This document shows, in pieces, positions 1 through 64,000 of a stretch of DNA of 64,000 nucleotides. How positions within the stretch are numbered: position 1 is the first letter of the stretch; each line of letters starts with the position of its first letter. Source of the DNA: Candidatus Margulisiibacteriota bacterium (lineage in GTDB: Bacteria; Margulisbacteria; WOR-1; JAKLHX01; JBAZKV01). The position numbers were made by a program, and so were the translations under genes. The notes under the pieces were generated by a model, which was not told where the DNA came from, searched no databases, and saw only the letters and a list, made by a program, of their open reading frames with translations. Location of the stretch: NCBI GenBank assembly GCA_041650635.1, contig JBAZKV010000004.1:534-64533 (forward strand). The letters run 5' to 3'.

Positions 1-1601
<1,601 letters not shown>

Positions 1602-1610
1602 GTGGTCTTA

Positions 1611-2750
1611 TTACGCGGTCGTATCAGCTGTTCTGATTGGCATAATAATGTACAGATAGTCGGCGCCGTTCATCGGCCTGATTATTCCCGGATTAACGGG
1701 CCCCGAAAATTCCAGGCTTATCTTGTCCGTATCAATAACCTTAAGCACATCCGTGAGAAGTCTGACATTGAAAGCTATCGGGGCCTTTGCCTCGCCTTTT
1801 ATCTGCGCCTCCACCACTTCGTCGGCGCTTCCCACATCAGGTGTGTTCGCAAGTATGTGCAGTTTCCCGTCTTTGGTGTTGATCTTAACAATGTTTGAGC
1901 TTCCGCTTGCAATTACCGCGGTCCTTTCGGCGGCATCCAAAAAGAGCCCTGTGTCCGCCTCTATCTTAACTTCGCTGCTCTTGGGGATAACTTGTTTATA
2001 ATCCGGGAATTGCCCTTGTATCAGCCTTGAGATCATATAAACATCTTTAAATTTAAAGGCTATTTGTTCGTTAGAGATGCTGATCTTAAGGTCTCCGCTT
2101 TCTTTGCCTTGCAGTATCCGGCTGACCTCGACAAGGGCTTTGGCCGGCACTATCACCGAGTTCTTTTCCGGGTTTCCGCCTATTTTTTCTCCCCTTTTGG
2201 CCAATCTGTAACCGTCCGTTGCCACCAGCCTTATGTTGCTGTCATCTTTTTCCTGTGAGCTTTTTCCCGTTTCAAATAAAACACCATTAAGGACATATTT
2301 GTCCTCGCTTTGAGATACAGAGAACACCGTCTGTTTGACCATGTCAACAAAGGTTCTTGTTTCTATGGTTATTGTTTTGGCCTCTTTGATCTTGGGAAGC
2401 ACCGGGAATTCTTCGGAAGGAAGCCCGTTAATGTTCACATTGGACTGTTTATAAGCTATCTTTACCACGCCTTTTTCGCTCGCTTTTATGCTGATGGCCT
2501 CGCTGGGGAGCTTGGAAACTATTCCTCCCAGTGTTTTTGCCGGGATAAGGATGGAGCCCTCCTCTTTAACTTTTGCCGGGATGGTTACTTCGAGGCCCAT
2601 TTCCAGGTTGTTGGCCGACAGACGCAGGCCGTCTTTCATAGCCTCAAATAGCACATTCCCGATTATCGGCAGTGTACTTCTTGTAAGAACTATCCTTTCA
2701 ACGGCTGTAACCCCTGCAGAGAGATCTTCCTTGACACAGTTGATTTCCAT
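1611..2750 (-). CDS. dnaN: DNA polymerase III beta sliding clamp
   Basis: A 379-aa protein with the typical DnaN N-terminus (MEINCVKEDLSAGV...LTRSTLPIIGNVLFEA) and three-domain length. It lies immediately downstream of dnaA. Confidence 0.95.
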   Translation of the reverse strand: MEINCVKEDLSAGVTAVERIVLTRSTLPIIGNVLFEAMKDGLRLSANNLEMGLEVTIPAKVKEEGSILIPAKTLGGIVSKLPSEAISIKASEKGVVKIAYKQSNVNINGLPSEEFPVLPKIKEAKTITIETRTFVDMVKQTVFSVSQSEDKYVLNGVLFETGKSSQEKDDSNIRLVATDGYRLAKRGEKIGGNPEKNSVIVPAKALVEVSRILQGKESGDLKISISNEQIAFKFKDVYMISRLIQGQFPDYKQVIPKSSEVKIEADTGLFLDAAERTAVIASGSSNIVKINTKDGKLHILANTPDVGSADEVVEAQIKGEAKAPIAFNVRLLTDVLKVIDTDKISLEFSGPVNPGIIRPMNGADYLYIIMPIRTADTTA

Positions 2751-2794
2751 TTTTGTCCCCTTCCTTTCTTATTATATCTCTATATTTAAAAAAC

Positions 2795-2830
2795 TAGTAG
2801 TGATAATAGGACTTGTTGATTTGTTGATAA
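2795..2830. promoter_or_regulatory. Candidate second half of oriC in the dnaA-dnaN intergenic region
   Basis: TGTTGATAA at 2822-2830 is the reverse complement of TTATCAACA, one mismatch from the consensus DnaA box TTATCCACA. It is preceded by TAGTAGTGATAATAG (2795-2809), which resembles 5'-TAG/TAA DnaA-trio repeats. An AT-rich stretch at 2776-2800 could be the DNA unwinding element. Confidence 0.4.
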
Positions 2831-2983
2831 TCCCGTTTTTCCTAAAAGCACGGCAAATTAAAATGGCCGGAACAATTGAAACACCTTGGCCCAATCTTGA
2901 TATCCTGTGCATATCTTTTTTTATCCCCGCAATAAAAACCCGACCGGTCACTTTTCAACATGCCGTCAACAGGCAAAACACAC

Positions 2984-4354
2984 CTAATCAACGCCGGCCT
3001 TGATCTTTGATGAGATCGTACTTACCGCCGAAGAGATCTCTTTGTCTTCTTTGATCAATTCTTTGATCTTTTCGCATGCATGGATAACGGTCGTGTGGTC
3101 CCTGCCGCCAAAAGCGCCCCCGATCTTATTAAGAGAAGAGCTGGTCAGCTCTTTTGAAAGGTACATGGCTACCTGCCGCGCAGTTGCGATCTCCTTGGTC
3201 CTGGTTTTTGCCGACATGTCCTCAAGTTTAAGGGAATAATATAGCGCCGTTGCCCTTTTTATGGCATCAATAGTTATCTGCGGTTTTGATCGCGACGGCG
3301 AAAAAATGTTCCTTAAAACTTCTTCGGCTACCGCAGGCGTGAGCTCGCGGCTTTCTATCGCGCTGTGGGCAAGAAGCCTGGTGAGCGCCCCTTCGAGCTC
3401 CCTGATGTTGGTGGTTATTTTGGTGGCTACCAGCGAAAGAACCTCGTCCGGGACCGACACCTCCTCTATCTCGGCCTTTTTCTTGAGTATGGCTATGCGG
3501 GTCTCAAAGTCCGGAGGCTGTACATCGGCTATAAGCCCCCATTCAAAACGGTTTCTCAGCCTTTCTTCTATGTCCGGGATCTCTTTCGGGGGCCTGTCGT
3601 TGCTTATTATGATCTGTTTGGATGATTCGTACAGCGCATTAAAAGTGTGAAAAAATTCCTCGGTGGTCCTTTCTTTCCCCGAAATGAACTGGATATCATC
3701 GACCATGATCAGGTCCGCGCTTCTGTATTTGTTCCTGAAGGAGTCCATTTTGTCGAACCTGATGGAATCGATGACCTCGTTAGTGAACTTTTCCGAAGTG
3801 ACATACACGACCTTGGTCTTTGGGCGGGTCTTTAGTATGTGGTGCCCTATCGCTTGCATAAGATGGGTCTTGCCCAGCCCCACCCCTCCGTAGAGGAAAA
3901 GCGGATTGTACGCCTTGCCCGGCGCTTCGGAAACAGCAAGAGAGGCGGCGTGCGCGAATCTGTTGCCATGTCCCACGACAAAATTGTCAAAGGTATACCT
4001 TGGGTTAAGGAAAGACGCCTCCGGGCGCGAGGAGCTGGCTGCAGCCAGCTTTTTTTCTCTCTCTCTTTCTTCGGGGATGTCCTCTTTTTCCCTGGGAATT
4101 ACTATGAACTTAATAGCCTGTATCTTGGAATTGCCGGAACTTTTGATGGCGGACAGGATAGAGGCATCGCATTTTTTTTCGTACAGCCAGTCCTGGGAAA
4201 AAACATTGGGAACGGCAAGGACCAGCGTCCCGCTCTCTATAGCGACCGGCCTTGTGGAAGTTGAGATCGTCTCAAATATCGGCTTGCTTAGTGTTTTTTC
4301 CAGCGTTCCAAGTATGTCTTTCCAGTACGAGCCGACATCAGGGATTTCTATCAT
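2984..4354 (-). CDS. dnaA: Chromosomal replication initiator DnaA
   Basis: A 456-aa protein. The Walker A motif GGVGLGKTHL is present. The AAA+ sensor region and the C-terminal DNA-binding domain (TTEEFFHTFNALYES...IGGAFGGRDHTTVIHACEKI) are typical of DnaA. Confidence 0.97.
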   Translation of the reverse strand: MIEIPDVGSYWKDILGTLEKTLSKPIFETISTSTRPVAIESGTLVLAVPNVFSQDWLYEKKCDASILSAIKSSGNSKIQAIKFIVIPREKEDIPEEREREKKLAAASSSRPEASFLNPRYTFDNFVVGHGNRFAHAASLAVSEAPGKAYNPLFLYGGVGLGKTHLMQAIGHHILKTRPKTKVVYVTSEKFTNEVIDSIRFDKMDSFRNKYRSADLIMVDDIQFISGKERTTEEFFHTFNALYESSKQIIISNDRPPKEIPDIEERLRNRFEWGLIADVQPPDFETRIAILKKKAEIEEVSVPDEVLSLVATKITTNIRELEGALTRLLAHSAIESRELTPAVAEEVLRNIFSPSRSKPQITIDAIKRATALYYSLKLEDMSAKTRTKEIATARQVAMYLSKELTSSSLNKIGGAFGGRDHTTVIHACEKIKELIKEDKEISSAVSTISSKIKAGVD

Positions 4355-4365
4355 TGTTTAACACC

Positions 4366-4506
4366 TTATCCACAGAAGCGCCTATATTATATAACGCAAA
4401 GGAACTGCCGCAAACACCCCGGACAGCAATGATTTTAGCATATATTGACAACAAAATTTGGACTTATCAACAACATTATCCACAAATCATTTCCAATTGT
4501 GGAAAA
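4366..4506. promoter_or_regulatory. DnaA-box cluster upstream of dnaA, the oriC / dnaA promoter region
   Basis: Two perfect TTATCCACA boxes lie at 4366-4374 and 4476-4484. TTATCAACA at 4464-4472 has one mismatch. TGTGGAAAA at 4498-4506 is the reverse complement of TTTTCCACA. All four sit in the 245-bp gap between dnaA and rpmH. Confidence 0.7.
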
Positions 4507-4598
4507 CAAATCATTTCATAAATTATGATAGCACGACGAAGAGCTCAAAGCAACGGCTATAAATTGACAGGAAGAACTTAAAACGGTATAATTTAATC

Positions 4599-4739
4599 AT
4601 GACCAAGAGAACATATAAGCCGAGCAAAAGGCACAGAAAGAATGTCCACGGCTTCAGAAAAAGGAACTCGAGCCACTTCGGGAAAAGGGTTCTTAAATCC
4701 CGAAGGAGGAAAGGCCGCCACAGGATCGCGGTCAAATAA
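4599..4739 (+). CDS. rpmH: 50S ribosomal protein L34
   Basis: Read directly from the sequence: [46 protein letters not shown], 46 aa. It is below the 60-aa cutoff of the ORF track. Confidence 0.95.
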
Positions 4740-5061
4740 ACCGACCACCCTTAAGACAGAGGCGGATTTTGCCGCAGTGCTGAGAAAAGGCTCCCGTATA
4801 ACCGGAAAGATCGCTTCTGCGCGGGTCCTGTTCAAAAGGGACGGCTTTCCCAGGCTGGGAGTGGCGCCTAAAAAGACTCTTTGCTGCGCCGTTAAAAGGA
4901 ACAGGATAAGAAGACTGTTCAAAGAGGCCTTTAGAGAAGAATATCTCAATATTAATAAGCCTGCCGATGCGGTGATCTTTCCAACCGATAAGGCCATAGC
5001 CGCGAATTACGGGCAGGCAGTAGAATTCATAAGACAGATATTTCTTAAGACCTATACTTGA
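4642..5061 (+). CDS. rnpA: RNase P protein component. The start codon is uncertain.
   Basis: The C-terminal 95 aa ([41 protein letters not shown]...[10 protein letters not shown]) match RnpA. The only in-frame ATG, at 4642, overlaps rpmH by 98 nt in another frame. The alternative start is GTG at 4777. The stop overlaps the yidD start within ATGA. Confidence 0.75.
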
Positions 5062-5267
5062 AAAGAATAATTATTATATTGATCAGGCTTTATCAAAAGG
5101 CGGTCTCTCCCCTATCCCCGCCCGCATGCAGGTTCTATCCCACATGCTCGGACTATTGTATCTGCGCAATAACAAAATATGGCCTAATTAGGGGAATAAT
5201 TATGGGCACTGGCCGTTTGCTGAGGTGCAATCAATTCTTTAAAGGAGGCTTTGACCCGGTAAAATAG
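5058..5267 (+). CDS. yidD: Membrane protein insertion efficiency factor YidD
   Basis: A 69-aa protein with the CRFYPTCSDY...RLLRCNQF...GGFDPV motif of the DUF37/YidD family. Confidence 0.85.
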   Translation: MKRIIIILIRLYQKAVSPLSPPACRFYPTCSDYCICAITKYGLIRGIIMGTGRLLRCNQFFKGGFDPVK

Positions 5268-5268
5268 C

Positions 5269-5910
5269 ATGCAAATATTTATTGATATTACGCTAAAAAC
5301 TCTGGGATTCTTTTATGCCATTGGGTTCCACAATTATGGTGTTGCGATCATACTTTTGACGATAGCCATCAAAGTCGCGCTCTACCCTCTTACGCTTCAA
5401 TCAACAAAGCAGATGGCTGCGATGCAAAAGCTTCAACCAAAATTTGAAGAGCTCAAGAAGAAGCATAAGGACAGCCCGGATAAATTCCAAAAAGAAACGA
5501 TGGAGCTCTATAAAAAGCACGGCGTCAATCCCCTAGGAGGCTGCCTGCCACTTCTGCTTCAAATGCCGGTGTTCATAGCTTTATTTATGGCTTTAACAAG
5601 CCAAAATTTTAAGGATATGCTTGCTGTTTCCCAGGGGGCTGCCTCTTTCTTGTGGTTGAGCGATATTTCTGTTAAAGACCCAACATTTATTTTCCCGGTC
5701 TTGATAGGCCTTACTACATATTGGTCGCAAAAGACAATGCCGCAGAGTGCCGGACAGGACCAGATGAAGCATGTCATGCTAATAATGCCTTTCTTTATAG
5801 CCTTTATCAGCATAGAATTTGCGGCAGGGGTGCAGCTATATTGGATCGTTCAGAATATCCTGACCGTTGCCCAGCAGATGTACATAACCTCGAAGCACGG
5901 TAAGGTATAA
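5269..5910 (+). CDS. yidC: Membrane protein insertase YidC/Oxa1, short form
   Basis: A 213-aa multi-TM protein with the 60-kDa-inner-membrane-protein core (GCLPLLLQMPVFIALF...QLYWIVQNILTVAQQ). It follows rnpA and yidD. Confidence 0.88.
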   Translation: MQIFIDITLKTLGFFYAIGFHNYGVAIILLTIAIKVALYPLTLQSTKQMAAMQKLQPKFEELKKKHKDSPDKFQKETMELYKKHGVNPLGGCLPLLLQMPVFIALFMALTSQNFKDMLAVSQGAASFLWLSDISVKDPTFIFPVLIGLTTYWSQKTMPQSAGQDQMKHVMLIMPFFIAFISIEFAAGVQLYWIVQNILTVAQQMYITSKHGKV

Positions 5911-5933
5911 ATATAACCGAAAAGGAGACGAAG

Positions 5934-6566
5934 ATGGCAGGGAAAGTACGGATGAAGGGACGCACCACGGAGGAGGCCGTTAAAGCCGCGCTGGAGGTGT
6001 TGAAAGCATCAAGGGATGATGTCGAAATCAGGATAATATCCGAAGGAGAAGCCGGCGTTTTAGGCGTATTTGGCGGGAAAGAGGCCGAGGTGGAGGTTTT
6101 TCAGCGCCTGACCCCGGAAGAAGAGGCAAAAGGAGTGCTCCAGGATATTTTGGACAAAGCAGGCTTTATCGCAAATGTTTATGTTGAAGACACAAAGAAT
6201 GCCGAGGATACCATATGTCTTGAGATAAAAGGGGACGAGATCCCAAGAATGATTGGGAAAGAAGGGCAAACCTTGGACGCGCTACAGTATATTACATCAA
6301 TTATTGCCAACAAGGGCAAGGAACAAAGGAAAAGAGTTTTAGTGGAGGCCGGAGGCTATAGAAAGAAGCAGGAAAGCCGTACCGAAAAGATCGCCAAGGA
6401 GTCCATCGAGGAGGCCCTGATATCAGGAAAAGAAGTCATCCTGCCAGCCATGACCGCCAGAGAAAGAAGGATAATCCATCTTGCGGTCAAACAGAACAGC
6501 AAACTAACTTCATATAGTACCGGAGAAAAGGGCGAAAGAAGGGTGGTCATAGCCCCAAATAAGTAG
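5934..6566 (+). CDS. jag: Jag/KhpB-type RNA-binding protein with Jag_N, KH and R3H domains
   Basis: A 210-aa protein in the conserved rnpA-yidC-jag-mnmE gene order. The C-terminal R3H-like stretch reads ILPAMTARERRIIHLAV. Confidence 0.8.
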   Translation: MAGKVRMKGRTTEEAVKAALEVLKASRDDVEIRIISEGEAGVLGVFGGKEAEVEVFQRLTPEEEAKGVLQDILDKAGFIANVYVEDTKNAEDTICLEIKGDEIPRMIGKEGQTLDALQYITSIIANKGKEQRKRVLVEAGGYRKKQESRTEKIAKESIEEALISGKEVILPAMTARERRIIHLAVKQNSKLTSYSTGEKGERRVVIAPNK

Positions 6567-6570
6567 AGAA

Positions 6571-7938
6571 ATGCCCATTTCTGATGACGACACTATCGCC
6601 TCCATTTCATCGGCTCCTTCAAGTGCCGCGATCGGGATAATAAGGATAAGCGGCCCAAGATCATTGTCATTGCTCAAGAGCCTTTGTTCCGCAAAGAAGG
6701 GAAGCTTTATCCCAAATATGATCAAATTTGCACAGGCATCTCACCCAAAGCGCAGCCACCTTATTGATGAAGTAATGGCGGTATACCTAAAAGCGCCGGC
6801 ATCGTTTACGGGGGAAGATATGGCAGAGATATATTGCCACGGCGGCATCGCTGTAATGACCGCTATAATGGACTGTCTGATAGGTTTGGGCGCCAGACAA
6901 GCGGAGAGGGGAGAGTTTTCTAAAAGAGCGTTCTTGAACGGGAAAATTGACCTGATCAAGGCGGAAGCGATAGCGGCAATAATTGGCTCTAGAACACAGG
7001 AGGGAGCGAATGCTGCCGCAAGCCAGTTAGGCGGCATCCTTTCAAAGAAAATCGGCGAGATAACCGGCCGATTAACGGCTATTCTTGCGCTTATCGAGGC
7101 CCATCTTGACTTTCCAGAAGAAATGGGAAAACCCAACATAAGGTCAATAAGAAAAATGATGTCACAGCAAATTAAGGCTCTTGACGAGCTCTTGAATACG
7201 GCCGACCAGGGAAGAATATTAACAGCTGGAGTTGACTGTGTGATAGCCGGAGCGCCGAACGCGGGCAAATCCAGTCTATTGAACGCGCTGCTCAAATTTG
7301 AGAGAGCTATAGTAACAGGCATTCCCGGAACAACGACCGATACCATTGAAGAGGCGATCAATATAAAAGGAATAGCCATTAAATTGATAGACACGGCCGG
7401 GATCAGAAAGGGCAGGGGAGAGGTTGAGGCAAAGGGTATTGTCCGAACAAGGGAGGCCATTGAAAGAGCGGATATTGTTATAGTTGTTGTTGACGGAGCA
7501 AAAGCTCTATCAAAACATGATAAAGATATTCTGCAACAGGCAAAAGAAGCCCGGGGAGCGGCTATTGTAGCCCTTAACAAGAGCGACATCGGCAGGAAGA
7601 TAAACAAGAGAGAACTGAAAGGTTTCGAGACAGTCCATATTTCGGCTCTCACAGGAAAAGGTCTCAAGGCTCTTGAGAAAACACTTCTCAATGTGATAAC
7701 ATCAAAGCGCATCGACCCCAAGGACGCGCTGCTTATAAGCACCAGACAGAAAGGTTCTGCAATGGAGGCAAGAGACGCTTTAAAAAGAGGCTTTTCGGCC
7801 ATTAGCAATGATTTTTGCCCGGAGCTGGCCGGTATCGATGTCAAGGAGGCCATCTCCAGCCTAAGGAACATGACAGGCGAGGGGGTAAGCAGCCAGATAG
7901 CAGAAGAGATCTTTAGCAGGTTTTGTATAGGGAAATAA
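6571..7938 (+). CDS. mnmE: tRNA modification GTPase MnmE (TrmE)
   Basis: A 455-aa protein with G1 (GAPNAGKSSLLNAL) and G3 (DTAG) motifs and the C-terminal CIGK motif that marks MnmE. Confidence 0.95.
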   Translation: MPISDDDTIASISSAPSSAAIGIIRISGPRSLSLLKSLCSAKKGSFIPNMIKFAQASHPKRSHLIDEVMAVYLKAPASFTGEDMAEIYCHGGIAVMTAIMDCLIGLGARQAERGEFSKRAFLNGKIDLIKAEAIAAIIGSRTQEGANAAASQLGGILSKKIGEITGRLTAILALIEAHLDFPEEMGKPNIRSIRKMMSQQIKALDELLNTADQGRILTAGVDCVIAGAPNAGKSSLLNALLKFERAIVTGIPGTTTDTIEEAINIKGIAIKLIDTAGIRKGRGEVEAKGIVRTREAIERADIVIVVVDGAKALSKHDKDILQQAKEARGAAIVALNKSDIGRKINKRELKGFETVHISALTGKGLKALEKTLLNVITSKRIDPKDALLISTRQKGSAMEARDALKRGFSAISNDFCPELAGIDVKEAISSLRNMTGEGVSSQIAEEIFSRFCIGK

Positions 7939-7941
7939 AAA

Positions 7942-7957
7942 TGTTTCACGTGAAACA
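7942..7957. promoter_or_regulatory. parS: parS centromere-like site 1, a perfect match to consensus TGTTTCACGTGAAACA
   Basis: A 16-bp perfect palindrome TGTTTCACGTGAAACA starts immediately after the mnmE stop. It is extended to the 24-bp palindrome AAAATGTTTCACGTGAAACATTTT. Confidence 0.85.
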
Positions 7958-7974
7958 TTTTTAGATAGTCGGAA

Positions 7975-7990
7975 TGTTTCACGTGAAACA
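7975..7990. promoter_or_regulatory. parS: parS centromere-like site 2, a perfect match
   Basis: A second identical copy of TGTTTCACGTGAAACA lies 33 bp (centre to centre) downstream of the first. Confidence 0.85.
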
Positions 7991-8017
7991 TTCTATAACA
8001 AGCCAAGGAGAACATTA

Positions 8018-8851
8018 ATGGTAAGCATAATAAACGGCAAGGAGTTAGCGGGAGATATTAGGGGAGGCCTCCGCAATAAATTGGCTAAAATAGGCAAAAA
8101 ACCATCACTGGCGGTAGTCCTGGTAGGGGATGACCCCGCGTCAAAAGTTTATGTTGGGTCCAAGGAGCGATCGGCGGCTGAGGTGGGGATCCGGTCTGTT
8201 GTTAAAAAGCTGCCAGGCGGCACGACAGAGCAGGAGCTAGCCGCTCTCGTAAAAGAATTGAACGAAGATAGAGGAATAAACGGGATATTGGTCCAGCTCC
8301 CATTGCCGCGACATATTGATGCAGATAGAATTTTGGCTCAAATATCACCAAAAAAAGATGTTGATGGGCTGCATCCTTTGAACATGGGAAAACTACTTTT
8401 GGGTCAGGAGCCCTATTTCTATCCCTGTACTCCTTCGGGCATCATGGAAATGATCCATTCCTCAAAGATCGATCTTAAAGGTAAGAACGCGGCGGTTATT
8501 GGCCGCAGCAATATTGTTGGCAAGCCCATAGCCCAGATGCTGATGAAGGAGCATGCTACTGTTACGATATGTCATTCAAGGACAAGGGACATTAAGTCCT
8601 TTACAAAAACAGCCGACATTGTTGTTGTTGCCATAGGAAAGCCCAAATTCCTGACAGCGGATATGGTAAAGGAAGGCGCTGCTGTTTTTGATGTGGGCAT
8701 GAACAGGCTTGAATCAGGGCTGGTAGGGGATGTTGACTTTGAAGGCGTAAAGGATAAATGCTCCTTTATTACTCCCGTGCCGGGAGGTATTGGCCTGATG
8801 ACCGTGGCAATGCTTATGAAGAACTGTATTAGAAGCATGGAAATACAGTAG
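8018..8851 (+). CDS. folD: Bifunctional methylenetetrahydrofolate dehydrogenase/cyclohydrolase
   Basis: A 277-aa protein with the hallmarks VGDDPASKVYVGSK...GILVQLPLP...YPCTPSG...GKNAAVIGRSNIVGKP. Confidence 0.95.
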   Translation: MVSIINGKELAGDIRGGLRNKLAKIGKKPSLAVVLVGDDPASKVYVGSKERSAAEVGIRSVVKKLPGGTTEQELAALVKELNEDRGINGILVQLPLPRHIDADRILAQISPKKDVDGLHPLNMGKLLLGQEPYFYPCTPSGIMEMIHSSKIDLKGKNAAVIGRSNIVGKPIAQMLMKEHATVTICHSRTRDIKSFTKTADIVVVAIGKPKFLTADMVKEGAAVFDVGMNRLESGLVGDVDFEGVKDKCSFITPVPGGIGLMTVAMLMKNCIRSMEIQ

Positions 8852-8916
8852 AAATTCATGGAAATACGATAGAAATTCTCAGAACAGATATATTTGTGCA
8901 AATAAGCGCAAAAATT

Positions 8917-8940
8917 ATACGGTATTTTAACCGTATTTCT
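8917..8940. terminator. Candidate bidirectional hairpin terminator between convergent folD and rseP
   Basis: ATACGGT (8917-8923) pairs with ACCGTAT (8930-8936) around a 6-nt loop, followed by TTTCT. The stem is short and AT-rich, so confidence is modest. Confidence 0.35.
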
Positions 8941-8955
8941 GCTGCGGACAGAGGA

Positions 8956-9999
8956 TTAATGCTTAAGTATCCTGAAAAGATCGTTCACAGATACTACAGC
9001 GGCCAGGGCTAGAAGAGCGATCAAGCCCCACTGATGGATCTTGTTCTCCTGCTCAATTGGAATAGGCCTCCCCCTGACAGCTTCGATAAGTATAAAGACC
9101 AGCCTGCCCCCGTCAAGCGCCGGCAGCGGCAGCAGATTAAAAATGCCCAGATTGACGCTGATAAGCCCTATGAAGAACATTAATGAATAGACCCCCTGCG
9201 AGGCCGCCTGCCCGCTGAACTGAGCGATCCCGAGCGGACCGGCCAGCCCGGCAACGGACATTTTTCCGGTTATCAACTGCCCCAGTATGAACAGGATCCC
9301 GGCAGAGATCTCGTAAGTTTTTTTGGCCCCTGCCCAGAAAGAAGACACAAATCCGGTCTTATTCCTTTCTACTTCCAGCGCGAACCCGAGCAGGCCAACC
9401 TTATATCTCTCGTCATATTCGGGGGTAGCCGCAAGCATCACAGGATCGCCGTTCCTCAAGACCTCGATCCCGATATTTTTACCCGCGCTTTTATGTATAA
9501 CATTCACCATCGCAAGAGGGTTGCTGTCCCTGAGCCCGTCCGCGGACAACAGTATATCCCCGGGCCTTATCCCGGCTGCTGCGGCAGGGGAGCCGGCTGA
9601 TACGGAGGCTATTCTTGGGGATGTTTCGGGAAGGCCGTATACATTGGAAAGAAAAGCAAAAATGAGCACTCCAAGCACGAGATTAGCTATGGGGCCCGCG
9701 CAGATAGATTTGAATTTTTCCAGCGGAGGCTTCGATGAATATCTTTCTTCGGGAGGGCAATCTTTTTCTTCGGGGCTTTCTTCGTCTATACCGGCAAGCC
9801 GCACAAAAGCAAGTACCGGGACAAGATTCACGGAATAGACGGTATCTTTTCTTTTGAAGGAGAACAGGCGCGGCCCAAATCCTATCCCGAGCTCAAGCAC
9901 TCTTATGCCTGCCCGTTTTGCCCACAAGAAATGTCCTGCCTCGTGCGCCAGCGCAACAATAATGAAAACGAAACAGAAGGCCAGGACGGATATTATCAT
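8956..9999 (-). CDS. rseP: RseP/YluC-type site-2 zinc metalloprotease (M50 family with PDZ domain)
   Basis: HEAGHFLWAKRAGIRV is the HExxH motif in the first TM helix. A central PDZ-like region (GSPAAAAGIRPGDILLSADG) and a C-terminal LDGG motif are present. Confidence 0.85.
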   Translation of the reverse strand: MIISVLAFCFVFIIVALAHEAGHFLWAKRAGIRVLELGIGFGPRLFSFKRKDTVYSVNLVPVLAFVRLAGIDEESPEEKDCPPEERYSSKPPLEKFKSICAGPIANLVLGVLIFAFLSNVYGLPETSPRIASVSAGSPAAAAGIRPGDILLSADGLRDSNPLAMVNVIHKSAGKNIGIEVLRNGDPVMLAATPEYDERYKVGLLGFALEVERNKTGFVSSFWAGAKKTYEISAGILFILGQLITGKMSVAGLAGPLGIAQFSGQAASQGVYSLMFFIGLISVNLGIFNLLPLPALDGGRLVFILIEAVRGRPIPIEQENKIHQWGLIALLALAAVVSVNDLFRILKH

Positions 10000-11141
10000 C
10001 AGATCTTCCCCTTTAATTCGTTGTTTATTATCTGTGCAGCAAGCTTGACCGCCCCCGGAGAACCGAATTTTTTCAGCGCCTTTGCATACCCAGCCCGCAT
10101 CTTTGCGGCGCTTTCCTTGTCGGTAAGCAGCTCGACAGCCTTTGCCGCAAGGTTTTGAGGGGTGGCCCTGTCCTGAACAAATTCGGGGATAACCTCGGAG
10201 CCGACAAGCAGATTGGTCATAGAATAGTAGGGGAGGCGTACCTTTAAGATCTTTTTGCCGATGAACTCGGAAACGGCGGATATTTTATAAGCCATTACCA
10301 AGGGAGCTCCAAGGATGGTCCCTTCCATTGTAATTGTCCCTGATGCCGCCAGCGATACATTTGCCGCGCTTAATATGTCATGGCTTTTGCCCTGCACCAG
10401 GCGGAGCCCGGAGAGCCAGACAAGTTTTTTTATCTCTTTTGAGAACTGGCCGCTTGATACAGATAGAACGAATTGGGCGTTCGGCACCCTAGACCTTATG
10501 ATCTCACAAGCTTTAAGAAACACCGGGAGCAGTCCTCTGATCTCATGCAGCCGGCTTCCCGGGAACAGGCCTATTATAGGGAAATTGGGATTAAGCGAAA
10601 ACGCCCTGCAAAAATCGGCTTTGTCCAGGGACAGCTTAATGGTGTCAAGATTAGGATTCCCTATATAGTCCACAACAGCCCCCGCTTTCCTATATTCCTC
10701 CGCCTCCCGCTCAAAGATAGCAAGGATCCGGTCCAGAGTTGATGCAACGCTCTTGACCCCTTTTGAGGTCCCCCAGAGCCATTCCTGAGGGGCAATATAG
10801 TAGATGGTCCTTACCCCCATTTTTTTCGCGTATTTTGCAAGCAGCATGTTAAAGCCCTGATAGTCCACCAGAAGCAAAAGATCGGGCCTTTCCCTTTTCA
10901 GGACCGCCCTCATCTTAAAATAAGCCAGTATTATGGAAGGAAGGAACCGGATCACTTCGGTTATGCCTACGGTGCCTTTTGAACTCAGGTCCAGGAGTGT
11001 TTCTACTCCGGCGGCGCGGCATCTTTCCCCGGCCATCCCGAACAGTTTTACGGAAGGATTGAGCTTAAGAAGCTCCGCGGCCAGAAAAGAGGCGTGAATG
11101 TCACCGGACACCTCTCCGGTGCTGAGCATGACCTTGATCAT
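9999..11141 (-). CDS. lpxB: Lipid-A-disaccharide synthase
   Basis: The protein from the internal Met (MIKVMLSTGEVSGDIHASFLA...) onward is collinear with LpxB (GT19). The ORF-track N-terminal extension overlaps the upstream gene and was trimmed. Confidence 0.9.
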   Translation of the reverse strand: MIKVMLSTGEVSGDIHASFLAAELLKLNPSVKLFGMAGERCRAAGVETLLDLSSKGTVGITEVIRFLPSIILAYFKMRAVLKRERPDLLLLVDYQGFNMLLAKYAKKMGVRTIYYIAPQEWLWGTSKGVKSVASTLDRILAIFEREAEEYRKAGAVVDYIGNPNLDTIKLSLDKADFCRAFSLNPNFPIIGLFPGSRLHEIRGLLPVFLKACEIIRSRVPNAQFVLSVSSGQFSKEIKKLVWLSGLRLVQGKSHDILSAANVSLAASGTITMEGTILGAPLVMAYKISAVSEFIGKKILKVRLPYYSMTNLLVGSEVIPEFVQDRATPQNLAAKAVELLTDKESAAKMRAGYAKALKKFGSPGAVKLAAQIINNELKGKI

Positions 11142-11145
11142 GGTC

Positions 11146-12459
11146 CTAAATTCCCAGTTCGGGCAGGTCCGGCAAAAGCAGGTCGTCGTTGTCCGAGGCC
11201 TCCATTTTCTTAAGGATGCCGCGGTCGGTTTCCTGCTCAAGGAACTCTATAAGATAGGAGATCTCCGGATAAGACACATTGAGTTTTTTCTTCAATTCAA
11301 AAATTGCCTGGGTCAGATTGAGCCCCGACTTGAACAATATTTTAAAAGCCTTTTTAAGTTCGTTCTGTGATTCTGCGCTGACCCCCCGGCGCATCAGTCC
11401 AACCGAATTAAGGGCCCTGACCTGCATTGGGTTGCCTTCTGCCAGCATGAAGGGCGGAATGTCCTTGGCTATCCTGGAATTTCCTCCTATCATTGCCATT
11501 TTACCTATCCTAACGAACTGATGTATGGTGGTCATGCCTCCGATGATAGCGTAATCATCTATCTGCGCATGGCCCGCCATGGCCACATAGCCGGCTATGA
11601 CCACATTGTTCCCTATATTTGCGTTGTGAGGGATGTGGGAATAGATCTGGATCATTACATCATTGCCGATACGGGTAGTATTGCCTTCTCCAGTTGGCAG
11701 ATGTATGGTAACGAACTCCCTTATTTGACACCTGTCCCCAATGACAACCCAGCTCTTTTCGCCCCTGTATTTGTGGTCCTGCGGAGGGGTCCCTATCGTG
11801 GTGCCGTGGCTGATCCTGCAGTCCTTGCCTATCTTGGTCCACCTGGATACGACCACACTGGTGCCTATCATGGTATTGTCGCCGATCTCGACATCTTCGC
11901 CTATTATGCTATAGGCCCCGATCCTGACCCCTTTGCCGAGCTTTGCAGTTGGGTGGACCACGGCGGTCCCGTCAATTTCGATCGAGCCTTCCTGCTGCTG
12001 TGCCGGAGAGATTATGGAACACATAAGCTCTCCTTCGCAGACAGGTGCGCCGTTTACCAGCGCAACGCCTTTCATCTTTAGCAGATTTGCCCTTCCCTTT
12101 AACAGTTCGACTTCCAGCCTCAACTGGTCGCCAGGAACAACCGGCTTTCTGAACCTGACACTGTCTATTCCGGCAAAGAGCGCGACCTTCCCTTTGTTCT
12201 CCGGCTGGAGCAGCACCGCCCAGGCCCCGACCTGCGCAAGGGCCTCCACGATAAGCACTCCCGGCATCACTGGAAGGCCCGGGAAATGCCCCGCAAAGAA
12301 ACTTTCGTCAAAAGTAACATTCTTGATGCCAACCGCCCTTTTTCTAGGCTCATGCTCTATTATCTTGTCTACGAGCAGGAACGGATGGCGGTGGGGAAGC
12401 GTCTTCATTATCTCAACGGTGTCTATGTTAACTTCAGGCATTAAGTATCCTTTCTGCAA
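11146..12459 (-). CDS. fabZ-lpxA: Fused 3-hydroxyacyl-ACP dehydratase FabZ (N-terminal ~150 aa) and UDP-GlcNAc O-acyltransferase LpxA (C-terminal ~280 aa)
   Basis: A single uninterrupted 437-aa ORF. The N-terminal hotdog domain reads [15 protein letters not shown]...[20 protein letters not shown]. The C-terminal part has the hexapeptide-repeat left-handed helix and LpxA tail ([48 protein letters not shown]). Confidence 0.85.
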
Positions 12460-13228
12460 GCTTTGCGTTAAGCCTGTGCCCGGCCTTTTCAGAGACTATC
12501 TTGCCCTTTATTCTTTTCCCTGACAGGGCCATATCTCCCATTATATCCAGAATTTTGTGCCTTGCCAACTCGTTCGGGAACCGGAGCGGGCAGGAATACC
12601 CGTCCTTTAAGATCACGACAGCATTATCAAAAGATGCCCCGAGAGCAAGGCCGGCCTCTCTGAGCCTGTCGGCCTCTTCCAGAAAGCCAAAAGTCCTGGC
12701 AGGGGCGATCTCTTTTTCAAAATCGTCCGATAGGGCATCGAAGCTGGCCGATTGTTTTCCCACAAAAGAACCCGGGAAGTCAAGCCCGCACTCAATTATT
12801 AGCCCTTCGTAAGGAGCGGCGGTTATAGATGCGCCTTTCTCTTCAATGCGGAACTCCTTCTTTATTTCAACAAAAGGGGCGCTTATCTCCTGCTCCAGAA
12901 TGCCGGCCTCTTTTATCATTCTCACATATTCAAGCGCGCTGCCGTCAAAAGCGGGCGGCTCTGCCCCCTCAAGCTTGACATCCAAATTAGTAATGCCGAG
13001 TCCGTAAGCGGCGGATAAAAGATGCTCTACCGTAATAAAGGCGCCAAGGGAGGTCCCTCTTTGTGTACCAGTTACGGAAGGAACAAGTGCGGGAACGCGG
13101 CCGGTTTTGGAAATAAAACAGATCCCGCTGTTTTCTTTTGCCGGGAGCAGCTCGATCAGGGACTCTTTTCCACTGTGAAGCCCCGTCCCCTTGCGGGAAA
13201 CAGGGCCTCTGATGGTTTTTTGGAGCAT
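12434..13228 (-). CDS. lpxC: UDP-3-O-acyl-N-acetylglucosamine deacetylase
   Basis: A 264-aa protein starting [21 protein letters not shown], with an LpxC-like two-domain fold signature. It sits in the lipid A cluster. Confidence 0.88.
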
Positions 13229-13966
13229 CTAGAACGGGCTGGTCAAGCAGATACCTGCGCTAAAGCTCTGGGTCTCTTTGGCGTTGGGGCTGTTTGTGAC
13301 GTTCAACCCTCTGACATTGATCGAAAAAGACCTTGCCAGGTCGTACCGTAGGCCGGCGTTCAACTGGAACACGCTCTCTCCCGCAAAAGCTTCGGCCATG
13401 GCTATCAGGTTTTTTGCTCCGACAGGAGAAGTAATGCCCAGCATGCCAAGGGGCCTAAACCTGTTGTAGTCCGGGAAGTCGAACATTGCTCCAAAGTGAA
13501 GGCCTAGGCCGCTGTTAAAATACTTGGTCGCTACCATATAGACATCGGATTCCAGTGAGGAAGTCAGGTTTTCAACTCCTATGGCCATATGAAGCGCATC
13601 CCTGTCGTTTGAGCTTGCCATCCCGTATTTGATGTTGATAAAAACGCCTTCTTTGAACCTGTTGGTCACCTTTTCGGTCCTTCCGACGAATCCTAATTCC
13701 AGGCCGTTGTTCGGTCCCATATCGGCCCCAAAGTTGGCCTTATATGACCAGCTGCCGCGCAGATCGGTGCCGGAGGTTATTGCCGTAGCGGATGAATTAT
13801 CAAAAATATAGTCTATCCCAAGGTCCCAGTCCTTTGCCTTGAGCACATCTCCGGAAGGCATCCTTATAAGGCCGGTTGAGCCCGTTAGAGAAGTGGTTTG
13901 CGAGGCAAAAGAAGAAGAGCCGGTAAGGATCAGACAGGCACAAACTGCTACAAATACTTGTTTCAC
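13229..13966 (-). CDS. Outer-membrane beta-barrel protein of unknown function
   Basis: It has a signal peptide (MKQVFVAVCACLILTGSSSFA). Alternating amphipathic strands are rich in G, S, T, Y and N. The C-terminal Phe (...LTSPF) is a typical OMP sorting signal. Confidence 0.6.
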   Translation of the reverse strand: MKQVFVAVCACLILTGSSSFASQTTSLTGSTGLIRMPSGDVLKAKDWDLGIDYIFDNSSATAITSGTDLRGSWSYKANFGADMGPNNGLELGFVGRTEKVTNRFKEGVFINIKYGMASSNDRDALHMAIGVENLTSSLESDVYMVATKYFNSGLGLHFGAMFDFPDYNRFRPLGMLGITSPVGAKNLIAMAEAFAGESVFQLNAGLRYDLARSFSINVRGLNVTNSPNAKETQSFSAGICLTSPF

Positions 13967-15144
13967 TGTTTTCTCCTTTCAGATACCAGATTATATATTA
14001 GCTCGAGTTTTTTTGCAAGGACTCCGGATGAGAACTCTGCCAAAGCGTTCTTTGAAGCGTTAAGCGAAAAGGCCTTGCGCAGGTTTTTGTCTTTTAAGAG
14101 CAACAGTATCCTGTCCGAGAACTCTTTAAGAAGGGCGTCCCTGTTGCCGGAGGCCGCTGTGCTGACCAGGTATCCGTCCTGCCCGTCATGAATGCACTCT
14201 GAGATACCCTGAGCATCAAGTGCGACCGCAGGAAGCCCGCAGGCCTTTGCCTCCGCAACTACAAGCCCCTGCGTCTCGGTAGTTGAGGCAAAGACAAAAA
14301 GATCGGACGCTTTGTAATAATCTAGAACCTCCGGATACGGCTTCTGTCCGGCAAAGACAACATTTTTTGAAATGCCCAAGCCTTCCGCCATTTGTTTGTA
14401 TTCTTTTTCCAGGGGGCCGCCGGCGACGATCAATAGTAGGGGCGTATCGCGATACGCCCCTACAGGATCAAACGCACACAATACAATTTTAAATGCCTCA
14501 AACAAAAAAGGAATATTCTTTTCTTTGGAAAGCCGCCCGACATATACCAGGACAGGAGAATTTTCTGATATGCCCAACTCTTTCCTTATCCCGCAGGCAG
14601 AGGCCTTTCCCGCCAGTTCCATGTCTATTCCGGAGGCAAGGACATCAATAGGGGAGCTTACCCCAAAGCCCTCGAGATATTTTTTTGTAACGGCCGTCGG
14701 AACGATCACCCGGGCGCACCTGTTGCAAAAAGACCTTATCAAGAATGAAACGGCTTTTACCGAAAGAGCCCTGGGCAGCGGAACATTATGAAGGTATTCC
14801 GTGAACATGGTGTGGAAAGTAAACACAAAAGGTATGTTCTTTTTTCTTGCGTAACGCATCGCAAGTATCCCAAGCTGGAAGATAGAGTTTGAATGGACTA
14901 TGTCAAAGCCAAGATCAGGGATAAGGCGGGACAGAGGAACAGCGATCCTGAAACCCGGATATTTTGTCGGAAGAGAGGGGAATCTTATTATCCTGCTGTT
15001 GTTGTCCTTGTGGCCGGGATAATCCGGAGCAAAGATGTAGACCTCATGGCCCAGGGCCAGTAATTCTTTTTCAAATATCTCGATCGACCTGGTAACACCG
15101 CTGATATACGGCTTGTAAGATTCGGAAAAGACCGCGATCTTCAT
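13963..15144 (-). CDS. Glycosyltransferase family 4 (GT-B fold), embedded in the lipid A operon
   Basis: A 393-aa protein. The N-terminus (KIAVFSESYKPYISGVTRSIE) and the C-terminal E-x7-E-like region are typical of GT4/GT1 enzymes. Confidence 0.75.
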   Translation of the reverse strand: MKIAVFSESYKPYISGVTRSIEIFEKELLALGHEVYIFAPDYPGHKDNNSRIIRFPSLPTKYPGFRIAVPLSRLIPDLGFDIVHSNSIFQLGILAMRYARKKNIPFVFTFHTMFTEYLHNVPLPRALSVKAVSFLIRSFCNRCARVIVPTAVTKKYLEGFGVSSPIDVLASGIDMELAGKASACGIRKELGISENSPVLVYVGRLSKEKNIPFLFEAFKIVLCAFDPVGAYRDTPLLLIVAGGPLEKEYKQMAEGLGISKNVVFAGQKPYPEVLDYYKASDLFVFASTTETQGLVVAEAKACGLPAVALDAQGISECIHDGQDGYLVSTAASGNRDALLKEFSDRILLLLKDKNLRKAFSLNASKNALAEFSSGVLAKKLELIYNLVSERRKQ

Positions 15145-16088
15145 TTTTCCTTTTCGAGTTTCTTGATGCGCTCGAAAAGCTCCGGCAGTTTTCTTATAAG
15201 TGCCAGAATGCGGTGTTCTTTGGCATGGTCCTGGGCGGGATATCCCAAAAGCACCGACTTTTGGGGGGTGTTCTTTGTCACGCCCGCTCTGCCCATCAGT
15301 ATGCTGTCATCTCCTACATGCACATGAGGGGCCACTCCGCACTGGCCGGACATCTGGACCCGGTCTCCAACCGAAGAACTTCCCCCGAACACATTTTGAG
15401 AAGTGATGGCGCAGTTCTGACCTATCACGACATTGTGTGCTATATGGTTCAGGTTGTCTATCTTGGTGCCGCGCTTGATAACCGTTGACCCGATGGCTCC
15501 CCGGGCAATGCAATTATTGGCGTATATCTCGACATCGTCCTCGATAACCACCCTGCCTATTTGAGGGACCTTGACGAATTTCCCCCCGACCTGGACAAAC
15601 CCGAACCCGTCTACCCCTATGACGCAGCCAGAATGTATAATGCACCTTTTCCCAATCCTGGTCCTCGGGTATAGAGTGGTGTTGGGATGTATGATAGTGT
15701 CGTCGCCTATTTCGCAGTTGTCCCCGATATAAGCCAAAGGATACACTAGTACGCGTTTGCCGAGTTTTACATTTTTTCCGACAAAGGCAAGAGAATGCAC
15801 CCCGGGGCTGACCTCTTCAATAGGAGAGAACAGCCCAAGTATCTTTGCGAGCGCCATCCGTGTGTGGTCCACCCTTATAAGCGGTTTTTTAGAAGACCTG
15901 ACTTCTTTTGGTACTACGAGCGCCGAAGCGGAAGAGGCCTCTGCGGCAAGAAGCTTGTTTATCTCAAGGACAAAAGCAAGATCGCCCTCTTTTGCGTCCT
16001 CCAGAGCGGCTACCCCGGAGATCACGATAGACGCGTCTCCCGCCAGCTCGCCTTCGACAAGAAGAGCGATGTCTCCGAGCGTTTTCAC
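15141..16088 (-). CDS. lpxD: UDP-3-O-acylglucosamine N-acyltransferase
   Basis: A 315-aa protein with an N-terminal LpxD domain (MKTLGDIALLVEGELAGDA...) followed by hexapeptide repeats. Confidence 0.9.
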   Translation of the reverse strand: MKTLGDIALLVEGELAGDASIVISGVAALEDAKEGDLAFVLEINKLLAAEASSASALVVPKEVRSSKKPLIRVDHTRMALAKILGLFSPIEEVSPGVHSLAFVGKNVKLGKRVLVYPLAYIGDNCEIGDDTIIHPNTTLYPRTRIGKRCIIHSGCVIGVDGFGFVQVGGKFVKVPQIGRVVIEDDVEIYANNCIARGAIGSTVIKRGTKIDNLNHIAHNVVIGQNCAITSQNVFGGSSSVGDRVQMSGQCGVAPHVHVGDDSILMGRAGVTKNTPQKSVLLGYPAQDHAKEHRILALIRKLPELFERIKKLEKEK

Positions 16089-16089
16089 C

Positions 16090-16551
16090 TTATTTGCTGT
16101 TCAGCTTGTTTATCACCATGTCGCTGATATCCATCCCGCCGTCAATGATGACCTGCTTGTCAAGAACCAGGTCAAGTCCGAGGTTCTTTTTTACGGCTTT
16201 GACCGCGGTAAGTATGTTCTGCTGCAGCTTAGATGTCAGTTCGTCATTCAGCTTCATCAGTTTTTCTCTTTTAGGAGCCAGATCTTCCTCAAGCTTTTTT
16301 GTCAGCGATTCTATTTCTTTTTCGGATTTCTTTGAGTTCTTGGCATCTTCAAGCTTTTTCTGGCTTGCTTCGAACTCTTTCTTGAATTCCCCCTCTTCTT
16401 TGGAGAGTTGGGATTGAGCCTTGTTGGTTTCCGAATATCCCTTGAAGACCTTTTGTACGTCTATAAAGCCTATGCTGGCCGGGGCAGCAAACACCGGGGA
16501 AGACAGAACTAACACGGACAGACAGATCAATAAAGCAAATCCTTTTTTCAT
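16090..16551 (-). CDS. skp: Periplasmic chaperone Skp/OmpH
   Basis: A 153-aa protein with a signal peptide and a K/E-rich coiled coil (FKKEFEASQKKLEDAKNSKKSEKEIESLTKKLEEDLAPKREKL). It lies directly upstream of lpxD. Confidence 0.85.
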   Translation of the reverse strand: MKKGFALLICLSVLVLSSPVFAAPASIGFIDVQKVFKGYSETNKAQSQLSKEEGEFKKEFEASQKKLEDAKNSKKSEKEIESLTKKLEEDLAPKREKLMKLNDELTSKLQQNILTAVKAVKKNLGLDLVLDKQVIIDGGMDISDMVINKLNSK

Positions 16552-16577
16552 TTAATACCCTCCCTTTTTGTTAAGTA

Positions 16578-18365
16578 TTATACCATGTAATTTTTTGATA
16601 GTCGAGGCAAACGGCCTGCAGCCTTAAGATGGATCATCAGCACCGAAATATCGGCGGGCGATATTCCGGCGATCCGGGAAGCCTGGCCAACGGATACCGG
16701 TCTCAATCTGCTCAGTTTTTGCTGAGCTTCCCTTGAAAAGCCCTTAAGGGACAAAAAATCTATATCTTCGGGGATGGCAAGCTTCTCTATCTTTTTGAAC
16801 TTTTCCACCTGCCGCAGCTGGCGCTCTATATAGCCGCGGTATTTGTCCTGTATGTCTATCTGAGCCGCCACCTGAGAGGAAAGCCCCGAGGCCCTTTTTT
16901 CAACAGCGGTTTTTTTCTTTAGGAAACAGGCATATCTTTCTTTTGACAACAGCCCGATCTTGCGGCCCTTTTCCGAAAGCCGAAGGTCGGCATTGTCCTG
17001 TCTTAGGAGGAGCCGGTATTCTGAGCGTGAGGTCAGCATCCTGTAAGGCTCGTTTATCTCTTTTGTGGCAAGGTCATCTATCAGTGTGCCGATGTAGCTT
17101 TCTTCTCTTCCAAGTATGAGCGGCTTTTTCCTTTTGACCGTTCTTGACGCGTTGATGCCGGCAATGAGACCCTGAGCCGCGGCCTCTTCGTAACCGGAAG
17201 TGCCGTTTATCTGGCCTGCCAGAAAAAGACCTTTGATGCCCTTTGTCTCAAGGGAATGCTGTATTTGAGAAGGGGGGACAAAATCGTATTCTACGGCATA
17301 GCCCGGCCGCATTATCTTAGCCTTTTCCAGTCCTTTCATTGTTCTTATGAAGGCGAGCTGGACATCTTCGGGAAGGCTTGTGGCCATTCCCTGTGTGTAC
17401 ATTTCAAGCGTTGATCTGCCCTCCGGTTCGATAAAGGCTTGATGGCGCTCCTTATCAGGGAACCTCACAACTTTATCTTCTATTGACGGGCAGTACCTTG
17501 GTCCGGTCCCTTGGATCTTTCCGGAGAACAGAGGAGAGCGGTCGAGGTTCTTATTTATGATGCTGTGGGTTTCCCGGTTAGTGTGGGTAAGGTAGCAGGG
17601 CAGCTGTTTCAGTTTTGCCTGAGGATTTTTTGGGACGGCAAGGCCGTATTGTCCGTATTCCCAGATAAAGGAGAACATTTCGGTCCGCTTATCCCCGGGC
17701 TGAACGGCCATTTTTGAATAATCTATGGTCCTTCCGTCAAGCCTTGGGGTAGTCCCCGTCTTGAGACGCCCAAGCTTTAGCCCCAGGGACATCAGATTTT
17801 CGGACAGACCTTTTGACGCAAATTCCCCTGCCCTGCCCGCTTCCATATGGCGCATGCCGACATGAATAATGCCGTTCAAAAAAGTGCCGGTGGCCAGAAT
17901 AACGCAAGGGGCCGTATAGATGACCTGCATATTGGTCTTAACGCCCTCGACCCTGCCGCGCTTTACCAGGATTTCTGTGACGATGCCCTGCTTGAGTTCA
18001 AGGTTTTTCTGTCTTTCAATGGTGCTTTTCATCTGGGAATGATAAAGGAGTTTGTCCGACTGGGCGCGGAGGGCCTGCACTGCCGGCCCTTTGGCGGTGT
18101 TAAGCATTTTCATCTGCAGGTAAGTTCTGTCGGTGGCTATTCCTATTTCGCCGCCGAGAGCGTCAACTTCGCGCACCAACTGGCTTTTGGCCGGGCCTCC
18201 GACGGCAGGATTGCACGGCATATTGGCTATCGTGTCAAGATTTATGGTCAAAAGGAGTGTGTCGCATTTAAGCCGTGCCGCGGCCAGGGCGGCTTCGCAG
18301 CCGGCATGCCCTGCTCCGATAACAATGACATCATATGGTTCATTATGTTTGACCGCCCTAGTCAT
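16578..18365 (-). CDS. mnmG: tRNA uridine 5-carboxymethylaminomethyl modification enzyme MnmG (GidA)
   Basis: A 595-aa protein with the N-terminal FAD motif [20 protein letters not shown] and a conserved GidA core. Confidence 0.97.
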
Positions 18366-18407
18366 CTTACTCTAAAGTTTAGCACAGTCGTAAGGTTTTA
18401 GATGAGG

Positions 18408-18776
18408 TCAGCCCTTGAAGAACAGCCAGTTCTTTTTTTGCCCCTTTAGCCTTACAAGAACATATCTGCCGGACAACCTTTCCCCTTTTATGTCCACCAC
18501 AATGCGGTCCTTTTCGAACTTTTCCGCCTCGTAGGAACCTTTATCCCATATTTCGACCTTTCCCGCCCCGTAATTTCCTTCCGGAATGATGCCTTCGAAG
18601 TTCTCATAGCCAAGTTCGTGATCTTCTACCTCAACCGCCAGCCTCTTTGTCCCGGCTGAGAGAGGAGGCTCTTTAGGGACCGCCCAGCTTTTTAAGACGC
18701 CGTTATGTTCCAGGCGAAGGTCATAGTGAAGATGAGAGGCGTGGTGTTTTTGAATTACATAGATCAGGGTTTTCAT
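18408..18776 (-). CDS. Stand-alone LigD-type 3'-phosphoesterase (PE) domain protein
   Basis: A 122-aa protein with HYDLRLE...LKSWAVPKEP, matching the LigD polymerase/ligase N-terminal phosphoesterase motif. Confidence 0.75.
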   Translation of the reverse strand: MKTLIYVIQKHHASHLHYDLRLEHNGVLKSWAVPKEPPLSAGTKRLAVEVEDHELGYENFEGIIPEGNYGAGKVEIWDKGSYEAEKFEKDRIVVDIKGERLSGRYVLVRLKGQKKNWLFFKG

Positions 18777-19411
18777 AAATTACAGCTAGGACATAATTTG
18801 CATACCGGACAGATCTCACACTTTGGTTTTTTCGCGTCGCAGACGGTTCTGCCGTGGCGGACCAGAAGATGGTTTATCTTTCCCCACAGGTTTTTTGGAA
18901 AAAGCTCCATGAGGTCATTTTCAACCTTTACAGGGTCGCTATGTTTTGAGAAGCCGAGCCTTTTTGAAAGCCGAAGCACATGGGTGTCCACTGCGATGCC
19001 GACATTTATTCCGTATCCGTTTGAAAGAACAATATTTGCCGTCTTTCTGGCAACACCGGGGAGGGTTTTGAGCTCTTCCATAGTCTTCGGCACTTTTCCT
19101 TTGAAGTTTTCAAGGATCCTCTGCGCCGCCCCCTTAATATTTTTTGCTTTGTTGCGGTAAAAACCGGTTGAATGAACATATTTTTCCAGTTCCGGAAGTT
19201 TTGCCTGTGCCAGGTCCTTTATTGTCCTATATCTGCTAAAAAGGGCAGGGGAGATCTTATTGACCTGCTTGTCGGTTGACTGGGCGGAAAGGATCGTGAC
19301 CACCAAAAGCTGAAAAGGGGTTTTGTATTCAAGAGCTATTGTTGCCTTGGGATAGGTTTTTATAAAAATTGCGATGAGTTTATTTGCCCTGGGCCTTGAA
19401 TACAGAACCAT
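18773..19411 (-). CDS. nth: Endonuclease III
   Basis: An HhH-GPD fold (LPGVARKTANIVL) and a C-terminal 4Fe-4S cluster motif (CDAKKPKCEICPVCKLC). The start was trimmed to the internal Met at 19411, because the upstream extension carries no homology. Confidence 0.88.
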   Translation of the reverse strand: MVLYSRPRANKLIAIFIKTYPKATIALEYKTPFQLLVVTILSAQSTDKQVNKISPALFSRYRTIKDLAQAKLPELEKYVHSTGFYRNKAKNIKGAAQRILENFKGKVPKTMEELKTLPGVARKTANIVLSNGYGINVGIAVDTHVLRLSKRLGFSKHSDPVKVENDLMELFPKNLWGKINHLLVRHGRTVCDAKKPKCEICPVCKLCPSCNL

Positions 19412-19472
19412 TGTTGATAGATTATAGCACCCCTGTGAAATTGGGGGCAAAAACATCCGACGAACTGACAGA

Positions 19473-20522
19473 ATGGCAAAAATACTGACACGAGCCGAAA
19501 CTCCGTTTATTAAGTATGCGGAGAGGCTGTGCGAGAGGATGGAGACCAAGGGAGGGGAGAGAAAAGTTGATCTTTGGATAAACAGAGAAGCCCTGCCATA
19601 TCTGGGGAAAAGAGACATAAGGGCTATCGAACAAACAGTATCGATCAATCATGAAGTTGCAGATAATGTGAGAGCGCAGTGGTTGCCTTTGGAGCCCGCT
19701 AAAGCATGGTTTGAAGGTTCCTGGATAAAAGGGCATATGTTTGACGCAACACAACCTATAACTATACATACTGGAGACGGAGATGTCCCGTTCAATATGA
19801 AAGCCGACAGCTCCGGGATGTTTCACAGATACCAGGACGCGGGTATGCCGCAGGGAGGAGACGCTCTTTACGAGGCTGTCAATGAATTTGTCAAAACATG
19901 GGACCTGAATCGGGCTTTGGCGCGTAGCAACCGGGCCGAAACAGTTGTCACAACAAAATATCCTTTAGCATGGGGGCAGATATGGCCCGACTTTCCTTTT
20001 ATTGACCGTTTTGGAGTTGAAAAGCCTTTGGGTTTTATTGCGCTCAGCTCATGGAATTGGACCGTGAGAAGAGGCTGCCCTAGCACAAGCAAGATAGTGG
20101 CTTCTCTCGAGGCCCTTCATAATAACGGATTTGTAAAACATTCGATGCACATGGGGAATCTTTCAAGCCTGAATCGTTTTGTTGTTGTTCATGACATGGG
20201 GTATGTAATGGACTATAGGGATAATATGACATTCCCGCAAATCCTGGCGCACCAGGCGATGGACCTGCTTTATGCCATAGACAAGTGGCTGGAATACATT
20301 AAGCAATATGGACTTACTGACGCAGAGGCCGCAATATATGCCAATGATATGGTCCGCCAATATTTCAAAGGACTGAATACCGGGGCAATAACAAATCCTT
20401 TTATGGACCTGTTTGGTGTTGTCAAGGGCGCTTTTAAAGCCCCCATAGTGACCATTGACAGCCCGATCGTATCTTTGTTTGCAGAGAAGATGAGCAGAGC
20501 CGGCCTGTATGGAGCTCCGTAG
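19473..20522 (+). CDS. Hypothetical protein of 349 aa with no recognisable motif
   Basis: A long uninterrupted ORF with moderate-complexity composition. It lies 32 nt upstream of a PPC-domain gene on the same strand. Confidence 0.55.
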   Translation: MAKILTRAETPFIKYAERLCERMETKGGERKVDLWINREALPYLGKRDIRAIEQTVSINHEVADNVRAQWLPLEPAKAWFEGSWIKGHMFDATQPITIHTGDGDVPFNMKADSSGMFHRYQDAGMPQGGDALYEAVNEFVKTWDLNRALARSNRAETVVTTKYPLAWGQIWPDFPFIDRFGVEKPLGFIALSSWNWTVRRGCPSTSKIVASLEALHNNGFVKHSMHMGNLSSLNRFVVVHDMGYVMDYRDNMTFPQILAHQAMDLLYAIDKWLEYIKQYGLTDAEAAIYANDMVRQYFKGLNTGAITNPFMDLFGVVKGAFKAPIVTIDSPIVSLFAEKMSRAGLYGAP

Positions 20523-20554
20523 AATCCCGCCGAAATATAAATTATAATGTTTTA

Positions 20555-20980
20555 ATGCACATAAAACCCAAACCCGGCCGCCTTTTTATCGGAAGATTTG
20601 AATCGGGGGAAAACCTTCTCGAAGCATTGACCTCGTTTTGCAAAAAAGAGAACATCCGTCTCGGAGTTTTTAATGTTATCGGCGCCGTCAGGAATGTAAA
20701 GCTGGGATATTATGAGCAATCAACAAAGAAATACACTGATTGCGCTTCTATCGACAAGAAGCTTGAAATTTCCAACTGTACAGGGAATATTTCATTAAAG
20801 GACGGAGAAATATTGGTCCATGCGCACATCACGCTCGCGGATTTTGAAGGAAAAGCTTTTGGCGGGCACTTAATGCCGGGTACAGAGATCTTTGCGGCAG
20901 AATATTTTATTCAAGAATTGACGGGCGGAGAACTTAACAGGGTCAAAGATGAAAAAACAGGATTGCCGCTCTGGGGCTGA
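20555..20980 (+). CDS. PPC/DUF296 domain protein (plants-and-prokaryotes-conserved DNA-binding-like domain)
   Basis: A 141-aa protein. The stretch LGVFNVIGAVRNVKLGYY...GEILVHAHITLADFEGKAFGGHLMPGTEIFAAE fits the DUF296 pattern. Confidence 0.55.
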   Translation: MHIKPKPGRLFIGRFESGENLLEALTSFCKKENIRLGVFNVIGAVRNVKLGYYEQSTKKYTDCASIDKKLEISNCTGNISLKDGEILVHAHITLADFEGKAFGGHLMPGTEIFAAEYFIQELTGGELNRVKDEKTGLPLWG

Positions 20981-22327
20981 TCAGGAGACTTCTTCGTCGA
21001 GGCGGTTTTTCCAAAGATAATGTCTGGTTTCTTTGACTATTACCCCGCTAAGAAGCAGTAAAGAGACCAGGTTAGGAAGAGCCATGAGGCCGTTGGCTAT
21101 ATCAGCCGCGTCCCACACGAAAGAAAGCGAAAATACCGAACCGAAATAAACCATAACGCACCAAAGAGCCCTGTACGGGAATATCAATTTATGCCCGCCC
21201 AGATATTCAATAGCTTTTTCCCCGTAATAGGACCACCCTATAAGAGTTGAATAGACAAAAGTAAGCAAAGCAAAGGTCAACACAACGGGGCCTATGCCGA
21301 GCACACTTCCAAAAGCCGCGCTGGTAAGAAGGGGTGCCGCAAGGCCTTTCTGCCACACACCCGTGTTCACCAAAACAAGACCCGTCAAAAGACAGACGAC
21401 AACGGTATCCCAAAAAGTCCCGGTAGAAGATACCAGCGCCTGTCTAACAGGGTTCCTTGCTCTAGAAGCTGCGGCTGCGATAGGAGCGCTTCCCATTCCT
21501 GATTCGTTGGAGAACAGCCCCCTGGCAACGCCGTATCTCATGGCCATAAGCCAAGAAGCCCCTGCAAACCCTCCTGCAACCCCGTGCGCCGTGAAAGCGC
21601 TGGTAATGATCAGCCGTATCGTTTCAGGAATAGATGTTATGCCGACAGCAAGAATAATAAGACAGCCGGAAATGTAAAAGATGGCCATGAACGGGACAAG
21701 AAAAGTGCACACTTTTGCGATGCTTTTTATCCCTCCCAAAATAACGGCCGCGGTCAAAACAGCCAGGACAAGACCCGAGACCTCCGGGGCAACAGAAAAT
21801 GTGTCTTTCATAAGACAGGCAATAGAATTTGCCTGGACCGTACAGCCGATACCAAAAGCAGCTGCCGAGGTCAGAACAGCAAAGATAACGGCAAGCCATT
21901 TCATTTTAAGGCCGCGCTCAAGCACATACATAGGCCCGCCCGCCATTTCCCCGGTCTTTGATACGGTCCTGTATTTGACGGAAAGAAGGGCCTCGGAATA
22001 TTTTGTGGCCATTCCAAAGATCCCCGTTATCCATAGCCAAAAGACAGCCCCGGGACCCCCGATAGAAACAGCCGTGGCAACACCGATGATATTGCCGGTG
22101 CCGATAGTTGCCGCTAGGGCGGTCATCAAGGACCCCATCGGGCTGACATCGCCCCTGGCTTTTTCATCTTTTTTTGAAACGGAGAGCCGGATACCTTTGC
22201 CGACATGCCTCTGGACAAACTTTAGGCGGAGCGTCAAAAAGATATGCGTGCCGAGAAGAAGCGCCAGCATGGGAGGCCCCCAGACGAGGCCGTTAAAATA
22301 GGAAAGGAACGCTTCAATATTTGGCAT
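20981..22327 (-). CDS. Sodium:alanine/glycine symporter (AGCS family)
   Basis: A 448-aa polytopic membrane protein with an AGCS-type N-terminus (FLSYFNGLVWGPPMLALLLGTHIFLTLRLKFVQRH). Confidence 0.88.
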   Translation of the reverse strand: MPNIEAFLSYFNGLVWGPPMLALLLGTHIFLTLRLKFVQRHVGKGIRLSVSKKDEKARGDVSPMGSLMTALAATIGTGNIIGVATAVSIGGPGAVFWLWITGIFGMATKYSEALLSVKYRTVSKTGEMAGGPMYVLERGLKMKWLAVIFAVLTSAAAFGIGCTVQANSIACLMKDTFSVAPEVSGLVLAVLTAAVILGGIKSIAKVCTFLVPFMAIFYISGCLIILAVGITSIPETIRLIITSAFTAHGVAGGFAGASWLMAMRYGVARGLFSNESGMGSAPIAAAASRARNPVRQALVSSTGTFWDTVVVCLLTGLVLVNTGVWQKGLAAPLLTSAAFGSVLGIGPVVLTFALLTFVYSTLIGWSYYGEKAIEYLGGHKLIFPYRALWCVMVYFGSVFSLSFVWDAADIANGLMALPNLVSLLLLSGVIVKETRHYLWKNRLDEEVS

Positions 22328-22385
22328 AGCGGATAACTTTCAAATACTACCATAATATTTATAACTGTTCAGCCCTTCCCCCCTG

Positions 22386-22408
22386 CCCCTCTCCAAGAGG
22401 GAGAGGGG
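22386..22408. other. GC-rich stem-loop in the divergent promoter region
   Basis: CCCCTCTCC (22386-22394) pairs perfectly with GGAGAGGGG (22400-22408) around the loop AAGAG. It lies about 50 nt upstream of the decarboxylase ATG. Confidence 0.4.
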
Positions 22409-22456
22409 TTAGGGTTATTGAATCCCAATCCCGGATAAAGTATTATCAGTTTATCT

Positions 22457-23905
22457 ATGAACGACCAAGCCAATGTGATGGGGCAGCCGGTTCCTTTATG
22501 GGAAAAAGAATATGAACTGCCGCTCCACATATACAGCGCCGCGCAAATAAGAAGAAATCTCAAAGCATTCAAGAATATTTTTGCCGATAACTACCCAAAG
22601 GGTCGGGTCTGTTTTGCCGCAAAAGCATGTACACATCAGGAAACCCTGAGAATAGTCAATGAAGAAGGCTGCGGGGCCGATGTGGCCTCCTATAACGAGA
22701 CAAGGTGCGCGCTTGAGGCCGGGATCCCGCCCGAAATGCTGGACCTTAACGGCAACTGCAAGGAAGACTTTCTTATTAAAGATGCAATAAACAGGGGGAT
22801 GAACATCGTTGCCGACAGCCTGGAAGAGTTTGAGAACATCTGTGCAATAGCCAAGACTCTAGGCAAAACGCCCAGAGTCTTGCTCAGGATAAGCGGATAC
22901 GAACTGGACGATATAACAGCGGACAGCTATTTTACTTCCGGTTTGTGGACAAAATTCGGGGTGCCTCTGCGCGATATCCCCGCCTTTATCGGAAGGCTTA
23001 AGAACTATCCTCAGATAGAATTTGCGGGGTTCCACACGCATATAGGCTCCCAGATCGCCCAGTTGGAGCCTTTTTTGGCAGTCCTTGGCAAGATGATAGA
23101 AATGTGCGGACTTATGAACTCGTCCGGCATACAATGTAAAGTCCTTAATCTTGGCGGTGGTTTCCCTGTAAGATATGTTGAAAAAGACACTTGGGATCAT
23201 ATTGTTCAAAGGATACGGAAGGGATATCTGGATGCGGAAGCAGGCGACCCCAAACATGTTTTTGTCTGGCACGACGGGCTCGCGGGGTTTACCACCGAGA
23301 CCAACGCAAAAATACATCTTGAAAAATGGACTGGCGAGCGGTTTTATACTCCTTATCCCAAAGAAAAGATGCTGGAAGCCGTGCTTAAAGGGCAGGTCAA
23401 GGTAAACGGCAAGACAGTAAATGCGGTCAAAGCCCTGCAGGATATCGGAAGCCCGATGCTGACTATTGAGCCGGGCCGAGCCGTTGTTGAAGATGCGGGG
23501 ATCACCCTTGCGAAAGTCAGCATTGTGCGAAAAGTCGCATATGAGCACGATCTGGTGACCATAGAATTAGGCGTTACCAGCCACTGCGAATCTTTGCTTG
23601 AAAAGCCTGTGCGAAAGTGGGAGCTAGCGGATAAGTCCTTTAGCAATGACGATAGGCCTTTTGAGGCCTTTATCGGAGGCAACCTCTGCTTTTCCGGGGA
23701 TATGATCTCAAAATATAAGGTCTTTTTGGAAAGAAAGCCTAAAAGAGGGGATGTTCTCATCATTTATGACACGGGTGCCTATTCTTCTTCTCTTATGTCC
23801 GCCAACAGCAATTCATTCCCGCGGCCCGCGAGGGTGCTTGTTAAAGAGGACGGGACGAAGGTTGTGATGAAGCATAGGGATAAGTTCGAGCAAATCTTTT
23901 CCTGA
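22457..23905 (+). CDS. PLP-dependent decarboxylase of fold-type III (Orn/DAP/Arg decarboxylase family)
   Basis: FAAKAC carries the PLP-lysine context. HTHIGSQ, GGGF and EPGRAVV are present, and CFSGD is the active-site Cys motif. At 482 aa it is longer than a typical LysA, so substrate specificity is not assigned. Confidence 0.8.
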   Translation: MNDQANVMGQPVPLWEKEYELPLHIYSAAQIRRNLKAFKNIFADNYPKGRVCFAAKACTHQETLRIVNEEGCGADVASYNETRCALEAGIPPEMLDLNGNCKEDFLIKDAINRGMNIVADSLEEFENICAIAKTLGKTPRVLLRISGYELDDITADSYFTSGLWTKFGVPLRDIPAFIGRLKNYPQIEFAGFHTHIGSQIAQLEPFLAVLGKMIEMCGLMNSSGIQCKVLNLGGGFPVRYVEKDTWDHIVQRIRKGYLDAEAGDPKHVFVWHDGLAGFTTETNAKIHLEKWTGERFYTPYPKEKMLEAVLKGQVKVNGKTVNAVKALQDIGSPMLTIEPGRAVVEDAGITLAKVSIVRKVAYEHDLVTIELGVTSHCESLLEKPVRKWELADKSFSNDDRPFEAFIGGNLCFSGDMISKYKVFLERKPKRGDVLIIYDTGAYSSSLMSANSNSFPRPARVLVKEDGTKVVMKHRDKFEQIFS

Positions 23906-23908
23906 TAT

Positions 23909-24439
23909 CTACCAATCCAACCCCTCAATCCCTTTTTCCCCCTTGTCGTAATAATGTTTTATTTTCTGCATCCTGGTGATGAGGTCGACTTTTGTTGATA
24001 TTTCCGGGGGCAGGATGCGGCCGGTCAATATTAAATGGGGGACGGCGCGCGATCCCGGTACGGGCACGCGGCCGCGTGCCCCAACCAGATCAATTATATC
24101 CCCCATCGGCAACAACCCGGCCGCAACGGCATCTAATATCTCGTCCAGCACTATCAGAAAATATTTTCCGGAGGCGATCATCTGGTTTGCCATGGCAAGG
24201 CCTTCTTTGGCCTTTTTTATGTGAATATCTTTGGGCGCCCTGTCAAATACAAAGGTTTTGTCGCCGACCAGGCGGATGTCTATATTTGAACCGGACAAAT
24301 ATTTATATTCCCCGGTTTTGTCGCTGCCCTTCAAAAATTGCAGGACCGCGACTTTTTTGCTGTGCCCCGCGGCGCGGAGCGCATGTCCAACCGCCGCAGA
24401 GGTCTTTCCTTCGCCGTCACCTATAAAGGCTAGGATCAT
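23909..24439 (-). CDS. cobO: Cob(I)yrinic acid a,c-diamide / cob(I)alamin adenosyltransferase (CobA/CobO/BtuR family)
   Basis: A 176-aa protein with a P-loop-like GDGEGKTSAAVGHALRAAGHSKKVAVLQFLKG, collinear with BtuR/CobO. Confidence 0.8.
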   Translation of the reverse strand: MILAFIGDGEGKTSAAVGHALRAAGHSKKVAVLQFLKGSDKTGEYKYLSGSNIDIRLVGDKTFVFDRAPKDIHIKKAKEGLAMANQMIASGKYFLIVLDEILDAVAAGLLPMGDIIDLVGARGRVPVPGSRAVPHLILTGRILPPEISTKVDLITRMQKIKHYYDKGEKGIEGLDW

Positions 24440-24442
24440 CTA

Positions 24443-26770
24443 TTACCAGCATTTAGAATAGCCGCAGGCCCTGCAGATTATACAGCCTTCGCTGAATTCG
24501 ACCATGTTGCCGCATTCGGGGCACTCGGGACACATGCCCGGGTTCTTGTCCCTGCCGTCGTTTATCGGCATTGCGGCTCCGGCGTAAGCAATTGGCTCAG
24601 TCTCTAACGCAGCTGTTGCCACAACCGGGTCTACCAAAAGGGCGGGCTCGGATTCGGAAGCATCGCAGTGCTTGCCGTTGCCGTTGTGAAGGTATTTTTC
24701 TATCGTCTTTCCTATGGCATCAGGGCAGGACAAAACCATGCCGCCGTTAACCCATAGGGGTGACGGACAGCGGATCCCTTTTATCTGTTTTACAATTGCC
24801 TCCCGCTCTATCCCGCACCTGAGGCAAAGTGAAATAAGCCGGCTGATAGCTTCGGACTGGGAGGCCGCACAGCCGCCGGATTTGCCCATCTTTGCAAAGA
24901 TCTCGCAGAGCCCGGCCCCGTCCTCATTGACGGTTATATAAAGATTTCCGCAGCCGGTGCCGACCCGGATAGTTTTTCCTATGGTTTCGTTGGGCCGCTC
25001 GCGGGGAATGATCCCGTCCATTTTCTTTTCTTTGATCTTGGCGCTTTCAATGTTCAGGACCTGGGCTTCCCTGCTCTTGTCGCGGTATATGGTGATCCCT
25101 TTGCAGCCCTCCTTATAGGAGAACAGGTAGGAGTTCTTGACATCGTCCACTGTTGCCGACTGGCAAAAATTGACGGTTTTGGACACGGCGTTATCTACAT
25201 ATTTTTGGAATGCCGCCTGCATGCGGATGTGCCATTCCGCAGAAATGTCGTGGGCGGTGACAAAGACCCTTTTAACATCGTCAGGCACCTCGTCAATGTC
25301 GTGTACGCCGCCTTTTTCGGCGATCTTTTTCATCAATTCTTCACTGTAAAATCCTCTTTCTATCGCAACTTTTTTGAAGTGCGGATTTACTTCTACCATT
25401 TCCGTGTTGTCCATGACCCTTCTTATGTAGGAAATAGCGAACAAGGGCTCTACTCCCGAAGAACAGTTGGCAATAATGCTTATGGTGCCGGCAGGGGCAA
25501 TTGTTGTTGTGGTGGCATTCCTGTATTTGGGGCCGTTCTGTATATCGTAAATGCTGCCCTTGAAGTTGGCGAACACGCCCCTTTCTTCGGCAAGTTTTGA
25601 TGACACCTTTTTGCTTTCTTCCTGTATGAACTTCATCACTTTCTCGCCGATAGCCACCGCTTTTTTGGTGTTGTAAGGGATCTTGAGCATAATTAGCATG
25701 TCGGCAAAGCCCATCACGCCCAGACCGATCTTTCGGTTGGACTTTGTGGTTTCTTCGATCTTTTTAAGCGGATATTTGTTCATTTCTATCACATTGTCAA
25801 GAAAGCGGGTCGCAAGATGGATGGTCCTTCTCAGCTTGTCCCAGTCTATATCCGCATGGCCGGCTTCATGAAAGCGCACCATTTTGCTAAGGTTGATGGA
25901 GCCCAAATTGCAGGATTCATAAGAAAGCAAGGGCTGCTCCCCGCAAGGATTCGTGGCCTCTATCTCTCCGACCAATGGGGTCGGGTTGAAAGCGTTAAGA
26001 CGGTCTATAAAGACTATGCCGGGGTCCCCGTTCTTCCAGGCCATTTCTGTTATAAGGTCGAACACCTCTCTTGCGCTGAGCTGCTTCACTTTTTCTTTTG
26101 TTCTGGGGTTGATAAGGTCATACATCCTGCCGTCCTCTACCGCGTCCATGAACTCGTCAGTTACGGCGACTGAGATATTGAAGTTGTTTATTTTGCTGTT
26201 GTCCCTTTTGCAGGTTATAAAATCAAGGATGTCGGGATGGTCGACCCTCAAAATACCCATGTTTGCGCCCCTGCGGGTCCCTCCCTGTTTTACGGCTTCG
26301 GTCGCGGCGTCAAAAACGGTCATAAAGGACACAGGGCCGGAAGAGATCCCCTTTGTGGTCATCACCATATCGTCTTTTGGCCTGAGGCTGGAAAAAGAAA
26401 AGCCTGTGCCGCCGCCGCTCTTGTGTATAAGGGCCGTCTCTTTTACTGTTTCAAAGATGTCTTCAAGCGAGTCCTTTATTGGGAGAACAAAACAGGCGGA
26501 GAGCTGCTGGAGCTCCCTGCCGGCGTTCATGAGCGTCGGGGAGTTCGGTAAAAACTCAAGGGCGGTCATCATCCTGAAGAATTCCTCTTCGTACCTTTTG
26601 GCTTCGATGGAGGAGGAGAACTTTGCCTCCGCGGAAGAAATATTTTCCGCAACCCTCTTGAAAAGATCTCCCGGTTTTTCCACGATATTGCCCTTTTTAT
26701 CGCGCTTAAGATACCTTTTTTCCAGCACCTTTATCGAATTTTCGGACAGGTTCAGCTCTTCTTTTGGCAT
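24443..26770 (-). CDS. nrdJ: Adenosylcobalamin-dependent (class II) ribonucleotide reductase, long form with a C-terminal Cys-rich zinc-finger tail
   Basis: A 775-aa protein. The N-terminus is LSENSIKVLEKRYLKRDKKGNIVE. It has a conserved class II core and a C-terminal CPECPECGNMVEFSEGCIICRACGYSKC. Confidence 0.93.
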   Translation of the reverse strand: MPKEELNLSENSIKVLEKRYLKRDKKGNIVEKPGDLFKRVAENISSAEAKFSSSIEAKRYEEEFFRMMTALEFLPNSPTLMNAGRELQQLSACFVLPIKDSLEDIFETVKETALIHKSGGGTGFSFSSLRPKDDMVMTTKGISSGPVSFMTVFDAATEAVKQGGTRRGANMGILRVDHPDILDFITCKRDNSKINNFNISVAVTDEFMDAVEDGRMYDLINPRTKEKVKQLSAREVFDLITEMAWKNGDPGIVFIDRLNAFNPTPLVGEIEATNPCGEQPLLSYESCNLGSINLSKMVRFHEAGHADIDWDKLRRTIHLATRFLDNVIEMNKYPLKKIEETTKSNRKIGLGVMGFADMLIMLKIPYNTKKAVAIGEKVMKFIQEESKKVSSKLAEERGVFANFKGSIYDIQNGPKYRNATTTTIAPAGTISIIANCSSGVEPLFAISYIRRVMDNTEMVEVNPHFKKVAIERGFYSEELMKKIAEKGGVHDIDEVPDDVKRVFVTAHDISAEWHIRMQAAFQKYVDNAVSKTVNFCQSATVDDVKNSYLFSYKEGCKGITIYRDKSREAQVLNIESAKIKEKKMDGIIPRERPNETIGKTIRVGTGCGNLYITVNEDGAGLCEIFAKMGKSGGCAASQSEAISRLISLCLRCGIEREAIVKQIKGIRCPSPLWVNGGMVLSCPDAIGKTIEKYLHNGNGKHCDASESEPALLVDPVVATAALETEPIAYAGAAMPINDGRDKNPGMCPECPECGNMVEFSEGCIICRACGYSKCW

Positions 26771-26796
26771 TGCAGCCTTCCTCCTTTATTTGGGGA

Positions 26797-27243
26797 TCAA
26801 GACAGTGTTTTTATCTCTTTAACAAAATCCGAGACGCTTTCGAACTGGCGGTAGACCGAGGCAAATCTGACATAAGCCACTTTGTCAAGCTTTTGAAGTT
26901 TGTCCATCACTATCCCGCCTATGTTGACCGTTGACACTTCTCTTCCGTATTCCGAATACAGATACTTCTCGACCTCGTCCGCGATCTGTTCCACATCTTC
27001 CATTCTTACGGGCCTTTTTTCGCAGGCTTTCAAGATCCCGGAGGCCAGCTTTTCTCTGTCATAGGGCTGGCGGGTCCCATCCTTTTTCATTACATAAAGA
27101 GGCCTTTCTTCCACTCTTTCGTAGGATGTGAATCTGGCCCTGCAGGACAGGCATTCTCTTCTTCTTCTGACCGAGGAGCCCTCGCCTATGGTCCTTGATT
27201 CAATTACTTTATCTTCATCTTTTCCGCAGGCGGGGCATTTCAT
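26797..27243 (-). CDS. nrdR: Transcriptional repressor NrdR
   Basis: A 148-aa protein with a zinc ribbon (MKCPACGKDEDKVIESR...CLSCRARF) and an ATP-cone. Confidence 0.95.
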   Translation of the reverse strand: MKCPACGKDEDKVIESRTIGEGSSVRRRRECLSCRARFTSYERVEERPLYVMKKDGTRQPYDREKLASGILKACEKRPVRMEDVEQIADEVEKYLYSEYGREVSTVNIGGIVMDKLQKLDKVAYVRFASVYRQFESVSDFVKEIKTLS

Positions 27244-27291
27244 CCTTTAACCTCCCAAAACCCTTTATTTAGCGCGGAATTGAAGTATATC

Positions 27292-27311
27292 ACACCACAT
27301 ATGTGGGGTGT
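27292..27311. promoter_or_regulatory. Candidate NrdR box upstream of nrdR
   Basis: ACACCACATATGTGGGGTGT contains the perfect palindrome CCACATATGTGG flanked by ACAC/GTGT-like arms. It resembles the NrdR-box consensus acaCwAtATaTwGtgt. Confidence 0.5.
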
Positions 27312-27343
27312 CAATAGGGGTTTTTACAACTTGAAAAAGCCTG

Positions 27344-29116
27344 TCAGGCGCAGCAATAACCGGCGGCAGATCCTCCGGAAAAGTCGCTCTCAACCACAAC
27401 TCTTCCAGTGTCTTCCGGCTTAATACAGAGCTCCTTTTCCTTTTTGCATCCGCTTCTAAAAACGGTAATGCCCTTGCATTTCAATTTGTGGGAAAGCAAA
27501 AAAATGTCCCGTACATCTTCTTTTGTCGCGCCAGGTAAAAGGTTGACCGTCTTTGACACTCCGCCGTCGGTGTATTTTTGGAAGGCTGCTGCCATGCTCA
27601 CATGCCAGTGCGCCGGGATATCGAGACCCCTTGCGAAGAGAGCTTTGATATTGTCAGACATACCCTCAAGGCAGGAAACGCTTCCTTCGTTCAAGAGTAT
27701 GGACTTGATGGTGTCGCTGCTCCAAAATCCGCCCTTTTTTGCGGCCTGTTCGAACATGGTATTATGCTCGGTCACTTCTTCTTTACCTCCCAATTGCCTT
27801 GCCCAGGCCACGGCAAAGATGGGCTCTATTCCGCTGGAGCACCCCGCGATGATGCTGAGCGCCCCGGTTGGCGCAACAGTGGCGACAGAAGCGTTGCGCA
27901 GCGCCTTGAATTTGTTCCTGTATATGCTTTCCTTGAATGCGGGGAATGAGCCCCTGATCTTTCCTAGTTCTTCGGAAGCGGAACGGCCTTCTTCCTGGAC
28001 GAACTTCATTATCTTTTCGGCAAGAGCGACCGCTTTCTGTGAAGAATAGGGGAGCCCCAGTTTTATCAGCAGGTCGGCAAACCCCATTATCCCCAGGCCT
28101 ATCTTTCTAGAGGCTTTTGTCGCTTCTTCTATTTGGGGCAGGGGATATTTTGAGGCATCAATGAGGTCATCGAGGAATCTTACCGCCAGATGAACGGTGT
28201 CCCCGAGTTTTTTGAAATCAACGCCGTCCCCTTTGGCAAACTCGCAGATAGCTATCGAGCCAAGAACACAGGCCTCGTAAGGAAGCAGGGGCTGTTCGCC
28301 GCATGGATTGGTGGCTTCTATCCTCCCCAGTTTAGGCAGAGGATTGTCCCGGTTTATCCTGTCGGCAAAAAGCACCCCCGGGTCGCCGCTTTCCCAGGCA
28401 TTTTCTACCAGCTTAAGGAACAGTTCGTGAGCGTCCTTTCTTGCGCAGGGCTTTTTTGTCCTCGGGTCAATTACCGGATAGCTGCCGCCCTTTTTAAGGG
28501 AAGCCATGAACTTGTCGCTTATGAGCACCGACAGATTAAAGTTGGTCAAAGAGGCGCGGCCTTTTTTGGCCTCGATAAATTCAATGATGTCCGGATGGTC
28601 GAATGGAAGAATGCCCATATTAGCGCCTCTGCGCCTGCCGCCCTGCCTAACGGTGTCTGCGGCGGCATCAAAAAGCCGCATAAAGGATACCGGGCCCGAG
28701 GACACCCCGTGAGTGCGTTTTACTATATCGCCTTTTTTCCTGAGCCCGCCGAAGTTGAAGCCCGTGCCTCCCCCGCTCTGGTGTATCAGCGCGGCGCTCC
28801 TTAGGCAGTCAAATATCGAGGAGAGGCTATCTTCTACGGGAAGGACAAAACAAGCCATCAGCTGTCCAATGTCCGTGCCGGCATTCATAAGAGCAGGAGA
28901 ATTGGGCAGGAACAGCCCGTCGCACATAAGTTCGGCAAAGCGGCGCTCGAGCTGTTTTCGTTGTAAGGCCTGGCAGTAGAGGGCTTCGGCTCCCGCAGCC
29001 GCTTTAGCCGCTCTTTGGAACAACTGCTGAGGGGTTTCGCACACTTTCCCGTTCTTATCCCTGAGGAGATATCTGTTCTTCAGCAGCGCTTCGGCGCTTT
29101 TGGATAGTTTCTTCAT
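27344..29116 (-). CDS. nrdJ: Second class II ribonucleotide reductase paralog, shorter and lacking the zinc-finger tail
   Basis: A 590-aa protein. Its N-terminus (LLKNRYLLRDKNGKVCETPQQLFQRAAKA) is collinear with the 775-aa paralog through the catalytic core. It ends ...GYCCA. Confidence 0.88.
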   Translation of the reverse strand: MKKLSKSAEALLKNRYLLRDKNGKVCETPQQLFQRAAKAAAGAEALYCQALQRKQLERRFAELMCDGLFLPNSPALMNAGTDIGQLMACFVLPVEDSLSSIFDCLRSAALIHQSGGGTGFNFGGLRKKGDIVKRTHGVSSGPVSFMRLFDAAADTVRQGGRRRGANMGILPFDHPDIIEFIEAKKGRASLTNFNLSVLISDKFMASLKKGGSYPVIDPRTKKPCARKDAHELFLKLVENAWESGDPGVLFADRINRDNPLPKLGRIEATNPCGEQPLLPYEACVLGSIAICEFAKGDGVDFKKLGDTVHLAVRFLDDLIDASKYPLPQIEEATKASRKIGLGIMGFADLLIKLGLPYSSQKAVALAEKIMKFVQEEGRSASEELGKIRGSFPAFKESIYRNKFKALRNASVATVAPTGALSIIAGCSSGIEPIFAVAWARQLGGKEEVTEHNTMFEQAAKKGGFWSSDTIKSILLNEGSVSCLEGMSDNIKALFARGLDIPAHWHVSMAAAFQKYTDGGVSKTVNLLPGATKEDVRDIFLLSHKLKCKGITVFRSGCKKEKELCIKPEDTGRVVVESDFSGGSAAGYCCA

Positions 29117-29156
29117 GCCGAAAGTTGATGGGATTGTAGCACAAAGAGGCCGAAAA

Positions 29157-29399
29157 TTACAAGGAAAGATCGCCGGACAGCGCCTGCGCTATCTTTGTCC
29201 TGTCAAAGCCCAGGATCAATTTTCCGTCTATATCTATGACCGGGACCCCTGTCTGTCCCGTCATCTCTATAAGGCGCTTTGCGGCAGTGTTGTCCTCAAG
29301 AACATTGAATTCCTCAAAATCCAGCCCTTTTTCATTAAAGAACCGTTTTGCCTGCTGGCAGAACGGGCACAGGGGGGAAGAATATATGCGGATCGGCAC
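29157..29399 (-). CDS. Glutaredoxin (CPFC active site)
   Basis: An 80-aa protein with SSPLCPFCQQAKRFF...GVPVIDIDGKLILGFD. It starts with GTG at 29397-29399. Confidence 0.85.
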   Translation of the reverse strand: MPIRIYSSPLCPFCQQAKRFFNEKGLDFEEFNVLEDNTAAKRLIEMTGQTGVPVIDIDGKLILGFDRTKIAQALSGDLSL

Positions 29400-29569
29400 T
29401 ATTCTTTTATGATGGCATTCACCGGGCAGGCCTCAACGCACTTTCCGCAGTCGGTGCACTTGGCCGGGTCTATAGTATAAATAGGGTCACCGGAAGCGAT
29501 CGCCTGTACGGGGCACTCCGGCTCGCAGCTTCCGCAGGCTATGCAGGAATCCTGTATTTTGTGTGACAT
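29399..29569 (-). CDS. 2x[4Fe-4S] ferredoxin
   Basis: Read from the sequence: MSHKIQDSCIACGSCEPECPVQAIASGDPIYTIDPAKCTDCGKCVEACPVNAIIKE, two CxxCxxCxxxCP motifs in 56 aa. It is below the 60-aa cutoff of the ORF track. Confidence 0.75.
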   Translation of the reverse strand: MSHKIQDSCIACGSCEPECPVQAIASGDPIYTIDPAKCTDCGKCVEACPVNAIIKE

Positions 29570-29644
29570 GATAATACCTCCCTAAAATTTCAACAAAGAC
29601 CATTCTACACCATGGGTGATTTTCTGACAATAGGGGCAGGCGCC

Positions 29645-30112
29645 TTATAAATGATCCAGATGTTTAATGATATCGTCCGCGTAGCTTTCAAGTTTTTCGG
29701 CCAGCCTTTGCGAAAGCCCGCCGCCAAAGGACACATCCTCAACCTGTATGCCTGCCGCAATGATCTCCGTTTTAAGCTCAAGGCTTTTTGACAGGGCCAG
29801 TAGCTGGCCAAGGTCTATCTGGTGGGTAGAAGACAGGTCCTCTTTGATGTTTTGCGCTTCTATTTCTTTGAGCCCGAAGATCTTCAACTGTCCCGGGCGC
29901 AGGCCAGCATTGATGCCGTCAATGATAAGGGCTCTTTTATATCCTGACAGCCTGTTTATAAGGTCTATAGCGGAGGTCCCCAGGTCAAAATAATCGAATC
30001 TGCCGTCATCGCGCTTGCGCAGCCTATCAAGTACGGCTATCCCGATGCCGTCGTCTTTTCTCAACGGGTTGCCTATGCCTATTACGGCGGTCCGGTCAGA
30101 TGAATTTGACAT
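29645..30112 (-). CDS. [NiFe] hydrogenase maturation endopeptidase (HycI/HybD family)
   Basis: GIGNPLRKDDGIGIAVLDRL is the family signature. The start was set to the internal Met (MSNSSDRTAVIGIGN). It still overlaps the 3' end of the large-subunit gene by a few codons. Confidence 0.82.
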   Translation of the reverse strand: MSNSSDRTAVIGIGNPLRKDDGIGIAVLDRLRKRDDGRFDYFDLGTSAIDLINRLSGYKRALIIDGINAGLRPGQLKIFGLKEIEAQNIKEDLSSTHQIDLGQLLALSKSLELKTEIIAAGIQVEDVSFGGGLSQRLAEKLESYADDIIKHLDHL

Positions 30113-31490
30113 CGAGCATGTGGGTGGAGCAGGAGATGCAGGGGTCATATGCTCTGGCAAGCATTTCCAGGTTTAATGTAATGTCTTCTGTAGAGACGCC
30201 CTGCAGGACGTTTCTACCTGCCACGCCCGCACCATTAATTAATTCCGGCACCAATTTTCTCATATCTTCCTCAAGATTAGCCATGTTCTGGTTGGTTGGT
30301 ATCACGCAATTTGCGGCTGTAATCAGCCCTTTTTCATCTATCGTGTATTCATGGAACAGGGTGCCTCTGGGGACCTCGGCGCAGCCAACGCCAGTATTGG
30401 GCCTGTAGGAAGGGGTCTGATCCTTCTTTGGCCAAGAGCTTACGATAGATTTGGACTCATCAAGTCCTTCGCTAAGGACTTTTTTAAGTATCTTGATAGA
30501 TTCCTCAAGACAGTGCACCCATTCAACCAGCTGAGCGGCCGTGTTCAAATACGGATTGCTGCAGGGGGCCTTTAATCCGAGTTCTTTGGCTGTATCCTTG
30601 CCCCTTTTATTCAACTGGGCAAAATTGTTGTTAAACCTTGAAAGAGCTCCGACCGCATAAGGTTTGCCTCCTATGTGGGCGACCTTTGCCCTTGAATAAT
30701 CAAGCACTGTTTCACTCAAAAGGGCCCTGTAGTCTTTGTCCGTGGCCTTGCGTTGCCCGTTAACTGCAAGAGAGCCTTCGTATAGCGCGTATTCCTTATC
30801 AGCTTTAAGCGAAAGATACTGTGTCGGCCTCTCATATTCGGGGAACTCAAGGGTCTTGAACACCTTTAAGGTTTCCTCGGCGTCGCCGCGGGCTTCCAGC
30901 ATCATAGAATACAACTTCTCAAGATTCTCCCTGGAAGGGAGCTTGGTAAGGCCGCCTATCACATAAGTAATGGGGTGAATGTGTCTTCCCGCCAGGACCT
31001 CGCCGGCAAAATCGCTCATTTTTTTCATGCGGAGAGCGCGCTCTATCATGGACTTGTGCGTCTTGATAAGAGGGAAAATGCTTTTGACTCCCAGAAGGTC
31101 GGGGGCAACAAGGATGTAGATATGAAGGATATGGCTGTCCAGTATTTCTGTGTTAAGGAGCAGCTTTCTGAGCATTACGGTCTGGGCTGAAGGGACTATT
31201 CCCAGGACATCTTCTCCTGCCTTAACAGAGGCCAAGGTGTGTCCGCAGGCGCATATGCCGCAGATCCTGCTGGTAATATGCTGGGCTTCCCAGATAGAGC
31301 GCCCTACAAGCATGGACTCAAAGAATCTGGGGGATTCTATGACCTGGAATTGGCATTTTTCCAAAGCGCCGTTCTTAACATCCACGACTATGCTGCCATG
31401 GCCCTCCACCCTTGTAAGGTAGTGGACATCTATCTTAACGTTCTTTGCGCTATTTGAACTCGTTGTCATATTTTGCTCCGGTGGAGTCAT
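30096..31490 (-). CDS. hydA: [NiFe] hydrogenase large (alpha) subunit, cytoplasmic group 3 type
   Basis: The N-terminal Ni-binding motif RICGICACGH and the C-terminal DPCISCSTHMLDVKFI (DPCxxCxxH) are present. Length is 464 aa. Confidence 0.92.
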   Translation of the reverse strand: MTPPEQNMTTSSNSAKNVKIDVHYLTRVEGHGSIVVDVKNGALEKCQFQVIESPRFFESMLVGRSIWEAQHITSRICGICACGHTLASVKAGEDVLGIVPSAQTVMLRKLLLNTEILDSHILHIYILVAPDLLGVKSIFPLIKTHKSMIERALRMKKMSDFAGEVLAGRHIHPITYVIGGLTKLPSRENLEKLYSMMLEARGDAEETLKVFKTLEFPEYERPTQYLSLKADKEYALYEGSLAVNGQRKATDKDYRALLSETVLDYSRAKVAHIGGKPYAVGALSRFNNNFAQLNKRGKDTAKELGLKAPCSNPYLNTAAQLVEWVHCLEESIKILKKVLSEGLDESKSIVSSWPKKDQTPSYRPNTGVGCAEVPRGTLFHEYTIDEKGLITAANCVIPTNQNMANLEEDMRKLVPELINGAGVAGRNVLQGVSTEDITLNLEMLARAYDPCISCSTHMLDVKFI

Positions 31491-32217
31491 TATAAAGCGT
31501 GAACTTATTAAGTATGTCTTCTACTGTAAGGCCGTATTTGAGTAAAATGTCCTTCTGGGCCGAGGATGCAGGGTCGCTCAGGAGCCCCCTGCAGCCGTAG
31601 CACTTGTTGCCATTGTTTATGCACCAGGAATTGCAGCCCGCCCTGGTGACCGGGCCCAGACAATCTTCCCCCTTTTCGTAGCGGCAGACATTCTCGTTCA
31701 TTTTACACTCAATGCAAACCGGATGATCGGGAACAGCATAGGGCTTTCCCAGCAGGATGCACTTGATAACGGAGATCACTTCCGGAACATAGACCGGACA
31801 GCCGTTAATGAAGTAATCAACAGACACCACCTCGTGGACAGGCATGGTCTTTACAGTGTTGACCCCTCCTGCCTTGTCCCCGTATACCGTTCTTTTTGCT
31901 TCTTCAAGCGGTTTTCTGTTCTTCATCCCGTTTATGCCGCCTATAGTGGCGCAGGCACCCAGGGCAACGACCACCTTGGCTTTTTCCCTAATGGTTTTTA
32001 TCCTTTTTATGTCGTTCTCTGTGGTAATACTGCCTTCTACAAAGGCAATGTCATAATCCTGGCCGTTCTCCGACATGATCTCCCTGAAGTTAACGATATC
32101 CACCAGTTCCAAAAGCTCCAAAAGGGTAGAGCCTATATTGGCGAACTGCAGCTGGCAGCCCTCGCAGTCCGAAAAATCAAAGAACGCCAGTTTCGGTTTT
32201 CTTTCAGGCTTTTTCAA
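31450..32217 (-). CDS. hydD: [NiFe] hydrogenase small (delta) subunit
   Basis: A 255-aa protein with an N-terminal FDFSDCEGCQLQF proximal-cluster motif and further Cys clusters (CIECKMNENVC, CLGPVTRAGCNSWC). Confidence 0.85.
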   Translation of the reverse strand: MKKPERKPKLAFFDFSDCEGCQLQFANIGSTLLELLELVDIVNFREIMSENGQDYDIAFVEGSITTENDIKRIKTIREKAKVVVALGACATIGGINGMKNRKPLEEAKRTVYGDKAGGVNTVKTMPVHEVVSVDYFINGCPVYVPEVISVIKCILLGKPYAVPDHPVCIECKMNENVCRYEKGEDCLGPVTRAGCNSWCINNGNKCYGCRGLLSDPASSAQKDILLKYGLTVEDILNKFTLYNDSTGAKYDNEFK

Positions 32218-33067
32218 GGCATTCCCCCTTAAATTGCTTTATCTGCTCATAGGTAAAAACCGGTCCGCTCTGGCACACATAAGTTCCTTCTATCTGGCAG
32301 TGGCCGCACTTACCGAGCCCGCATTTCATCCTGCGCTCAAGAGAGACCAGTATCTGGTGGTCCGGTATCTTTTTCTCCAAAAGATGCACTATCACAAATT
32401 TATACATTACCGGAGGGCCTACTACCACTCCGTAAGTTCTTTCGGGAATGATATCCACTCCCGGTATCAGGGTCGTTATCAGCCCTACATTGCCTGCCCA
32501 TTCATCGTCAGGTTTGTCCACGGTGCAGCTGAACTTTATCTCGGACCTTTTCATCCACTCGCTGGTCTCCCTGCCAAAAAGGATCTCTTTAGGGGTTTTG
32601 CATCCCAGAAGTATCTGCACATTTCCAAACTCATTCCTCTGGGCAGTGACATATCTGATAAGGGATCTCAAGGGAACAAGCCCAAGCCCGCCCCCTATGA
32701 TCAAAAGATCAAAGCCCGACATGCTGTCCACGGGGAATCCTTTGCCGTAAGGGCCCCGTATCCCCACCAGATCGCCTTTTTCGAGCCTGTGAAGCTGCCT
32801 GGTGAGCGAACCCACTGCACGGACCGTCAGCTCAAAATAACCTTTGTCGGTAGGGGATGAGCAAACAGAAATAGGAGCTTCTCCAAAACCGAAGACCGAG
32901 ACCATTACGAACTGGCCCGGCATATGTCCAAGCTCCCTTTTTCCTTCCAACTCTATGCGGAAAAGTTTTTCCTGCTCTCCCTCCATCCGGGTTTCAACGA
33001 TCTTTCCCTTCATCTGGCCATAGGGAAAGGAGCCCATTTTTTCTAAAAGCTCTTTTCTGTCCATCAC
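32204..33067 (-). CDS. hydG: Hydrogenase gamma subunit, an FAD/NAD(P)-binding oxidoreductase with a C-terminal 2Fe-2S cluster
   Basis: It has a PyrK/sulfhydrogenase-gamma-like fold. The C-terminal cluster motif is CGLGKCGHCQ. Confidence 0.82.
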   Translation of the reverse strand: MMDRKELLEKMGSFPYGQMKGKIVETRMEGEQEKLFRIELEGKRELGHMPGQFVMVSVFGFGEAPISVCSSPTDKGYFELTVRAVGSLTRQLHRLEKGDLVGIRGPYGKGFPVDSMSGFDLLIIGGGLGLVPLRSLIRYVTAQRNEFGNVQILLGCKTPKEILFGRETSEWMKRSEIKFSCTVDKPDDEWAGNVGLITTLIPGVDIIPERTYGVVVGPPVMYKFVIVHLLEKKIPDHQILVSLERRMKCGLGKCGHCQIEGTYVCQSGPVFTYEQIKQFKGECLEKA

Positions 33068-34095
33068 GCAACCTCTTTCAGCAGCGCGTTCACGGTCTCT
33101 TTAAGGTCGATACCGGCCATGCAGGCCCTGGTGCATCTTCCGCAGCCCGTGCAGAAATACCTGTTGAATTTGTCCGCAGGGTATTTAAATTTTCTATAAT
33201 ATCTGTGTCTTTGCCTTAAGTCGCGGCCTTTTCTAAAATCATGGCCCCCGGCGACTTTTGCAAAATCCTCCATTTGGCAGGAATCCCAGATCCTGTACCT
33301 TGTGCCGCTGCCAAGGTCAAGCGACAATTCGTCCTCGACATTAAAGCAGTAGCAGGTAGGGCAGACCGAAGTGCAATTGCCGCAGCCCACGCATCTTCTC
33401 CCAGTATCCTCCCATACCTTGGCGTTAAAACCTTTATCAAAGGCCTCATACACTTTGGAGACGGGAGCGTCCAATTCCTCTTTGAAGACCCGGTTCTTTT
33501 CTTCTCTGGCGCTGTCCAGCGCTTTCATGTTTGAGCTATCTGCCTTCTTGATATAGGAGAGTCCTTTTATAAGAGCTTCCCCCTTTTCGGAATTAACATG
33601 GATAATGTAGCTGTCCCCTATATCAGTAAGCATCAGATCGTAACCGCCCCTTGGCAGATGATTGCCCATAGAGGCGCATGAGGCGTGGCTGTCGCAGTAT
33701 TTCATGCACTCGAAGCCTATGATGGTCATCCTGTCTTTTCTGCTAAGGTAATACGGGTCGGCCGGCTGCTCCCTAAAAACGGCATCCATGCACTGTATGC
33801 CGGCTATGTCGCAGGTGTGTACCGCGAAAAGGATGAACTCTTCGGGTTCCTTGAGGTCCCTTTCTTCCTTAAGGGTCTTTGTGTCGAACTTTGCCAGCTT
33901 CTCTTTCTGCGGAAAATAATACTTTTTTGGCGGAAGGATCGTAGGGATATAGTCCAGGCAGATCTCGCTCACATCCTTTATGGGTCTGAAAACATAGAGA
34001 TTTTCTTTCTTTTTGGGGGCATAAAAGCGGGCCTTTTTCTGAAGGTGGCGGATCCATTTTTCAAGGTCCGTTTTTTTGACCAACGCGTATTTCAT
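33064..34095 (-). CDS. hydB: Hydrogenase beta subunit (Fe-S protein)
   Basis: A 343-aa protein with several Cys clusters (CVGCGNCTSVCPTCYC, CTGCGRCTRAC). It is the first gene of the hydBGDA order typical of group 3b sulfhydrogenase-like enzymes. Confidence 0.82.
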   Translation of the reverse strand: MKYALVKKTDLEKWIRHLQKKARFYAPKKKENLYVFRPIKDVSEICLDYIPTILPPKKYYFPQKEKLAKFDTKTLKEERDLKEPEEFILFAVHTCDIAGIQCMDAVFREQPADPYYLSRKDRMTIIGFECMKYCDSHASCASMGNHLPRGGYDLMLTDIGDSYIIHVNSEKGEALIKGLSYIKKADSSNMKALDSAREEKNRVFKEELDAPVSKVYEAFDKGFNAKVWEDTGRRCVGCGNCTSVCPTCYCFNVEDELSLDLGSGTRYRIWDSCQMEDFAKVAGGHDFRKGRDLRQRHRYYRKFKYPADKFNRYFCTGCGRCTRACMAGIDLKETVNALLKEVA

Positions 34096-34334
34096 GCGTA
34101 TTCCAGTTCGGTTATCTCAAATTCAGGGCCATAGGGGACTTCTTTAAAATCTATCTCTATGTCTTTGCCTCCCGAATTTAGGGCGGCCTGCTCAAAATGG
34201 GACAAAAAGTGTTCCCTGCTCAAGCCGGAAAATCTGGAAAGGTTAACGGATATCTTTCTGATCTTCTTGTCCGAAGCTTTTTCTTCTTCCTCAAGGTACC
34301 TTATCAAATTTTGGAACAAGTGCGCCTCGTGCAT
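34092..34334 (-). CDS. HypA-like nickel metallochaperone N-terminal domain, lacking the C-terminal zinc finger
   Basis: An 80-aa protein beginning MHE (the N-terminal Ni-binding motif of HypA). It is collinear with HypA residues 1-75, but the ORF ends before any CxxC...CxxC zinc-ribbon sequence. Confidence 0.5.
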   Translation of the reverse strand: MHEAHLFQNLIRYLEEEEKASDKKIRKISVNLSRFSGLSREHFLSHFEQAALNSGGKDIEIDFKEVPYGPEFEITELEYA

Positions 34335-34390
34335 GATGAGTGTAGATATTATAGCAAATAAATGAAATTAAAATGCAAACAGGCCGATAA

Positions 34391-35440
34391 ATGGTAGATA
34401 TGGGCAAAAAGATCACAGGCCAGACCCCGCAATTCCTCTCGCATACGGCATGGCTTACAAGCGGCCCATTCTCGGTACGCCTTGGCAGACAGGTCTCGCG
34501 CCTCATGTGTTCGGACAGAGAGCTTCAGGGAATGCTGGCGCCAAAAGTGAACGGCGACGCAAGGTTGAGCCTGTTCCATGATGTCAGGACAAGGGTCCGG
34601 GAGATCTACGGAGGCATATGGACCGGGGCTGTTAATGCTTACGATACTTTCAAAACCGCTAATCCGGAATTATTTGCCCAGCTTGTTGATAAAGGGTATG
34701 TAGACAGAGCGGGAAATATGCTTCAAGGGCTGGGAAGCGTCCGCAAGGCTGCGGATATAAGAATTAATGCCGGCACATCAGAAAAAAGTCATATTTTCGA
34801 TTTGCTGAGGATCTGCTTTCTTCCATTCCAGATGGCAGTAGAACACGGACTTGACACATTGCCTTGCCCGGGATACCTTATGGGGCTTGCCCAGGAATGG
34901 CCTGTAACGGATGACGAGATGTTGGGAATGGCTTTACGGCACGAGGCAGGTCACATTGCGGCAGGCTTTATTTCTGAGGAGGACATAATCGGACTTAACG
35001 GCCGGTTTTCTAGAGGTCCTTTCGAAAGAGAGGTTCTGGCCACTCTTATAAACGCATTCGAAGACAATAAAGTTGTCCGCTTCCAGCTTATGAACGGCTT
35101 TAGGGGTTCGGCCGAGGGTTATGTGGAAATTTCGATCGGTATTTTCAGGAGAAGGCTTCAGGTCATGCAGGCTCGGGACAAATGGATGATCCCGTTCCAT
35201 TATCTTTCCCATGTCTTTATGGTGCCGCTTGCCTTTGAAATGGTACAGGACCCGGGCGCGGCAGATATATCAAAAAGAGTAGACAATCTATACAAGAAAT
35301 ATGTTGACGACAAAAGCAGGGCTCTAATAAAAAGACTGGAAGAGGCAGCAGGCCTAATTATAGAAGGTCCTGAATGGACCAGGCCGGAGGTCTTTAGTTC
35401 AATATTTGATCCCGTAGCCCTATGGGCAAAGACCCTTTAA
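34391..35440 (+). CDS. Hypothetical protein of 349 aa with an HExxH-like motif (ALRHEAGHIAAG)
   Basis: A long ORF divergent from the hydrogenase operon. It has no TM segment and no motif beyond HEAGH. Confidence 0.55.
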   Translation: MVDMGKKITGQTPQFLSHTAWLTSGPFSVRLGRQVSRLMCSDRELQGMLAPKVNGDARLSLFHDVRTRVREIYGGIWTGAVNAYDTFKTANPELFAQLVDKGYVDRAGNMLQGLGSVRKAADIRINAGTSEKSHIFDLLRICFLPFQMAVEHGLDTLPCPGYLMGLAQEWPVTDDEMLGMALRHEAGHIAAGFISEEDIIGLNGRFSRGPFEREVLATLINAFEDNKVVRFQLMNGFRGSAEGYVEISIGIFRRRLQVMQARDKWMIPFHYLSHVFMVPLAFEMVQDPGAADISKRVDNLYKKYVDDKSRALIKRLEEAAGLIIEGPEWTRPEVFSSIFDPVALWAKTL

Positions 35441-35443
35441 CCA

Positions 35444-35476
35444 TAAAAAAAGGCGGCCTAAAGGCCGCCTTAAATA
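35444..35476. terminator. Bidirectional rho-independent terminator
   Basis: AAAAAAAGGCGGCCTAAAGGCCGCCTTAAAT forms a perfect 8-bp GC stem with an A-tract on one side and a T-tract on the other. It lies between the convergent hypothetical gene and hppA. Confidence 0.75.
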
Positions 35477-35492
35477 GTGAACTGACCAAGGG

Positions 35493-37748
35493 TTACAACT
35501 GCTTTTTTGCGTTCCCCCTCTTGTTCATATAGACCGCAAGAATGACCAGCAGCACGGACACTGTAATGATCACGGTCTTAACCGCCGGAGAAACCCCGTG
35601 AAATATGAGCGGCACTATCAAAAGCGCCACAAGGTTCATGACCTTGATCAGAGGGTTAAGGGCAGGGCCTGCGGTGTCTTTGAACGGATCCCCGACAGTA
35701 TCGCCGATGACCGCGGCTTTGTGGGCGTCAGAACCTTTTCCTCCCAGCATCCCCATCTCAATGGCTTTTTTAGCGTTGTCCCAAATGCCGCCTGAATTGG
35801 CAAGGAGCACGGCCAAAAGCTGTCCGACCAGAATTGCTCCTGCAAGAAAACCGCCCAGCGCAGCCGTGCCAAGGGCAAAGCCGACAGCTATCGGAGTGAA
35901 TATTGCAAGCAGTGCCGGGCCGATCAACTCCTTTTGTGCGGCAGATGTTACTATGTCAACGCACTTAAAATATTCCGGCTTGTTCTTCTTTTCCATTATT
36001 CCGGGTATTTCCCTGAACTGCCGCCTTACTTCTTCCACGACCATCTGGGCAGCCCTTCCCACAGCCTTGATAAGGAATGACGAGAACAGGAAGGTTACGG
36101 CGCCCCCGATAAGAAGGCCGATGAACACATCGGACATGTTCAATTGAATACCGGTCTCAAGCAGGCCGCCTTCTTCCACGAAAGACCTGAACAGGGCTAT
36201 CGCAGCAATGACAGCGGTCGCTATCGCAAAACCTTTGGTAAGAGCCTTTGTGGTGTTGCCAACGGCATCAAGTTTGGAGACGATCTTTTCGGCCTTGCTT
36301 CCCTGGCCTCTGTAAGTACCGGACATTTCAAAGATCCCGTTAGCGTTGTCGGCGATCGGCCCGTAAGTGTCCATTGCCAGGATAAAACCGGTCGTTGTCA
36401 ACAGTCCCAGTCCCGCAAGGGCGACCCCGTACGCCGACAGTGCCATATTGCCCCCGAAGATGGCCATGGAGGCAAAAATGGTGGCTGATATTGCGACAAT
36501 AGACCAGACCGAGGATTCCTGCGCCAGAGCAAAACCGGAAAGGATCAATGTTGCCGGCCCGGACTTGGCGGACTCAACGGTCTCTTTAATGGGATTGTTC
36601 TCTGTGTGGGTAAAATAATTGGTCAGCATCTCTATTACCACTGCCAGCACTATTCCGACAAAGGTGGCAAGAGCAAACCTCCACCATTCTGCGCCCGGTA
36701 TCGGATAGTTAAGATAGAGATAACAGATAGCGACAAAACCGATTATCGAAGTTATAGAGGCTACCCAAAAACCAAAATTGATCGGCTTCATCGGGTCCCC
36801 GATCTCTTCTGTGTCTTTGCCTCTGACGGACCATGTGCCTATGATGGAAGCGAACACTCCGACTGCTCTGACAAGAAGCGGGTACATGACAAGCTTCAGC
36901 GCCATAAGGGCTGCCATTCCGCCAAAAAGCGCCTGAAAGCCTTTGTCCGCAAGCGTTGCCGCTCCCAATATAAGGGCAGCGACAAGGGTCACCTCGTAGC
37001 TTTCAAAAACATCCGCTGCCATTCCGGCGCAGTCCCCGACATTGTCCCCGACATTGTCGGCTATGACCGCCGCGTTCCTGGGATCGTCCTCCGGTATGTT
37101 CTTTTCCACTTTTCCTACCAGGTCCGCGCCGACATCAGCCGCTTTGGTGTAAATGCCGCCGCCTATCCTCATGAACAGCGCAACAAGGCATCCGCCAAAA
37201 CCAAAACCAACCAGGACCTTCATGGCATCCTGTTTAAAGATCAGGAATATGAGCGTGGCGCCGAGCAGCCCAAGCCCCACGGTGAACATGCCCGATACGG
37301 TACCGGCCTCAAAAGCGACCTCAAGGGCTTTCTTAAAGCTGGTAAGAGCGGCATTTGCCACTCTGACATTTGCCCTTACCGCAAGGTTCATTCCCACAAA
37401 GCCAGCCCCGGCCGAAGCAAAAGCCCCCAAAAGGAAGGCAATGGCTATGCCAAAGGGAAGCACGGGGTTATCAGGAAATACGGGGACATACATGAAATAC
37501 AGTCCCACAGTGATAAGCGCTATGAATATGCCCATCACTTTGAACTGCCTTGTAAGATAAGCGGCAGAGCCTTCCTGTATGGCTTTTGCCACCTCGATCA
37601 TTTCCTTAGAGCCTTGGGGCGCCCGGAGGACCTTCCAGGCCATGTAAGCTCCGTACAACAGGGCAACAAGCGCGGAAGCGAGCACCAGCCAAAGAAGACC
37701 GGATTCAAGCGGACGCAGAGCGGGCAGAACTATGGATGCTTCTGACAT
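35493..37748 (-). CDS. hppA: Membrane-bound H+(/Na+)-translocating pyrophosphatase
   Basis: A 751-aa polytopic protein with conserved H+-PPase motifs (GGIYTKAADVGADLVGKVE, DNVGDNVGDCAGMAADVFESY). Confidence 0.95.
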   Translation of the reverse strand: MSEASIVLPALRPLESGLLWLVLASALVALLYGAYMAWKVLRAPQGSKEMIEVAKAIQEGSAAYLTRQFKVMGIFIALITVGLYFMYVPVFPDNPVLPFGIAIAFLLGAFASAGAGFVGMNLAVRANVRVANAALTSFKKALEVAFEAGTVSGMFTVGLGLLGATLIFLIFKQDAMKVLVGFGFGGCLVALFMRIGGGIYTKAADVGADLVGKVEKNIPEDDPRNAAVIADNVGDNVGDCAGMAADVFESYEVTLVAALILGAATLADKGFQALFGGMAALMALKLVMYPLLVRAVGVFASIIGTWSVRGKDTEEIGDPMKPINFGFWVASITSIIGFVAICYLYLNYPIPGAEWWRFALATFVGIVLAVVIEMLTNYFTHTENNPIKETVESAKSGPATLILSGFALAQESSVWSIVAISATIFASMAIFGGNMALSAYGVALAGLGLLTTTGFILAMDTYGPIADNANGIFEMSGTYRGQGSKAEKIVSKLDAVGNTTKALTKGFAIATAVIAAIALFRSFVEEGGLLETGIQLNMSDVFIGLLIGGAVTFLFSSFLIKAVGRAAQMVVEEVRRQFREIPGIMEKKNKPEYFKCVDIVTSAAQKELIGPALLAIFTPIAVGFALGTAALGGFLAGAILVGQLLAVLLANSGGIWDNAKKAIEMGMLGGKGSDAHKAAVIGDTVGDPFKDTAGPALNPLIKVMNLVALLIVPLIFHGVSPAVKTVIITVSVLLVILAVYMNKRGNAKKQL

Positions 37749-37760
37749 TTTTCTTCCTTT

Positions 37761-39089
<1,329 letters not shown>

Positions 39090-39199
39090 CTATGGCTCCT
39101 TTCGGGAAAATTGCGTATCAAACAGCACCATTTTATCACAAAAAATATCCCTGTGTTCCCGTACGGTCTTTGAGAATGCTCAGATGTTATAATGTCCGC

Positions 39200-39709
39200 A
39201 TGTACGCGGTAAACAGGCTTACTCAAGATTTTCTGGATAAACACCCAAAACTGTACAGCATGTTCGGTTCCTGTTATTTTATGCTTTGCGGCACCACTCC
39301 CCACTCTTATGATCTCTTCCGCAGAACGATTTTCTATGGCGAAAAAGAGACTGCCGCATTTGCAGCTGCTGACACAGACACAAGAAGAATAACGGCCATC
39401 ATAGTGTTCAACCAATTCGGCAAAGAAAATGACTCCATCTTTATGCACATCATTCCAGTTGAGGGGGCGCCTTTGGACGCTAACGGGATGTCGGAAGTCT
39501 TGAAGCAGATAATTAGTGAAGCGGTAAAGAAATTCGATCTTAATCGCATCTACTCGAATGTGATGGATGTCGAGGATTTTGCGAAAAAGGCGCTTGAAAA
39601 AACGGGGTTTTGCATTGAGGCCGAAATGAAGGAACAGATATTCTTTAAAGGGCAGCTCAGGTCCGTGCTTGTATATGTTTTTTCCCCAAAAGGGCAGGAC
39701 AATGCTTGA
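39200..39709 (+). CDS. GNAT-family N-acetyltransferase, putative
   Basis: The C-terminal region LNRIYSNVMDVEDFAKKALEKTGFCIEAEMKEQIFFKGQ fits the GNAT beta4-alpha3 acetyl-CoA motif region. The start was set to the Met at 39200. Confidence 0.5.
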   Translation: MYAVNRLTQDFLDKHPKLYSMFGSCYFMLCGTTPHSYDLFRRTIFYGEKETAAFAAADTDTRRITAIIVFNQFGKENDSIFMHIIPVEGAPLDANGMSEVLKQIISEAVKKFDLNRIYSNVMDVEDFAKKALEKTGFCIEAEMKEQIFFKGQLRSVLVYVFSPKGQDNA

Positions 39710-40259
39710 AAAGATCAAAATTGCCTTGAGAAAGGCCGATCTCGGCGATGTGGAAAGGATCTGCGGCTGGGCATCGTCGCAGGATTTTGTGGCAAACTTA
39801 TATGACCTTGAGACTAAAGACCCGAAAAAGCTCAAAGCCAGGGTGATAGCCATGGTGGAAAAAAGCACAAGCGATCCTTCGGACGCTATCGTTATGATAG
39901 CCGAAACACCGGAAAAGCCGGTCGGGATGATACTGTATTCCAGGATAAACTGGAGAAGCCGGAACCTGCATGAGTCTACGGTCATTGGAGAAGAGGATTA
40001 TAAGAACAAGATATATGGGCTCAAATTCATCCATTTAATGCTGGATTTTGCGTTCAATGAACTGGGGATGCACAAGATATCGGGGTATGTGTATGATTTT
40101 AATGCCAGAATGAGCGCTCTATTGGAGGGTTTTGGCGCGATCAAAGAAGGATATTTTAAGGATTTTGTGAAAAGAGGGGAGAAAAGGTACGGAGCCACCC
40201 TATACGCGTTTTTTGACCGAGACTATCCAAGATTTCTCAAGGCCATTTCAAAATACTGA
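39702..40259 (+). CDS. GNAT-family N-acetyltransferase, putative
   Basis: GMHKISGYVYDFNARMSALLEGFGAIKEGYFKDF is GNAT-like. The start ATG overlaps the stop of the previous GNAT gene within ATGCTTGA. Confidence 0.5.
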   Translation: MLEKIKIALRKADLGDVERICGWASSQDFVANLYDLETKDPKKLKARVIAMVEKSTSDPSDAIVMIAETPEKPVGMILYSRINWRSRNLHESTVIGEEDYKNKIYGLKFIHLMLDFAFNELGMHKISGYVYDFNARMSALLEGFGAIKEGYFKDFVKRGEKRYGATLYAFFDRDYPRFLKAISKY

Positions 40260-40334
40260 TACCAGTTGGGTGCAAGTTTAATCCCTCTCACTCCGATATA
40301 TTAATGAGCGAGACAATTCCATTAAGGAGATCAT

Positions 40335-40745
40335 ATGGTTGCCAGCATAACGGCGCAAACTTTTGATGTGTTTGACCGCGACAGCAACGGGATCCTTGAT
40401 GATAACGAGCTCGAGAGATTTTGCAGCACAACGGGACAAAATGCTTCTGCCTGGGATGCCAATCTGAGCGGGGATGTAAGGAGAGAGGAATTCGAGACGA
40501 CGCTGCAAATCCGCGACAGCATAAAAAGCAGGCAATCGGGCAATGGCTGGCGCAAATCGGACTTTCATGCCATCGATTCAGACCACGACGGGATATTGAC
40601 CAGGGATGAATGGGAAATGTTCGGGTTGGACCCCAGGCTCTTTGCCAGATATGCCGGAAGCGACAACAAGATAACTCACGAAGAGTGGGACAGCCTTATA
40701 GAAAGCATAAAAACCCAGAACAGCGGGGGCGGCGGCAAGAAGTAG
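40335..40745 (+). CDS. EF-hand calcium-binding protein
   Basis: Two canonical 12-residue EF loops are present, DRDSNGILDDNE and DSDHDGILTRDE, plus a degenerate third. There is no signal peptide. Confidence 0.7.
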   Translation: MVASITAQTFDVFDRDSNGILDDNELERFCSTTGQNASAWDANLSGDVRREEFETTLQIRDSIKSRQSGNGWRKSDFHAIDSDHDGILTRDEWEMFGLDPRLFARYAGSDNKITHEEWDSLIESIKTQNSGGGGKK

Positions 40746-40747
40746 GC

Positions 40748-41392
40748 TTAATAGATGTCGCCTCTTAGCCTTTTCAATATTTTTCCTTCAAGCGGCGTGT
40801 AATTGACGAACAAAACCTTCGGGGTATTTGTCTTTTCCTCGATCTGGACCGCGTTTATGCAGCAATTGTCCTGTTTTATCCTCCAAAAATAGTTAAGCTC
40901 TATCCCGAGAAAATGGAACAAAATCGTTCTGTTTATCCCGCCGTGGGCGACTATCAGAACGGTTTTGCCTTTGTTCTTTGATAGTATGGAATTTATGGCC
41001 GAGACCCCCCTTTTTTGAAGCGCCTTAAGAGGCTCAACGCCCGGTATCCTGGCCCTGTCGGGATGTTTCATCCAGATCTTGTAGATACTCGAGTATTCTT
41101 TTTCTATCTCGTCAAACCTCATGCCTTCCCATTTCCCGTAGAACCTTTCTTTAAGTCTGGGGTCCTTTATGACCGGCTTTTTTTGTGAGCGGGCAACTAT
41201 GGATGCAGTTACAAAAGACCTGGAGAGGTCCGAACAGTAGACGGAGTCTATCTTTATCTTTGAAAGCGTTTTTGCAAGCGTTTTCGCTTGTTTTATGCCT
41301 TTTCCCGTCAGTTTGCCGTCGCCCTGCCCTTGGTATATCTGGGCCGCGTTGCTGCCGGTTTCCCCGTGCCTGCATAGTATCAGAGTTGTCAT
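40748..41392 (-). CDS. Histidine phosphatase superfamily protein (branch 1, phosphoglycerate mutase / alpha-ribazole phosphatase-like)
   Basis: From the internal Met, MTTLILCRHGETGSN. This is the RHG catalytic motif. Length is 215 aa. Confidence 0.78.
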   Translation of the reverse strand: MTTLILCRHGETGSNAAQIYQGQGDGKLTGKGIKQAKTLAKTLSKIKIDSVYCSDLSRSFVTASIVARSQKKPVIKDPRLKERFYGKWEGMRFDEIEKEYSSIYKIWMKHPDRARIPGVEPLKALQKRGVSAINSILSKNKGKTVLIVAHGGINRTILFHFLGIELNYFWRIKQDNCCINAVQIEEKTNTPKVLFVNYTPLEGKILKRLRGDIY

Positions 41393-41411
41393 GAGCCCAG
41401 TATAACACGCC

Positions 41412-41440
41412 TTGTCTTTGAGATTTTCCGGGTCTATAAT
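41412..41440 (+). promoter_or_regulatory. Candidate sigma70-type promoter
   Basis: TTGTCT (-35), a 17-nt spacer, then a perfect TATAAT (-10). It lies 30 nt upstream of the ATG at 41470. Confidence 0.4.
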
Positions 41441-41469
41441 AGTCCCAGCAAAATGAAGGGAGCAAGGCA

Positions 41470-41895
41470 ATGCCGGCAAAGGCCGCAAAAAAATCTGAAG
41501 CAAAAAAACCAAAGAAAGAAAAAATAGCGGGAAAGATCGACCACTATTTTGACAAGATCAAAGTCATAACAACTACACTTAAAGCACCCATAAAGGTCGG
41601 GGACATTATACACATAAAAGGGCACACAACTGATTTTGTACAGCCCGTGGGCTCCATACAGATAGAACATGAAAGCGTGCAAAAGGCAAAGAAGGGGGAA
41701 GGGGTTGGGATAAAGGTCAAGGAATTCGTAAGGGACAACGATATCATCTATTTTGCGGACAAAAAGAGCGCCGATGCACAAAAACCGCAGATCCAGCCCA
41801 TGCTATTGCAGAAGTCCGCGGCGGTAAAAACATCGGTCCCGCGCACGCCATCCAGGGATGCCGCTTCCGGCAGGCCCAGATTCCTCAGTTTCTGA
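41470..41895 (+). CDS. Small Lys-rich protein with a beta-barrel resembling EF-Tu domain II
   Basis: The N-terminal tail is MPAKAAKKSEAKKPKKEK. The stretch KAPIKVGDIIHIKGHTTDFVQPVGSIQIEHESVQKAKKGEGVGIKV matches the G-x-V/I-x-I-x-G...SIQ...V..A..G..VGI pattern of translation-factor domain II. Confidence 0.45.
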   Translation: MPAKAAKKSEAKKPKKEKIAGKIDHYFDKIKVITTTLKAPIKVGDIIHIKGHTTDFVQPVGSIQIEHESVQKAKKGEGVGIKVKEFVRDNDIIYFADKKSADAQKPQIQPMLLQKSAAVKTSVPRTPSRDAASGRPRFLSF

Positions 41896-43030
41896 AACCC
41901 GGCGGAGGGTAGAGCCTGTAGTGGGGGATATCGCTTGAAAACGGGATAGAGGCTACGCCCAGCCGGGTTTCAAGTTCTTTCTGTGTCAGAATCCTGCCGG
42001 CAGTGTCAATGAAACGGCCCCTTGATACCCCGGTGCCGCTCATCAGTTCATTGAACAGGTTTACGCAGATACCGTCGGCTTCTTCGAAAAAATCTGCGAC
42101 TTCCGCGTCATAATCCGGCCCGTATGTTTCGATCAGCAGGTCAATGTCATCCCTTGAACACACAGGGCTGCTTCCTGCAACGGTGCCGATAAGCCATATG
42201 CTCTTGATTCCTTTAAGGATCCTTCCGGCGGCGCGCGACAAAAGAGATGCAAGATTATACCTGAAAAGCGCGTGAGTGTCGGGGTCCTGCTCTTTCAATC
42301 TTTCCGCAGCGGCTTCCCAGTCCTGTCCTCCGCTCCTTCTGTCGCAGCATGAAAGGGCCATCCTCCAGGCTGGCTCAAGGTCCGGCGGCTGCCCGCTTTC
42401 CCTGTCAAACAGCGACAACCTGACTATCAGGTCGGCAAGGAAATCTTCGGCAAAGCCTTTCCTGCTAGACCAGGCGCCTGAAAGATCGAGATGCCCCAGC
42501 CATTTTCTGAACCCGTACTCTCTTGAGAAAAGGCTGGCGTCCATATGAAGGCGTAAATTAGAATTGTCGGAGCCTATCCGGTATTTGGCCAGGCCAAAAG
42601 CTCTGCCGGTATCCTCCGAAGAATAAAAAGTGACAGTTGCCTTAGGCGCCGCAAAGCCGGTCTTAATAGATATGTTGACAGGATACTCATTTGCATCAGT
42701 GATCACCGAAAAAGAGGAAAACGCTCTTGAGCGCTCGCCAAATTGCACGCCTGACAGATGGGATATCTGCTCCCCGCCGGGGCCTTGAGCAAGGGCGCCA
42801 AAAAACGAAACCAGGCACTCGAAACCGTCAAGCATTGCCAAGCAGCGGGGTCTGTTACCCCGGTCTTCAAGGCAGGCGCCGATACCTTCCGCTAAGGGAG
42901 AAAGACCCCGGACAAAGGCGGACCGGGATCCTATCCAGGAAGAAGCCTCCAGTCCTTTTGCGGAAGCCTTAAGCAGAAAGTCTGCCCTGGCCAGGCGCTC
43001 CTTTAATAAAGAATAGCTAGCTGCCCTCAT
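41885..43030 (-). CDS. Hypothetical protein of 381 aa with a C-terminal nucleotidyltransferase-like motif
   Basis: A long ORF. Near residue 280, IGTVAGSSPVCSRDDIDLLIE resembles the Pol-beta-fold nucleotidyltransferase GS...DxD signature. The remaining ~270 aa are unrecognised. Confidence 0.55.
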   Translation of the reverse strand: MRAASYSLLKERLARADFLLKASAKGLEASSWIGSRSAFVRGLSPLAEGIGACLEDRGNRPRCLAMLDGFECLVSFFGALAQGPGGEQISHLSGVQFGERSRAFSSFSVITDANEYPVNISIKTGFAAPKATVTFYSSEDTGRAFGLAKYRIGSDNSNLRLHMDASLFSREYGFRKWLGHLDLSGAWSSRKGFAEDFLADLIVRLSLFDRESGQPPDLEPAWRMALSCCDRRSGGQDWEAAAERLKEQDPDTHALFRYNLASLLSRAAGRILKGIKSIWLIGTVAGSSPVCSRDDIDLLIETYGPDYDAEVADFFEEADGICVNLFNELMSGTGVSRGRFIDTAGRILTQKELETRLGVASIPFSSDIPHYRLYPPPGFRN

Positions 43031-43679
43031 AATGCCAGGCCCTTTCCTCTTTCCCCATTTCCATGATGGTCACAAGGTCCCACCCGGAACGGAAAGGGGT
43101 CAAATAGTTGTCCTGCAAATTGTTCTCCATTATCTTGATCCGCCTGTATCTGTCAGCGATAGTCTCGGGGGTCGATGCAAAGAACTCGGAGATCCCAAGC
43201 TCTACGGCGGTCCCAATGATCGACCTTATTCCCCAATAATTCCATTCCCGGTAAGGATTTTGAGGACGCGGCTTAATGTGCCTGAAAGCCGTGCTTGAAT
43301 GTATCTCGTCAAACTTTAGGGCGGGAACGCCTGTGGAATACGGATCGAATACTTTTAGAGAAAAACGGCCAAGTGAATAATCGGGAGGCATCAATATGTC
43401 CGTATCAAAAGTCCTGAAATCGTGGAACACCGAAGCGATGTCGCTGCCGAACTGGCCGATATCGACCGGCAGCAGGTCCACGAACGGAAGCGCCAGCCGG
43501 AATTCGGGATGCTCCGGTAGTGAAAAACGGGCCGCCGGCCTTGTGCCGTCCGGTCTTTGCCAGCAGAGAAAAGGCTTTCTTTCTACAGCGGAAAAGACCC
43601 TTAATAATACGGCATCGCACTCTCCCCTAGGGAGCAAGCGTTGTGTCGTCGGCGGGTTGATCCTGGGTGCGCTTGTCAT
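43017..43679 (-). CDS. Hypothetical protein of 220 aa, first gene of a two-gene operon
   Basis: It overlaps the downstream 381-aa ORF by 14 nt. It has W/R-rich composition and no recognisable motif. Confidence 0.5.
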   Translation of the reverse strand: MTSAPRINPPTTQRLLPRGECDAVLLRVFSAVERKPFLCWQRPDGTRPAARFSLPEHPEFRLALPFVDLLPVDIGQFGSDIASVFHDFRTFDTDILMPPDYSLGRFSLKVFDPYSTGVPALKFDEIHSSTAFRHIKPRPQNPYREWNYWGIRSIIGTAVELGISEFFASTPETIADRYRRIKIMENNLQDNYLTPFRSGWDLVTIMEMGKEERAWHYEGS

Positions 43680-43740
43680 AAAGTCCCTAAGTGTTTATCG
43701 AAAATGAGGTCAATGGATTTCAAGCGCCAAAAAGAGTATC

Positions 43741-44943
43741 ATGAAAAACATGAGGGCATTTGAATCTTTCAGGTACAAAAACTTCAAGATATTCTGGTCG
43801 TTCCAGATATTCAGCCTTGCGGGCACCTGGATGCAGATGGTGGCACAGGGATGGCTTGTGTATGAAATTACGGGTTCAAAGCTGCTCCTGGGCGTGCTTA
43901 ATGCCATCGCAGGGCTTCCCATATTATTCCTTACCCCTTTCGGAGGAGTGATAGCGGACCATGTGAACAAAAAAAAGCTCCTCTGGTACACTCAGCTCGT
44001 TTTTGCCATGAGCTCATTTCTGGTGGGCTTTTTGATATCGACAGAGCAGATCAGTTTTGCATCTCTTGCGCTTATAACTTTTGTCGTTGGGCTGGCAAAT
44101 GCCGTGGATTCGCCGGCAAGGCAGGCATTTGTTGTTGAGCTTACCGAAAAAAAAGCTCTGCCCAATGCAATAGCGCTTAACTCGATAGCATTTAATGCAG
44201 CAAGGATAGTAGGCCCGGCAGCGGCAGGGTTCATAATCGGAGCTTTTGGGATAGAAGACTGCTTTTATCTTAACGCAATAACCTTTTTTATAATGATGGC
44301 AGGGCTCGTGCTAATTAAGGGCGATTTTTCCCCGGCCACAAAATGGACTTCGGGAATGCTTGAGCCCTTTTTTGAGGGAGCAAGATACATCTACAGGGAT
44401 AAAAAAACGCTGTTGTTAATGGTTCTGGTGGCCTTTACCTCAGTGTTTGTTATGCCTTACGCTGTTTTAATGCCCGTCTTTGCCAAGGACATCCTAAAAG
44501 TAGGGCCCCAGGGGCTGGGGCTGCTGATGTCCGCCGGAGGCATGGGGGCACTACTCTCGGCTTTTATGCTGGCTCAATACAGTTCACGGATAAACTTCAT
44601 AAAGTATATTGTGTTCAGCACGATAGTGGTCTCTCTGTCCCTGATAGCCTTTTCTGTGTCGGTATCTTTCATACTGTCCTGCGCTTTTCTTGCGGTCCTT
44701 GGCTGGGGGATAGTTTCGCAGGCCGCCTGTGTAAATACCGTACTTCAAAAAGAGGTCCCCGACCGGATGCGCGGAAGAATAATGGGGTTTTATACGCTAT
44801 CATTCCTGGGGCTGATGCCTATAGGCGGGTTCCAAGCGGGTATAACAGCTCAATACTTTGGAGCCCCGTTCGCCTTGATGATAGGGGGGCTTTTCAGTCT
44901 TATACCTGCCTTTGCCCTGGCGGTCCGCTATGGGAAGGGTTAG
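43741..44943 (+). CDS. MFS transporter (EntS/MFS_3-like)
   Basis: A 400-aa protein with 12 predicted TM segments. The N-terminus FRYKNFKIFWSFQIFSLAGTWMQMVAQGWLVYEITGS is typical of this MFS subfamily. Confidence 0.88.
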   Translation: MKNMRAFESFRYKNFKIFWSFQIFSLAGTWMQMVAQGWLVYEITGSKLLLGVLNAIAGLPILFLTPFGGVIADHVNKKKLLWYTQLVFAMSSFLVGFLISTEQISFASLALITFVVGLANAVDSPARQAFVVELTEKKALPNAIALNSIAFNAARIVGPAAAGFIIGAFGIEDCFYLNAITFFIMMAGLVLIKGDFSPATKWTSGMLEPFFEGARYIYRDKKTLLLMVLVAFTSVFVMPYAVLMPVFAKDILKVGPQGLGLLMSAGGMGALLSAFMLAQYSSRINFIKYIVFSTIVVSLSLIAFSVSVSFILSCAFLAVLGWGIVSQAACVNTVLQKEVPDRMRGRIMGFYTLSFLGLMPIGGFQAGITAQYFGAPFALMIGGLFSLIPAFALAVRYGKG

Positions 44944-45206
44944 CCTAAACTTCGGTGTCAGAGCTGCGTTTTTTCTGAAAAAAGAGCAGGTACAATATCT
45001 CCAGAAGTGCCAGGGTATTTATGGTGAGTATGGCTATGAACCAGGCTGTCTGGCCGTTGCGGGCAGCCTTCCACAAAGCCACGCCCTTCCAGGGAAGCGA
45101 CCAGCCTATAAGAATGAAGAGCCAAACCTCTTTTGATAATCCTAAGATCTTAAGTCTCCTTGTAAGGGCGAATAATTACTCGCCCCGACTATACCAGACC
45201 GATAAT

Positions 45207-45362
45207 CTACTTATCCGGGAACATTATCCCGAAACCGATCACGATCAACAGAATGGCCCAGAGATATCTCCAGATATTTCCTGACAGGATACCCATAGCC
45301 TCCAGCAGAAGGATCGCTCCTATCAGCAGAACCAGCCCGCCCCAAAAATATCTTTTGTTCAT
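45207..45362 (-). CDS. Small membrane protein of 51 aa, putative
   Basis: Read from the sequence: MNKRYFWGGLVLLIGAILLLEAMGILSGNIWRYLWAILLIVIGFGIMFPDK, with two hydrophobic helices. It is below the ORF-track cutoff. Confidence 0.3.
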   Translation of the reverse strand: MNKRYFWGGLVLLIGAILLLEAMGILSGNIWRYLWAILLIVIGFGIMFPDK

Positions 45363-45416
45363 ATAGACCTCCTGTTGAGCAAATATTGTATCTCAGCCGC
45401 AAATGCCTGTAAAGCC

Positions 45417-46148
45417 TCAGCGGGAAAGTCCGACTATCTCTTTGCGCAATATCTGCGTAAAGTCCCGGTAAACTTCATAGGCCGGTCTTTCCGACTTTTT
45501 TTCGGCAAAGGAGGAAGGATCGATAAGCTTTCCGAAAGAAACGCTGATAGGGTGCTTTTTGGGGATTACGGTGCCTCTTGGAAGAGCTTCGTGGGCTCCT
45601 TTAACATATGCGGGGACAACTGGGATGCCGGTCTCTACGGAAAGGGCTCCAACACCCACCTTGAAAGGCAGGAGTTTGCCGTCCCAGCTTCTTTGACCTT
45701 CCGGAGCAATATAGACTATCTTTCCGTATTTTAAGACCCTTGCCGCCATGGAAAGGGCCTGCCAGAAATTGCCGTCAAGTTCTACCGAAAAAGAGTCTAT
45801 CAGTGCTTTTATGGCCATTTTTATGGGAAAGATCCTGTCAAAGAAAGAAGTGTACATGACCACTACATCTTTTCTTAATTCCTTCGGCAGGGACAGATAT
45901 ATTGCAGGGAAATCGAGCGAACTGGAGTGATTAGAAGCGATTATGAAAGGAGCCCGGTCCGGGAGGTTCTCTATCCCAATCCCTTTGAGGCCAAAGTCCC
46001 TCTTTGCCACTTTTCCCAGGTAGCCGTGGATGCGCGGCCTAAGCGATGAGCCGAATCCTGCAAGGTGTTTTTCGAAATCCTTGGGCAGCGGCTCATCCAG
46101 CTTTAGCAGCCTGCGCCAGTGCGAAGAAGTGTCTTGAGAGGTCCCCAT
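45417..46148 (-). CDS. plsC: 1-acyl-sn-glycerol-3-phosphate / lysophospholipid acyltransferase (PlsC family)
   Basis: NHSSSLD is the HX4D-type acyltransferase motif (NHxSxxD variant). Length is 243 aa. Confidence 0.8.
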   Translation of the reverse strand: MGTSQDTSSHWRRLLKLDEPLPKDFEKHLAGFGSSLRPRIHGYLGKVAKRDFGLKGIGIENLPDRAPFIIASNHSSSLDFPAIYLSLPKELRKDVVVMYTSFFDRIFPIKMAIKALIDSFSVELDGNFWQALSMAARVLKYGKIVYIAPEGQRSWDGKLLPFKVGVGALSVETGIPVVPAYVKGAHEALPRGTVIPKKHPISVSFGKLIDPSSFAEKKSERPAYEVYRDFTQILRKEIVGLSR

Positions 46149-46151
46149 GAC

Positions 46152-46388
46152 CTACTTGATCTGTTCTTTTGCTATGGCGATTATGTCGTTAAGGGTCTTG
46201 ATCTTGATCAGCTTTTGTTCCGGTATATCGATATGATACTTGTTATCGAGCGCCGCAAAGATCTCCACCCCGAGCAGGGAGTCTACCCCCAGGTCCTTGA
46301 ACAGGTCGGCGTTCGGGTCTATCTTATCTTCCGGTATCTTGACCACTTTGGAAACAAGCCCTTTGATCTCCTTTTCGATGTCGCTCAT
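46152..46388 (-). CDS. acpP: Acyl carrier protein
   Basis: A 78-aa protein. LGVDSLLGVE carries the phosphopantetheine-attachment Ser. Confidence 0.85.
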   Translation of the reverse strand: MSDIEKEIKGLVSKVVKIPEDKIDPNADLFKDLGVDSLLGVEIFAALDNKYHIDIPEQKLIKIKTLNDIIAIAKEQIK

Positions 46389-46431
46389 AAGGCCTCCTTT
46401 TGAGATGCCCCAAGCGGCACCCCGTACTTTC

Positions 46432-48186
46432 CTATTTTGAATAACTTTCCTTGACCGCGAACCTTTTTATTTTTTTTGTTGCGGTCTTCGGCAGTTCGCC
46501 TTCGGCAATATAATATCTAGCAATTCTTTTGTGAGGAGTCAAGAGTTTTCCCCAGTTCTCAACCTCTTCTCCAATAACCGTCCTGACAGTTGAGTCGTTC
46601 AGCTCCAGCCCTCTTTTGGTGACCCAGTCGGCCATTTTGTCCATGTCCGGCACAATTGCGGCATGCACCTCTTCCATCCCCTGCCTTATACCGGACATTA
46701 TCTTTGACCCGAATACGCAGATCTCTTTTATAAAAGGGCTTTTTGAGATAACGAATTCGACCTCATCGGGATAGACATTTTTGCCGGAACCCAGGACTAT
46801 CAGGTCTTTTGACCGGCCGGTTATATAAAGATTGCCTTTTGCGTCCAGCCTGCCCAAGTCCCCTGTGCGGAACCAGCCGTCCATGATGGCTTCTGAGGTG
46901 GCACCGGGATCATTGTAATAACCCTTCATTATGTTGGGGCCTTTGGCCATTATCTCTCCTACGGCCTCGCGGTTGGGAGCGTGTATCTTGATATCTACTC
47001 CAGGAAGAGGCCTGCCCACCGATCCGAAAACATTGTTGTCCATAGTGCAGGCTGCAAGTATAGGCGAAGTTTCTGTAAGCCCATAGCCCTGCAGTATGGT
47101 AAATCCCATCAGGTCAAATTCCTTTATGATCTTCGGGTCTAAAGGGGCGCCTCCGCTGACAAAGAACTTGATGTGGCCGCCGAACTTATTTTGAATGAAG
47201 CCAAACAAATGTTTGCCGATGTTAATGCGCAGAAATACTTTGAAATACATAGAAATACATAGAAATACCCGGAAGAGGACCCTGGCGGCAATGCCTTTTT
47301 CCTCGACTTGTCTTTTGATGCCGTCCAGAAAAAGCTTGTAAAGGAGGGGCACGCCGCAGATAAGCGTGACCTTTGTTTCCTGCATATTGTTAAGCAGGTG
47401 GTAGGATTTTAGGCTCTCCGCATAGGTTATAGAGGCTCCCTTGAAGATAGGACAGAACATTCCGGCAGTTGTTTCAAAAGTATGATAGTTGGGAAGGATG
47501 GAGAGGAAATTATCTCCGGGGCCGATCATATGAAACAGCGGGTCAATGCCGATGACATTTGACATTATGTTCTTGTGGCTCAGCATTACGCCCTTAGGAT
47601 TTCCGGTGGTTCCAGAAGTATAGATGATGGCGGCGATGTCGTCGGGGGCAACGGCGGCAAGGGGCAGGGGGCAAGCTTGCGGCGAGCGGAGTCGAGCCGG
47701 GTCAAGGGGCAAGGTAAGGATTTTATCGATGTCTGCATCTAAGTTCACGGCCTTTTTAAGCAAAGGCAGGCGCGGTCTTAATTTTTCTATTTTTTGAGCC
47801 TGTTCTCCCGAGCAGAACACTATTTCCGACCCTGAATCCGACAAAAGGCTGAAAAGCTCTTCGCTTTCCAGTTTTGGGTCCAGAGGTACTATTATTGCCC
47901 CTATACTGGTAACGCCAAAATAGACCATCGGCCATTCGGGCCGGTTCTCCGAAAGCAGGGCGATACGGCCGCCGTGCTTTATCCCGGAATCAAAGAGGAA
48001 AGAACTTATCTTTTGCAGGGAGCCATAAAATTCCAGGTAGCTGATCTTTCTGTAATTTCCGCTAGGGTCTTTCATTTGCAGAGCCGTAAGGCCCCTGAAT
48101 TTTTCAGCCGAAGCTTTAAGCATTTCAGGTATGGTCGGGATGTTGTCCATGACCAGCATTATATAGGCAAAATGAAATCCGGGCAA
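46432..48186 (-). CDS. AMP-dependent acyl-CoA / acyl-ACP synthetase (FadD/AasS-like)
   Basis: A 584-aa protein with the AMP-binding signature IYTSGTTGNPKGVMLSHKNI and a C-terminal ...ITGRSKDLIVLGSGKNVYP. Confidence 0.9.
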   Translation of the reverse strand: MPGFHFAYIMLVMDNIPTIPEMLKASAEKFRGLTALQMKDPSGNYRKISYLEFYGSLQKISSFLFDSGIKHGGRIALLSENRPEWPMVYFGVTSIGAIIVPLDPKLESEELFSLLSDSGSEIVFCSGEQAQKIEKLRPRLPLLKKAVNLDADIDKILTLPLDPARLRSPQACPLPLAAVAPDDIAAIIYTSGTTGNPKGVMLSHKNIMSNVIGIDPLFHMIGPGDNFLSILPNYHTFETTAGMFCPIFKGASITYAESLKSYHLLNNMQETKVTLICGVPLLYKLFLDGIKRQVEEKGIAARVLFRVFLCISMYFKVFLRINIGKHLFGFIQNKFGGHIKFFVSGGAPLDPKIIKEFDLMGFTILQGYGLTETSPILAACTMDNNVFGSVGRPLPGVDIKIHAPNREAVGEIMAKGPNIMKGYYNDPGATSEAIMDGWFRTGDLGRLDAKGNLYITGRSKDLIVLGSGKNVYPDEVEFVISKSPFIKEICVFGSKIMSGIRQGMEEVHAAIVPDMDKMADWVTKRGLELNDSTVRTVIGEEVENWGKLLTPHKRIARYYIAEGELPKTATKKIKRFAVKESYSK

Positions 48187-48209
48187 GAGAATGTCGACAA
48201 AGAAACGGT

Positions 48210-48950
48210 ATGCGTTACATAATCAGTATAATGAGGGACCGCCGGCAAGCAGCGATCACGAGGCAAAGACACGAGCTGCGCAGCGCCTTTGAGTCTGAAG
48301 ACCCGCGTCTGGCAGGGGACCTGCTTTCGGGGAGGCTGTCCGGGAGTGTTTTGCGCGACAGGGAGCTTGCGGGAATCGCTCTTAAATTCTTTTTTGAACA
48401 TCGCAAAAGGGATAATGCAGGAAGGGTCATAAGCCTGCTGCCGGACGAACTGCTTCATTCTTTTGTCGGTACTTTTGACACAACAAAATATGTGTTCGGC
48501 GTGATCGGATGGAGGCCGTATGTTCATCTTAGAGAATCCTGGGGGCTTATATCCAGGATCTTCAGGCATTACGGTTGCGATAAGAACTGGGATGCCGTCC
48601 TGGAAGGTTATGTGTCTTCTACCGTGCCTTTCGGGCTCAAAGTCTGCGGCTGCAGAGAACTGCCCTCGGGGTTAAGAAACGAATTGTTCCAAAGAATGGA
48701 CAAAAACAATATTCTTGAGGCCATGGGTTCCCTTAATGTTCATAATCTTGAAAAAGCAGCCGTTCTGGGACTTCCCTGCATCGGGGAAGAGTTTGCTGCA
48801 AAGGCGCTTGAGGGGATCGGGTGGCAAAGAACAGGCTTTCATGTGCGGGAAGCCATCAGTGTTGCAGAAATGCTCCCGGATCATCTTTTGGAAAGTCCGC
48901 AAGTAGGGGCGGTACTCGAAAGGGCTTCGAGGGTTTTGGCCGAGCGCTGA
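48210..48950 (+). CDS. Hypothetical protein of 246 aa
   Basis: An uninterrupted ORF between the acyl-ligase gene and nadE. No motif was recognised. Confidence 0.45.
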   Translation: MRYIISIMRDRRQAAITRQRHELRSAFESEDPRLAGDLLSGRLSGSVLRDRELAGIALKFFFEHRKRDNAGRVISLLPDELLHSFVGTFDTTKYVFGVIGWRPYVHLRESWGLISRIFRHYGCDKNWDAVLEGYVSSTVPFGLKVCGCRELPSGLRNELFQRMDKNNILEAMGSLNVHNLEKAAVLGLPCIGEEFAAKALEGIGWQRTGFHVREAISVAEMLPDHLLESPQVGAVLERASRVLAER

Positions 48951-48951
48951 G

Positions 48952-50655
48952 CTAAACTTTGTTATACCCGTTAGTTATCGGCATCCTGCGGTCCTTGCCG
49001 AAAGCTTTTGGGGTTATCTTGATCCCCGGTGCCGACTGCCGGCGTTTGTATTCGCTGCGGTCGATCATGGATATAGTATGTTTCACGATTGGTTGGGGCA
49101 GACGGCCGTCTGCCCTTACAATCTCCTCGATGCCCATGTCTTTTTCCACATACCCCTCGATTATCCTGTCCAGCACATCATAGGGAGGCAGCGTGTCCTG
49201 GTCTTTTTGATCCGGTTTTAACTCTGCGGTTGGAGGCCTGTTTATAATGCTTTCCGGTATCACCTTTCCCACGGAATTCCTGTAATTAACAAGCTCATAG
49301 ACCAGCGTTTTTGGCACATCTTTTATTACAGAAAGCCCTCCGCACATGTCCCCGTATAACGTCGAATATCCTGTGCTGACCTCGCTCTTATTGCCTGTTG
49401 CAAGCACCAGATATCCGAATTTGTTCGAGAAGGCCATGAGCAGGCTGCCCCTTATCCTGGCCTGGAGGTTCTCTTCCGCTATATTGGCCTGTGTGCCGGA
49501 AAAGGGGCCTGCCAGCGACTTCATAAATTGCGCAAAAATATCTGAGATCGGCAATTCAAGGCATTCTATCCCAAGGTTCTTTGCCACTGCAAAAGCGTCT
49601 TCTCCGCTCTGCTGTGAGGTGTATTGCGACGGCATGAATACGGCTTTTACATTATCGCTTCCCAGTGCGTCCTTTGAGACGGCGGCAACCAGAGCAGAAT
49701 CAATACCTCCGGAAAGGCCAAGGACCACTTTCTTGAAGCCGTTCTTTTTGACATAATCGCGGAGTCCGAGCCACAGCGCTTTATAGACCTCCGCTGTCCT
49801 TGGAAGCGGTTCCGGGTTGGAAACTTTTATGCTGGTCTTGAGAGGGAAGTTCTTGCTTTTGATCCCAACAATTTTTATTCCGGAGCCCCTCCTTGTCTTA
49901 TTGTCCGAAGCTTCTATATCATAAACAAGGATGTCTTCCTCGAACTGTCTGCCTCTTGAGACCACTTTGCCTTTTCTGTCCAAAATAAAGGAATGTCCGT
50001 CAAAAACAAGTTCGTCCTGGCCCCCGACAAGATTGAGATAAGCAAAACAATTCCCCGTTTTTACTGAAAGCTGTTTTGCTGCTTTTTCGCGTTCCGACCA
50101 TTTTCCGACAGAATAGGGGGAAGCGTTTATGGACAATAAGAGGTCCGCTCCGGATGATGCCAGCTTTTTGGCCGGACCTTTCTCGTCCCAGAGGTCTTCA
50201 CAGATAAGAAGCCCAAAAGAAAATCCGTCAAGTTCTATTATGCAGGAAGCTTTCCCTTGGGAAAAATAGCGCTTTTCGTCAAAAACGCCGTAATTTGGCA
50301 GGCAGATCTTATCATAGACCGCAACCACCTTTCTGTTGTGTACAACAGCAGCCGAGTTAAACAGCTTCCCGTTCCGGTGATCGACAAACCCCACAACTGC
50401 GGTTATCTTTTCGCATTTGGACGATATGTCTTTGAGGGCCTTAAGATTGTCATCGACAAAGCCCTTTTTTAGCAGCAGGTCTTCGGGAGGGTACCCTGTT
50501 ACGGCAAGTTCGGGAAATACCGCAAGATCGCAGCCTTCCTCCCTGCATTTTTCAAGATTCGCACCGATCTTGTCCCTGTTGCTGTCGATGCCGCCGGCCA
50601 GGGCGTTCATCTGACAAAGGGCTATCCTTATTTTTTTTCTGCTGTCTTTTTTCAT
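48952..50655 (-). CDS. nadE: Glutamine-dependent NAD+ synthetase (CN-hydrolase domain plus NadE synthetase domain)
   Basis: A 567-aa protein. The N-terminal nitrilase-like domain reads IRIALCQMN...FPELAVTGY. The C-terminal PP-loop reads VVLGLSGGIDSALVA. Confidence 0.93.
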   Translation of the reverse strand: MKKDSRKKIRIALCQMNALAGGIDSNRDKIGANLEKCREEGCDLAVFPELAVTGYPPEDLLLKKGFVDDNLKALKDISSKCEKITAVVGFVDHRNGKLFNSAAVVHNRKVVAVYDKICLPNYGVFDEKRYFSQGKASCIIELDGFSFGLLICEDLWDEKGPAKKLASSGADLLLSINASPYSVGKWSEREKAAKQLSVKTGNCFAYLNLVGGQDELVFDGHSFILDRKGKVVSRGRQFEEDILVYDIEASDNKTRRGSGIKIVGIKSKNFPLKTSIKVSNPEPLPRTAEVYKALWLGLRDYVKKNGFKKVVLGLSGGIDSALVAAVSKDALGSDNVKAVFMPSQYTSQQSGEDAFAVAKNLGIECLELPISDIFAQFMKSLAGPFSGTQANIAEENLQARIRGSLLMAFSNKFGYLVLATGNKSEVSTGYSTLYGDMCGGLSVIKDVPKTLVYELVNYRNSVGKVIPESIINRPPTAELKPDQKDQDTLPPYDVLDRIIEGYVEKDMGIEEIVRADGRLPQPIVKHTISMIDRSEYKRRQSAPGIKITPKAFGKDRRMPITNGYNKV

Positions 50656-50685
50656 GTCTTGCGGTTGATATAATGATATACAACA

Positions 50686-51636
50686 GTGGAGTCAAAAGCA
50701 AACCTGATAAAGAGGCGGCTGAAGGAAGCAAACGGCATCTTGGCTTCCTGCCGTCTTTGCGGGCACCGGTGCGGGGTCAACAGGCTTAAAGGAGAGATAG
50801 GAAAATGCGGGGCCGCACCCGATATTGAAGTTGCTTCTTATTGCCCTCATCACGGCGAAGAGCCGTTCCTATCCGGGGAAAAAGGTTCCGGGACAGTATT
50901 TTTTTCAAAATGCACTATGAAGTGTGTTTATTGCCAGAACTGGGAGATATCGCAGGGCGGCAATCATATTGTAGGGGCAGGTCGCGACCTGCCCCTACAT
51001 GAAATCATGTTAAACCTCCAATCCCAAGGTTGCCACAATATTAACCTTGTTACCCCAACCCATTTTATGCCGCAGATACTGCAGGAGTTAAAGATCGCTT
51101 TTGAAAAAGGTTTAGAGATCCCGATCGTTTATAATACCAACGGATATGACAGTCTTGAGCTGTTGAAAATCCTTGACGGGATAATTGATGTATATATGCC
51201 CGACTTTAAATATTATGACGATGAAAAAGCAGCGAAATATTCGAATGCGGAGAACTATGTTGAGACAGCAAAGGCCGGTATCAAGGAAATGTTCAGACAG
51301 GTCGGGAATTTGAGATTTGATGAAAATGAAATTGCAGTAAGAGGACTTCTTGTGCGGCATCTGGTCCTGCCGAACGGGATATCGGACAGCAAGAAAGCCG
51401 TCAAATACTTATCCACAATATCCAGGGAGTTGTGGATAAGTATAATGAGCCAGTATAGCCCTCAAAACAGAGCGGGAGAGTACGAAGAACTTAACAGACC
51501 TCTGCATCCGGAAGAATACTGGGAGGCGGTAAAAGCGGCACAGGACCTGAAAATGGAGAACTATCTAATTCAGGAATTGGAGTCAAGAAAAGAATTGCTT
51601 CCCGACTTTAAGAGGGAAAATCCCTTTCTTCCATAG
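50686..51636 (+). CDS. Radical SAM enzyme, AmmeMemoRadiSam-system (AmrS)-like
   Basis: The N-terminal Cys motif is CRLCGHRCGV...GKCG. The radical SAM CxxxCxxC is embedded in CTMKCVYCQNWEISQ. The CQNWxIS context is characteristic of the AmrS family. Confidence 0.75.
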   Translation: MESKANLIKRRLKEANGILASCRLCGHRCGVNRLKGEIGKCGAAPDIEVASYCPHHGEEPFLSGEKGSGTVFFSKCTMKCVYCQNWEISQGGNHIVGAGRDLPLHEIMLNLQSQGCHNINLVTPTHFMPQILQELKIAFEKGLEIPIVYNTNGYDSLELLKILDGIIDVYMPDFKYYDDEKAAKYSNAENYVETAKAGIKEMFRQVGNLRFDENEIAVRGLLVRHLVLPNGISDSKKAVKYLSTISRELWISIMSQYSPQNRAGEYEELNRPLHPEEYWEAVKAAQDLKMENYLIQELESRKELLPDFKRENPFLP

Positions 51637-51811
51637 TGATCGCTTTTGAAGGGCAGAGCCTGGCGCAGCCGCCGAGTCCGTCGCACTTTACCAGTTCATC
51701 AATAGATGCCGTGCCGTCCTTTATCTTGATGATCTTTGGCGGGCACATATCCGCGCAGATGCCGCAGCCCGTGCATTTTGAGGGCTCTATTATGGCCACC
51801 AGTTTTCTCAT
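51608..51811 (-). CDS. 4Fe-4S ferredoxin
   Basis: A 67-aa protein with CTGCGICADMCP and CDGLGGCARLCP motifs. Its 3' end overlaps the radical SAM gene. Confidence 0.7.
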   Translation of the reverse strand: MRKLVAIIEPSKCTGCGICADMCPPKIIKIKDGTASIDELVKCDGLGGCARLCPSKAITMEERDFPS

Positions 51812-51853
51812 ATATTTATTTTACCATCGAACGGGTGTATAATTATTTTCAAT

Positions 51854-52822
51854 ATGAAGATAAAGAAAATAGCGGTGTTAACCACGGGCGGAGATGCTCC
51901 CGGCATGAATGCTGCCATCCGGGCTGTAGTGAGAACGGCGGTTTACAACGGTCTTAAGGTAATGGGAGTGGAGCGTGGTTATGCCGGCCTGATAGACGGT
52001 GAAATAAGAGAGCTCGAAGTTAATTCGGTCAGCGGCATAATCAACAGGGGAGGCACGATTCTTCATACTGTAAGGTGTCCTGAGTTCAGGAAAAGGTCGG
52101 CCAGACGCAGGGCCGTTGAACACATAAGGACCAACGGGATAGATGCTCTGGTAATAATAGGCGGCGACGGTTCTCTTAATGCTTCGGTATCCCTGTACAG
52201 GGACTTCAAAGTTCCCTGTGTCGTGATACCGGCAACCATAGACAATGATCTTCCAAAAACGGACTATACAATAGGTTTTGATACTGCAGTGAATACCGCG
52301 GTCGAAGCTATCGACAAGATACGTGATACCGCCACATCCCACGAGAGGATATTCATAGTTGAGGTAATGGGAAGGGAACACGGATTCATAGCTTTGGAAG
52401 TCGGGCTTGTATCAGGAGCCGAGGTGGTGCTTATCCCTGAGGCCAAATATTCGGCCGCTTCAGTGATAAAAGAGATAGAAAAAGGGCACAAAAGAGGCAA
52501 GTGCAGCAGCATTATTGTAAAAGCCGAAGGCGCGGGAAATGAAGCCAAACTGGCGCAGGAGATAAGGGACAAGACCTGCCTTGATGTCAGGATAGCGGTG
52601 CTGGGCCATATGCAGAGAGGCGGAGCCCCGACGGCCTTTAGCAGGCAGCTGGCGTGCAGATTTGGCGCGCACGCAGTGGAGCTTTTGCTCGAGGGGAAAT
52701 TCAACCGCATGGTGTCCATAACCTGCCACAGCATTACTTCTTTCCCAATAGACGAAGTGTTGAGGTCCAAAAAAGAGATAGACCTTGAAAGCTACCGTCT
52801 GACCAAGATACTGGCGATATAG
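51854..52822 (+). CDS. pfkA: ATP-dependent 6-phosphofructokinase
   Basis: A 322-aa protein. IAVLTTGGDAPGMNAAIRAVVR and GGDGSL are classic PFK motifs. Confidence 0.93.
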   Translation: MKIKKIAVLTTGGDAPGMNAAIRAVVRTAVYNGLKVMGVERGYAGLIDGEIRELEVNSVSGIINRGGTILHTVRCPEFRKRSARRRAVEHIRTNGIDALVIIGGDGSLNASVSLYRDFKVPCVVIPATIDNDLPKTDYTIGFDTAVNTAVEAIDKIRDTATSHERIFIVEVMGREHGFIALEVGLVSGAEVVLIPEAKYSAASVIKEIEKGHKRGKCSSIIVKAEGAGNEAKLAQEIRDKTCLDVRIAVLGHMQRGGAPTAFSRQLACRFGAHAVELLLEGKFNRMVSITCHSITSFPIDEVLRSKKEIDLESYRLTKILAI

Positions 52823-52824
52823 CA

Positions 52825-53115
52825 GTGCAGGACATAAAACTATCAAACAAGACCGCGCAGGGCGATGTTGTACCTCTTTTTGGCGTGACCATGGTCTATG
52901 CAAAGACGGACAAAGGCTTTGTGGGCTGCGGACTGTTCGATGTCAATGTTTTTGACAAATTCGGCTGTCCCGCGGCCAAAGTAAGATCCCCCAAAGGACC
53001 CATAACGGATATGCAGGGGCTCCTTGACTCGCCGGTGGTGGAGGCCAATTCCTGCGCAAAGGCGGGGGGCCTTCAAGAAGGCATGACTGGCAGGGATGCC
53101 CTTGAAAAATTATGA
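52825..53115 (+). CDS. Small conserved protein, possibly DUF1805/YunC-like
   Basis: A 96-aa protein containing GFVGCGLFDV...GCPAA...ANSCAKAGGLQEGMTG. The family assignment is from memory only. Confidence 0.4.
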   Translation: MQDIKLSNKTAQGDVVPLFGVTMVYAKTDKGFVGCGLFDVNVFDKFGCPAAKVRSPKGPITDMQGLLDSPVVEANSCAKAGGLQEGMTGRDALEKL

Positions 53116-53528
53116 ATTATTACTGGCTTGCCGTTCTTACTTCGGTCATCTGGGGCATTGCGCCTATACTAGAAAAGCTTGGCCTTTCCAGGGTTGAGCC
53201 GCTGACCGGATTGTTTTACAGGAGCCTGGCGGTACTTCTCGGGCTTATATTCCTTGGTTTCTTTATGATCAAGCCTCATGAACTGCGGAGTGCGGACCTT
53301 AGATCGATCGGCCTCATAATGGCAGGCGGTTTTCTGGCAAGCTTTGTTGCCCAGGTGCTTTTCTACCACAGCCTTAAGATCGGGGATGTGTCAAAAGTCG
53401 TTCCTATTTCCGGCAGCTATCCACTGGTCGCCTTTATTCTGGGCGTCATCCTCCTTGGGGAAGCGATCACCCCAGCCAAGATAGCAGGCTGCCTGTGCGT
53501 GATACTCGGGATATGGCTGCTGAAGTAA
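53112..53528 (+). CDS. EamA-like small membrane transporter (DMT superfamily, single EamA domain)
   Basis: A 138-aa protein with 4-5 TM helices. The N-terminus reads MNYYWLAVLTSVIWGIAPILEKLGL. Confidence 0.6.
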   Translation: MNYYWLAVLTSVIWGIAPILEKLGLSRVEPLTGLFYRSLAVLLGLIFLGFFMIKPHELRSADLRSIGLIMAGGFLASFVAQVLFYHSLKIGDVSKVVPISGSYPLVAFILGVILLGEAITPAKIAGCLCVILGIWLLK

Positions 53529-53611
53529 AGGTCATATACACCTCAGAACCTGTTAATGCCAGTTTGTTGGAATGGCTGGCAGGAAGATCTTCGTAATTCT
53601 TTTGTGCCGGG

Positions 53612-55420
53612 ATGAAATCCGGCCGCATTTTTATAGAGAAACCATTGATGGACATACTGGCAACAAAAGTAGGCCCTGGCAGGGCGATAGGTCCTTACCG
53701 GGCAGCTATCACCGATATTAGGCGGCAAAACGGCAGCATAGTCTTTTCGGTTGATCTCCAAGGAATAGGGGTCAGAGATATCTTTGGTTATAAAGTCAAG
53801 GGGATCCCCGTCAAGACCGAGCTTAGGGATAGGGTGCTCGGCAGGATCAAAAGGGCCGAGTTTAGAGGGCTTGAAAGCGCCCCGCGTATTTTTAGTGAAT
53901 TTTTTGCGGAGTGGAAGAGCACAGCGGTGGATGCGGACTACTATGTTATCCGTAATGATCCTCTTATCTGGGGACTGGCCGGCCTGGTCGGCAGTGAAAA
54001 AGTGGCGCTGGTGAGCAAGTCGATCCTTTTTGGGCCTTCGACGGCGGAAAAACTCATAGGGATATTCCATGAAGACGCGGAGCTTTTTGCCATGATGAGA
54101 TGGAGTGGCGGTACAAGCTGCGCGGACCGGGCGGAAGACTTTTTGGAAGACACATATCATGATCCCGGCATAATTCTTACCGACGACCTTGGGCGCCCTG
54201 TTTCAACTGATGCACGGGTCGATACCCATGTTTTTTTAAGAGGAGCGGGATGGAAAACCAGGGGGCTCCAGCCGGCAATGTTCAACATCTTCAAATACTC
54301 GGAACCCTTTGACCCGGAGCAATTTGCAGAGGATTTTATTGGGGAGCTTGCGTACGAGTACCGTTTAAGTAACACAGAAGCCCTCCCCGACCAGACAGAA
54401 AAACTGATCAGGCTCAACGCGGGAACCTTACTGGGCCAGCATGCTTTGCACGATGTGCTGAATAGAGGAATGCTGTTCTTTGGCCTTCAAGACTGGATGG
54501 ACCCGGCGGCAAACTACGCCCTGTCCCGCAAAATAGCACGAATGTCGCTTTCTACTCAAGAGGATTTTGAAGAAACCTCCGGCTCCAAGCTGTTTCTCCC
54601 GATACAGCCCATGGAAGGCGGCCGCAAGTTTTGGATGATGAGCCTGCTTAATGAAGGTCGCCTTGCCGAAGGCGAAGGAACAGAAGCGAGATGTTTTTTA
54701 ATGGAGCGCTTGAGCGGGGAACATGTTGTGGTTAAGGCCTATCATCCCCAGGCGCCCCAGGTGCTTAGCGATGAGGAGCTTGATGTCCGGGCAGGATTGA
54801 TAAGGAGGCTTTCGGGCATCCGGGTCCCGGGAGCAAGATATGCGAGGATATATTCAAGGTCCATTCCGGACAGCAAAAGAAGGCTCCATTTTTACTGCTA
54901 CGAATACATCGACAGGATGTACCTTCCTTCCGAAGCAGGGGCCAAAATGACGCCGGAAGAAGGCAGGCACAAGAACAGCAGGGCGATAGCGCTTTTGCAC
55001 CTTACCCATATGCAGGATTTTGTGCACGGGGACCCGACTTCTAAGAACATAATACTATCAAAGAGCGGAGAAGTTGTGTTCATTGATTATGAGACCAGGG
55101 CAATGGATCTGCAGAAGTTCGCTCCTGATGTTAGGTTCCGGCTCATCCTTAAGAACTGGGCGCTTTTTTGGAACGAGGCGTGCCTCGAATGTCCCGGGCT
55201 AGAAAACGATCTGGCCTTAAGGGAAGTGCTTTCCAGGGCGGTTAGGGAAGAAGCTAGAAGACTATTAGGGGAAGCCGTTAGGGATATGGATGATCATGGT
55301 GTTATCGGCTCTGTCAGAGGCCAGCTCGAGATCATTGCTCATGACATGAACCGTATTCTAAAGGGCGGAGCGGTTATAATTAACCTTGCCGATGATCTTT
55401 CAGGAACGCTGCGTCCCTAA
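53612..55420 (+). CDS. Hypothetical protein of 602 aa with a C-terminal protein-kinase-like (APH/Kdo-kinase-type) motif
   Basis: FVHGDPTSKNIILSKSGEVVFIDYE resembles the HGD-x3-N catalytic loop and the I-D-F/Y-E metal-binding motif of the APH / choline-kinase / Kdo-kinase fold. Upstream, VVVKAY is a candidate nucleotide-positioning Lys. The N-terminal ~420 aa are unrecognised. Confidence 0.65.
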   Translation: MKSGRIFIEKPLMDILATKVGPGRAIGPYRAAITDIRRQNGSIVFSVDLQGIGVRDIFGYKVKGIPVKTELRDRVLGRIKRAEFRGLESAPRIFSEFFAEWKSTAVDADYYVIRNDPLIWGLAGLVGSEKVALVSKSILFGPSTAEKLIGIFHEDAELFAMMRWSGGTSCADRAEDFLEDTYHDPGIILTDDLGRPVSTDARVDTHVFLRGAGWKTRGLQPAMFNIFKYSEPFDPEQFAEDFIGELAYEYRLSNTEALPDQTEKLIRLNAGTLLGQHALHDVLNRGMLFFGLQDWMDPAANYALSRKIARMSLSTQEDFEETSGSKLFLPIQPMEGGRKFWMMSLLNEGRLAEGEGTEARCFLMERLSGEHVVVKAYHPQAPQVLSDEELDVRAGLIRRLSGIRVPGARYARIYSRSIPDSKRRLHFYCYEYIDRMYLPSEAGAKMTPEEGRHKNSRAIALLHLTHMQDFVHGDPTSKNIILSKSGEVVFIDYETRAMDLQKFAPDVRFRLILKNWALFWNEACLECPGLENDLALREVLSRAVREEARRLLGEAVRDMDDHGVIGSVRGQLEIIAHDMNRILKGGAVIINLADDLSGTLRP

Positions 55421-55454
55421 CTGCCCTCTCATGGTATAATTATTTCAATCTTGT

Positions 55455-55976
55455 ATGGCAAACCCCAGGGCTATCCATAGGATAAGTTACGGCCTGTATG
55501 TGGTCAGCTCTGTTTCTGCGGGCAAACTGAACGGGCAGATCGCCAATACGGTATTCCAGGTCACCTCAGAACCGGCCAAGCTGGCCGTATGCATAAATAA
55601 ACAGAACCTTACTCACCAATATATTTCTGAAAGCGGAGCGTTCTCGGTTTCCATTCTCTCTCAAGATGCCCCGATGACCTTTGTTGGCAAGTTTGGCTTT
55701 AAGAGCGGCAGGGACACGGATAAGTTCAAGGATACCGGCTACAAGATGCTGGGAAATGGATGCCCGGCGGTCATGGATCATTCGGCCGCTATAATAAGCG
55801 CAAAAGTTGTCAGCCAATGCGACACCGGCACCCACACGCTCTTTATCGGTGAAGTAACCGGGGAAGAGATCCTCAGCGATGCCATACCCATGACATACGC
55901 CTACTACCACGAACATCTAAAGGGCAAAGAGCCCAAAAACGCTCCAACCTACCGGGGCCCGGAAGCGCAAAAATGA
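55455..55976 (+). CDS. Flavin reductase-like domain protein (flavoredoxin-type)
   Basis: A 173-aa protein. The N-terminus reads RISYGLYVVSSVSAGKLNGQIANTVFQVTSEPAKLAVCI. Confidence 0.75.
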   Translation: MANPRAIHRISYGLYVVSSVSAGKLNGQIANTVFQVTSEPAKLAVCINKQNLTHQYISESGAFSVSILSQDAPMTFVGKFGFKSGRDTDKFKDTGYKMLGNGCPAVMDHSAAIISAKVVSQCDTGTHTLFIGEVTGEEILSDAIPMTYAYYHEHLKGKEPKNAPTYRGPEAQK

Positions 55977-56905
55977 TCCAGGTGCTGACCAACGCCGTGT
56001 TCCCCATATTTTTCCTGATAGGTCTCGGATATCTGGCAAGAAGGTGCGGCATTCTCAAGCAGGGGGACGAGAGGGTCTTTAGCGCATATGTGTTCTACTT
56101 TGCCCTGCCCGCTTTTTTTCTTGCCAATTTGAGCTCTCTTAGTTTTTCGAAGGAAGTCCTGCGTTTTATAGCGGCGGCGCTTGCCCCGACTTTTGCCGTC
56201 ATGATACTCTATCTGGCGGCCTATGTTTTGCTGAGGTTCGAGCGGGACCTGCTGTTCAAGCTGCTAATAAGCACTGTGTTCGGGAGCTATGCTTTTTTCG
56301 GAGTCCCCTTCATCCTTTTTGCTTTTCCCGGAACTCAGGGCGAGGCGCTGGCGGCGCTGTCTTCTTCGGTAATGGCGATGGTCAGTGTCGGCATTTCGAT
56401 AACGGTGCTGGAAATTCACAGGCAAAAGGGGAAAGATTTTATTAAGGCGGTTGCAACGGTGGCAGGGTCTCTTTCAAAGAACCCTCTAATTCTGTCGGTA
56501 TTGGCGGCCTTTTCAATGTCGCTGCTTGGCATAAGGCTGCCTTCCCCTGTATCGCATATGCTCCATATGCTTGGAGCAACAACATCAACGGTGGCGATCT
56601 TCATGCTGGGGGTCTTTCTCTATGGGAGGAGGTATGGACATCTTTGGGAGGGTTTCTTACTGGCCTTGCCGCGGGTTATCCTGCTGCCGGCTCTTGCCGT
56701 GCTTTTTACAGGACTGATCGGGACCTCGGGGCTGGACGCAACGGTGATCATAATGATGTCGGCCATGCCGGTTGCCATCTCTACGATAGTCCTCAGCGAA
56801 AGATACGATTTTTACAAGGAGACCGTAGCTTCTCTCATTCTTTTTTCCTCGCTTGGGGCTATAATATATCTGCCGGTATGGTTTTTTGTGTCCGGTGCAA
56901 GATAA
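55973..56905 (+). CDS. AEC-family (auxin efflux carrier / malate permease-like) transporter
   Basis: A 310-aa protein with about 10 TM segments. The N-terminus reads MIQVLTNAVFPIFFLIGLGYLARR. Confidence 0.82.
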   Translation: MIQVLTNAVFPIFFLIGLGYLARRCGILKQGDERVFSAYVFYFALPAFFLANLSSLSFSKEVLRFIAAALAPTFAVMILYLAAYVLLRFERDLLFKLLISTVFGSYAFFGVPFILFAFPGTQGEALAALSSSVMAMVSVGISITVLEIHRQKGKDFIKAVATVAGSLSKNPLILSVLAAFSMSLLGIRLPSPVSHMLHMLGATTSTVAIFMLGVFLYGRRYGHLWEGFLLALPRVILLPALAVLFTGLIGTSGLDATVIIMMSAMPVAISTIVLSERYDFYKETVASLILFSSLGAIIYLPVWFFVSGAR

Positions 56906-56915
56906 GGAGGGCTTT

Positions 56916-58094
56916 ATGACGGCAAGAAAGATAACGGAAGGAATTTTTTCTGTAGGTTCCATAGATTGGAACAGGCGCCTGTTCGATGAACTGATACCGC
57001 TTCCGGACGGCACTTCGTACAACTCGTATATAGTAAAAGGAAGCCAAAAGACAGCGCTGATGGACAGCGTTGATCCGCCAAAAGAAGCCGAATTAAAACA
57101 AAACCTTAAAGAGCTCGGCATCGACAGGATAGATTATGTTGTCTGTCACCATGCGGAGCAGGACCACTCCGGGTCCATCGGAAAAGTGCTGGAATGGTTT
57201 CCTGCGGCTAAGGTGGTTGCTAACGACAAATGCAAGGGTATGCTCAAAGACCTTTTGCTTCTCAAGGACGAACAGTTCATGGTTATCTCGGACAAGCAGA
57301 CGCTTTCTCTCGGAGATAAAACTATGGAATTTGTCTTTGCACCTTGGGTGCACTGGCCGGAAACGATGGTAAGCTACCTTAAGGAAGATAAGATCTTATT
57401 CTCCTGCGACTTTTTTGGCTCACACAGAGCCCAGAGCGGGCTATATGTCGAAGACGGTGCAGAAGTCCTGCGAGGGGCCAAGCGATACTACGCGGAGATC
57501 ATGATGCCCTTTAGGGCGGCGATAAAAGGGCACCTGGAAAAACTGAAGGCTTACGATGTAAAAATGATCTGTCCAAGCCACGGCCCGGTCTACCGGGAGC
57601 CAGCGCTTATTATTGATGCCTACAAAGACTGGACCGGCGATGCCGTCAAAAATGAGGTCATTGTGCCTTATGTTTCGATGCACGGAAGTACGCAGGTTAT
57701 TGTGGACCGCTTTGTAGACTGCCTTATAAAACGGAATGTCGGGGTAAAACCGTTCGACCTGTCAAAAACAGATATTGGGGAGCTTGCAATGAGCCTGGTG
57801 GACGCGGCAACAGTTGTCATTGGAAGCCCGGCCGTCCTGGCAGGTCCGCATCCGCTTGCGGTGTATGCGGCTTATCTTGCTAACGCACTCAGGCCAAAAA
57901 CAAAATATGTTTCCATAATCGGTTCGTTCGGCTGGGGAAGCAAACTGGTAGAAGTGCTGGCAGGCATGCTGACAAATCTGAAGGTTGAGGTAATAGATCC
58001 TGTAATAGTGAAAGGCTATCCAAAAGAGGCAGATCTTGCGCAGGTAGAAGCTCTGGCCGACAAAATAGCAGATAGGCACAGATCGATATCTTGA
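56916..58094 (+). CDS. fprA: Flavodiiron protein (FprA-type O2/NO reductase) with metallo-beta-lactamase-like and flavodoxin-like domains
   Basis: HHAEQDHSG is the di-iron site motif, and a C-terminal flavodoxin-like domain is present. The start is at 56916, preceded by AAGGAGG. Confidence 0.9.
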   Translation: MTARKITEGIFSVGSIDWNRRLFDELIPLPDGTSYNSYIVKGSQKTALMDSVDPPKEAELKQNLKELGIDRIDYVVCHHAEQDHSGSIGKVLEWFPAAKVVANDKCKGMLKDLLLLKDEQFMVISDKQTLSLGDKTMEFVFAPWVHWPETMVSYLKEDKILFSCDFFGSHRAQSGLYVEDGAEVLRGAKRYYAEIMMPFRAAIKGHLEKLKAYDVKMICPSHGPVYREPALIIDAYKDWTGDAVKNEVIVPYVSMHGSTQVIVDRFVDCLIKRNVGVKPFDLSKTDIGELAMSLVDAATVVIGSPAVLAGPHPLAVYAAYLANALRPKTKYVSIIGSFGWGSKLVEVLAGMLTNLKVEVIDPVIVKGYPKEADLAQVEALADKIADRHRSIS

Positions 58095-58142
58095 CAATTG
58101 CAACAAATATGTGTAGAATACTTTATTGTAATCATTACATAT

Positions 58143-58547
58143 ATGGAAGAATTAAAGGATATTCTTGAATCAAGAGGGATAAAGCCAACCTATCAAAGGC
58201 TGGCTATATTCAAATATATCCATGACCACAAGGTTCATCCCACAGCTGACAGGCTCTACCGGAACCTGATTAAAATTATTCCTACCATGTCTAGAACTAC
58301 GATCTATAACACTCTGTCAATGTTTGTCGAGAAAGGCCTTGCAAGGACAATTCTTATATCCCCGACAGAGGTTAGATATGATTCCGATATGTCAACGCAC
58401 CATCATTTTTGGTGTGAAAAGTGCGGTAGAATCGAAGATTTGTTCTTTGACTGCGAAATAGCAAGAAAGGGGGAGATAGAAGGCAACATTATCAAAGAGG
58501 TCCATGGCTACTTTAAAGGTATTTGCAGGGACTGCAGAACCCATTAA
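58143..58547 (+). CDS. perR: Fur-family regulator, PerR-like
   Basis: TYQRLAIFKYIHDHKVHPTADRLY is the HTH region. HHHFWCEKCG...CRDCR are the metal sites. It is embedded in a peroxide-stress cluster. Confidence 0.82.
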   Translation: MEELKDILESRGIKPTYQRLAIFKYIHDHKVHPTADRLYRNLIKIIPTMSRTTIYNTLSMFVEKGLARTILISPTEVRYDSDMSTHHHFWCEKCGRIEDLFFDCEIARKGEIEGNIIKEVHGYFKGICRDCRTH

Positions 58548-58567
58548 TAATAGAAAGGAGAGATTAA

Positions 58568-58726
58568 TTGAAGAAATATATATGCCTGGTCTGCAATTAT
58601 ATCTATGACCCAGAAAAAGGGGACCCCGACGGGGGAGTGGCGCCGGGCACAGCGTTCGAAGCTATCCCCGACAGTTGGGTTTGCCCCGTTTGCGGAGCGT
58701 CAAAAGACCAGTTCAAGGAAGTGTGA
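58568..58726 (+). CDS. Rubredoxin
   Basis: Read from the sequence with a TTG start after AGGAGA: (M)[51 protein letters not shown]. Two CxxC pairs are present. Confidence 0.85.
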
Positions 58727-58786
58727 TAACAGAAAGATTCGAACAGAGCCGTTCAAAAAACTGCAATGAACATAAGGAGGTAAAAA

Positions 58787-59167
58787 ATGGCGGTCAAAAA
58801 GAAATTGGAAGTATATAAATGCGGGGTTTGCGGCAATATTGTCGAAGTGCTTTTTGTCGGGGGGGGAAACCTTGTCTGCTGCGATAAGCTGATGCTTTTG
58901 CAGACAGAGAATACGGTAGATGCGGCACAGGAAAAACATGTGCCTGTGATAGAAAAGGTTGACGGGGGGATAAGGATCAAGGTCGGCTCCGTCGCGCACC
59001 CAATGGAAGATAAGCACTATATCCAGTGGGTTCAGGCTATTGTCGGGGACAAGACCTACAGGGAATTCCTTAAACCCGGGCAGGCTCCCGAAGCGTTCTT
59101 CCCGCTGAGCGGAAGCAATATCTCCGCAAGGGAGTACTGCAATCTGCACGGGCTCTGGAAAAGCTAA
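58787..59167 (+). CDS. dfx: Desulfoferrodoxin (2Fe superoxide reductase)
   Basis: The N-terminal desulforedoxin-like region is [10 protein letters not shown]...LVCC. The C-terminal SOR centre is EKHVPVIE...H...H. Confidence 0.9.
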
Positions 59168-59212
59168 AGTAAAGACACCCCGCCGGGGCGTCTCAATAGA
59201 AAGGAGAAATCG

Positions 59213-59788
59213 ATGAAATCAGTTAAGGGAACAAAGACCGAAAAGAACCTGTTGGCTTCGTTTGCGGGAGAATCCCAGGCAAGGAACCGCTATACCTATT
59301 TTGCCAGTGCGGCCAAAAAGGAAGGCTATGAGCAGATCTCGGCTATTTTTCTTGAGACAGCCGACAACGAAAAGGAGCATGCAAAAAGGTTCTTTAAATA
59401 TCTGGAGGGAGGCGAGGCCCAGATAACTGCTTCGTATCCGGCAGGCATCATTGGGACCACGATACAGAACCTTGAAGAGGCGGCAGCCGGAGAGAATATG
59501 GAATGGACAAAGCTGTACAAAGAGGCGGCAGAAGTCGCGGACCAGGAAGGCTTTCCTGAGATCGCCGACCAGTTCAGGGAAATAGCCGAGGTCGAAGCCG
59601 AGCACGAAAAAAGGTACAGAAAACTGCTGTCCAATATAAAAACATCAACTGTTTTCAAAAAGGATAAGCCGGTCAAGTGGCACTGCAGGAACTGCGGCTA
59701 TGTCCATGAAGGCAGCGAGGCTCCAAAGGAATGCCCGGCCTGCAAGCATCCTCAGGCTTATTATGAAATACTGTGTGAAAACTATTGA
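59213..59788 (+). CDS. rbr: Rubrerythrin
   Basis: Di-iron four-helix ExxH motifs are present. The C-terminal rubredoxin-like motif is [10 protein letters not shown]...CPACKHP. Confidence 0.93.
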
Positions 59789-60411
59789 AAAAACTGATCG
59801 CTTCCGTTAACTCCCTTAAAAAGGGGGATATCGGTAACATAGTCTCGAAAAGGATAAAAGAGTTCAAGGCGCTGGGGATCGAACCGGCGCCTGAGCTTTT
59901 TAAGGAGCTTTGCTTTTGTATTCTTACCGCCAACTTTAATGCCGAAAGAGGGATCAAGATACAGAAAGAACTTGGCGAGAACTTTTTGGAGGACAAAGAG
60001 ATAGAGCTTGCCTTAAGGCTTAAGAAAGCGGGGCACAGGTTCCCTAATACCAGGGCAAAATATATCGTTGAGGCAAGAAAGCACAAGAATATACTTAAGG
60101 ATGCCATAAAAAACATCGGGAACCAGAGTGAACTGCGCGATTACCTGGTGAAGAAGATAAAGGGGATCGGATATAAGGAATGCAGCCATTTTCTGCGCAA
60201 CATCGGATTTGACGAGTGTGCCATAATCGATTTTCATATCGTTGATATTTTGAGGGAGCACAAACTTATCGAGCCCGTAAAAACGATGTCCAAAAAGACA
60301 TATCTTCACATAGAATCTATCCTTAGACAGCTTGCAAAAAAACTGGGGATTACCCTTGCGGAGCTGGACCTGTATCTGTGGTACCTTGAGACAGGAAAAG
60401 TGCTCAAATAA
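59785..60411 (+). CDS. ogg: 8-oxoguanine DNA glycosylase/lyase (Ogg2 archaeal-type, HhH-GPD)
   Basis: A 208-aa protein. [17 protein letters not shown]...[28 protein letters not shown] carries the HhH-GPD motif. Confidence 0.78.
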
Positions 60412-60414
60412 GCA

Positions 60415-61596
60415 TTAAAACAAGAAGTCCAGAGAGAACCTTGTTCCGGAGCGAACAGAGCTTTTTCCGGAGGCCACGAACCACTGTCCCGAAACTTTGT
60501 TATTTGATATCCTTGACCAGCTTAATCCGTCATATTCCACTTTGACACTGTCAGGCTCCAAAAGAATTCTGGGAAGTCCCTGTCCTCTGGTCTGCCATCC
60601 CCTTTGTTTGACAAAACTCTCCATAAGAAGACGGTTAGGGTCTTTGGGAAGGCCCTTCCCAAGGTCCGTGGCTATGACCTTGATCCCTGACAGTAAAGGA
60701 TCTCCCATTTGAGGATAGACCTCAACAATGCCTCCGTTGGCATATTCGGCCATGTTCATTATTAGTTCTACGAGGATATCATCAAGCTGCTGAGCCCGGC
60801 TTTCCCCGATGAAAGAAGCAAATCCCATAACATATTCATTCATCGGCCTGCAGAGCAATGCTGCTTCTTTTCCGGTCAGATGAGGCCTGCTTGGCGCTTC
60901 GTATCTGAACGGCAGACGCCGCAGAAGACCAAGAACAGGAGCGTTGAATCTCTCGATAAAGTCCTCCGCGGAAGGCCATACGCCAGACAGGTCTATTCCC
61001 CGGCACCAGGAATGAGAGCCCCCGGGATCATAAATGCTTAAATGAGCATGGTCTTTCCGGCTCCTTTTGCCGAGAAAGCATATGCCCTGAGGGATCATTG
61101 GATAATTCGGATCCTCTGCCGAAAAAATATCCATTATAAAGTGCGGATCCTCTTTTCTGCTGCAGAGGCTGATCTCAGCGCTTATCGATGGGAAAGGAGC
61201 AGGGATGATGCAGCTGGTCCTATGTGTTTCGGCGCCCGTCAGGGCCACAGCCGACTCGGCGAACATAGTCTCGCTGCTGCTGCCTTTGAAACAGGCAAGG
61301 AACCTTGTGAACGCGTCAAAGCCCGACAGCCTAAGACTCGCGGCCTTTGTCCCGCGGGCAAGACCTGCCTCCAGCAGTCCTGCGGCGCTGGACATAGAGC
61401 GCATTAGAGGGCGGTCAAACGACAGCCTGTTCAGGGCTCTTGTTATGCTTGTCATTCCATAGCATATATCGTCAGATAATACTTTGGATTTCGGATGGGA
61501 GCAAGGGACAAATGTTATACACTCATCTATAATTCCCTTAGTAGAGGTGTAAAAACCCGTTTTCCGGGAAAGGTTAAAGGTGTCAGATACGGTCAT
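60415..61596 (-). CDS. Hypothetical protein of 393 aa with a C-terminal GHKL-type ATPase domain (HATPase_c / anti-sigma-factor-kinase-like)
   Basis: The N box is ELIMNMAEYAN, the G1 box is DLGKGLP and the G2 box is GQGLPRI, all in the last ~130 aa. The N-terminal ~260 aa are unrecognised. Confidence 0.6.
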   Translation of the reverse strand: MTVSDTFNLSRKTGFYTSTKGIIDECITFVPCSHPKSKVLSDDICYGMTSITRALNRLSFDRPLMRSMSSAAGLLEAGLARGTKAASLRLSGFDAFTRFLACFKGSSSETMFAESAVALTGAETHRTSCIIPAPFPSISAEISLCSRKEDPHFIMDIFSAEDPNYPMIPQGICFLGKRSRKDHAHLSIYDPGGSHSWCRGIDLSGVWPSAEDFIERFNAPVLGLLRRLPFRYEAPSRPHLTGKEAALLCRPMNEYVMGFASFIGESRAQQLDDILVELIMNMAEYANGGIVEVYPQMGDPLLSGIKVIATDLGKGLPKDPNRLLMESFVKQRGWQTRGQGLPRILLEPDSVKVEYDGLSWSRISNNKVSGQWFVASGKSSVRSGTRFSLDFLF

Positions 61597-61819
61597 GAAA
61601 AAAATATCCGTTAAAGTGATACCCAGGGCTAAAAAAAAGAGGATAATCGAGGATAATGGTCTTTTTAAGGTCTATGTTAATGCCCCTGCTGTTGAAGGGA
61701 AGGCAAACAAGGCTGTTGTTGAAGCTCTGGCGGACCATTTTGGCGTCAAAAGAAAAGCAGTCTCTATAGTGTCAGGTGAGCGCTGCAGGGAAAAGGTGGT
61801 TAAAATAGAGGGGCTTTGA
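61580..61819 (+). CDS. DUF167/YggU-family protein
   Basis: A 79-aa protein. KVIPRAKKKRIIEDNGLFKVYVNAPAVEGKANKAVVEALADHFGV matches the UPF0235 family. Confidence 0.7.
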   Translation: MSDTVMKKISVKVIPRAKKKRIIEDNGLFKVYVNAPAVEGKANKAVVEALADHFGVKRKAVSIVSGERCREKVVKIEGL

Positions 61820-61893
61820 CGGCTCCCCTTGTTCTTGTCCTAACTAGCAAGCAGATAACAAGGACAAGGACGAGGGAACCCGCTTTGCGAGTT

Positions 61894-61964
61894 CTGGGGG
61901 ACCTGGATTTGAACCAGGACTGTCGCCTCCAAAGGGCGATGGCCTACCGTTAGCCGATCCCCCA
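61894..61964 (-). tRNA. tRNA-Gln (anticodon UUG)
   Basis: The minus-strand sequence folds as a cloverleaf: acceptor TGGGGGA/TCCCCCA, D-arm GGCT-AACGGTA-GGCC, anticodon arm TCGCC-CTTTGGA-GGCGA, T-arm CCTGG-TTCAAAT-CCAGG, discriminator G. It resembles E. coli tRNA-Gln (UGGGG...CCCCAG). No CCA is encoded. Confidence 0.85.
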
Positions 61965-61989
61965 ATCCTTCGATCGCTCAGGACAAGCC

Positions 61990-63159
61990 CTACTTGAGCC
62001 CTTTTCTTTCATGCGTGGTTTCGGCAAGCAGTTTTCTGAACTGTTCCTCATATTTGGAGGTCATCTCTACTTTTCTTCTCTTCATTACCGCTCTGGCGGT
62101 TTCGATAGCTTTATCAATACCGTATTCAACAAAGCCCGAAGCGCCTCCCCAGGCAAAGGACGGGATAGATTTTGAAGGAAAACCCGGACCGAAGATATTG
62201 CTGGAGACCCCGACCACTGTGCCGGTATTGAACATGGTGTTGATGCCTGACTTGGAATGGTCTCCCATGAACAGTCCGACGAACAAGTTCCCGCTGTCGA
62301 TCTGCTGCCCGTTTATCTGGACCTTTACGCTGCTATAGTTGTTCTTAAGGTCCGAGTTGTTGGTGTCGGCCCCGAGATTGACCCATTCGCAGATATAAGA
62401 ATGACCGATAAAACCCTCGTGCTGTTTGTTGGAATATCCGTGGAAGACAGATGCTTCAACTTCCCCTCCTATTTTGCAATGCGGGCCAATAGTTGTCCCC
62501 CCATATATCTTGGCGCCGGCCTTTATCATGCTTTCTTTCCCTATATAGCAAGGCCCCATTACTACGGCATTCCCGAGTATCCTTACCCCGTCGTCGATGA
62601 CGACAGGGCCTTCTTCCGCATCGATAAGAACTCCCGGTTTTATAACGGCATTTCTGCCTATAAAGATATCCCTCTTGTTGGTCATGTTCACGCCGATTAT
62701 CATCTGGCCGGTCCTAAGGTTGGACGATTTAAGGCGGAGAAGTTCGGTGTCGGATATTATTTCTTTAGCGTTATTATGGACAAGGTCCCAGGGGTATGTG
62801 ATAAGTCGCGCCTTCACCGTCCTTTTGTCAAGCTCGAGCTTCTCAAAGGCTTTCTGGTCGAGCGGCTTTTCGATGTCAATACCTTCGGCTATTTTGTTTT
62901 CTATGACCGCGGCTATAAGGACGCCGTCCTGGAGCAGCAGGCAGGGGCTTTTGCAGGCCTTAACCGACGATACAAGTTCGTCATCTGCCAGTACCCTGCC
63001 GTTGACAAACACGGTGAAATGGAAATTGGTCTTGCCAAAATAAGCTTCTGTTTTTTCCTTGAGCGTCAGGATCCCGCACTTAAGGTCATAAACCTTGCGC
63101 ATATAGACGAGCGGCAGGAGCTTTTTTCGGTCCGTATCCTCAAAAACAAGTACTGCCAT
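61990..63159 (-). CDS. Putative sugar nucleotidyltransferase, GlmU-like, with a left-handed beta-helix domain
   Basis: A 389-aa protein. The N-terminus is MAVLVFEDTDRKKLLPLVYMRKVYDLKCGILTL, followed by hexapeptide repeats ([LIV]GxxxxIG...). It is adjacent to nagB. Confidence 0.65.
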   Translation of the reverse strand: MAVLVFEDTDRKKLLPLVYMRKVYDLKCGILTLKEKTEAYFGKTNFHFTVFVNGRVLADDELVSSVKACKSPCLLLQDGVLIAAVIENKIAEGIDIEKPLDQKAFEKLELDKRTVKARLITYPWDLVHNNAKEIISDTELLRLKSSNLRTGQMIIGVNMTNKRDIFIGRNAVIKPGVLIDAEEGPVVIDDGVRILGNAVVMGPCYIGKESMIKAGAKIYGGTTIGPHCKIGGEVEASVFHGYSNKQHEGFIGHSYICEWVNLGADTNNSDLKNNYSSVKVQINGQQIDSGNLFVGLFMGDHSKSGINTMFNTGTVVGVSSNIFGPGFPSKSIPSFAWGGASGFVEYGIDKAIETARAVMKRRKVEMTSKYEEQFRKLLAETTHERKGLK

Positions 63160-63947
63160 CAGATCTCTCCTTTCTCGCAGCGTTCCTGCATCTTTTCCAC
63201 ATAAATGTAATAATCTTTCCTTGACAGCTTTGCTGCTGCAGGTTCGTCCGCTATCAATACAGTGTTTGGATGCAGTTGCAGGGCTGAGGCCGGCACCATC
63301 GAAGTGACGGGGCCTTCCACGACCTTCTGAAGGATAGAAGCCTTATTTTCTCCGGAAACCAAAAAGACGATCTTTCTGGCTTCCATTATTGTTCCTATAC
63401 CCATAGTGAGCACATATCTGGGCACTTCCTTTTCGGAATTGAAGAACCTGGAATTGTCCTTTACCGTCTGCTCTTCCAGGGTCTTGAGCCTTGTGCGGGA
63501 GCCAAGCGAAGAGCCAGGCTCGTTAAAGCCTATGTGTCCGTCGCTGCCAAGCCCCAGAAGCTGGAGGTCGATCCCTCCCTTCTGCTTTATTTCCCATTCA
63601 TACTGCTTGCAGTATTCCTTTATGTTCTTTACTGTCCCGTCGGGGATCAGGGATTTGCCTTTTCTTATGTTGACATGCCTGAACAGGTGCTCGTTCATAA
63701 AGTAGTGATAGCTCTGCGGATGATCGTCCGCAAGCCCGTAATATTCGTCAAGGTTAAAAGTAAAGACCTTGGAAAAATCCGCCTCTCCTTCTTTGTATAG
63801 AGCTACAAGTTTCTCATAAGCGCCCATAGGAGTGGAGCCGGTGGCAAAACACAGAACGGAGGAAGGCTTTTCTTTAAGCTGCTGCGCGACTATTGAGGCT
63901 GCCTTGCGGCTTAACTCTTCGTAGTCCCTGGTTATTATTATCCTCAT
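63159..63947 (-). CDS. nagB: Glucosamine-6-phosphate deaminase
   Basis: A 262-aa protein. MRIIITRDYEELSRKAASIVAQQ...LCFATGSTPMGAY...FNLDEY is the canonical NagB sequence. Confidence 0.93.
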   Translation of the reverse strand: MRIIITRDYEELSRKAASIVAQQLKEKPSSVLCFATGSTPMGAYEKLVALYKEGEADFSKVFTFNLDEYYGLADDHPQSYHYFMNEHLFRHVNIRKGKSLIPDGTVKNIKEYCKQYEWEIKQKGGIDLQLLGLGSDGHIGFNEPGSSLGSRTRLKTLEEQTVKDNSRFFNSEKEVPRYVLTMGIGTIMEARKIVFLVSGENKASILQKVVEGPVTSMVPASALQLHPNTVLIADEPAAAKLSRKDYYIYVEKMQERCEKGEI

Positions 63948-64000
63948 TTTCCGAAGTCCGATGACTCGAACGAGTAAGTGAATCTGGTATGGACCGCATA

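What the first reader, a model, noticed from the sequence alone, without database searches (positions are those of the whole stretch)
11146..12459. FabZ and LpxA encoded as a single fused polypeptide
A single 437-aa ORF runs without a stop or frameshift from a complete FabZ hotdog domain into a complete LpxA. The FabZ part carries [15 protein letters not shown] and [20 protein letters not shown]. The LpxA part has the hexapeptide beta-helix and the C-terminal helical domain. fabZ and lpxA are usually adjacent but separate genes. The fusion would physically couple 3-hydroxyacyl-ACP handling to the first step of lipid A synthesis, and it may be a lineage marker. The ORF start also overlaps the lpxC stop by 26 nt, which fits a tightly packed operon.
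Basis: seen in the sequence. Interest (0 to 1): 0.55.

Follow-up and report, generated by a model that had tools for sequence, protein, structure and literature searches.

The report
Fused FabZ–LpxA lipid A enzyme
A real, evolutionarily conserved gene in Margulisbacteria (relatives of cyanobacteria) joins the two enzymes that compete for the same fatty-acid intermediate, one feeding membrane phospholipid and one feeding lipopolysaccharide, into a single protein; public databases label it only as LpxA, and I found no paper describing it.

Summary
A stop-free ORF on the minus strand (11146-12459) encodes a full-length FabZ followed by a full-length LpxA. The likely start is the ATG at 12441, giving 431 aa and an 8-nt overlap with lpxC rather than 26 nt.

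It is not an assembly artefact. The 120 best-matching protein clusters (54-99% identity, many independent assemblies) all have the same fused architecture. One homolog's exact sequence lies on at least 24 contigs.

Catalytic residues of both halves are invariant in 42 relatives. The linker is short and variable, with no stop and no conserved internal start.

The source is a Candidatus Margulisiibacteriota MAG, and NCBI annotates the protein only as LpxA. Cyanobacteria and 75 other sampled loci keep fabZ and lpxA adjacent but separate. At least six other lineages appear to have fused them independently.

Two extras emerged. A conserved C-terminal peptide (…LLxP[DE]ΦPEΦGΦ) is under protein-level selection. 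Marine relatives (Marinamargulisbacteria) keep the fused hotdog domain although its catalytic residues are lost.

The most likely function is a bifunctional enzyme that fixes FabZ:LpxA at 1:1 at the 3-hydroxyacyl-ACP branch point. It is a new variant of the known LpxC–FabZ type of fusion, of moderate interest.

The parts
11146..12441 (-). fabZ::lpxA coding sequence (431 aa plus TAG stop), from the preferred ATG start
   Evidence: ORF. It is identical to NCBI MFA5097302.1 (431 aa). Homolog N-termini align to MPEV....
12448..12453 (-). Shine-Dalgarno-like AAAGGA, 6 nt upstream of the ATG at 12441; lies inside the 3' end of lpxC
   Evidence: Sequence read. The TTG at 12459 is only the mechanical ORF start.
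12010..12420 (-). FabZ hotdog domain (about aa 8-144), with catalytic His52 (12286-12288) and Glu66 (12244-12246)
   Evidence: NF000582 185.8 bits and PF07977. His and Glu invariant in 42 homologs. The AF2 model matches solved FabZ structures with target-normalised TM-score 0.84-0.96.
11968..12009 (-). Flexible linker (about aa 145-158, [14 protein letters not shown])
   Evidence: pLDDT below 50 at residues 147-152. Mean pairwise identity 29%, against 64-67% for the domains. Length varies by about 5 aa, there is no stop in any homolog, and Met occurs in only 4 of 42.
11206..11967 (-). LpxA: left-handed beta-helix plus C-terminal helical domain (about aa 159-412). His269, His272, His291 and His307 correspond to E. 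coli H122, H125, H144 and H160.
   Evidence: NF003657 330 bits, TIGR01852 302 bits, PF00132 and PF13720. Alignment to E. coli LpxA. H269, H272 and H307 invariant in the 42 fused homologs, where H291 is replaced by Tyr in a few members (e.g. P0041, P0108). Best PDB match 4eqy_A, E = 2.4e-61.
11185..11205 (-). Variable acidic spacer (aa 413-419, MEASDND)
   Evidence: Length 7-17 aa across the family, 40% mean pairwise identity; low pLDDT.
11149..11184 (-). Conserved C-terminal tail [12 protein letters not shown] (aa 420-431); family motif L-Φ-Φ-P-[DE]-Φ-P-E-Φ-G-Φ-COOH
   Evidence: P427, E428 and G430 invariant. 70% mean pairwise identity. Synonymous codons vary freely. Kept even where lpxB is not downstream (L088). 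Absent from E. coli, cyanobacterial and marine-type LpxA.
12434..13228 (-). lpxC (264 aa), a separate gene immediately upstream; its stop overlaps the fused gene's start by 8 nt
   Evidence: PF03331 278 bits, TIGR00325 216.7 bits.
9999..11141 (-). lpxB (380 aa from the ATG at 11141), starting 4 nt after the fused gene's stop
   Evidence: PF02684 267.8 bits, TIGR00215 255.5 bits.
13229..16088 (-). Upstream part of the cluster: lpxD (15141-16088), a GT4 glycosyltransferase (13963-15144) and a 245-aa OMP-like protein with no clear family (13229-13966)
   Evidence: The same order lpxD, GT4, ~245-aa protein, lpxC, fabZ::lpxA is seen in L085 and L088.

Best explanation
This is a genuine, translationally fused, bifunctional gene. 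Its N-terminal half is a (3R)-hydroxyacyl-ACP dehydratase (FabZ, fatty-acid elongation). A flexible linker of about 14 residues joins it to UDP-GlcNAc 3-O-acyltransferase (LpxA, the first step of lipid A synthesis).

The fusion most likely arose by loss of the fabZ stop codon in an ancestral cyanobacteria-like cluster lpxC-fabZ-lpxA-lpxB. It has been kept throughout Margulisbacteria.

Shown here: the fusion is real; both halves are complete; the catalytic residues of both are conserved under purifying selection; the linker is unstructured.

Inferred, not tested: both activities reside on one chain, so the two enzymes that compete for (R)-3-hydroxyacyl-ACP are made in a fixed 1:1 ratio and held together at the phospholipid/lipid A branch point. 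LpxA is a C3 trimer and FabZ a D3 trimer of dimers with inter-subunit active sites. The natural assembly would therefore be a hexamer, LpxA3-FabZ6-LpxA3. The conserved C-terminal peptide on its acidic tether looks like a short docking or regulatory motif whose partner is unknown.
For: Domain completeness and scores above curated cut-offs.

All 120 best-matching clusters, at 54-99% identity and from NCBI, JGI, ENA and Logan, have the same fused architecture and are 415-433 aa long. Exact copies of single homologs lie on at least 24 and on 10 contigs.

Synteny lpxC, fabZ::lpxA, lpxB ... rseP / folD is conserved. The fusion also persists when detached from lpxC or lpxB.

FabZ His52 and Glu66 and LpxA His269, His272 and His307 are invariant in 42 homologs. 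The FabZ core is as conserved as LpxA (67% against 64% and 58% mean pairwise identity), while the linker is at 29%.

AF2 gives two confident domains, a disordered linker and tail, and pTM 0.40. The FabZ half superposes on solved FabZ structures.

Only 3 of 80 loci with adjacent fabZ-lpxA from across Bacteria are fused, and two of those three are Margulisbacteria. Cyanobacteria have separate genes with tiny gaps.

In the NJ tree of the LpxA moiety the Saganbacteria-type fused clade has 100% bootstrap support and all Margulisbacteria-type LpxAs group with 73%.

For the branch-point logic: FabZ and LpxA share R-3-hydroxymyristoyl-ACP and sit together on the LapB hub in E. coli (PMC13477621; PMC3087551). 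The oligomeric states of FabZ and LpxA are established knowledge (e.g. PDB 1U1Z, 6N3P, 1LXA).
Against: No enzymatic, proteomic or oligomer data exist for this protein.

The AF2 monomer gives no inter-domain geometry, and multimer modelling was not possible with these tools.

Whether another FabZ or FabA exists elsewhere in the genome is unknown. There is none in this 64-kb window, but the window also holds no FAS-II genes.

In marine relatives the fused FabZ-like domain has lost its catalytic residues yet is retained. The N-domain may therefore have a role other than catalysis.

The function of the C-terminal tail is unexplained.
Confidence: 0.8

Rival explanations
1. Assembly or sequencing indel: two separate genes (fabZ, lpxA) were merged by an error in this contig.
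For: In many other bacteria fabZ and lpxA are adjacent, often in the same frame and separated by only a stop codon and about 10-40 nt. A single error could therefore mimic a fusion.
Against: All 120 best-matching clusters, down to 54% identity and from four data sources, are fused. Exact homolog sequences recur on at least 24 contigs from different samples. There is no stop in the linker of any of 42 homologs despite free sequence and length variation. NCBI's independent gene call is identical.
Confidence: 0.01
2. The ORF is fused, but two separate proteins are made, either by internal translation initiation at the linker or by proteolytic cleavage there.
For: The linker is flexible and exposed. 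An in-frame GTG (Val161) lies at the start of the LpxA part.
Against: No Shine-Dalgarno sequence precedes that GTG. No Met or other start is conserved in the linker (Met in 4 of 42). If separate proteins were favoured, a stop codon would be expected to reappear in some of the more than 120 lineages, and none is seen.
Confidence: 0.06
3. The FabZ moiety is not the housekeeping dehydratase. It acts as a lipid-A-dedicated or non-catalytic module for LpxA (acyl-ACP capture or presentation, or an oligomerisation scaffold), and a separate FabZ or FabA elsewhere serves fatty-acid synthesis.
For: Of 26 Marinamargulisbacteria-type fused proteins, 17 lack the catalytic His and 8 the Glu, yet all keep an N-domain of about 140 aa. 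That domain is still confidently predicted as a FabZ-like hotdog (pLDDT 80-97; target-normalised TM-score 0.75-0.84 to FabZ structures). These genes are abundant and real: P0320 lies on at least 23 contigs.
Against: In the window's protein and all 42 Saganbacteria-type homologs, His52, Glu66 and 31 FabZ positions in total are invariant, and the domain is the most conserved part of the protein apart from the short C-terminal tail. That is typical of an active enzyme. No second FabZ is found in the window.
Confidence: 0.15

Closest known systems
Bifunctional LpxC/FabZ (NCBIfam NF009667 / PRK13188; Bacteroidota, Chlorobi, Verrucomicrobia; Opiyo et al. 2010, PMC3087551)
   Same: It is a fusion of FabZ to a neighbouring early lipid A enzyme from the same conserved cluster. 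It ties the phospholipid/LPS branch point to lipid A synthesis in one polypeptide. I saw it here in L005 and L039.
   Different: The partner and the order differ. In LpxC/FabZ, FabZ is C-terminal to LpxC, the committed step. Here FabZ is N-terminal to LpxA, its direct competitor for substrate, and lpxC is a separate gene. The window protein matches NF009667 only over the FabZ part: 179 bits against a cut-off of 465.
Stand-alone FabZ (NF000582 / TIGR01750; e.g. PDB 6N3P, 1U1Z)
   Same: Full-length match, catalytic His and Glu, and hotdog fold.
   Different: It has no free C-terminus and continues into LpxA. The oligomeric consequences are unknown.
Stand-alone LpxA (NF003657 / TIGR01852; e.g. 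PDB 1LXA, 4EQY)
   Same: Full-length match, beta-helix plus helical domain, and the catalytic His cluster. It sits in an lpxC/lpxB/lpxD context.
   Different: It carries an N-terminal FabZ domain and a 19-residue C-terminal extension (acidic spacer plus conserved tail). The extension is absent from E. coli and cyanobacterial LpxA.
Cyanobacterial lpxD-lpxC-fabZ-lpxA-lpxB cluster (PMC3087551)
   Same: Same gene order. Cyanobacteria are the sister phylum of the source organism.
   Different: In cyanobacteria fabZ and lpxA are separate, with a stop codon and short spacer between them (L006 Okeania, L011 Trichocoleus).

Membership tests
FabZ (3-hydroxyacyl-ACP dehydratase) | Full-length match to the equivalog model above its curated cut-off | tested here: met
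   NF000582 185.8 bits (cut-off 113), profile 2-136 of 137; TIGR01750 176.2 bits (cut-off 155.15).
FabZ (3-hydroxyacyl-ACP dehydratase) | Catalytic His (E. coli H54) and Glu (E. coli E68) | tested here: met
   His52 and Glu66 align to the E. coli residues and are invariant in 42 homologs.
FabZ (3-hydroxyacyl-ACP dehydratase) | Hotdog fold | tested here: met
   AF2 pLDDT mostly 80-95 over residues 1-144. Foldseek target-normalised TM-score 0.84-0.96 to FabZ crystal structures.
FabZ (3-hydroxyacyl-ACP dehydratase) | Dehydratase activity; dimer-based active site and hexamer | not testable with these tools
   Needs an enzyme assay and multimer modelling or biophysics.
LpxA (acyl-ACP--UDP-GlcNAc O-acyltransferase) | Full-length match to the equivalog model above its curated cut-off | tested here: met
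   NF003657 330 bits (cut-off 226), profile 4-261 of 264; TIGR01852 302.3 bits (cut-off 231).
LpxA (acyl-ACP--UDP-GlcNAc O-acyltransferase) | Hexapeptide beta-helix plus LpxA-specific C-terminal helical domain | tested here: met
   PF00132 (4 stretches) and PF13720 85.9 bits, residues 333-415.
LpxA (acyl-ACP--UDP-GlcNAc O-acyltransferase) | Catalytic base His125 and neighbouring His122, His144 and His160 (E. coli numbering) | tested here: met
   H272, H269, H291 and H307 align to them. H269, H272 and H307 are invariant in the 42-sequence family alignment; H291 is Tyr in a few members.
LpxA (acyl-ACP--UDP-GlcNAc O-acyltransferase) | Genomic association with other lpx genes | tested here: met
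   lpxD, lpxC and lpxB lie in the same cluster.
LpxA (acyl-ACP--UDP-GlcNAc O-acyltransferase) | Acyltransferase activity and acyl-chain selectivity | not testable with these tools
   The only hint is that the position equivalent to the E. coli G173 'ruler' is Gly here (Ala in 26, Gly in 14, Ser in 2 of the family). By analogy this suggests a long chain (C14 or longer).
Bifunctional LpxC/FabZ (NF009667) | LpxC domain fused N-terminally to FabZ in one chain, scoring above the cut-off | tested here: not met
   179.3 bits against a cut-off of 465, with only profile positions 318-461 (the FabZ part) matched. lpxC is a separate ORF with its own stop.
Margulisbacteria (Saganbacteria-type) FabZ-LpxA fusion family, defined here | Single ORF; short variable linker; C-terminal acidic spacer plus the ...P[DE]ΦPEΦGΦ tail | tested here: met
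   The window protein clusters at 99% identity with P0001 and lies inside the clade with 100% bootstrap support. Its tail is [12 protein letters not shown].

The most novel reading that the evidence does not exclude
The fusion is not just a convenience of operon packing. It builds an obligate LpxA3-FabZ6-LpxA3 particle that partitions (R)-3-hydroxyacyl-ACP between phospholipid and lipid A. On this reading the hotdog domain also has a non-catalytic role for LpxA, such as acyl-ACP capture or scaffolding, which would explain why Marinamargulisbacteria retain it after its catalytic residues are lost. The conserved tethered C-terminal peptide would be a docking or degradation signal. It would replace the LapB/FtsH-LpxC control circuit of proteobacteria; note that LpxC here is short (264 aa) and lacks the C-terminal region that carries the FtsH degron in E. 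coli.
Probability: 0.2. Interest if true: 0.7.

Novelty: new variant of a known kind. Interest (0 to 1): 0.45.

Why it matters
How diderm bacteria balance phospholipid against LPS synthesis at the (R)-3-hydroxyacyl-ACP branch point is mostly understood from E. coli, where it works through LapB/FtsH control of LpxC and genetic interplay between fabZ and lpxA/lpxC.

A phylum-wide natural covalent fusion of the two competing enzymes acts as a 'Rosetta-stone' argument that FabZ and LpxA work side by side. It offers a stable object for structural work on a FabZ-LpxA-ACP assembly and points to a different control logic in a deep-branching lineage next to Cyanobacteria.

Practically, hundreds of database entries are under-annotated as plain LpxA or as 'hypothetical protein'. 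As a result, pathway reconstructions for these genomes may wrongly report FabZ as missing.

The catalytically dead FabZ domain retained in marine relatives is a candidate pseudoenzyme module.

Tried and rejected
(1) The genome-contig scan seemed to show the protein matched end to end in 80 loci from many phyla. My frame and stop check showed that 77 of them are simply adjacent separate genes joined by tblastn.

(2) I tested whether the C-terminal tail reflects a DNA signal, such as an RBS for lpxB. I rejected this because synonymous codons vary freely and the tail persists where lpxB is not downstream.

(3) I looked for the tail motif on neighbouring proteins in the window and 8 related loci. 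It occurs only on the fused protein.

(4) I looked for a second FabZ in the window with a family HMM against six-frame ORFs. None was found. Pfam annotation of most of the other long ORFs (200 aa or more) found no FAS-II genes.

(5) I checked for internal initiation at the linker. No conserved start or SD was found.

(6) The AF2 monomer gave no inter-domain orientation and did not dock the tail.

(7) Literature searches for a FabZ-LpxA fusion (one search failed on syntax) found no description of one. The 'fabZ-lpxA' hit I read (PMC12152623) was a plasmid construct, and the Opiyo 2010 hit (PMC3087551) referred to gene-cluster order.

(8) The first NJ tree attempt timed out and was redone with numpy distances.

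(9) Rfam and tRNA scans of the window found only tRNA-Gln, which is irrelevant here.
Full report
**1. Observation**

The ORF listing shows a single 437-aa ORF at 11146..12459 on the minus strand.

Pfam finds FabA (aa 21-143), Hexapep repeats and the LpxA-specific Acetyltransf_11 domain (aa 333-415). NCBIfam equivalog models match both halves end to end and above their curated cut-offs:
- FabZ, NF000582: 185.8 bits against a cut-off of 113, covering profile positions 2-136 of 137.
- LpxA, NF003657: 330 bits against a cut-off of 226, covering 4-261 of 264.

The bifunctional LpxC/FabZ model NF009667 is matched only over its FabZ part and falls far below its cut-off (179 against 465 bits).

One detail needs correcting. 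The TTG at 12459 is only the mechanical ORF start. The ATG at 12441 has an AAAGGA Shine-Dalgarno 6 nt upstream, matches homolog N-termini, and is the start NCBI uses for the identical protein (431 aa). The overlap with the lpxC stop is then 8 nt (ATGCCTGA), not 26. lpxB begins 4 nt after the fused gene's stop.

**2. Real fusion or artefact?**

The search for homologous proteins with the 431-aa product returned 120 best clusters. All are 415-433 aa, all carry FabA + Hexapep + Acetyltransf_11, and they span 54-99% identity. They come from NCBI, JGI, ENA and Logan assemblies.

The window's protein is exactly NCBI MFA5097302.1 from a Candidatus Margulisiibacteriota MAG and is annotated only as LpxA. 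Named relatives are Candidatus Saganbacteria, candidate division WOR-1 and Margulisbacteria.

The exact sequence of one 57%-identical homolog (P0097) lies on at least 24 contigs from independent samples, and P0020 lies on 10.

In 42 aligned homologs the junction never contains a stop. It varies in sequence (29% mean pairwise identity) and in length (by about 5 residues), and has no conserved Met (4 of 42). An assembly indel is excluded.

**3. Anatomy**

Aligning to E. coli FabZ and LpxA gives these correspondences:
- FabZ His52 and Glu66 match E. coli H54 and E68.
- LpxA His269, His272, His291 and His307 match E. coli H122, H125, H144 and H160.
- Q221, D222 and R351 match E. coli Q73, D74 and R204.

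His52, Glu66, His269, His272, His307, Q221, D222 and R351 are all invariant in the 42-sequence alignment; His291 is replaced by Tyr in a few members.

Mean pairwise identity by region:

| Region | Identity |
|---|---|
| FabZ core | 67% |
| Linker | 29% |
| LpxA beta-helix | 64% |
| LpxA C-terminal domain | 58% |
| Acidic spacer | 40% |
| Last 12 residues | 70% |

E. coli FabZ would end at about residue 147 and E. coli LpxA would begin at about residue 155. The fusion is therefore essentially the two proteins butted together with about 7 extra residues.

AF2 gives two confident domains. The linker (147-152) and the tail (410-431) are below pLDDT 50, and pTM is 0.40, so there is no fixed inter-domain orientation. 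The FabZ half superposes on FabZ crystal structures with target-normalised TM-score 0.84-0.96. No PDB chain spans both domains.

**4. The C-terminal tail**

After the LpxA helical domain come a variable acidic spacer (7-17 aa) and a strongly conserved terminal peptide. The family motif is L-Φ-Φ-P-[DE]-Φ-P-E-Φ-G-Φ-COOH, and here it reads [12 protein letters not shown].
- P427, E428 and G430 are invariant.
- Codon comparison across 8 divergent genes shows free synonymous variation: 4 Pro codons, 3 Gly codons, and 6-7 different codons at the Leu/Ile positions. The constraint is therefore on the protein.
- The tail persists in L088, where the downstream gene is a convergent OTCase rather than lpxB.
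- It is absent from E. coli, cyanobacterial and marine-type LpxA.
- It is found on no neighbouring protein.

Its function is unexplained. A tethered short linear motif, for docking or as a degron, is the best guess.

**5. Context**

The gene order on the minus strand is lpxD, a GT4 glycosyltransferase, a 245-aa OMP-like protein, lpxC, fabZ::lpxA, lpxB and rseP, with folD on the opposite strand. The same order recurs in related genomes.

The cluster sits between mnmE and mnmG, next to yidC/jag and dnaA/dnaN, so it is close to the replication origin.

No second FabZ exists in the 64-kb window, and no FAS-II genes were found among the ORFs I annotated. Whether the fused FabZ is the only one in the cell remains open.

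**6. Distribution and origin**

A scan of GTDB species representatives returned 80 loci with adjacent fabZ-lpxA from many phyla. Testing frame and stop codons showed that only 3 are fused: WOR-1 (L001), Margulisiibacteriota (L002) and an 'uncultured Endomicrobia' MAG (L015).

Cyanobacteria (Okeania, Trichocoleus) have separate genes with a stop and a short spacer. [quoted passage not shown]

The exhaustive search of 50%-identity representatives collapses the whole Saganbacteria-type family into one representative. It also shows about 17 other fused representatives.

An NJ tree of the LpxA moiety (71 sequences, 256 columns, 100 bootstraps) shows the following:
- The Saganbacteria-type fused clade has 100% support.
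- A Marinamargulisbacteria-type fused clade has 76% support.
- All Margulisbacteria-type LpxAs group together with 73% support.
- The other fused types sit with stand-alone LpxAs of their own phyla (Endomicrobiia, Armatimonadota, Phycisphaerales, proteobacteria and others).

The fusion is therefore probably ancestral in Margulisbacteria and has arisen independently at least six times elsewhere. The Endomicrobia type is seen twice (L015 and P0129, 80% identical). One representative, P0124, has the architecture FabZ-FabZ-LpxA.

**7. A degenerate version in marine relatives**

Searching with P0134 identified its group as Candidatus Marinamargulisbacteria.

Of 26 fused proteins of this type, 17 lack the FabZ catalytic His and 8 lack the Glu, and many have no Pfam FabA hit. 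All keep an N-domain of about 140 aa. All keep the LpxA His residues, apart from one H307Y change. None has the PELGI tail.

P0320, which has lost both His and Glu, occurs on at least 23 contigs. Its N-domain is still confidently modelled as a hotdog (pLDDT about 80-97), and its best structural matches are FabZ (target-normalised TM-score 0.75-0.84 at 18-26% identity). One caveat: the input alignment included members with intact FabZ domains.

This suggests that the fused hotdog domain can serve LpxA in a non-catalytic way. That idea is relevant to the window's protein but is not demonstrated for it.

**8. How it most likely works**

Shown: one chain carries two complete domains with intact active sites, joined by a flexible linker, and is conserved across a phylum.

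Established knowledge:
- FabZ and LpxA both use (R)-3-hydroxyacyl-ACP, the branch point between phospholipid and lipid A synthesis.
- In E. coli both sit on the LapB hub (PMC13477621; PMC3087551).
- FabZ is a trimer of dimers with active sites at the dimer interface (e.g. PDB 1U1Z, 6N3P).
- LpxA is a trimer with inter-subunit active sites (PDB 1LXA).

Inference: the fusion enforces 1:1 synthesis and co-localisation of the two competitors. By symmetry it probably assembles as LpxA3-FabZ6-LpxA3. This is not classical channelling, because the two reactions are alternatives rather than consecutive steps. FabZ's reversibility could, however, let it buffer the 3-hydroxyacyl-ACP pool next to LpxA.

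LpxC here is short: 264 aa, matching TIGR00325 positions 1-273 of 297. It lacks the C-terminal region that in E. coli carries the FtsH degradation signal (my own knowledge). Regulation is therefore likely to differ from the proteobacterial model.

**9. Comparison with what is known, and novelty**

The closest described system is the LpxC/FabZ fusion of Bacteroidota, Chlorobi and Verrucomicrobia (NF009667; PMC3087551). The window protein fails that family's defining feature, because it has no LpxC domain and lpxC is a separate gene.

There is no NCBIfam model for a FabZ/LpxA bifunctional protein. Sources name these proteins simply LpxA or 'hypothetical protein'. Five literature searches found no description of the fusion (papers read).

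The sequences themselves have long been public. I therefore rate this as a new variant of a known kind, not as categorically new.

**10. Verdict**

The finding is correct and robust. The functional interpretation is reasonable but untested. Interest is moderate (0.45). It is raised somewhat by three things: phylum-wide conservation, the unexplained conserved C-terminal peptide, and the retained pseudo-FabZ domain in marine relatives.

Noticed in passing
window 11149-11184 (-), last 12 codons of the fused gene: A conserved C-terminal peptide [12 protein letters not shown] follows a variable acidic spacer. The family motif is ...P[DE]ΦPEΦGΦ-COOH. It is conserved at the protein level with free synonymous change, is absent from E. 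coli, cyanobacterial and marine-type LpxA, and is not found on neighbouring proteins. Its partner and function are unknown.
   Followed up: partly
L089/L090 10001-11230 (P0320); L091 10001-11233 (P0134); L092 10001-11224 (P0306): Marinamargulisbacteria carry a fused protein whose FabZ-like N-domain has lost the catalytic His (17 of 26) and/or Glu (8 of 26) and often has no Pfam FabA hit. It is still predicted to be a FabZ-like hotdog. This is a candidate pseudoenzyme module attached to an intact LpxA. The genes lie away from lpxC.
   Followed up: partly
L015 3975-5279 (+), and protein P0129: There is an independent FabZ-LpxA fusion in an 'uncultured Endomicrobia' MAG; the two examples are 80% identical. 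Its linker is different and it has no tail. A related Endomicrobiia genome (L039) instead has the classic LpxC-FabZ fusion with a separate lpxA.
   Followed up: partly
protein P0124 (586 aa; from the representative search, no locus): This protein has a tandem FabZ-FabZ-LpxA architecture with a proteobacteria-like LpxA end (RSTRGIVR). An intramolecular FabZ pseudo-dimer on an LpxA trimer would give FabZ6-LpxA3, which fits the symmetry argument. It is a single representative and its context was not examined.
   Followed up: no
window 1611-8851 and 16578-18365: The lipid A cluster is origin-proximal. dnaN (1611-2750, -), dnaA (2984-4354, -), yidC, jag, mnmE and folD lie on one side and mnmG on the other. 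The 4354-5269 gap, a possible site for oriC or rpmH/rnpA, was not examined.
   Followed up: no
window 12434-13228 (-): LpxC is short (264 aa; it matches TIGR00325 positions 1-273 of 297). It lacks the C-terminal region that in E. coli bears the FtsH degron, which hints at a different way of controlling lipid A flux.
   Followed up: no
window 13229-15144 (-): A GT4 glycosyltransferase and a 245-aa protein with only a weak OMP beta-barrel hit sit between lpxD and lpxC. The same insertion is conserved in L085 and L088, so both are probably part of the envelope cluster. Their function is unknown.
   Followed up: partly
window 24443-26770 (-) and 27344-29116 (-): Two adjacent ORFs both encode ribonucleotide reductase large-subunit domains (775 aa with a TSCPD domain; 590 aa without). 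This may be a duplication or a split or paralogous pair.
   Followed up: no
window 30096-34095 (-): There is a four-gene NiFe hydrogenase cluster: large subunit, Oxidored_q6 small subunit, an FAD/NAD-binding subunit and a 4Fe-4S subunit. An H+-pyrophosphatase (35493-37748) and enolase follow. This fits the hydrogen-based metabolism reported for Margulisbacteria and Saganbacteria (PMC6349859).
   Followed up: no
window 6741-8015 (-): A 424-aa mechanical ORF lies antisense to the Pfam-supported mnmE gene (6571-7938, +). It is almost certainly not a gene.
   Followed up: no

Follow-up and report, generated by a model that had tools for sequence, protein, structure and literature searches.

Why would a bacterium keep two adenosylcobalamin-dependent (class II) ribonucleotide reductases (RNRs) beside each other, with the repressor gene nrdR between them, small redox proteins at one end and a cobalamin enzyme at the other? 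We addressed this question for six genes on the minus strand of the window, by which we mean the whole 64-kb stretch of DNA analysed. All six open reading frames were recovered in the order given by the original prediction. The first, fd (29399-29569), encodes a 56-aa clostridial-type 2[4Fe-4S] ferredoxin with two CxxCxxCxxxCP motifs (NF058577, 80.1 bits against a cut-off of 65), and it is followed by a glutaredoxin-like gene, grx (29157-29399; 80 aa; PF00462, 1.3e-18). The short nrdJ (27344-29116; 590 aa; TIGR02504, 635 bits against 400) lacks a TSCPD domain. Next come nrdR (26797-27243; 148 aa; TIGR00244, 198 bits against 125) and the long nrdJ (24443-26770; 775 aa; NF006417, 1223 bits against 961), in which TSCPD is present. 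The last gene, cobO (23909-24439; 176 aa), encodes a cobO/cobA-type ATP:cob(I)alamin adenosyltransferase; PF02572 spans residues 1-176 (4.8e-43), and the protein does not reach the equivalog cut-offs of NCBIfam (116 against 168, 132 against 185). All parts of the cluster come from known families, and the whole is tidy and unsurprising.

The order fd-[grx]-nrdJ(short)-nrdR-nrdJ(long)-cobO is kept in 10 lineages (the window, L010, L011, L013, L016, L019, L020, L021, L022 and L023), wherever contigs are long enough. The gene upstream of fd differs between lineages, being a hydrogenase protease, an enolase or an H+-PPase. At the other end, cobO comes next after the long nrdJ in each of the eight lineages whose loci reach that far (the window, L004, L013, L016 and L019-L022). 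Between the window and L010, dN/dS was 0.020 for nrdR, 0.036 for fd and 0.123 for grx. The cluster is an intact deoxyribonucleotide-synthesis locus conserved in an uncultured Margulisbacteria/Saganbacteria group.

The two reductases had been described as duplicated and as differing mainly at the C-terminus. They share 49% identity over 570 residues, so differences run throughout, and it is in domain content that they diverge at the C-terminus. The word duplicated is itself misleading, as over 100 archaeal NrdJ clusters (52-57%) resemble the short form more closely than its neighbour does (49%); judged from their sequences, the two are not recent duplicates. Both are RNRs of class II in which the catalytic Cys/Asn/Glu set and the PNSP loop are intact: the short form retains C89, PNSP71-74, N270/C272/E274 and C283, the long form C93, PNSP, N274/C276/E278 and C287. 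The inactivation of catalytic cysteines that the original prediction had proposed to look for was not found in either protein. A PNSP loop is the published mark of diphosphate specificity (PMC8365446), and because each paralogue has one, both are predicted to reduce diphosphates. Both look active, as predicted dimeric-type adenosylcobalamin enzymes, and the short form aligns with T. maritima NrdJ (1XJE) at 1e-117.

The tails are as originally described, the long form ending in ...MCPECPECGNMVEFSEGCIICRACGYSKCW and the short form in ...GGSAAGYCCA. The long NrdJ carries a TSCPD (IscU-like) domain (PF12637, 8.8e-21) and a C-terminal Zn-finger cysteine array, whose terminal cysteines align with those of enzymes from Thermoplasmata, Clostridia and Shapirobacteria. 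This cysteine-rich domain (CRD) is missing from the short NrdJ, a class II RNR of the dimeric type whose tail holds C588-C589. In class I and monomeric class II RNRs, the active site is reduced by a pair of cysteines in the tail (PMC5704485); in class II tails without a zinc finger, such pairs are spaced by zero to more than four residues (PMC9669993). The two reductases would differ in the route that re-reduces the active-site disulfide. In the long enzyme this would be the cysteine-rich domain, a widespread one that combines an IscU-like fold with a Zn finger, and in the short one a short flexible tail with a cysteine pair.

We consider it probable that these genes form a two-unit dNTP cluster in which NrdR governs the second unit, both reductases are active and a redoxin serves the tail of the short one. 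Two transcription units would lie next to each other on the same strand. The first, unit 1 (fd, grx and short nrdJ), would start at a sigma-70-type promoter predicted upstream of fd (29602..29630, minus strand; TTGTCA, 17 nt, TAGAAT; 10/12 consensus matches). Unit 2 (nrdR, long nrdJ and cobO) would have a TTGACA/TGnTATACT promoter at its start; two predicted NrdR boxes, with 16 bp between them, lie in the spacer and start region of this promoter. With dATP and ATP bound, NrdR would occupy both boxes and, we infer, repress nrdR itself together with the genes of the long reductase and the adenosyltransferase. There is no stable hairpin between short nrdJ and nrdR (z = +1.2), and because no terminator separates the units, bound NrdR could also stop read-through from unit 1. 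CobO would re-adenosylate the cofactor. The promoters and operators in this scheme are predicted sequence matches.

The alternative that survives best concerns the ferredoxin. In each of the 11 lineages examined, fd is the gene immediately before the RNR cluster. The ferredoxin may simply be the cell's main housekeeping one, placed beside the RNR genes by inherited order without a specific functional link. Its generic 56-aa clostridial-type sequence fits this reading, as does a strong predicted promoter of its own in every lineage (TTGxxx-17-TAxAAT equivalents lie upstream of fd in L013, L016, L019, L020 and L022) and a strong terminator of its own after fd in two relatives, L016 (z = -3.1) and L004 (z = -4.0). 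A hydrogenase able to use the ferredoxin lies just upstream in the window, L010, L011, L016, L020 and L023, and all lineages with the arrangement come from one related clade, so that shared ancestry could explain the order. However, the position of fd survives at least three upstream rearrangements (hydrogenase, enolase, H+-PPase) and the loss of short nrdJ in L004, and in the window's clade fd and grx overlap translationally, which speaks for co-expression. We regard a purely inherited position as quite possible, though short of probable. As for what the ferredoxin reduces, CobO-bound cob(II)alamin would be the most plausible specific acceptor, and a general housekeeping role appears about equally likely.

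The original prediction had called the ferredoxin and glutaredoxin dedicated. On that reading the two would hand electrons to the short reductase, with a disulfide reductase between ferredoxin and redoxin and the tail cysteines as the end point, by analogy with the class III system of Methanosarcina. In Methanosarcina barkeri, ferredoxin, ferredoxin:disulfide reductase and NrdH reportedly form such a chain to a class III RNR, going by a title cited in PMC5704485. The M. barkeri system likewise combines a ferredoxin and a small glutaredoxin-like redoxin with an anaerobic-compatible RNR. In 10 lineages fd directly precedes [grx]-nrdJ(short) whatever the gene upstream, and in the window, L010 and L011 the fd stop and grx start overlap; the overlap within TAGTG had been correctly noted, and it amounts to one shared base. 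No ferredoxin or glutaredoxin gene lies beside nrdJ in seven loci outside the clade (L002, L003, L005-L008 and L024). In contrast to M. barkeri, the RNR here is of class II, the redoxin is CPFC/YruB-like rather than NrdH, and no ferredoxin:disulfide reductase gene was found in the cluster or the 64-kb window. Searches of the window with regular expressions returned no ferredoxin:thioredoxin-reductase-like CPC...CPC...CHC protein, no CA[TV]CD flavoprotein and no thioredoxin reductase or ferredoxin:disulfide reductase motif. The term dedicated also sits poorly with the predicted promoter that fd has in every lineage examined and the strong terminator behind it in L016 and L004. In L004, fd persists next to nrdR-nrdJ(long)-cobO without short nrdJ or grx, and grx is missing in 4 of the 10 lineages. 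On this evidence, a dedicated chain is unlikely.

Our preferred reading requires less of the redoxin, namely that it serves the short reductase where it occurs. The grx gene starts with GTG, and its product has a CPFC active site and is YruB-like, scoring 84.5 bits against TIGR02196 (YruB), just below the cut-off of 88.55, and 45 against the NrdH model (cut-off 86). Its best solved relatives are 7C10/7C12, entered in the PDB as glutaredoxin, and 3ZIT/3ZIJ, entered as thioredoxin; 7C10 and 3ZIT match at 7e-13 and 4e-10, and share with it a length of about 80 aa and a CxxC active site. These solved redoxins come from Firmicutes and are reduced by thioredoxin reductase, not by glutathione; no thioredoxin reductase is visible in the window's 64 kb. 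Of the 10 lineages having short nrdJ, 6 carry grx and the other four (L016, L020, L021 and L023) do not, and the pairing is therefore not obligatory. Where grx is present, we infer that the adjacent CPFC redoxin most likely serves the short NrdJ tail.

Control of unit 2 would depend on NrdR, a Zn-ribbon plus ATP-cone repressor matched by both PF22811 and PF03477, with cysteines C3, C6, C31 and C34; its residue 15 is Glu, against Asp15 in S. coelicolor, and Arg17 is the same in both. A NrdR box had been proposed at 27292-27311, where the plus strand reads ACACCACATATGTGGGGTGT. The site itself stands, but the 20-mer joins a 16-bp box to four bases of the -35 element, and a second box had been missed. 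In predicted box 1 (CCCACATATGTGGTGT; 27292..27307, minus strand), the lineage-invariant positions fall on the consensus A6, A8, T11, G13, g15 and t16. Predicted box 2 (GCGCTAAATAAAGGGT; 27260..27275, minus strand) lies 16 bp downstream and covers the point where transcription is expected to begin; the core of this box, CTAAATAAAG, agrees with the published C.[AT].[AT][AT].[AT].G pattern, and c2, C4, w5, A6, A8, T9, G13 and g15 are invariant in nine lineages. This tandem operator (box 1, 16-bp linker, box 2) overlaps the promoter predicted at 27284..27314 on the minus strand, with the -35 TTGACA at 27314-27309, an extended -10 TGATATACT at 27292-27284 and a 19-nt spacer. TTGACA and TATACT are invariant in the nrdR upstream regions of 11 lineages (the window, L004 and nine other related loci).

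Could the palindrome be another regulator's operator, or a chance inverted repeat in the promoter spacer? Box 1 lacks the canonical C4, having A at this position and a conserved C one base to the left, which gives C-N9-G, a spacing tolerated in one box of a pair (PMC13584703). The loose published pattern finds hundreds of matches across the window (at ≥11/12, 246 pairs against 197 in shuffles), and an equally high-scoring box set lies inside an unrelated ORF at 40006-40117. Yet the site lies directly upstream of nrdR-nrdJ, the expected place, and has two boxes with a 16-bp linker. The pair (27307-27260) scores 31/44, which puts it among the top three sites of 255,808 window positions; shuffled sequence yields 0.15 matches at that score. 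The pair with its 16-nt linker is the single best match in 10/10 related, orthologous loci, and conservation peaks at exactly the consensus positions. A non-NrdR origin is very unlikely.

Behind this predicted NrdR operator, nrdR, long nrdJ and cobO are tightly packed, as had been claimed: a 26-bp gap containing AAGGAGGAAG separates the first two, and cobO, whose adjacency had also been pointed out, starts 3 bp past the long nrdJ stop. Autoregulation of nrdR and long nrdJ, as originally proposed, is therefore the best reading. No NrdR operator was found upstream of fd or short nrdJ, where the best pair scored 23/44 against 31/44 at nrdR. This fits the earlier suggestion that the short RNR may escape NrdR control; the other suggestion, a NrdR site upstream of the ferredoxin gene, finds no counterpart there.

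The short NrdJ belongs to a faster-evolving clade without the cysteine-rich domain, which has a CX4C tail motif in common with archaeal enzymes. Single tail cysteines occur in P0004 and in P0013, and the PNSP loop deviates among short orthologues to PNSS in P0002 and PNAP in L021. Just upstream of short nrdJ lies an extended -10-like motif, TGCTACAAT (29133..29141, minus strand), with no Shine-Dalgarno after it. The motif TGTGCTACAAT(C/T)CCATCAA is conserved only in the window, L010 and L011; a Shine-Dalgarno occupies its position in the remaining lineages, and short nrdJ has none in the window's clade. That short nrdJ is a decaying or non-catalytic paralogue, the outcome named as a refutation by the original prediction, is hardly credible: although it evolves faster in every lineage pair (58-80% identity against 78-93% for the long form), its tail cysteines vary, two orthologues carry PNSS or PNAP, the window's clade lacks the Shine-Dalgarno and L004 has lost the gene, full-length ORFs (575-590 aa) occur in more than 15 protein clusters, C89, N270, C272, E274 and C283 are all retained, and dN/dS between the window and L010 is 0.072, low like the long form's 0.054. 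The short NrdJ is under purifying selection.

Its closest counterparts are archaeal short-tail enzymes, metagenomic sequences of which some are source-named Bathyarchaeia, Nitrososphaerales or Micrarchaeota. They are its neighbours in an NJ tree, match it at 53-56% identity over the core, likewise lack the CRD, share the SE[FY]xGGCPxxYC tail motif with the short form and end in ...SEYAGGCPTPYC. In contrast, the tail in the window's lineage is now S…YCC, with serine for the first tail cysteine and a vicinal CC gained; CX4C would be the ancestral tail, which this lineage turned into the vicinal Cys588-Cys589. No fd, grx or nrdR lies nearby in L024, the one archaeal locus examined.

Unit 2 resembles the Streptomyces nrdRJ operon, in which nrdR, encoding a Zn-ribbon plus ATP-cone repressor, lies immediately upstream of a cysteine-rich-domain NrdJ, behind a promoter with two 16-bp NrdR boxes 15-16 bp apart (PMC13584703, PMC9110341). 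Here, however, cobO joins the operon, fd and grx lie just upstream along with a second NrdJ that lacks the CRD, the spacing in box 1 is C-N9-G, and Glu15 replaces Asp15 in NrdR. It is common for a genome to hold several NrdJ genes, as do 1108 of about 24,000 representative genomes (PMC8365446), and some Frankia and Alphaproteobacteria genomes combine CRD-bearing and CRD-less dimeric-type NrdJ (PMC5704485). As in those genomes, only one NrdJ here carries the domain, whereas in this cluster the two are neighbours on either side of nrdR, and the CRD-less enzyme, with a tail cysteine pair of its own, falls in a separate clade that has archaeal affinities. With PNSP in both, the pair would belong to the minority of diphosphate-only pairs (235/1108).

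We identified six open reading frames arranged head to tail on the minus strand, from position 29569 to 23909, each of which could be named by family search. The first two encode a 56-aa 2[4Fe-4S] ferredoxin (fd; NF058577, 80 bits against a cut-off of 65) and an 80-aa glutaredoxin-like protein with a CPFC site (grx; PF00462, 1.3e-18). They are followed by a 590-aa class II ribonucleotide reductase (RNR; short nrdJ), the 148-aa NrdR (TIGR00244, 198 bits against 125), a 775-aa class II RNR carrying a TSCPD domain (long nrdJ), and a 176-aa CobA/CobO/BtuR adenosyltransferase (cobO; PF02572 over its full length, 4.8e-43) with the P-loop-like sequence GDGEGKTS. CobO is assigned at family level only, because its scores fell below the NCBIfam equivalog cut-offs. 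NrdR combines the N-terminal Zn ribbon (PF22811, 5.7e-19) and the ATP-cone (PF03477, 4.5e-24) of an NrdR repressor. For the grx product, the nearest model was YruB (TIGR02196, 84.5 bits against 88.55). NrdH redoxins carry the motifs C[VM]QC and WSGFRP; we rejected an NrdH identity for the grx product, which scored 45 bits on TIGR02194 (cut-off 86), has CPFC at its site and lacks WSGFRP. All sequence details quoted in the original prediction proved correct: how each NrdJ ends, the fd/grx overlap in TAGTG, and the 20-mer spanning 27292-27311.

A convergent decarboxylase gene ending at 23905 closes the cluster downstream, and upstream lies an operon for a NiFe hydrogenase of four subunits and the protease that matures it. 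This operon (29645-34100, minus strand), directly upstream of fd, encodes Fe-S, FAD/NAD, small and large subunits and a HycI-type protease, a layout that we take to resemble group 3b enzymes. Comparison of the window and four related loci with Rfam gave no match within or close to the cluster and revealed no cobalamin riboswitch. The sole Rfam match in the window was a tRNA gene at 61894-61964 (minus strand).

Both reductases were recognized by the dimeric-type NrdJ model (TIGR02504; long form 756 bits, short form 635 bits, cut-off 400) and scored far below the cut-off of the monomeric RTPR model (86 and 62 bits against 340). T. maritima NrdJ (1XJE) was matched at 1e-117, and both paralogues have the RNR alpha barrel and all-alpha N-domain of dimeric class II enzymes. 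Each retains both redox cysteines, the first of them in the sequence ACFV, and the thiyl-radical motif NPCGE, including its Asn and Glu; the residues are C89, N270, C272, E274 and C283 (short form) and C93, N274, C276, E278 and C287 (long form). The catalytic Cys, Asn and Glu and the redox cysteine pair were kept in all orthologues compared. As far as the catalytic residues show, neither nrdJ copy is dead, the outcome named beforehand as a refutation: these residues are intact in both, and dN/dS relative to L010, a 94%-identical orthologue, was 0.072 for the short gene and 0.054 for the long gene. For the predicted dependence on adenosylcobalamin and the residues that would contact it, general sequence conservation and the dN/dS of 0.07 are indirect evidence. 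The apical loop reads FLPNSPA in the short enzyme and FLPNSPT in its long counterpart. A P-N-S-P loop marks diphosphate reducers (Schell et al., PMC8365446), and both enzymes are predicted to belong to this group. Among the orthologues, the loop is PNSS in the short-form cluster P0002 and PNAP in the short NrdJ of locus L021, as against an N-S-P described as fully conserved in diphosphate reducers.

The two enzymes differ at the C-terminus. Only the long form has the TSCPD domain (PF12637, 8.8e-21) within a cysteine-rich domain (CRD) of the known type (~150-220 aa, six conserved terminal cysteines). Its cysteine array, CPECG...C..C..C....C, aligns with those of enzymes from Thermoplasmata, Clostridia and Shapirobacteria. 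Neither family search nor tail comparison revealed a CRD in the short form.

The original prediction described the two RNRs as duplicated, which holds only in the loosest sense. The paralogues share 49% identity over 570 residues. A database search with the short form recovered its own clade of 575-590-aa proteins, followed by >100 clusters, mostly archaeal, with 52-57% identity; the long paralogue was more distant than any of these. The tail motif SE[FY]xGGCPxxYC, with a CX4C pair, occurs both in the short clade and in the archaeal short-tail enzymes. A neighbor-joining tree of the catalytic core placed the short clade beside the archaeal short-tail sequences and the long forms elsewhere. Because neighbor joining is not decisive for fast-evolving sequences, these comparisons make a separate origin of the two enzymes likely rather than proven. 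The short form evolves markedly faster than the long one: between the same pairs of lineages, long forms are 78-93% identical and short forms 58-80%.

The tail of the short form varies across its orthologues, with CX4C in most, three cysteines in P0002 and one each in the clusters P0004 and P0013. In the sub-clade of the window the tail reads GGSAAGYCCA; the first cysteine has become serine and a new cysteine stands beside the last one, giving the vicinal pair C588-C589 in the window. In class II tails without a zinc finger, cysteine pairs are spaced by zero to >4 residues (Burnim et al., PMC9669993). Since a spacing of zero is already included there, the CC tail falls within known variation. 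This sub-clade alone lacks a Shine-Dalgarno sequence before short nrdJ (window 29117-29156, minus strand; loci L010 1762-1801 and L011 1384-1438) and carries the conserved sequence TGTGCTACAAT(C/T)CCATCAA in its place. It is also in this sub-clade that the short enzyme evolves fastest and bears the CC tail.

We analyzed synteny by exact-match look-ups of ten short-form proteins. The order fd-[grx]-nrdJ(short)-nrdR-nrdJ(long)-cobO was found, to the contig limits, in the window and in loci L010, L011, L013, L016, L019, L020, L021, L022 and L023. Source names on two of the proteins were Candidatus Margulisiibacteriota and Candidatus Saganbacteria, both sister groups of Cyanobacteria. The gene upstream of fd encodes a hydrogenase protease, enolase or H+-PPase depending on the lineage, indicating that fd moves together with the RNR genes rather than the hydrogenase. 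Six lineages with this order have grx, which is absent from L016, L020, L021 and L023. A 56-aa 'Grx' call in L013, considered as a selenocysteine gene, came from a miscalled start: the full-length gene begins with TTG and encodes a CPFC site. A scan of GTDB representative genomes with short NrdJ turned up nothing closely related, but it led to L004, from a related genome; the long NrdJ there and that of the window are 81% identical. L004 runs from enolase and H+-PPase through fd and a strong terminator to nrdR, nrdJ(long) and cobO, with neither short nrdJ nor grx. A second whole cluster, of Margulisbacteria type (L014; ENA ERZ27247363 k141_2115805), is present in the metagenome assembly that yielded the window; the short NrdJ of this copy and that of the window share 62% identity.

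The palindrome reported earlier lies in the 19-nt spacer of a promoter formed by TTGACA (27314-27309) and TGATATACT (27292-27284). We aligned the regions upstream of nrdR from nine lineages, and the invariant columns resolved into two 16-mers 16 nt apart: box 1 at 27307-27292 (CCCACATATGTGGTGT) and box 2 at 27275-27260 (GCGCTAAATAAAGGGT), both on the minus strand. The invariant positions (A6, A8, T11, G13, g15 and t16 in box 1; c2, C4, w5, A6, A8, T9, G13 and g15 in box 2) all belong to the conserved set of the NrdR consensus. Together the two boxes overlap both the -35/-10 spacer and the region of the transcription start, with box 2 over the expected start. The pair thus has the form of an NrdR operator, two partially palindromic 16-bp boxes 15-16 bp apart at an RNR promoter. 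In an alternative register, box 1 would be the perfect palindrome CACATATGTG and the linker 17 bp long, but G13 is then an A in L010, L016, L020 and L021. The 16-bp register is preferred because every invariant column lands on a consensus position.

Pairs of the published loose pattern C.[AT].[AT][AT].[AT].G gave 246 near-matches in the window against ~197 in shuffled sequences. As this pattern cannot discriminate, we replaced it with a weighted 16-mer pair score and cross-lineage conservation. By the weighted score, the site ranked in the top three of 255,808 window positions, where shuffles gave 0.15 hits with such a score, and the box pair with its 16-nt linker was the single best match in 10 of 10 related loci (4-18 kb each). 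The top score of the whole-window scan fell at 40006-40117 (plus strand), where three to four NrdR-box-like 16-mers (ACAAGATATATGGGCT, ATGCTGGATTTTGCGT, GCACAAGATATCGGGG and ATGCCAGAATGAGCGC) recur with an exact 32-bp period. This series falls within an ORF of 196 aa (39669-40259), and its surroundings have no RNR gene; we rejected it as an operator, and it is probably due to chance.

In box 2, C4 and G13 are 8 bp apart, whereas box 1 has an A at position 4 and an invariant C one base outward, 9 bp from G13. [quoted passage not shown] As judged from the alignment, box 1 with its C-N9-G beside a canonical box 2 is exactly the tolerated one-box case. Every NrdR of the clade has Glu15 (V[IL]ESR; window codon 27199-27201) where S. 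coelicolor NrdR has Asp15, a residue reported to contact C4 and G13; Glu15 co-occurs with the C-N9-G of box 1.

Box 2 covers the expected start, and the gaps that follow are tight (26 bp between nrdR and long nrdJ, 3 bp between long nrdJ and cobO). The best-supported reading is therefore that NrdR would autorepress nrdR-nrdJ(long)-cobO, in parallel with the Streptomyces nrdRJ operon. Autoregulation of nrdR and long nrdJ had been proposed originally, and as a prediction it stands. The option of a further NrdR site upstream of fd fared differently: the best pairs upstream of fd and short nrdJ scored 23 and 20 of 44, which is background. No terminator or hairpin was found between short nrdJ and nrdR, so read-through from the fd promoter is possible; such transcripts would meet NrdR as a roadblock. 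In L013 (10345-10505), L019 (8336-8497) and L022 (7356-7516), the nrdR-nrdJ(long) spacer is a conserved ~160 nt, compared with 26 bp in the window. It contains the promoter-like motif TGGTAAAAT and a conserved GCCAGTCT...CTTCT block, and had no Rfam match in these three loci.

Genomes with several NrdJ enzymes are common (1108 counted, 235 of them diphosphate-only; Schell et al., PMC8365446), and genomes with two NrdJd, only one bearing a CRD, have been noted (Loderer et al., PMC5704485). NrdR-controlled nrdRJ operons are the classic, already known case, and the present cluster overturns no established view. What it contributes is the conserved placement of a CRD-less NrdJ with tail cysteines, and of candidate redox partners, directly upstream of a predicted NrdR-controlled CRD NrdJ with cobO. 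Two questions are described as open in the RNR literature: for what reason many genomes maintain a pair of class II reductases, both oxygen-independent, and what reduces the CRD-bearing ones. The cluster offers a compact natural case that is relevant to each. The published explanation for paired NrdJs, different phosphate specificity, does not apply here since both enzymes are predicted diphosphate reducers. Instead, the two differ in their predicted re-reduction module and regulation, with only the CRD enzyme behind a predicted NrdR operator. Candidate redox partners (the ferredoxin and the CPFC redoxin) and a cofactor-repair enzyme are encoded alongside both reductases, making the six genes a convenient set to co-express, suited to tests of how specific class II RNRs are for their reductants. 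The cluster also adds a naturally conserved 9-bp C-to-G NrdR box, a spacing that, according to recent in vitro work (PMC13584703), is tolerated when one of the two boxes has it. Overall, the original observation was confirmed and its interpretation partly supported: at the sequence level, the predicted regulation and the integrity of both enzymes were borne out, the labels 'duplicated' and 'dedicated ferredoxin' were not.

The ferredoxin is linked to the cluster by its unbroken adjacency to the RNR genes throughout the clade (11 of 11 lineages, including L004), by the translational overlap of fd and grx in the window's sub-clade, and by the finding that none of seven loci examined outside the clade had a ferredoxin or glutaredoxin gene beside NrdJ. 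A tie specific to the short enzyme is countered by the good promoter in front of fd in every lineage, by strong terminators between fd and short nrdJ in L016 (z = -3.1) and after fd in L004 (z = -4.0), and by the presence of fd in L004 without short nrdJ or grx. It is possible, and we hold it tentatively, that fd is a specific low-potential donor for the chemistry of the cluster, whose most natural acceptor would be CobO-bound cob(II)alamin, by analogy with flavodoxin and Salmonella CobA. Its own promoters and the terminators are also compatible with a housekeeping ferredoxin whose position was inherited, a possibility that the adjacency and the fd/grx overlap leave equally tentative. A ferredoxin-to-redoxin chain serving short NrdJ, with fd as its first step, seems unlikely. 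The overlap with grx would suit such a chain, but regular-expression searches of the 64-kb window revealed no FTR/FDR, thioredoxin reductase or thioredoxin motifs, and no CPC...CPC...C[HLY]C ORF in the window or in the cluster of any related locus. An M. barkeri-type ferredoxin-dependent system for RNR reduction would have a ferredoxin:disulfide reductase gene beside those for the redoxin and the RNR.

Donation of electrons by fd to the CRD of the long enzyme is very improbable, and it is highly doubtful that the ferredoxin at the edge of nrdR-nrdJ(long)-cobO is the long-sought physiological donor of CRD-bearing NrdJ enzymes, even with fd kept in all 11 lineages, among them L004, which lost the short reductase. 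The IscU-like TSCPD part has four near-invariant cysteines (GCG, GGC, RCP and SCPD); in such a scheme it would hold an iron-sulfur cluster and pass electrons from ferredoxin to the terminal cysteine pair. If true, this would explain why neither thioredoxin nor glutaredoxin reduced the CRD enzyme studied, that of Stackebrandtia (Loderer et al., PMC5704485). In L004, the fd ORF (7218-7440) has no start codon owing to a 2-nt gap, on a contig with 3.6x coverage. It reads ATGGCATAAAATT, where its orthologues read ATG-xxx-CATAAAATT; the missing start may reflect an error of the assembly, or the gene may truly be a pseudogene.

Follow-up and report, generated by a model that had tools for sequence, protein, structure and literature searches.

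The gene described here, from a member of Candidatus Margulisiibacteriota, probably encodes a soluble, two-domain and lineage-restricted enzyme which combines a minimal, atypical protein-kinase-like (PKL) kinase with an orphan N-terminal region and acts as an ATP-dependent phosphotransferase. It lies in a stretch of 64,000 nucleotides, referred to below as the window, and had been noticed in a sequence-only reading as a large protein with a kinase-like C-terminal region. Judged from its conserved residues, ATP-dependent phosphotransfer is the most likely function of the protein; both its catalytic activity and the class of its substrate are what we infer from sequence.

The coding sequence (53648..55420, + strand) comprises 590 codons and a stop and was defined from the list of open reading frames and from an identical public protein. 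This is MFA5097350.1, a hypothetical protein from a Candidatus Margulisiibacteriota MAG, which is 100% identical to the 590-aa product. The longer frame of the sequence-only reading, which starts in phase at ATG 53612 (53612..55420, + strand, 602 aa), is indeed present. The second ATG, at 53648, is probably the true start because that is where the gene calls of both the identical public protein and the remaining full-length relatives of 590 aa begin, and because a terminator-like hairpin followed by a T-run (53606..53623, + strand) overlaps the first ATG. This hairpin, located between the EamA stop codon and ATG 53648, comes from a consensus scan whose number of sites does not exceed that in shuffled sequence.

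As judged from its homology and motifs, the C-terminal part of the protein is a true PKL domain. An exhaustive phmmer search of 1.84e9 representative proteins returned a single match outside the protein's own cluster (E 4.5e-4). This protein, P0009, is 1469 aa long and carries two Pkinase domains, to both of which BLASTP aligns the Gly-loop, Lys, hinge, HxD..N and D(F/Y) of the Margulisbacteria protein. Comparison by hhalign of a profile restricted to the family with an independent profile of 61 bacterial Ser/Thr kinases gave a probability of 96.6% (E 5e-10) over 122 columns, from the Lys to the DFG. Weaker matches also lead to kinases. The sub-threshold Pfam matches are exclusively to kinases (APH, ABC1 and Choline_kinase), and the weak NCBIfam matches include several Bud32 models (six of 11, including a Kae1-Bud32 fusion model), the kinase regions of LanL/LanKC, KdkA and APH(3'). 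Others are to one PHROGs kinase family, to PADLOC PD-T4-6 and to the Bud32 structure 4ww5 in the PDB, and a viral fold library returned generic kinases only. None of the curated family cut-offs was reached, the best scores being 24.5 bits against 125 for Bud32 and 15.6 against 23.2 for APH. A literature search for Margulisbacteria together with kinases found nothing relevant.

The catalytic core, from the N-lobe to the metal-binding Asp, covers residues ~321-485 (54608..55102, + strand; residues of this core, its motifs and the flanking regions are numbered on the 590-aa protein). The Gly-rich loop GEGTEA (residues 342-347; 54671..54688, + strand) aligns with GKGGFA and GQGDVA of the two kinase domains of P0009 and with the near-invariant Gly of Hanks kinases in a 107-sequence alignment (A3). 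Lys363 of VVVKAY (54734..54736, + strand), the predicted ATP-anchoring beta3 lysine, is aligned with the near-invariant kinase Lys. The catalytic loop HGDPTSKN, with His460, Asp462 and Asn467 (55025..55048, + strand), aligns with HGDLTSSN of yeast Bud32 (PDB 4ww5) and with HRDVNPKN of P0009, and Asp462 occupies the sole invariant column of alignment A3. In IDYE (residues 479-482; 55082..55093, + strand), Asp480 aligns with, and would be equivalent to, the metal-binding Asp of DFG. Gly-loop, beta3 Lys, HxD-x4-N and metal Asp thus follow one another in the order and spacing canonical for the PKL clan (Pfam CL0016), which bears out the kinase-like assignment of the sequence-only reading. The motifs which it cited (VVVKAY, HGDPTSKNIIL and VVFIDYE) all occur in the ORF; they lie at residues 372-377, 472-482 and 488-494 of the 602-aa frame, where the Gly-rich loop begins at residue 354, and not at ~430-530 as had been stated. 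The composite pattern H[GR]D-x4-N-x8-22-[ILVMF]D[FYWL][GEDS] occurs once over all six frames of the window, and shuffling the protein 20,000 times produced it twice. The column of the canonical alphaC Glu is occupied by Arg381 in both the MAFFT and the hhalign alignments. Glu376, Glu377 and Asp379 are located about one helical turn or less upstream, and a salt bridge from Lys363 would have to involve one of these.

Beyond the metal-binding Asp, the domain departs from the Hanks arrangement: the positions of the activation loop and of the alphaF motif are gapped in alignments with Hanks kinases, and a long helix starts within 13 residues of Asp480. The C-terminal tail (residues 486-590, ~105 aa; 55103..55417, + strand) is predicted to form helices at 493-514, 522-547 and 552-570, includes neither an activation segment nor an APE or DxWSxG motif, and has no Pfam match. 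This helical extension of the kinase core had not been mentioned in the sequence-only reading. An AlphaFold model reaches pLDDT 85-97 over residues 350-545 (87-91 in the tail, up to residue ~545). Its top Foldseek match is PknB (E 8e-8), a ranking among kinase families which is soft since the model derives from an alignment of Hanks kinases; a single-sequence prediction gave pLDDT 35. The bilobal kinase fold which had been proposed as a structural test is present in this predicted, Hanks-alignment-seeded model.

The N-terminal region (residues ~1-320; 53648..54607, + strand) is predicted to be soluble and mainly alpha-helical, with one beta-hairpin. It had been described as unrecognised, and it found no relatives in profile, PDB or protein searches: those of Pfam, NCBIfam and PDB sequences gave no match at E<=10, and no relative beyond its own cluster was detected among 1.8e9 representative proteins. 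Its length is ~320-335 aa rather than the 420 aa first given, a displacement of the boundary by ~100 aa. No internal repeat or transmembrane segment was found, and pLDDT is <50 over most of the region. A degenerate second kinase domain was considered and rejected: hhalign against the kinase profile gave a probability of 0.14%, and there is no repeat either within the region or between the N- and C-terminal parts.

In the mechanism that we favour, residues ~321-485 and the three helices which follow form a minimal, atypical PKL domain retaining all the residues for binding ATP-Mg and transferring the gamma-phosphate (GEGTEA, Lys363, Asp462, Asn467 and Asp480). It has neither the activation segment nor the APE motif or the substrate-docking GHI subdomain of Hanks kinases, and in this resembles Bud32, RIO and APH-type kinases. 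The choice of substrate would then fall to the 320-residue, mostly helical N-terminal region, to the C-terminal helices or to both. The enzyme is somewhat likelier to be a Ser/Thr kinase that phosphorylates proteins or itself, or a Bud32-like ATPase, than a small-molecule kinase.

The neighbours are those already reported, a small EamA protein upstream (138 aa; 53112-53528) and a Flavin_Reduct protein downstream (55455-55976). The flavin reductase gene is the first of a downstream oxidative-stress cluster which continues with FprA, a PerR-like regulator and rubrerythrin. It is separated from the kinase-like gene by 34 nt devoid of any terminator-like site, and the kinase-like gene may be co-transcribed with the cluster. 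Gene order is unchanged at orthologous loci, and it is adjacency in two closely related lineages that suggests a link between the kinase-like protein and oxidative stress. The sister lineage has an IS-like insertion in place of the upstream region, which makes the native promoter uncertain. The sequence-only reading had rightly taken the organism to make LPS, as the lipid A genes LpxB, FabZ-LpxA and LpxD are found at 10-16 kb in the window.

The family is composed of two 90% clusters, at 97% and 89% identity, and is confined to a handful of Margulisbacteria genomes that are close relatives, forming one cluster within a clade of genus rank. In a genome scan for homologues of the neighbouring flavin reductase, the protein was absent from the 79 other loci returned, including one from another Margulisiibacteriota. 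GTDB genomes reached through the same flavin reductase, like two metagenome scans, yielded only the 89% lineage and no more divergent member. A mobile-element origin was rejected, as tblastn searches matched neither phages nor plasmids and the gene is native in composition. The gene is accessory and native to a clade of Candidatus Margulisiibacteriota at the rank of genus. Two ORFs of similar length were discarded as possible family members: a 590-aa ORF at 27344-29116, considered as a paralogue, encodes a ribonucleotide reductase, and a 589-aa ORF at another Margulisiibacteriota locus (L050), considered as a homologue, encodes a YgiQ-type radical SAM protein.

The sequence-only reading had placed the protein in the APH/choline-kinase/Kdo-kinase branch, as a kinase of a sugar, lipid, aminoglycoside or alcohol whose N-terminus recruits the substrate, possibly for LPS. 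This is unlikely; among the competitors of the reading that we favour it is the most probable. The succession of HGD-x4-N and IDYE, which we take to resemble the Brenner and choline-kinase motifs, agrees with it, as do the missing activation loop, typical of small-molecule PKL kinases, the best Pfam match (APH, E 0.014), weak NCBIfam matches to KdkA and APH(3'), and the lipid A genes of the organism. However, these matches fall far short of curated cut-offs. The APH match (PF01636; 15.6 bits against 23.2) aligns residues 353-495 with profile positions 64-196, NCBIfam APH_3p gives 12.4 bits against 205, and Choline_kinase (PF01633) 11.9 bits against 29 over 26 residues, a likeness limited to HGD..N/IDYE. 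For Kdo kinase/WaaP there is no Pfam PF06293 match, KdkA (PRK01723) scores 10.8-12.9 bits against 142, and the protein has 590 aa against ~240. Bud32 models score above both APH and KdkA, and the significant relatives are all protein kinases, of Hanks type. The Lys at D+4 of HGDPTSKN, shared with HRDVNPKN of P0009, also argues against a small-molecule kinase, a basic residue in the catalytic loop being more typical of protein kinases. Finally, ~38 kb separate the kinase-like gene from the lipid A genes; it adjoins oxidative-stress genes and none related to LPS, sugars or antibiotics, so that the genomic context gives an LPS sugar or lipid kinase no support.

More speculatively, the 320 N-terminal residues could be a new domain, possibly with a new fold, which together with a Bud32/RIO-like minimal kinase would represent an undescribed bacterial kinase family whose substrate or signal could be tied to the oxidative-stress operon which the gene heads. 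We hold this to be rather improbable; if true, one candidate role would be that of a phosphotransferase responding to redox state or O2.

A further proposal, slightly less probable again, likens the protein to PD-T4-6: it would be a conflict or anti-phage defence kinase that stands alone, in which the N-terminus senses infection and the kinase phosphorylates host or phage proteins. Among defence models, only those of PADLOC PD-T4-6 match (best E 1.8e-4), and P0009 joins its two kinase domains to AAA/SMC-like and FGE-sulfatase domains, the kind of architecture that typifies conflict systems. The very narrow distribution, the IS-like insertion directly upstream in the sister lineage and a dN/dS of 0.24 overall, compared with 0.05-0.12 for the neighbouring genes, would also fit. 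Nevertheless, the PADLOC match is confined to the generic kinase core (residues 354-496, profile positions 41-184 of 476), and no defence genes occur nearby, the flanks being housekeeping and oxidative-stress genes in conserved order. Native composition and the lack of phage and plasmid homologues in tblastn likewise speak against a defence role.

We give equally little credence to a Bud32-like ATPase or pseudokinase scaffold, which would hydrolyse or merely bind ATP and so regulate a partner. Bud32 models dominate the NCBIfam matches and Bud32 is the top PDB sequence match, Arg381 occupies the canonical position of the alphaC Glu, and the PRK09605 match spans model positions 343-471, while a Bud32-like domain preceded by ~320 aa mimics the sizes of archaeal Kae1-Bud32 fusions. 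Yet at 22-25 bits the scores fall well short of the 125-bit cut-off, the N-terminal region, predicted mostly helical, has no TsaD/Kae1 signal at E<=10, and with the phosphotransfer residues all intact a loss of catalysis is unsupported.

Comparison with the 89%-identical orthologue, from which the overall dN/dS of 0.24 was obtained, gave 0.28 for the N-terminal region, 0.12 for the kinase core and 0.25 for the C-terminal tail, with 41, 33 and 95 substitutions at codon positions 1, 2 and 3, an excess at third positions. The kinase-like gene is under purifying selection, and its GC and GC3 resemble those of its neighbours. It is scarcely credible that the ORF arose by chance or is a decaying remnant with no function, as might be suspected from an orphan protein without family assignment and from a dN/dS above that of its neighbours, since the 1.77-kb frame is intact and free of indels across lineages differing at 9.5% of nucleotides, changes are mostly at third positions and dN/dS is lowest in the core, and the protein combines significant kinase homology with a complete set of catalytic residues.

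Our preferred reading, an ATP-dependent phosphotransferase with a minimal PKL domain, would, if the enzyme is active, enlarge the bacterial kinome by a very divergent minimal kinase family with a new accessory domain. The Margulisbacteria, anaerobes that form a sister group of the Cyanobacteria, have received little study, and the location of the gene at the head of an O2-detoxification cluster suggests a regulatory link which can be tested. As it stands, the protein is one of many lineage-restricted orphans with a recognisable catalytic domain and a modest curiosity. The main practical result is a correction: annotation as a Kdo, WaaP, APH or choline kinase is unwarranted, and the domain boundaries shift.

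Among known kinases, the APH, choline and Kdo families (PF01636, PF01633, PF06293, PRK01723) share with the protein HGD-x4-N, I-D-aromatic-E and a helical C-lobe without activation loop; the protein is, however, twice their size and has no adjoining LPS or antibiotic-related genes. Class III/IV lanthipeptide synthetases (LanKC/LanL) were rejected, as the match is limited to the catalytic loop (16-18 bits against 575-650), no cyclase is present and the N-terminus is unmatched. RIO kinases (Rio1, PDB 1zp9; Rio2, PDB 1tqi; PF01163) gave no profile match, and neither the RIO-specific flexible loop nor the winged-helix domain is apparent in the protein. Bud32/PRPK of KEOPS (TIGR03724, PRK14879) scores highest among the curated profiles (24.5 bits, E 1.6e-5) and, with 4ww5, gives the best PDB sequence match, in which HGDPTSKNIIL aligns with HGDLTSSNIVL. 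The two also share a minimal C-lobe without activation segment, and the GEGTEA loop ends in Ala, recalling the GAEA loop of Bud32. In contrast to Bud32, the protein is bacterial, KEOPS being archaeal and eukaryotic, has IDYE rather than IDFG, and carries a 320-aa orphan N-terminus and a ~105-aa tail. It has no Kae1-like partner domain or neighbour, and its 22.8-24.5 bits lie ~100 below the TIGR03724 cut-off. Membership of the Bud32 family was not supported on this score or by any TsaD/Kae1 signal in the N-terminus at E<=10, and a Kae1-Bud32-like fusion was rejected on the latter ground. Compared with Hanks-type Ser/Thr kinases (PknB-like, PF00069), the protein has HGD instead of HRD, has no Lys at D+2, and lacks the activation segment, APE, DxWSxG and the GHI subdomain. 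With the loop HGDPTSKN and no Pkinase match at E<=1 (PF00069/PF07714), it falls outside this family, but its Gly-loop, Lys, HxD-x4-N and Dxx motifs are in the same register, and these kinases provide its only statistically significant relatives, through P0009 and the hhalign comparison.

The protein encoded at 53612..55420 (+ strand) joins a divergent, minimal kinase-like domain to an orphan region and belongs to a genus-level clade of Margulisbacteria. The ORF is uninterrupted over 602 aa. Public records of the identical protein and its other full-length relatives place the start codon at the second ATG (53648, 590 aa), and the first ATG, 53612, is overlapped by a terminator-like hairpin with a T-run (53606-53623); we therefore use the 590-aa numbering unless stated (adding 12 gives the position in the 602-aa ORF). 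In the 602-aa numbering, a Gly-rich loop, GEGTEA (354-359), lies N-terminal to VVVKAY (372-377), and HGDPTSKNIIL (472-482) and VVFIDYE (488-494) follow. The sequence-only reading had described the ORF, the last three motifs and the neighbouring genes as we find them in the ORF call, the sequence and the Pfam matches of the neighbours, but it placed the motifs at ~430-530 rather than 372-494 and misplaced the domain boundaries by about 50-100 aa. All six frames of the 64-kb window together contain the composite kinase pattern H[GR]D-x4-N-x8-22-[ILVMF]D[FYWL][GEDS] a single time, and 2 of 20,000 shuffled versions of the protein contain it.

The gene is real, native and moderately constrained. 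Its product is 100% identical to MFA5097350.1, annotated as hypothetical. Compared with the orthologue of a sister lineage (L001, 89% identity), the frame is intact with no indels over 1773 nt (90.5% nucleotide identity) and the substitutions are distributed 41/33/95 over the three codon positions. dN/dS is 0.24 for the whole gene; the kinase core has 0.12, against 0.28 for the N-terminal 330 aa and 0.25 for the tail. At the protein level the gene evolves faster than its flanking genes (dN/dS 0.05-0.12 for four neighbours), which it resembles in GC (0.51) and GC3 (0.56). Its dS against the orthologue (53648-55420) is 0.26, compared with 0.38-0.68 for the flanks (52825-53528 and 55455-56905), and third-position identity is 0.84 compared with 0.65-0.78; its dN is nonetheless higher. 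The low dS could reflect a more recent exchange between lineages or codon constraint.

A word-indexed search of 5.8e9 clusters returned only two clusters, at 97% and 89% identity. Exhaustive phmmer against 1.84e9 50%-representatives yielded, besides the protein's own cluster, a single distant match, P0009, a protein of 1469 aa with two Pkinase domains. No phage or plasmid homologue was found. When the neighbouring flavin reductase was used to scan GTDB species representatives, the gene was present, among the 80 loci listed, only in the contig of the sister lineage, whose flavin reductase is 91% identical (54-61% for the next best listed); it is not present at the other 79 listed loci, which include one from another Margulisiibacteriota MAG.

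The kinase-like nature of the C-terminal region, already noticed from the sequence, is confirmed by two profile or sequence comparisons that place it in the protein-kinase-like (PKL) fold. The phmmer match to P0009 has an E value of 4.5e-4 (whole library), and BLASTP aligns the protein with both P0009 kinase domains in the canonical register: the Gly-loop GEGTEA with GKGGFA and GQGDVA, the beta3 Lys motif VVVKAY with VTVKVL and VVLKFL, HFYCYEYID with YFYAYVYVP and HFYVLDFID, FVHGDPTSKNIIL with LLHRDVNPKNIIV and VLHRGIKPSNILL, and the metal-site segment VVFIDYE with AYLSDFD. As a non-circular test, a family-only profile of the C-terminal 278 aa was aligned by hhalign with an independent profile made from 61 bacterial Ser/Thr kinases; the match spans 122 columns, beta3 Lys to DFG position, and has a probability of 96.6% (E 5e-10).

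A single-sequence AlphaFold run gave a pLDDT of 35. A second run used the family together with 104 kinases found by searching with a mixed seed alignment, among which Hanks kinases were dominant. In the MAFFT alignment of this set Asp462 is the sole invariant column, while G344, K363, H460, N467 and D480 fall in near-invariant columns. The kinase-seeded model reaches a pLDDT of 85-97 at residues ~350-545 (<50 across most of the N-terminus), supports the bilobal kinase fold that the sequence-only reading expected in the C-terminal region and, in Foldseek against the PDB, best matches M. tuberculosis PknB (E 8e-8). Since Hanks kinases dominate the alignment, this result is supportive and in part circular, and independent evidence for the kinase-like domain comes from the statistics of hhalign and phmmer.

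This domain is minimal. Asp480 (of IDYE) is followed after ~12 residues by a long predicted helix (493-514) and by helices 522-547 and 552-570; in alignments with Hanks kinases the protein is gapped at the activation segment, the P+1 loop and the alphaF DxWSxG motif, and it has no match to Pfam Pkinase at E<=1. Atypical kinases (Bud32, RIO, APH, Kdo) typically show HGD in place of HRD, no activation loop and an Ala at the end of the Gly-loop, and a catalytic loop with a basic residue is commoner in protein kinases than in APH or choline kinases. Here Lys466 occupies the D+4 position, as in HRDVNPKN of P0009. The column of the canonical alphaC Glu holds Arg381 (with Glu376, Glu377 and Asp379 as the closest acidic residues), a caveat for the predicted activity.

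Matches in curated libraries are all to kinases and all sub-threshold: in Pfam, APH (15.6 bits, residues 353-495; cut-off 23.2), Choline_kinase (11.9 bits; cut-off 29) and ABC1; in NCBIfam, several Bud32 models (22.8-24.5 bits; cut-off 125), a Kae1-Bud32 fusion model matched over its positions 343-471, KdkA (up to 12.9 bits; cut-off 142), LanL/LanKC kinase regions, APH(3') and PknB; one PHROGs kinase family; and, in PADLOC, PD-T4-6 (E 1.8e-4). The PDB sequence search found yeast Bud32 (4ww5), aligning HGDPTSKNIIL with HGDLTSSNIVL. PF06293 (Kdo/WaaP) gave no match at all. As no specific family cut-off is reached, the domain represents a new and highly divergent family of the PKL superfamily, and the APH / choline-kinase / Kdo branch first proposed for it is not established.

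The N-terminal region is as unrecognisable as the sequence-only reading had it. Residues 1-320 have no match at E<=10 in Pfam (scanned whole and in halves), in NCBIfam or, with the family profile, among PDB sequences, and none in the phmmer search of 1.84e9 proteins. They contain neither an internal repeat nor a transmembrane segment and do not resemble the C-terminal half; both AlphaFold runs predict, at low confidence, a beta-hairpin at ~20-36 and then mostly helices. A degenerate second kinase domain was considered here and rejected (hhalign against the kinase profile, only 0.14%).

Upstream lie, all on the + strand, a radical SAM gene, PFK, DUF1805 and EamA (53112-53528, 138 aa). Downstream, also +, are a flavin reductase (Flavin_Reduct, 55455-55976), an AEC-family transporter, an FprA-like flavodiiron protein and a Fur/PerR-family regulator, followed by small redox-protein genes (rubredoxin and desulfoferrodoxin in the orthologous locus L001), rubrerythrin and an Ogg glycosylase. 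The region directly 3' of the gene (55455-60411, +) forms a compact O2/ROS-detoxification cluster, Ogg 8-oxoguanine glycosylase included. Gene order is kept in the sister lineage. Co-transcription with this cluster would be plausible, because 34 nt separate the gene from the flavin reductase, with no terminator-like site picked up there by the scan. The sister lineage carries a 2.1-kb insertion between EamA and the gene (L003 1608-3778; L084 3705-5875). Its junction corresponds to window 53611/53612, similarity resuming exactly at the upstream ATG, and its cargo comprises a minus-strand ORF of 262 aa with no Pfam family and a transposase-like ORF of 409 aa (HTH_32/HTH_28, weak rve_3 match). 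Two assemblies of this lineage, L001 and L002, end just upstream of the gene, as is expected beside a repeated IS element.

Elsewhere, dnaN (1611-2750) and dnaA (2984-4354), both on the minus strand, with mnmE (6571-7938) and mnmG (16578-18365) nearby, place the window at or near the chromosomal replication origin. LpxB (9999-11240), LpxD (15141-16088) and a GT4 glycosyltransferase (13963-15144) make up a lipid A cluster that also holds an apparent FabZ-LpxA fusion (11146-12459, -; 437 aa, FabA/FabZ-like dehydratase, LpxA hexapeptide and Acetyltransf_11). The organism was thus fairly described as LPS-making; an LPS role for the kinase-like protein is not established, the lipid A genes being ~38 kb away with no functional link. 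Two neighbouring ribonucleotide-reductase large-subunit ORFs (24443-26770, 775 aa, with a TSCPD domain, and 27344-29116, 590 aa; both -), each with all-alpha and barrel domains, may be a tandem paralogue pair. A NiFe-hydrogenase large subunit (30096-31490), a 4Fe-4S dicluster protein (33064-34095) and a membrane H+-pyrophosphatase (35493-37748), all on the minus strand, are consistent with the anaerobic, hydrogen-based metabolism reported for Margulisbacteria (PMC6349859). Four ORFs of 349-393 aa without a Pfam family at the thresholds used lie at 19473-20522 (+), 34391-35440 (+), 41885-43030 (-) and 60415-61596 (-), the last with a faint HATPase_c match only (E 0.054).

We propose that the protein is probably an ATP-dependent phosphotransferase, in which the atypical PKL domain would provide catalysis, while substrate recognition or regulation would fall to the orphan N-terminus and/or the helices at the C-terminal end. 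Within this reading a protein or autophosphorylating kinase is slightly favoured, because homology reaches significance with protein kinases, matches in curated libraries are Bud32-like and the catalytic loop carries a basic residue. The small-molecule kinase of the sequence-only reading, to which the IDYE motif, APH as best Pfam match and the missing activation loop point, seems rather unlikely; of that interpretation the PKL domain and the unrecognised N-terminus stand, but not the branch or the LPS role. The PD-T4-6 matches, the accessory distribution and the nearby IS would suit a defence-type kinase, which we consider improbable, and a Bud32-like ATPase or pseudokinase is given the same low weight. 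A non-functional ORF, against which the selection analysis speaks, is hardly credible. The protein has a genuine orphan architecture, but its functional clues stop at "kinase", and comparable orphans are many in metagenome-assembled genomes. Among known systems, Bud32 provides the nearest, weak, profile matches of the kinase domain, and RIO kinases are among the nearest structural matches of the model derived from the Hanks-dominated alignment.
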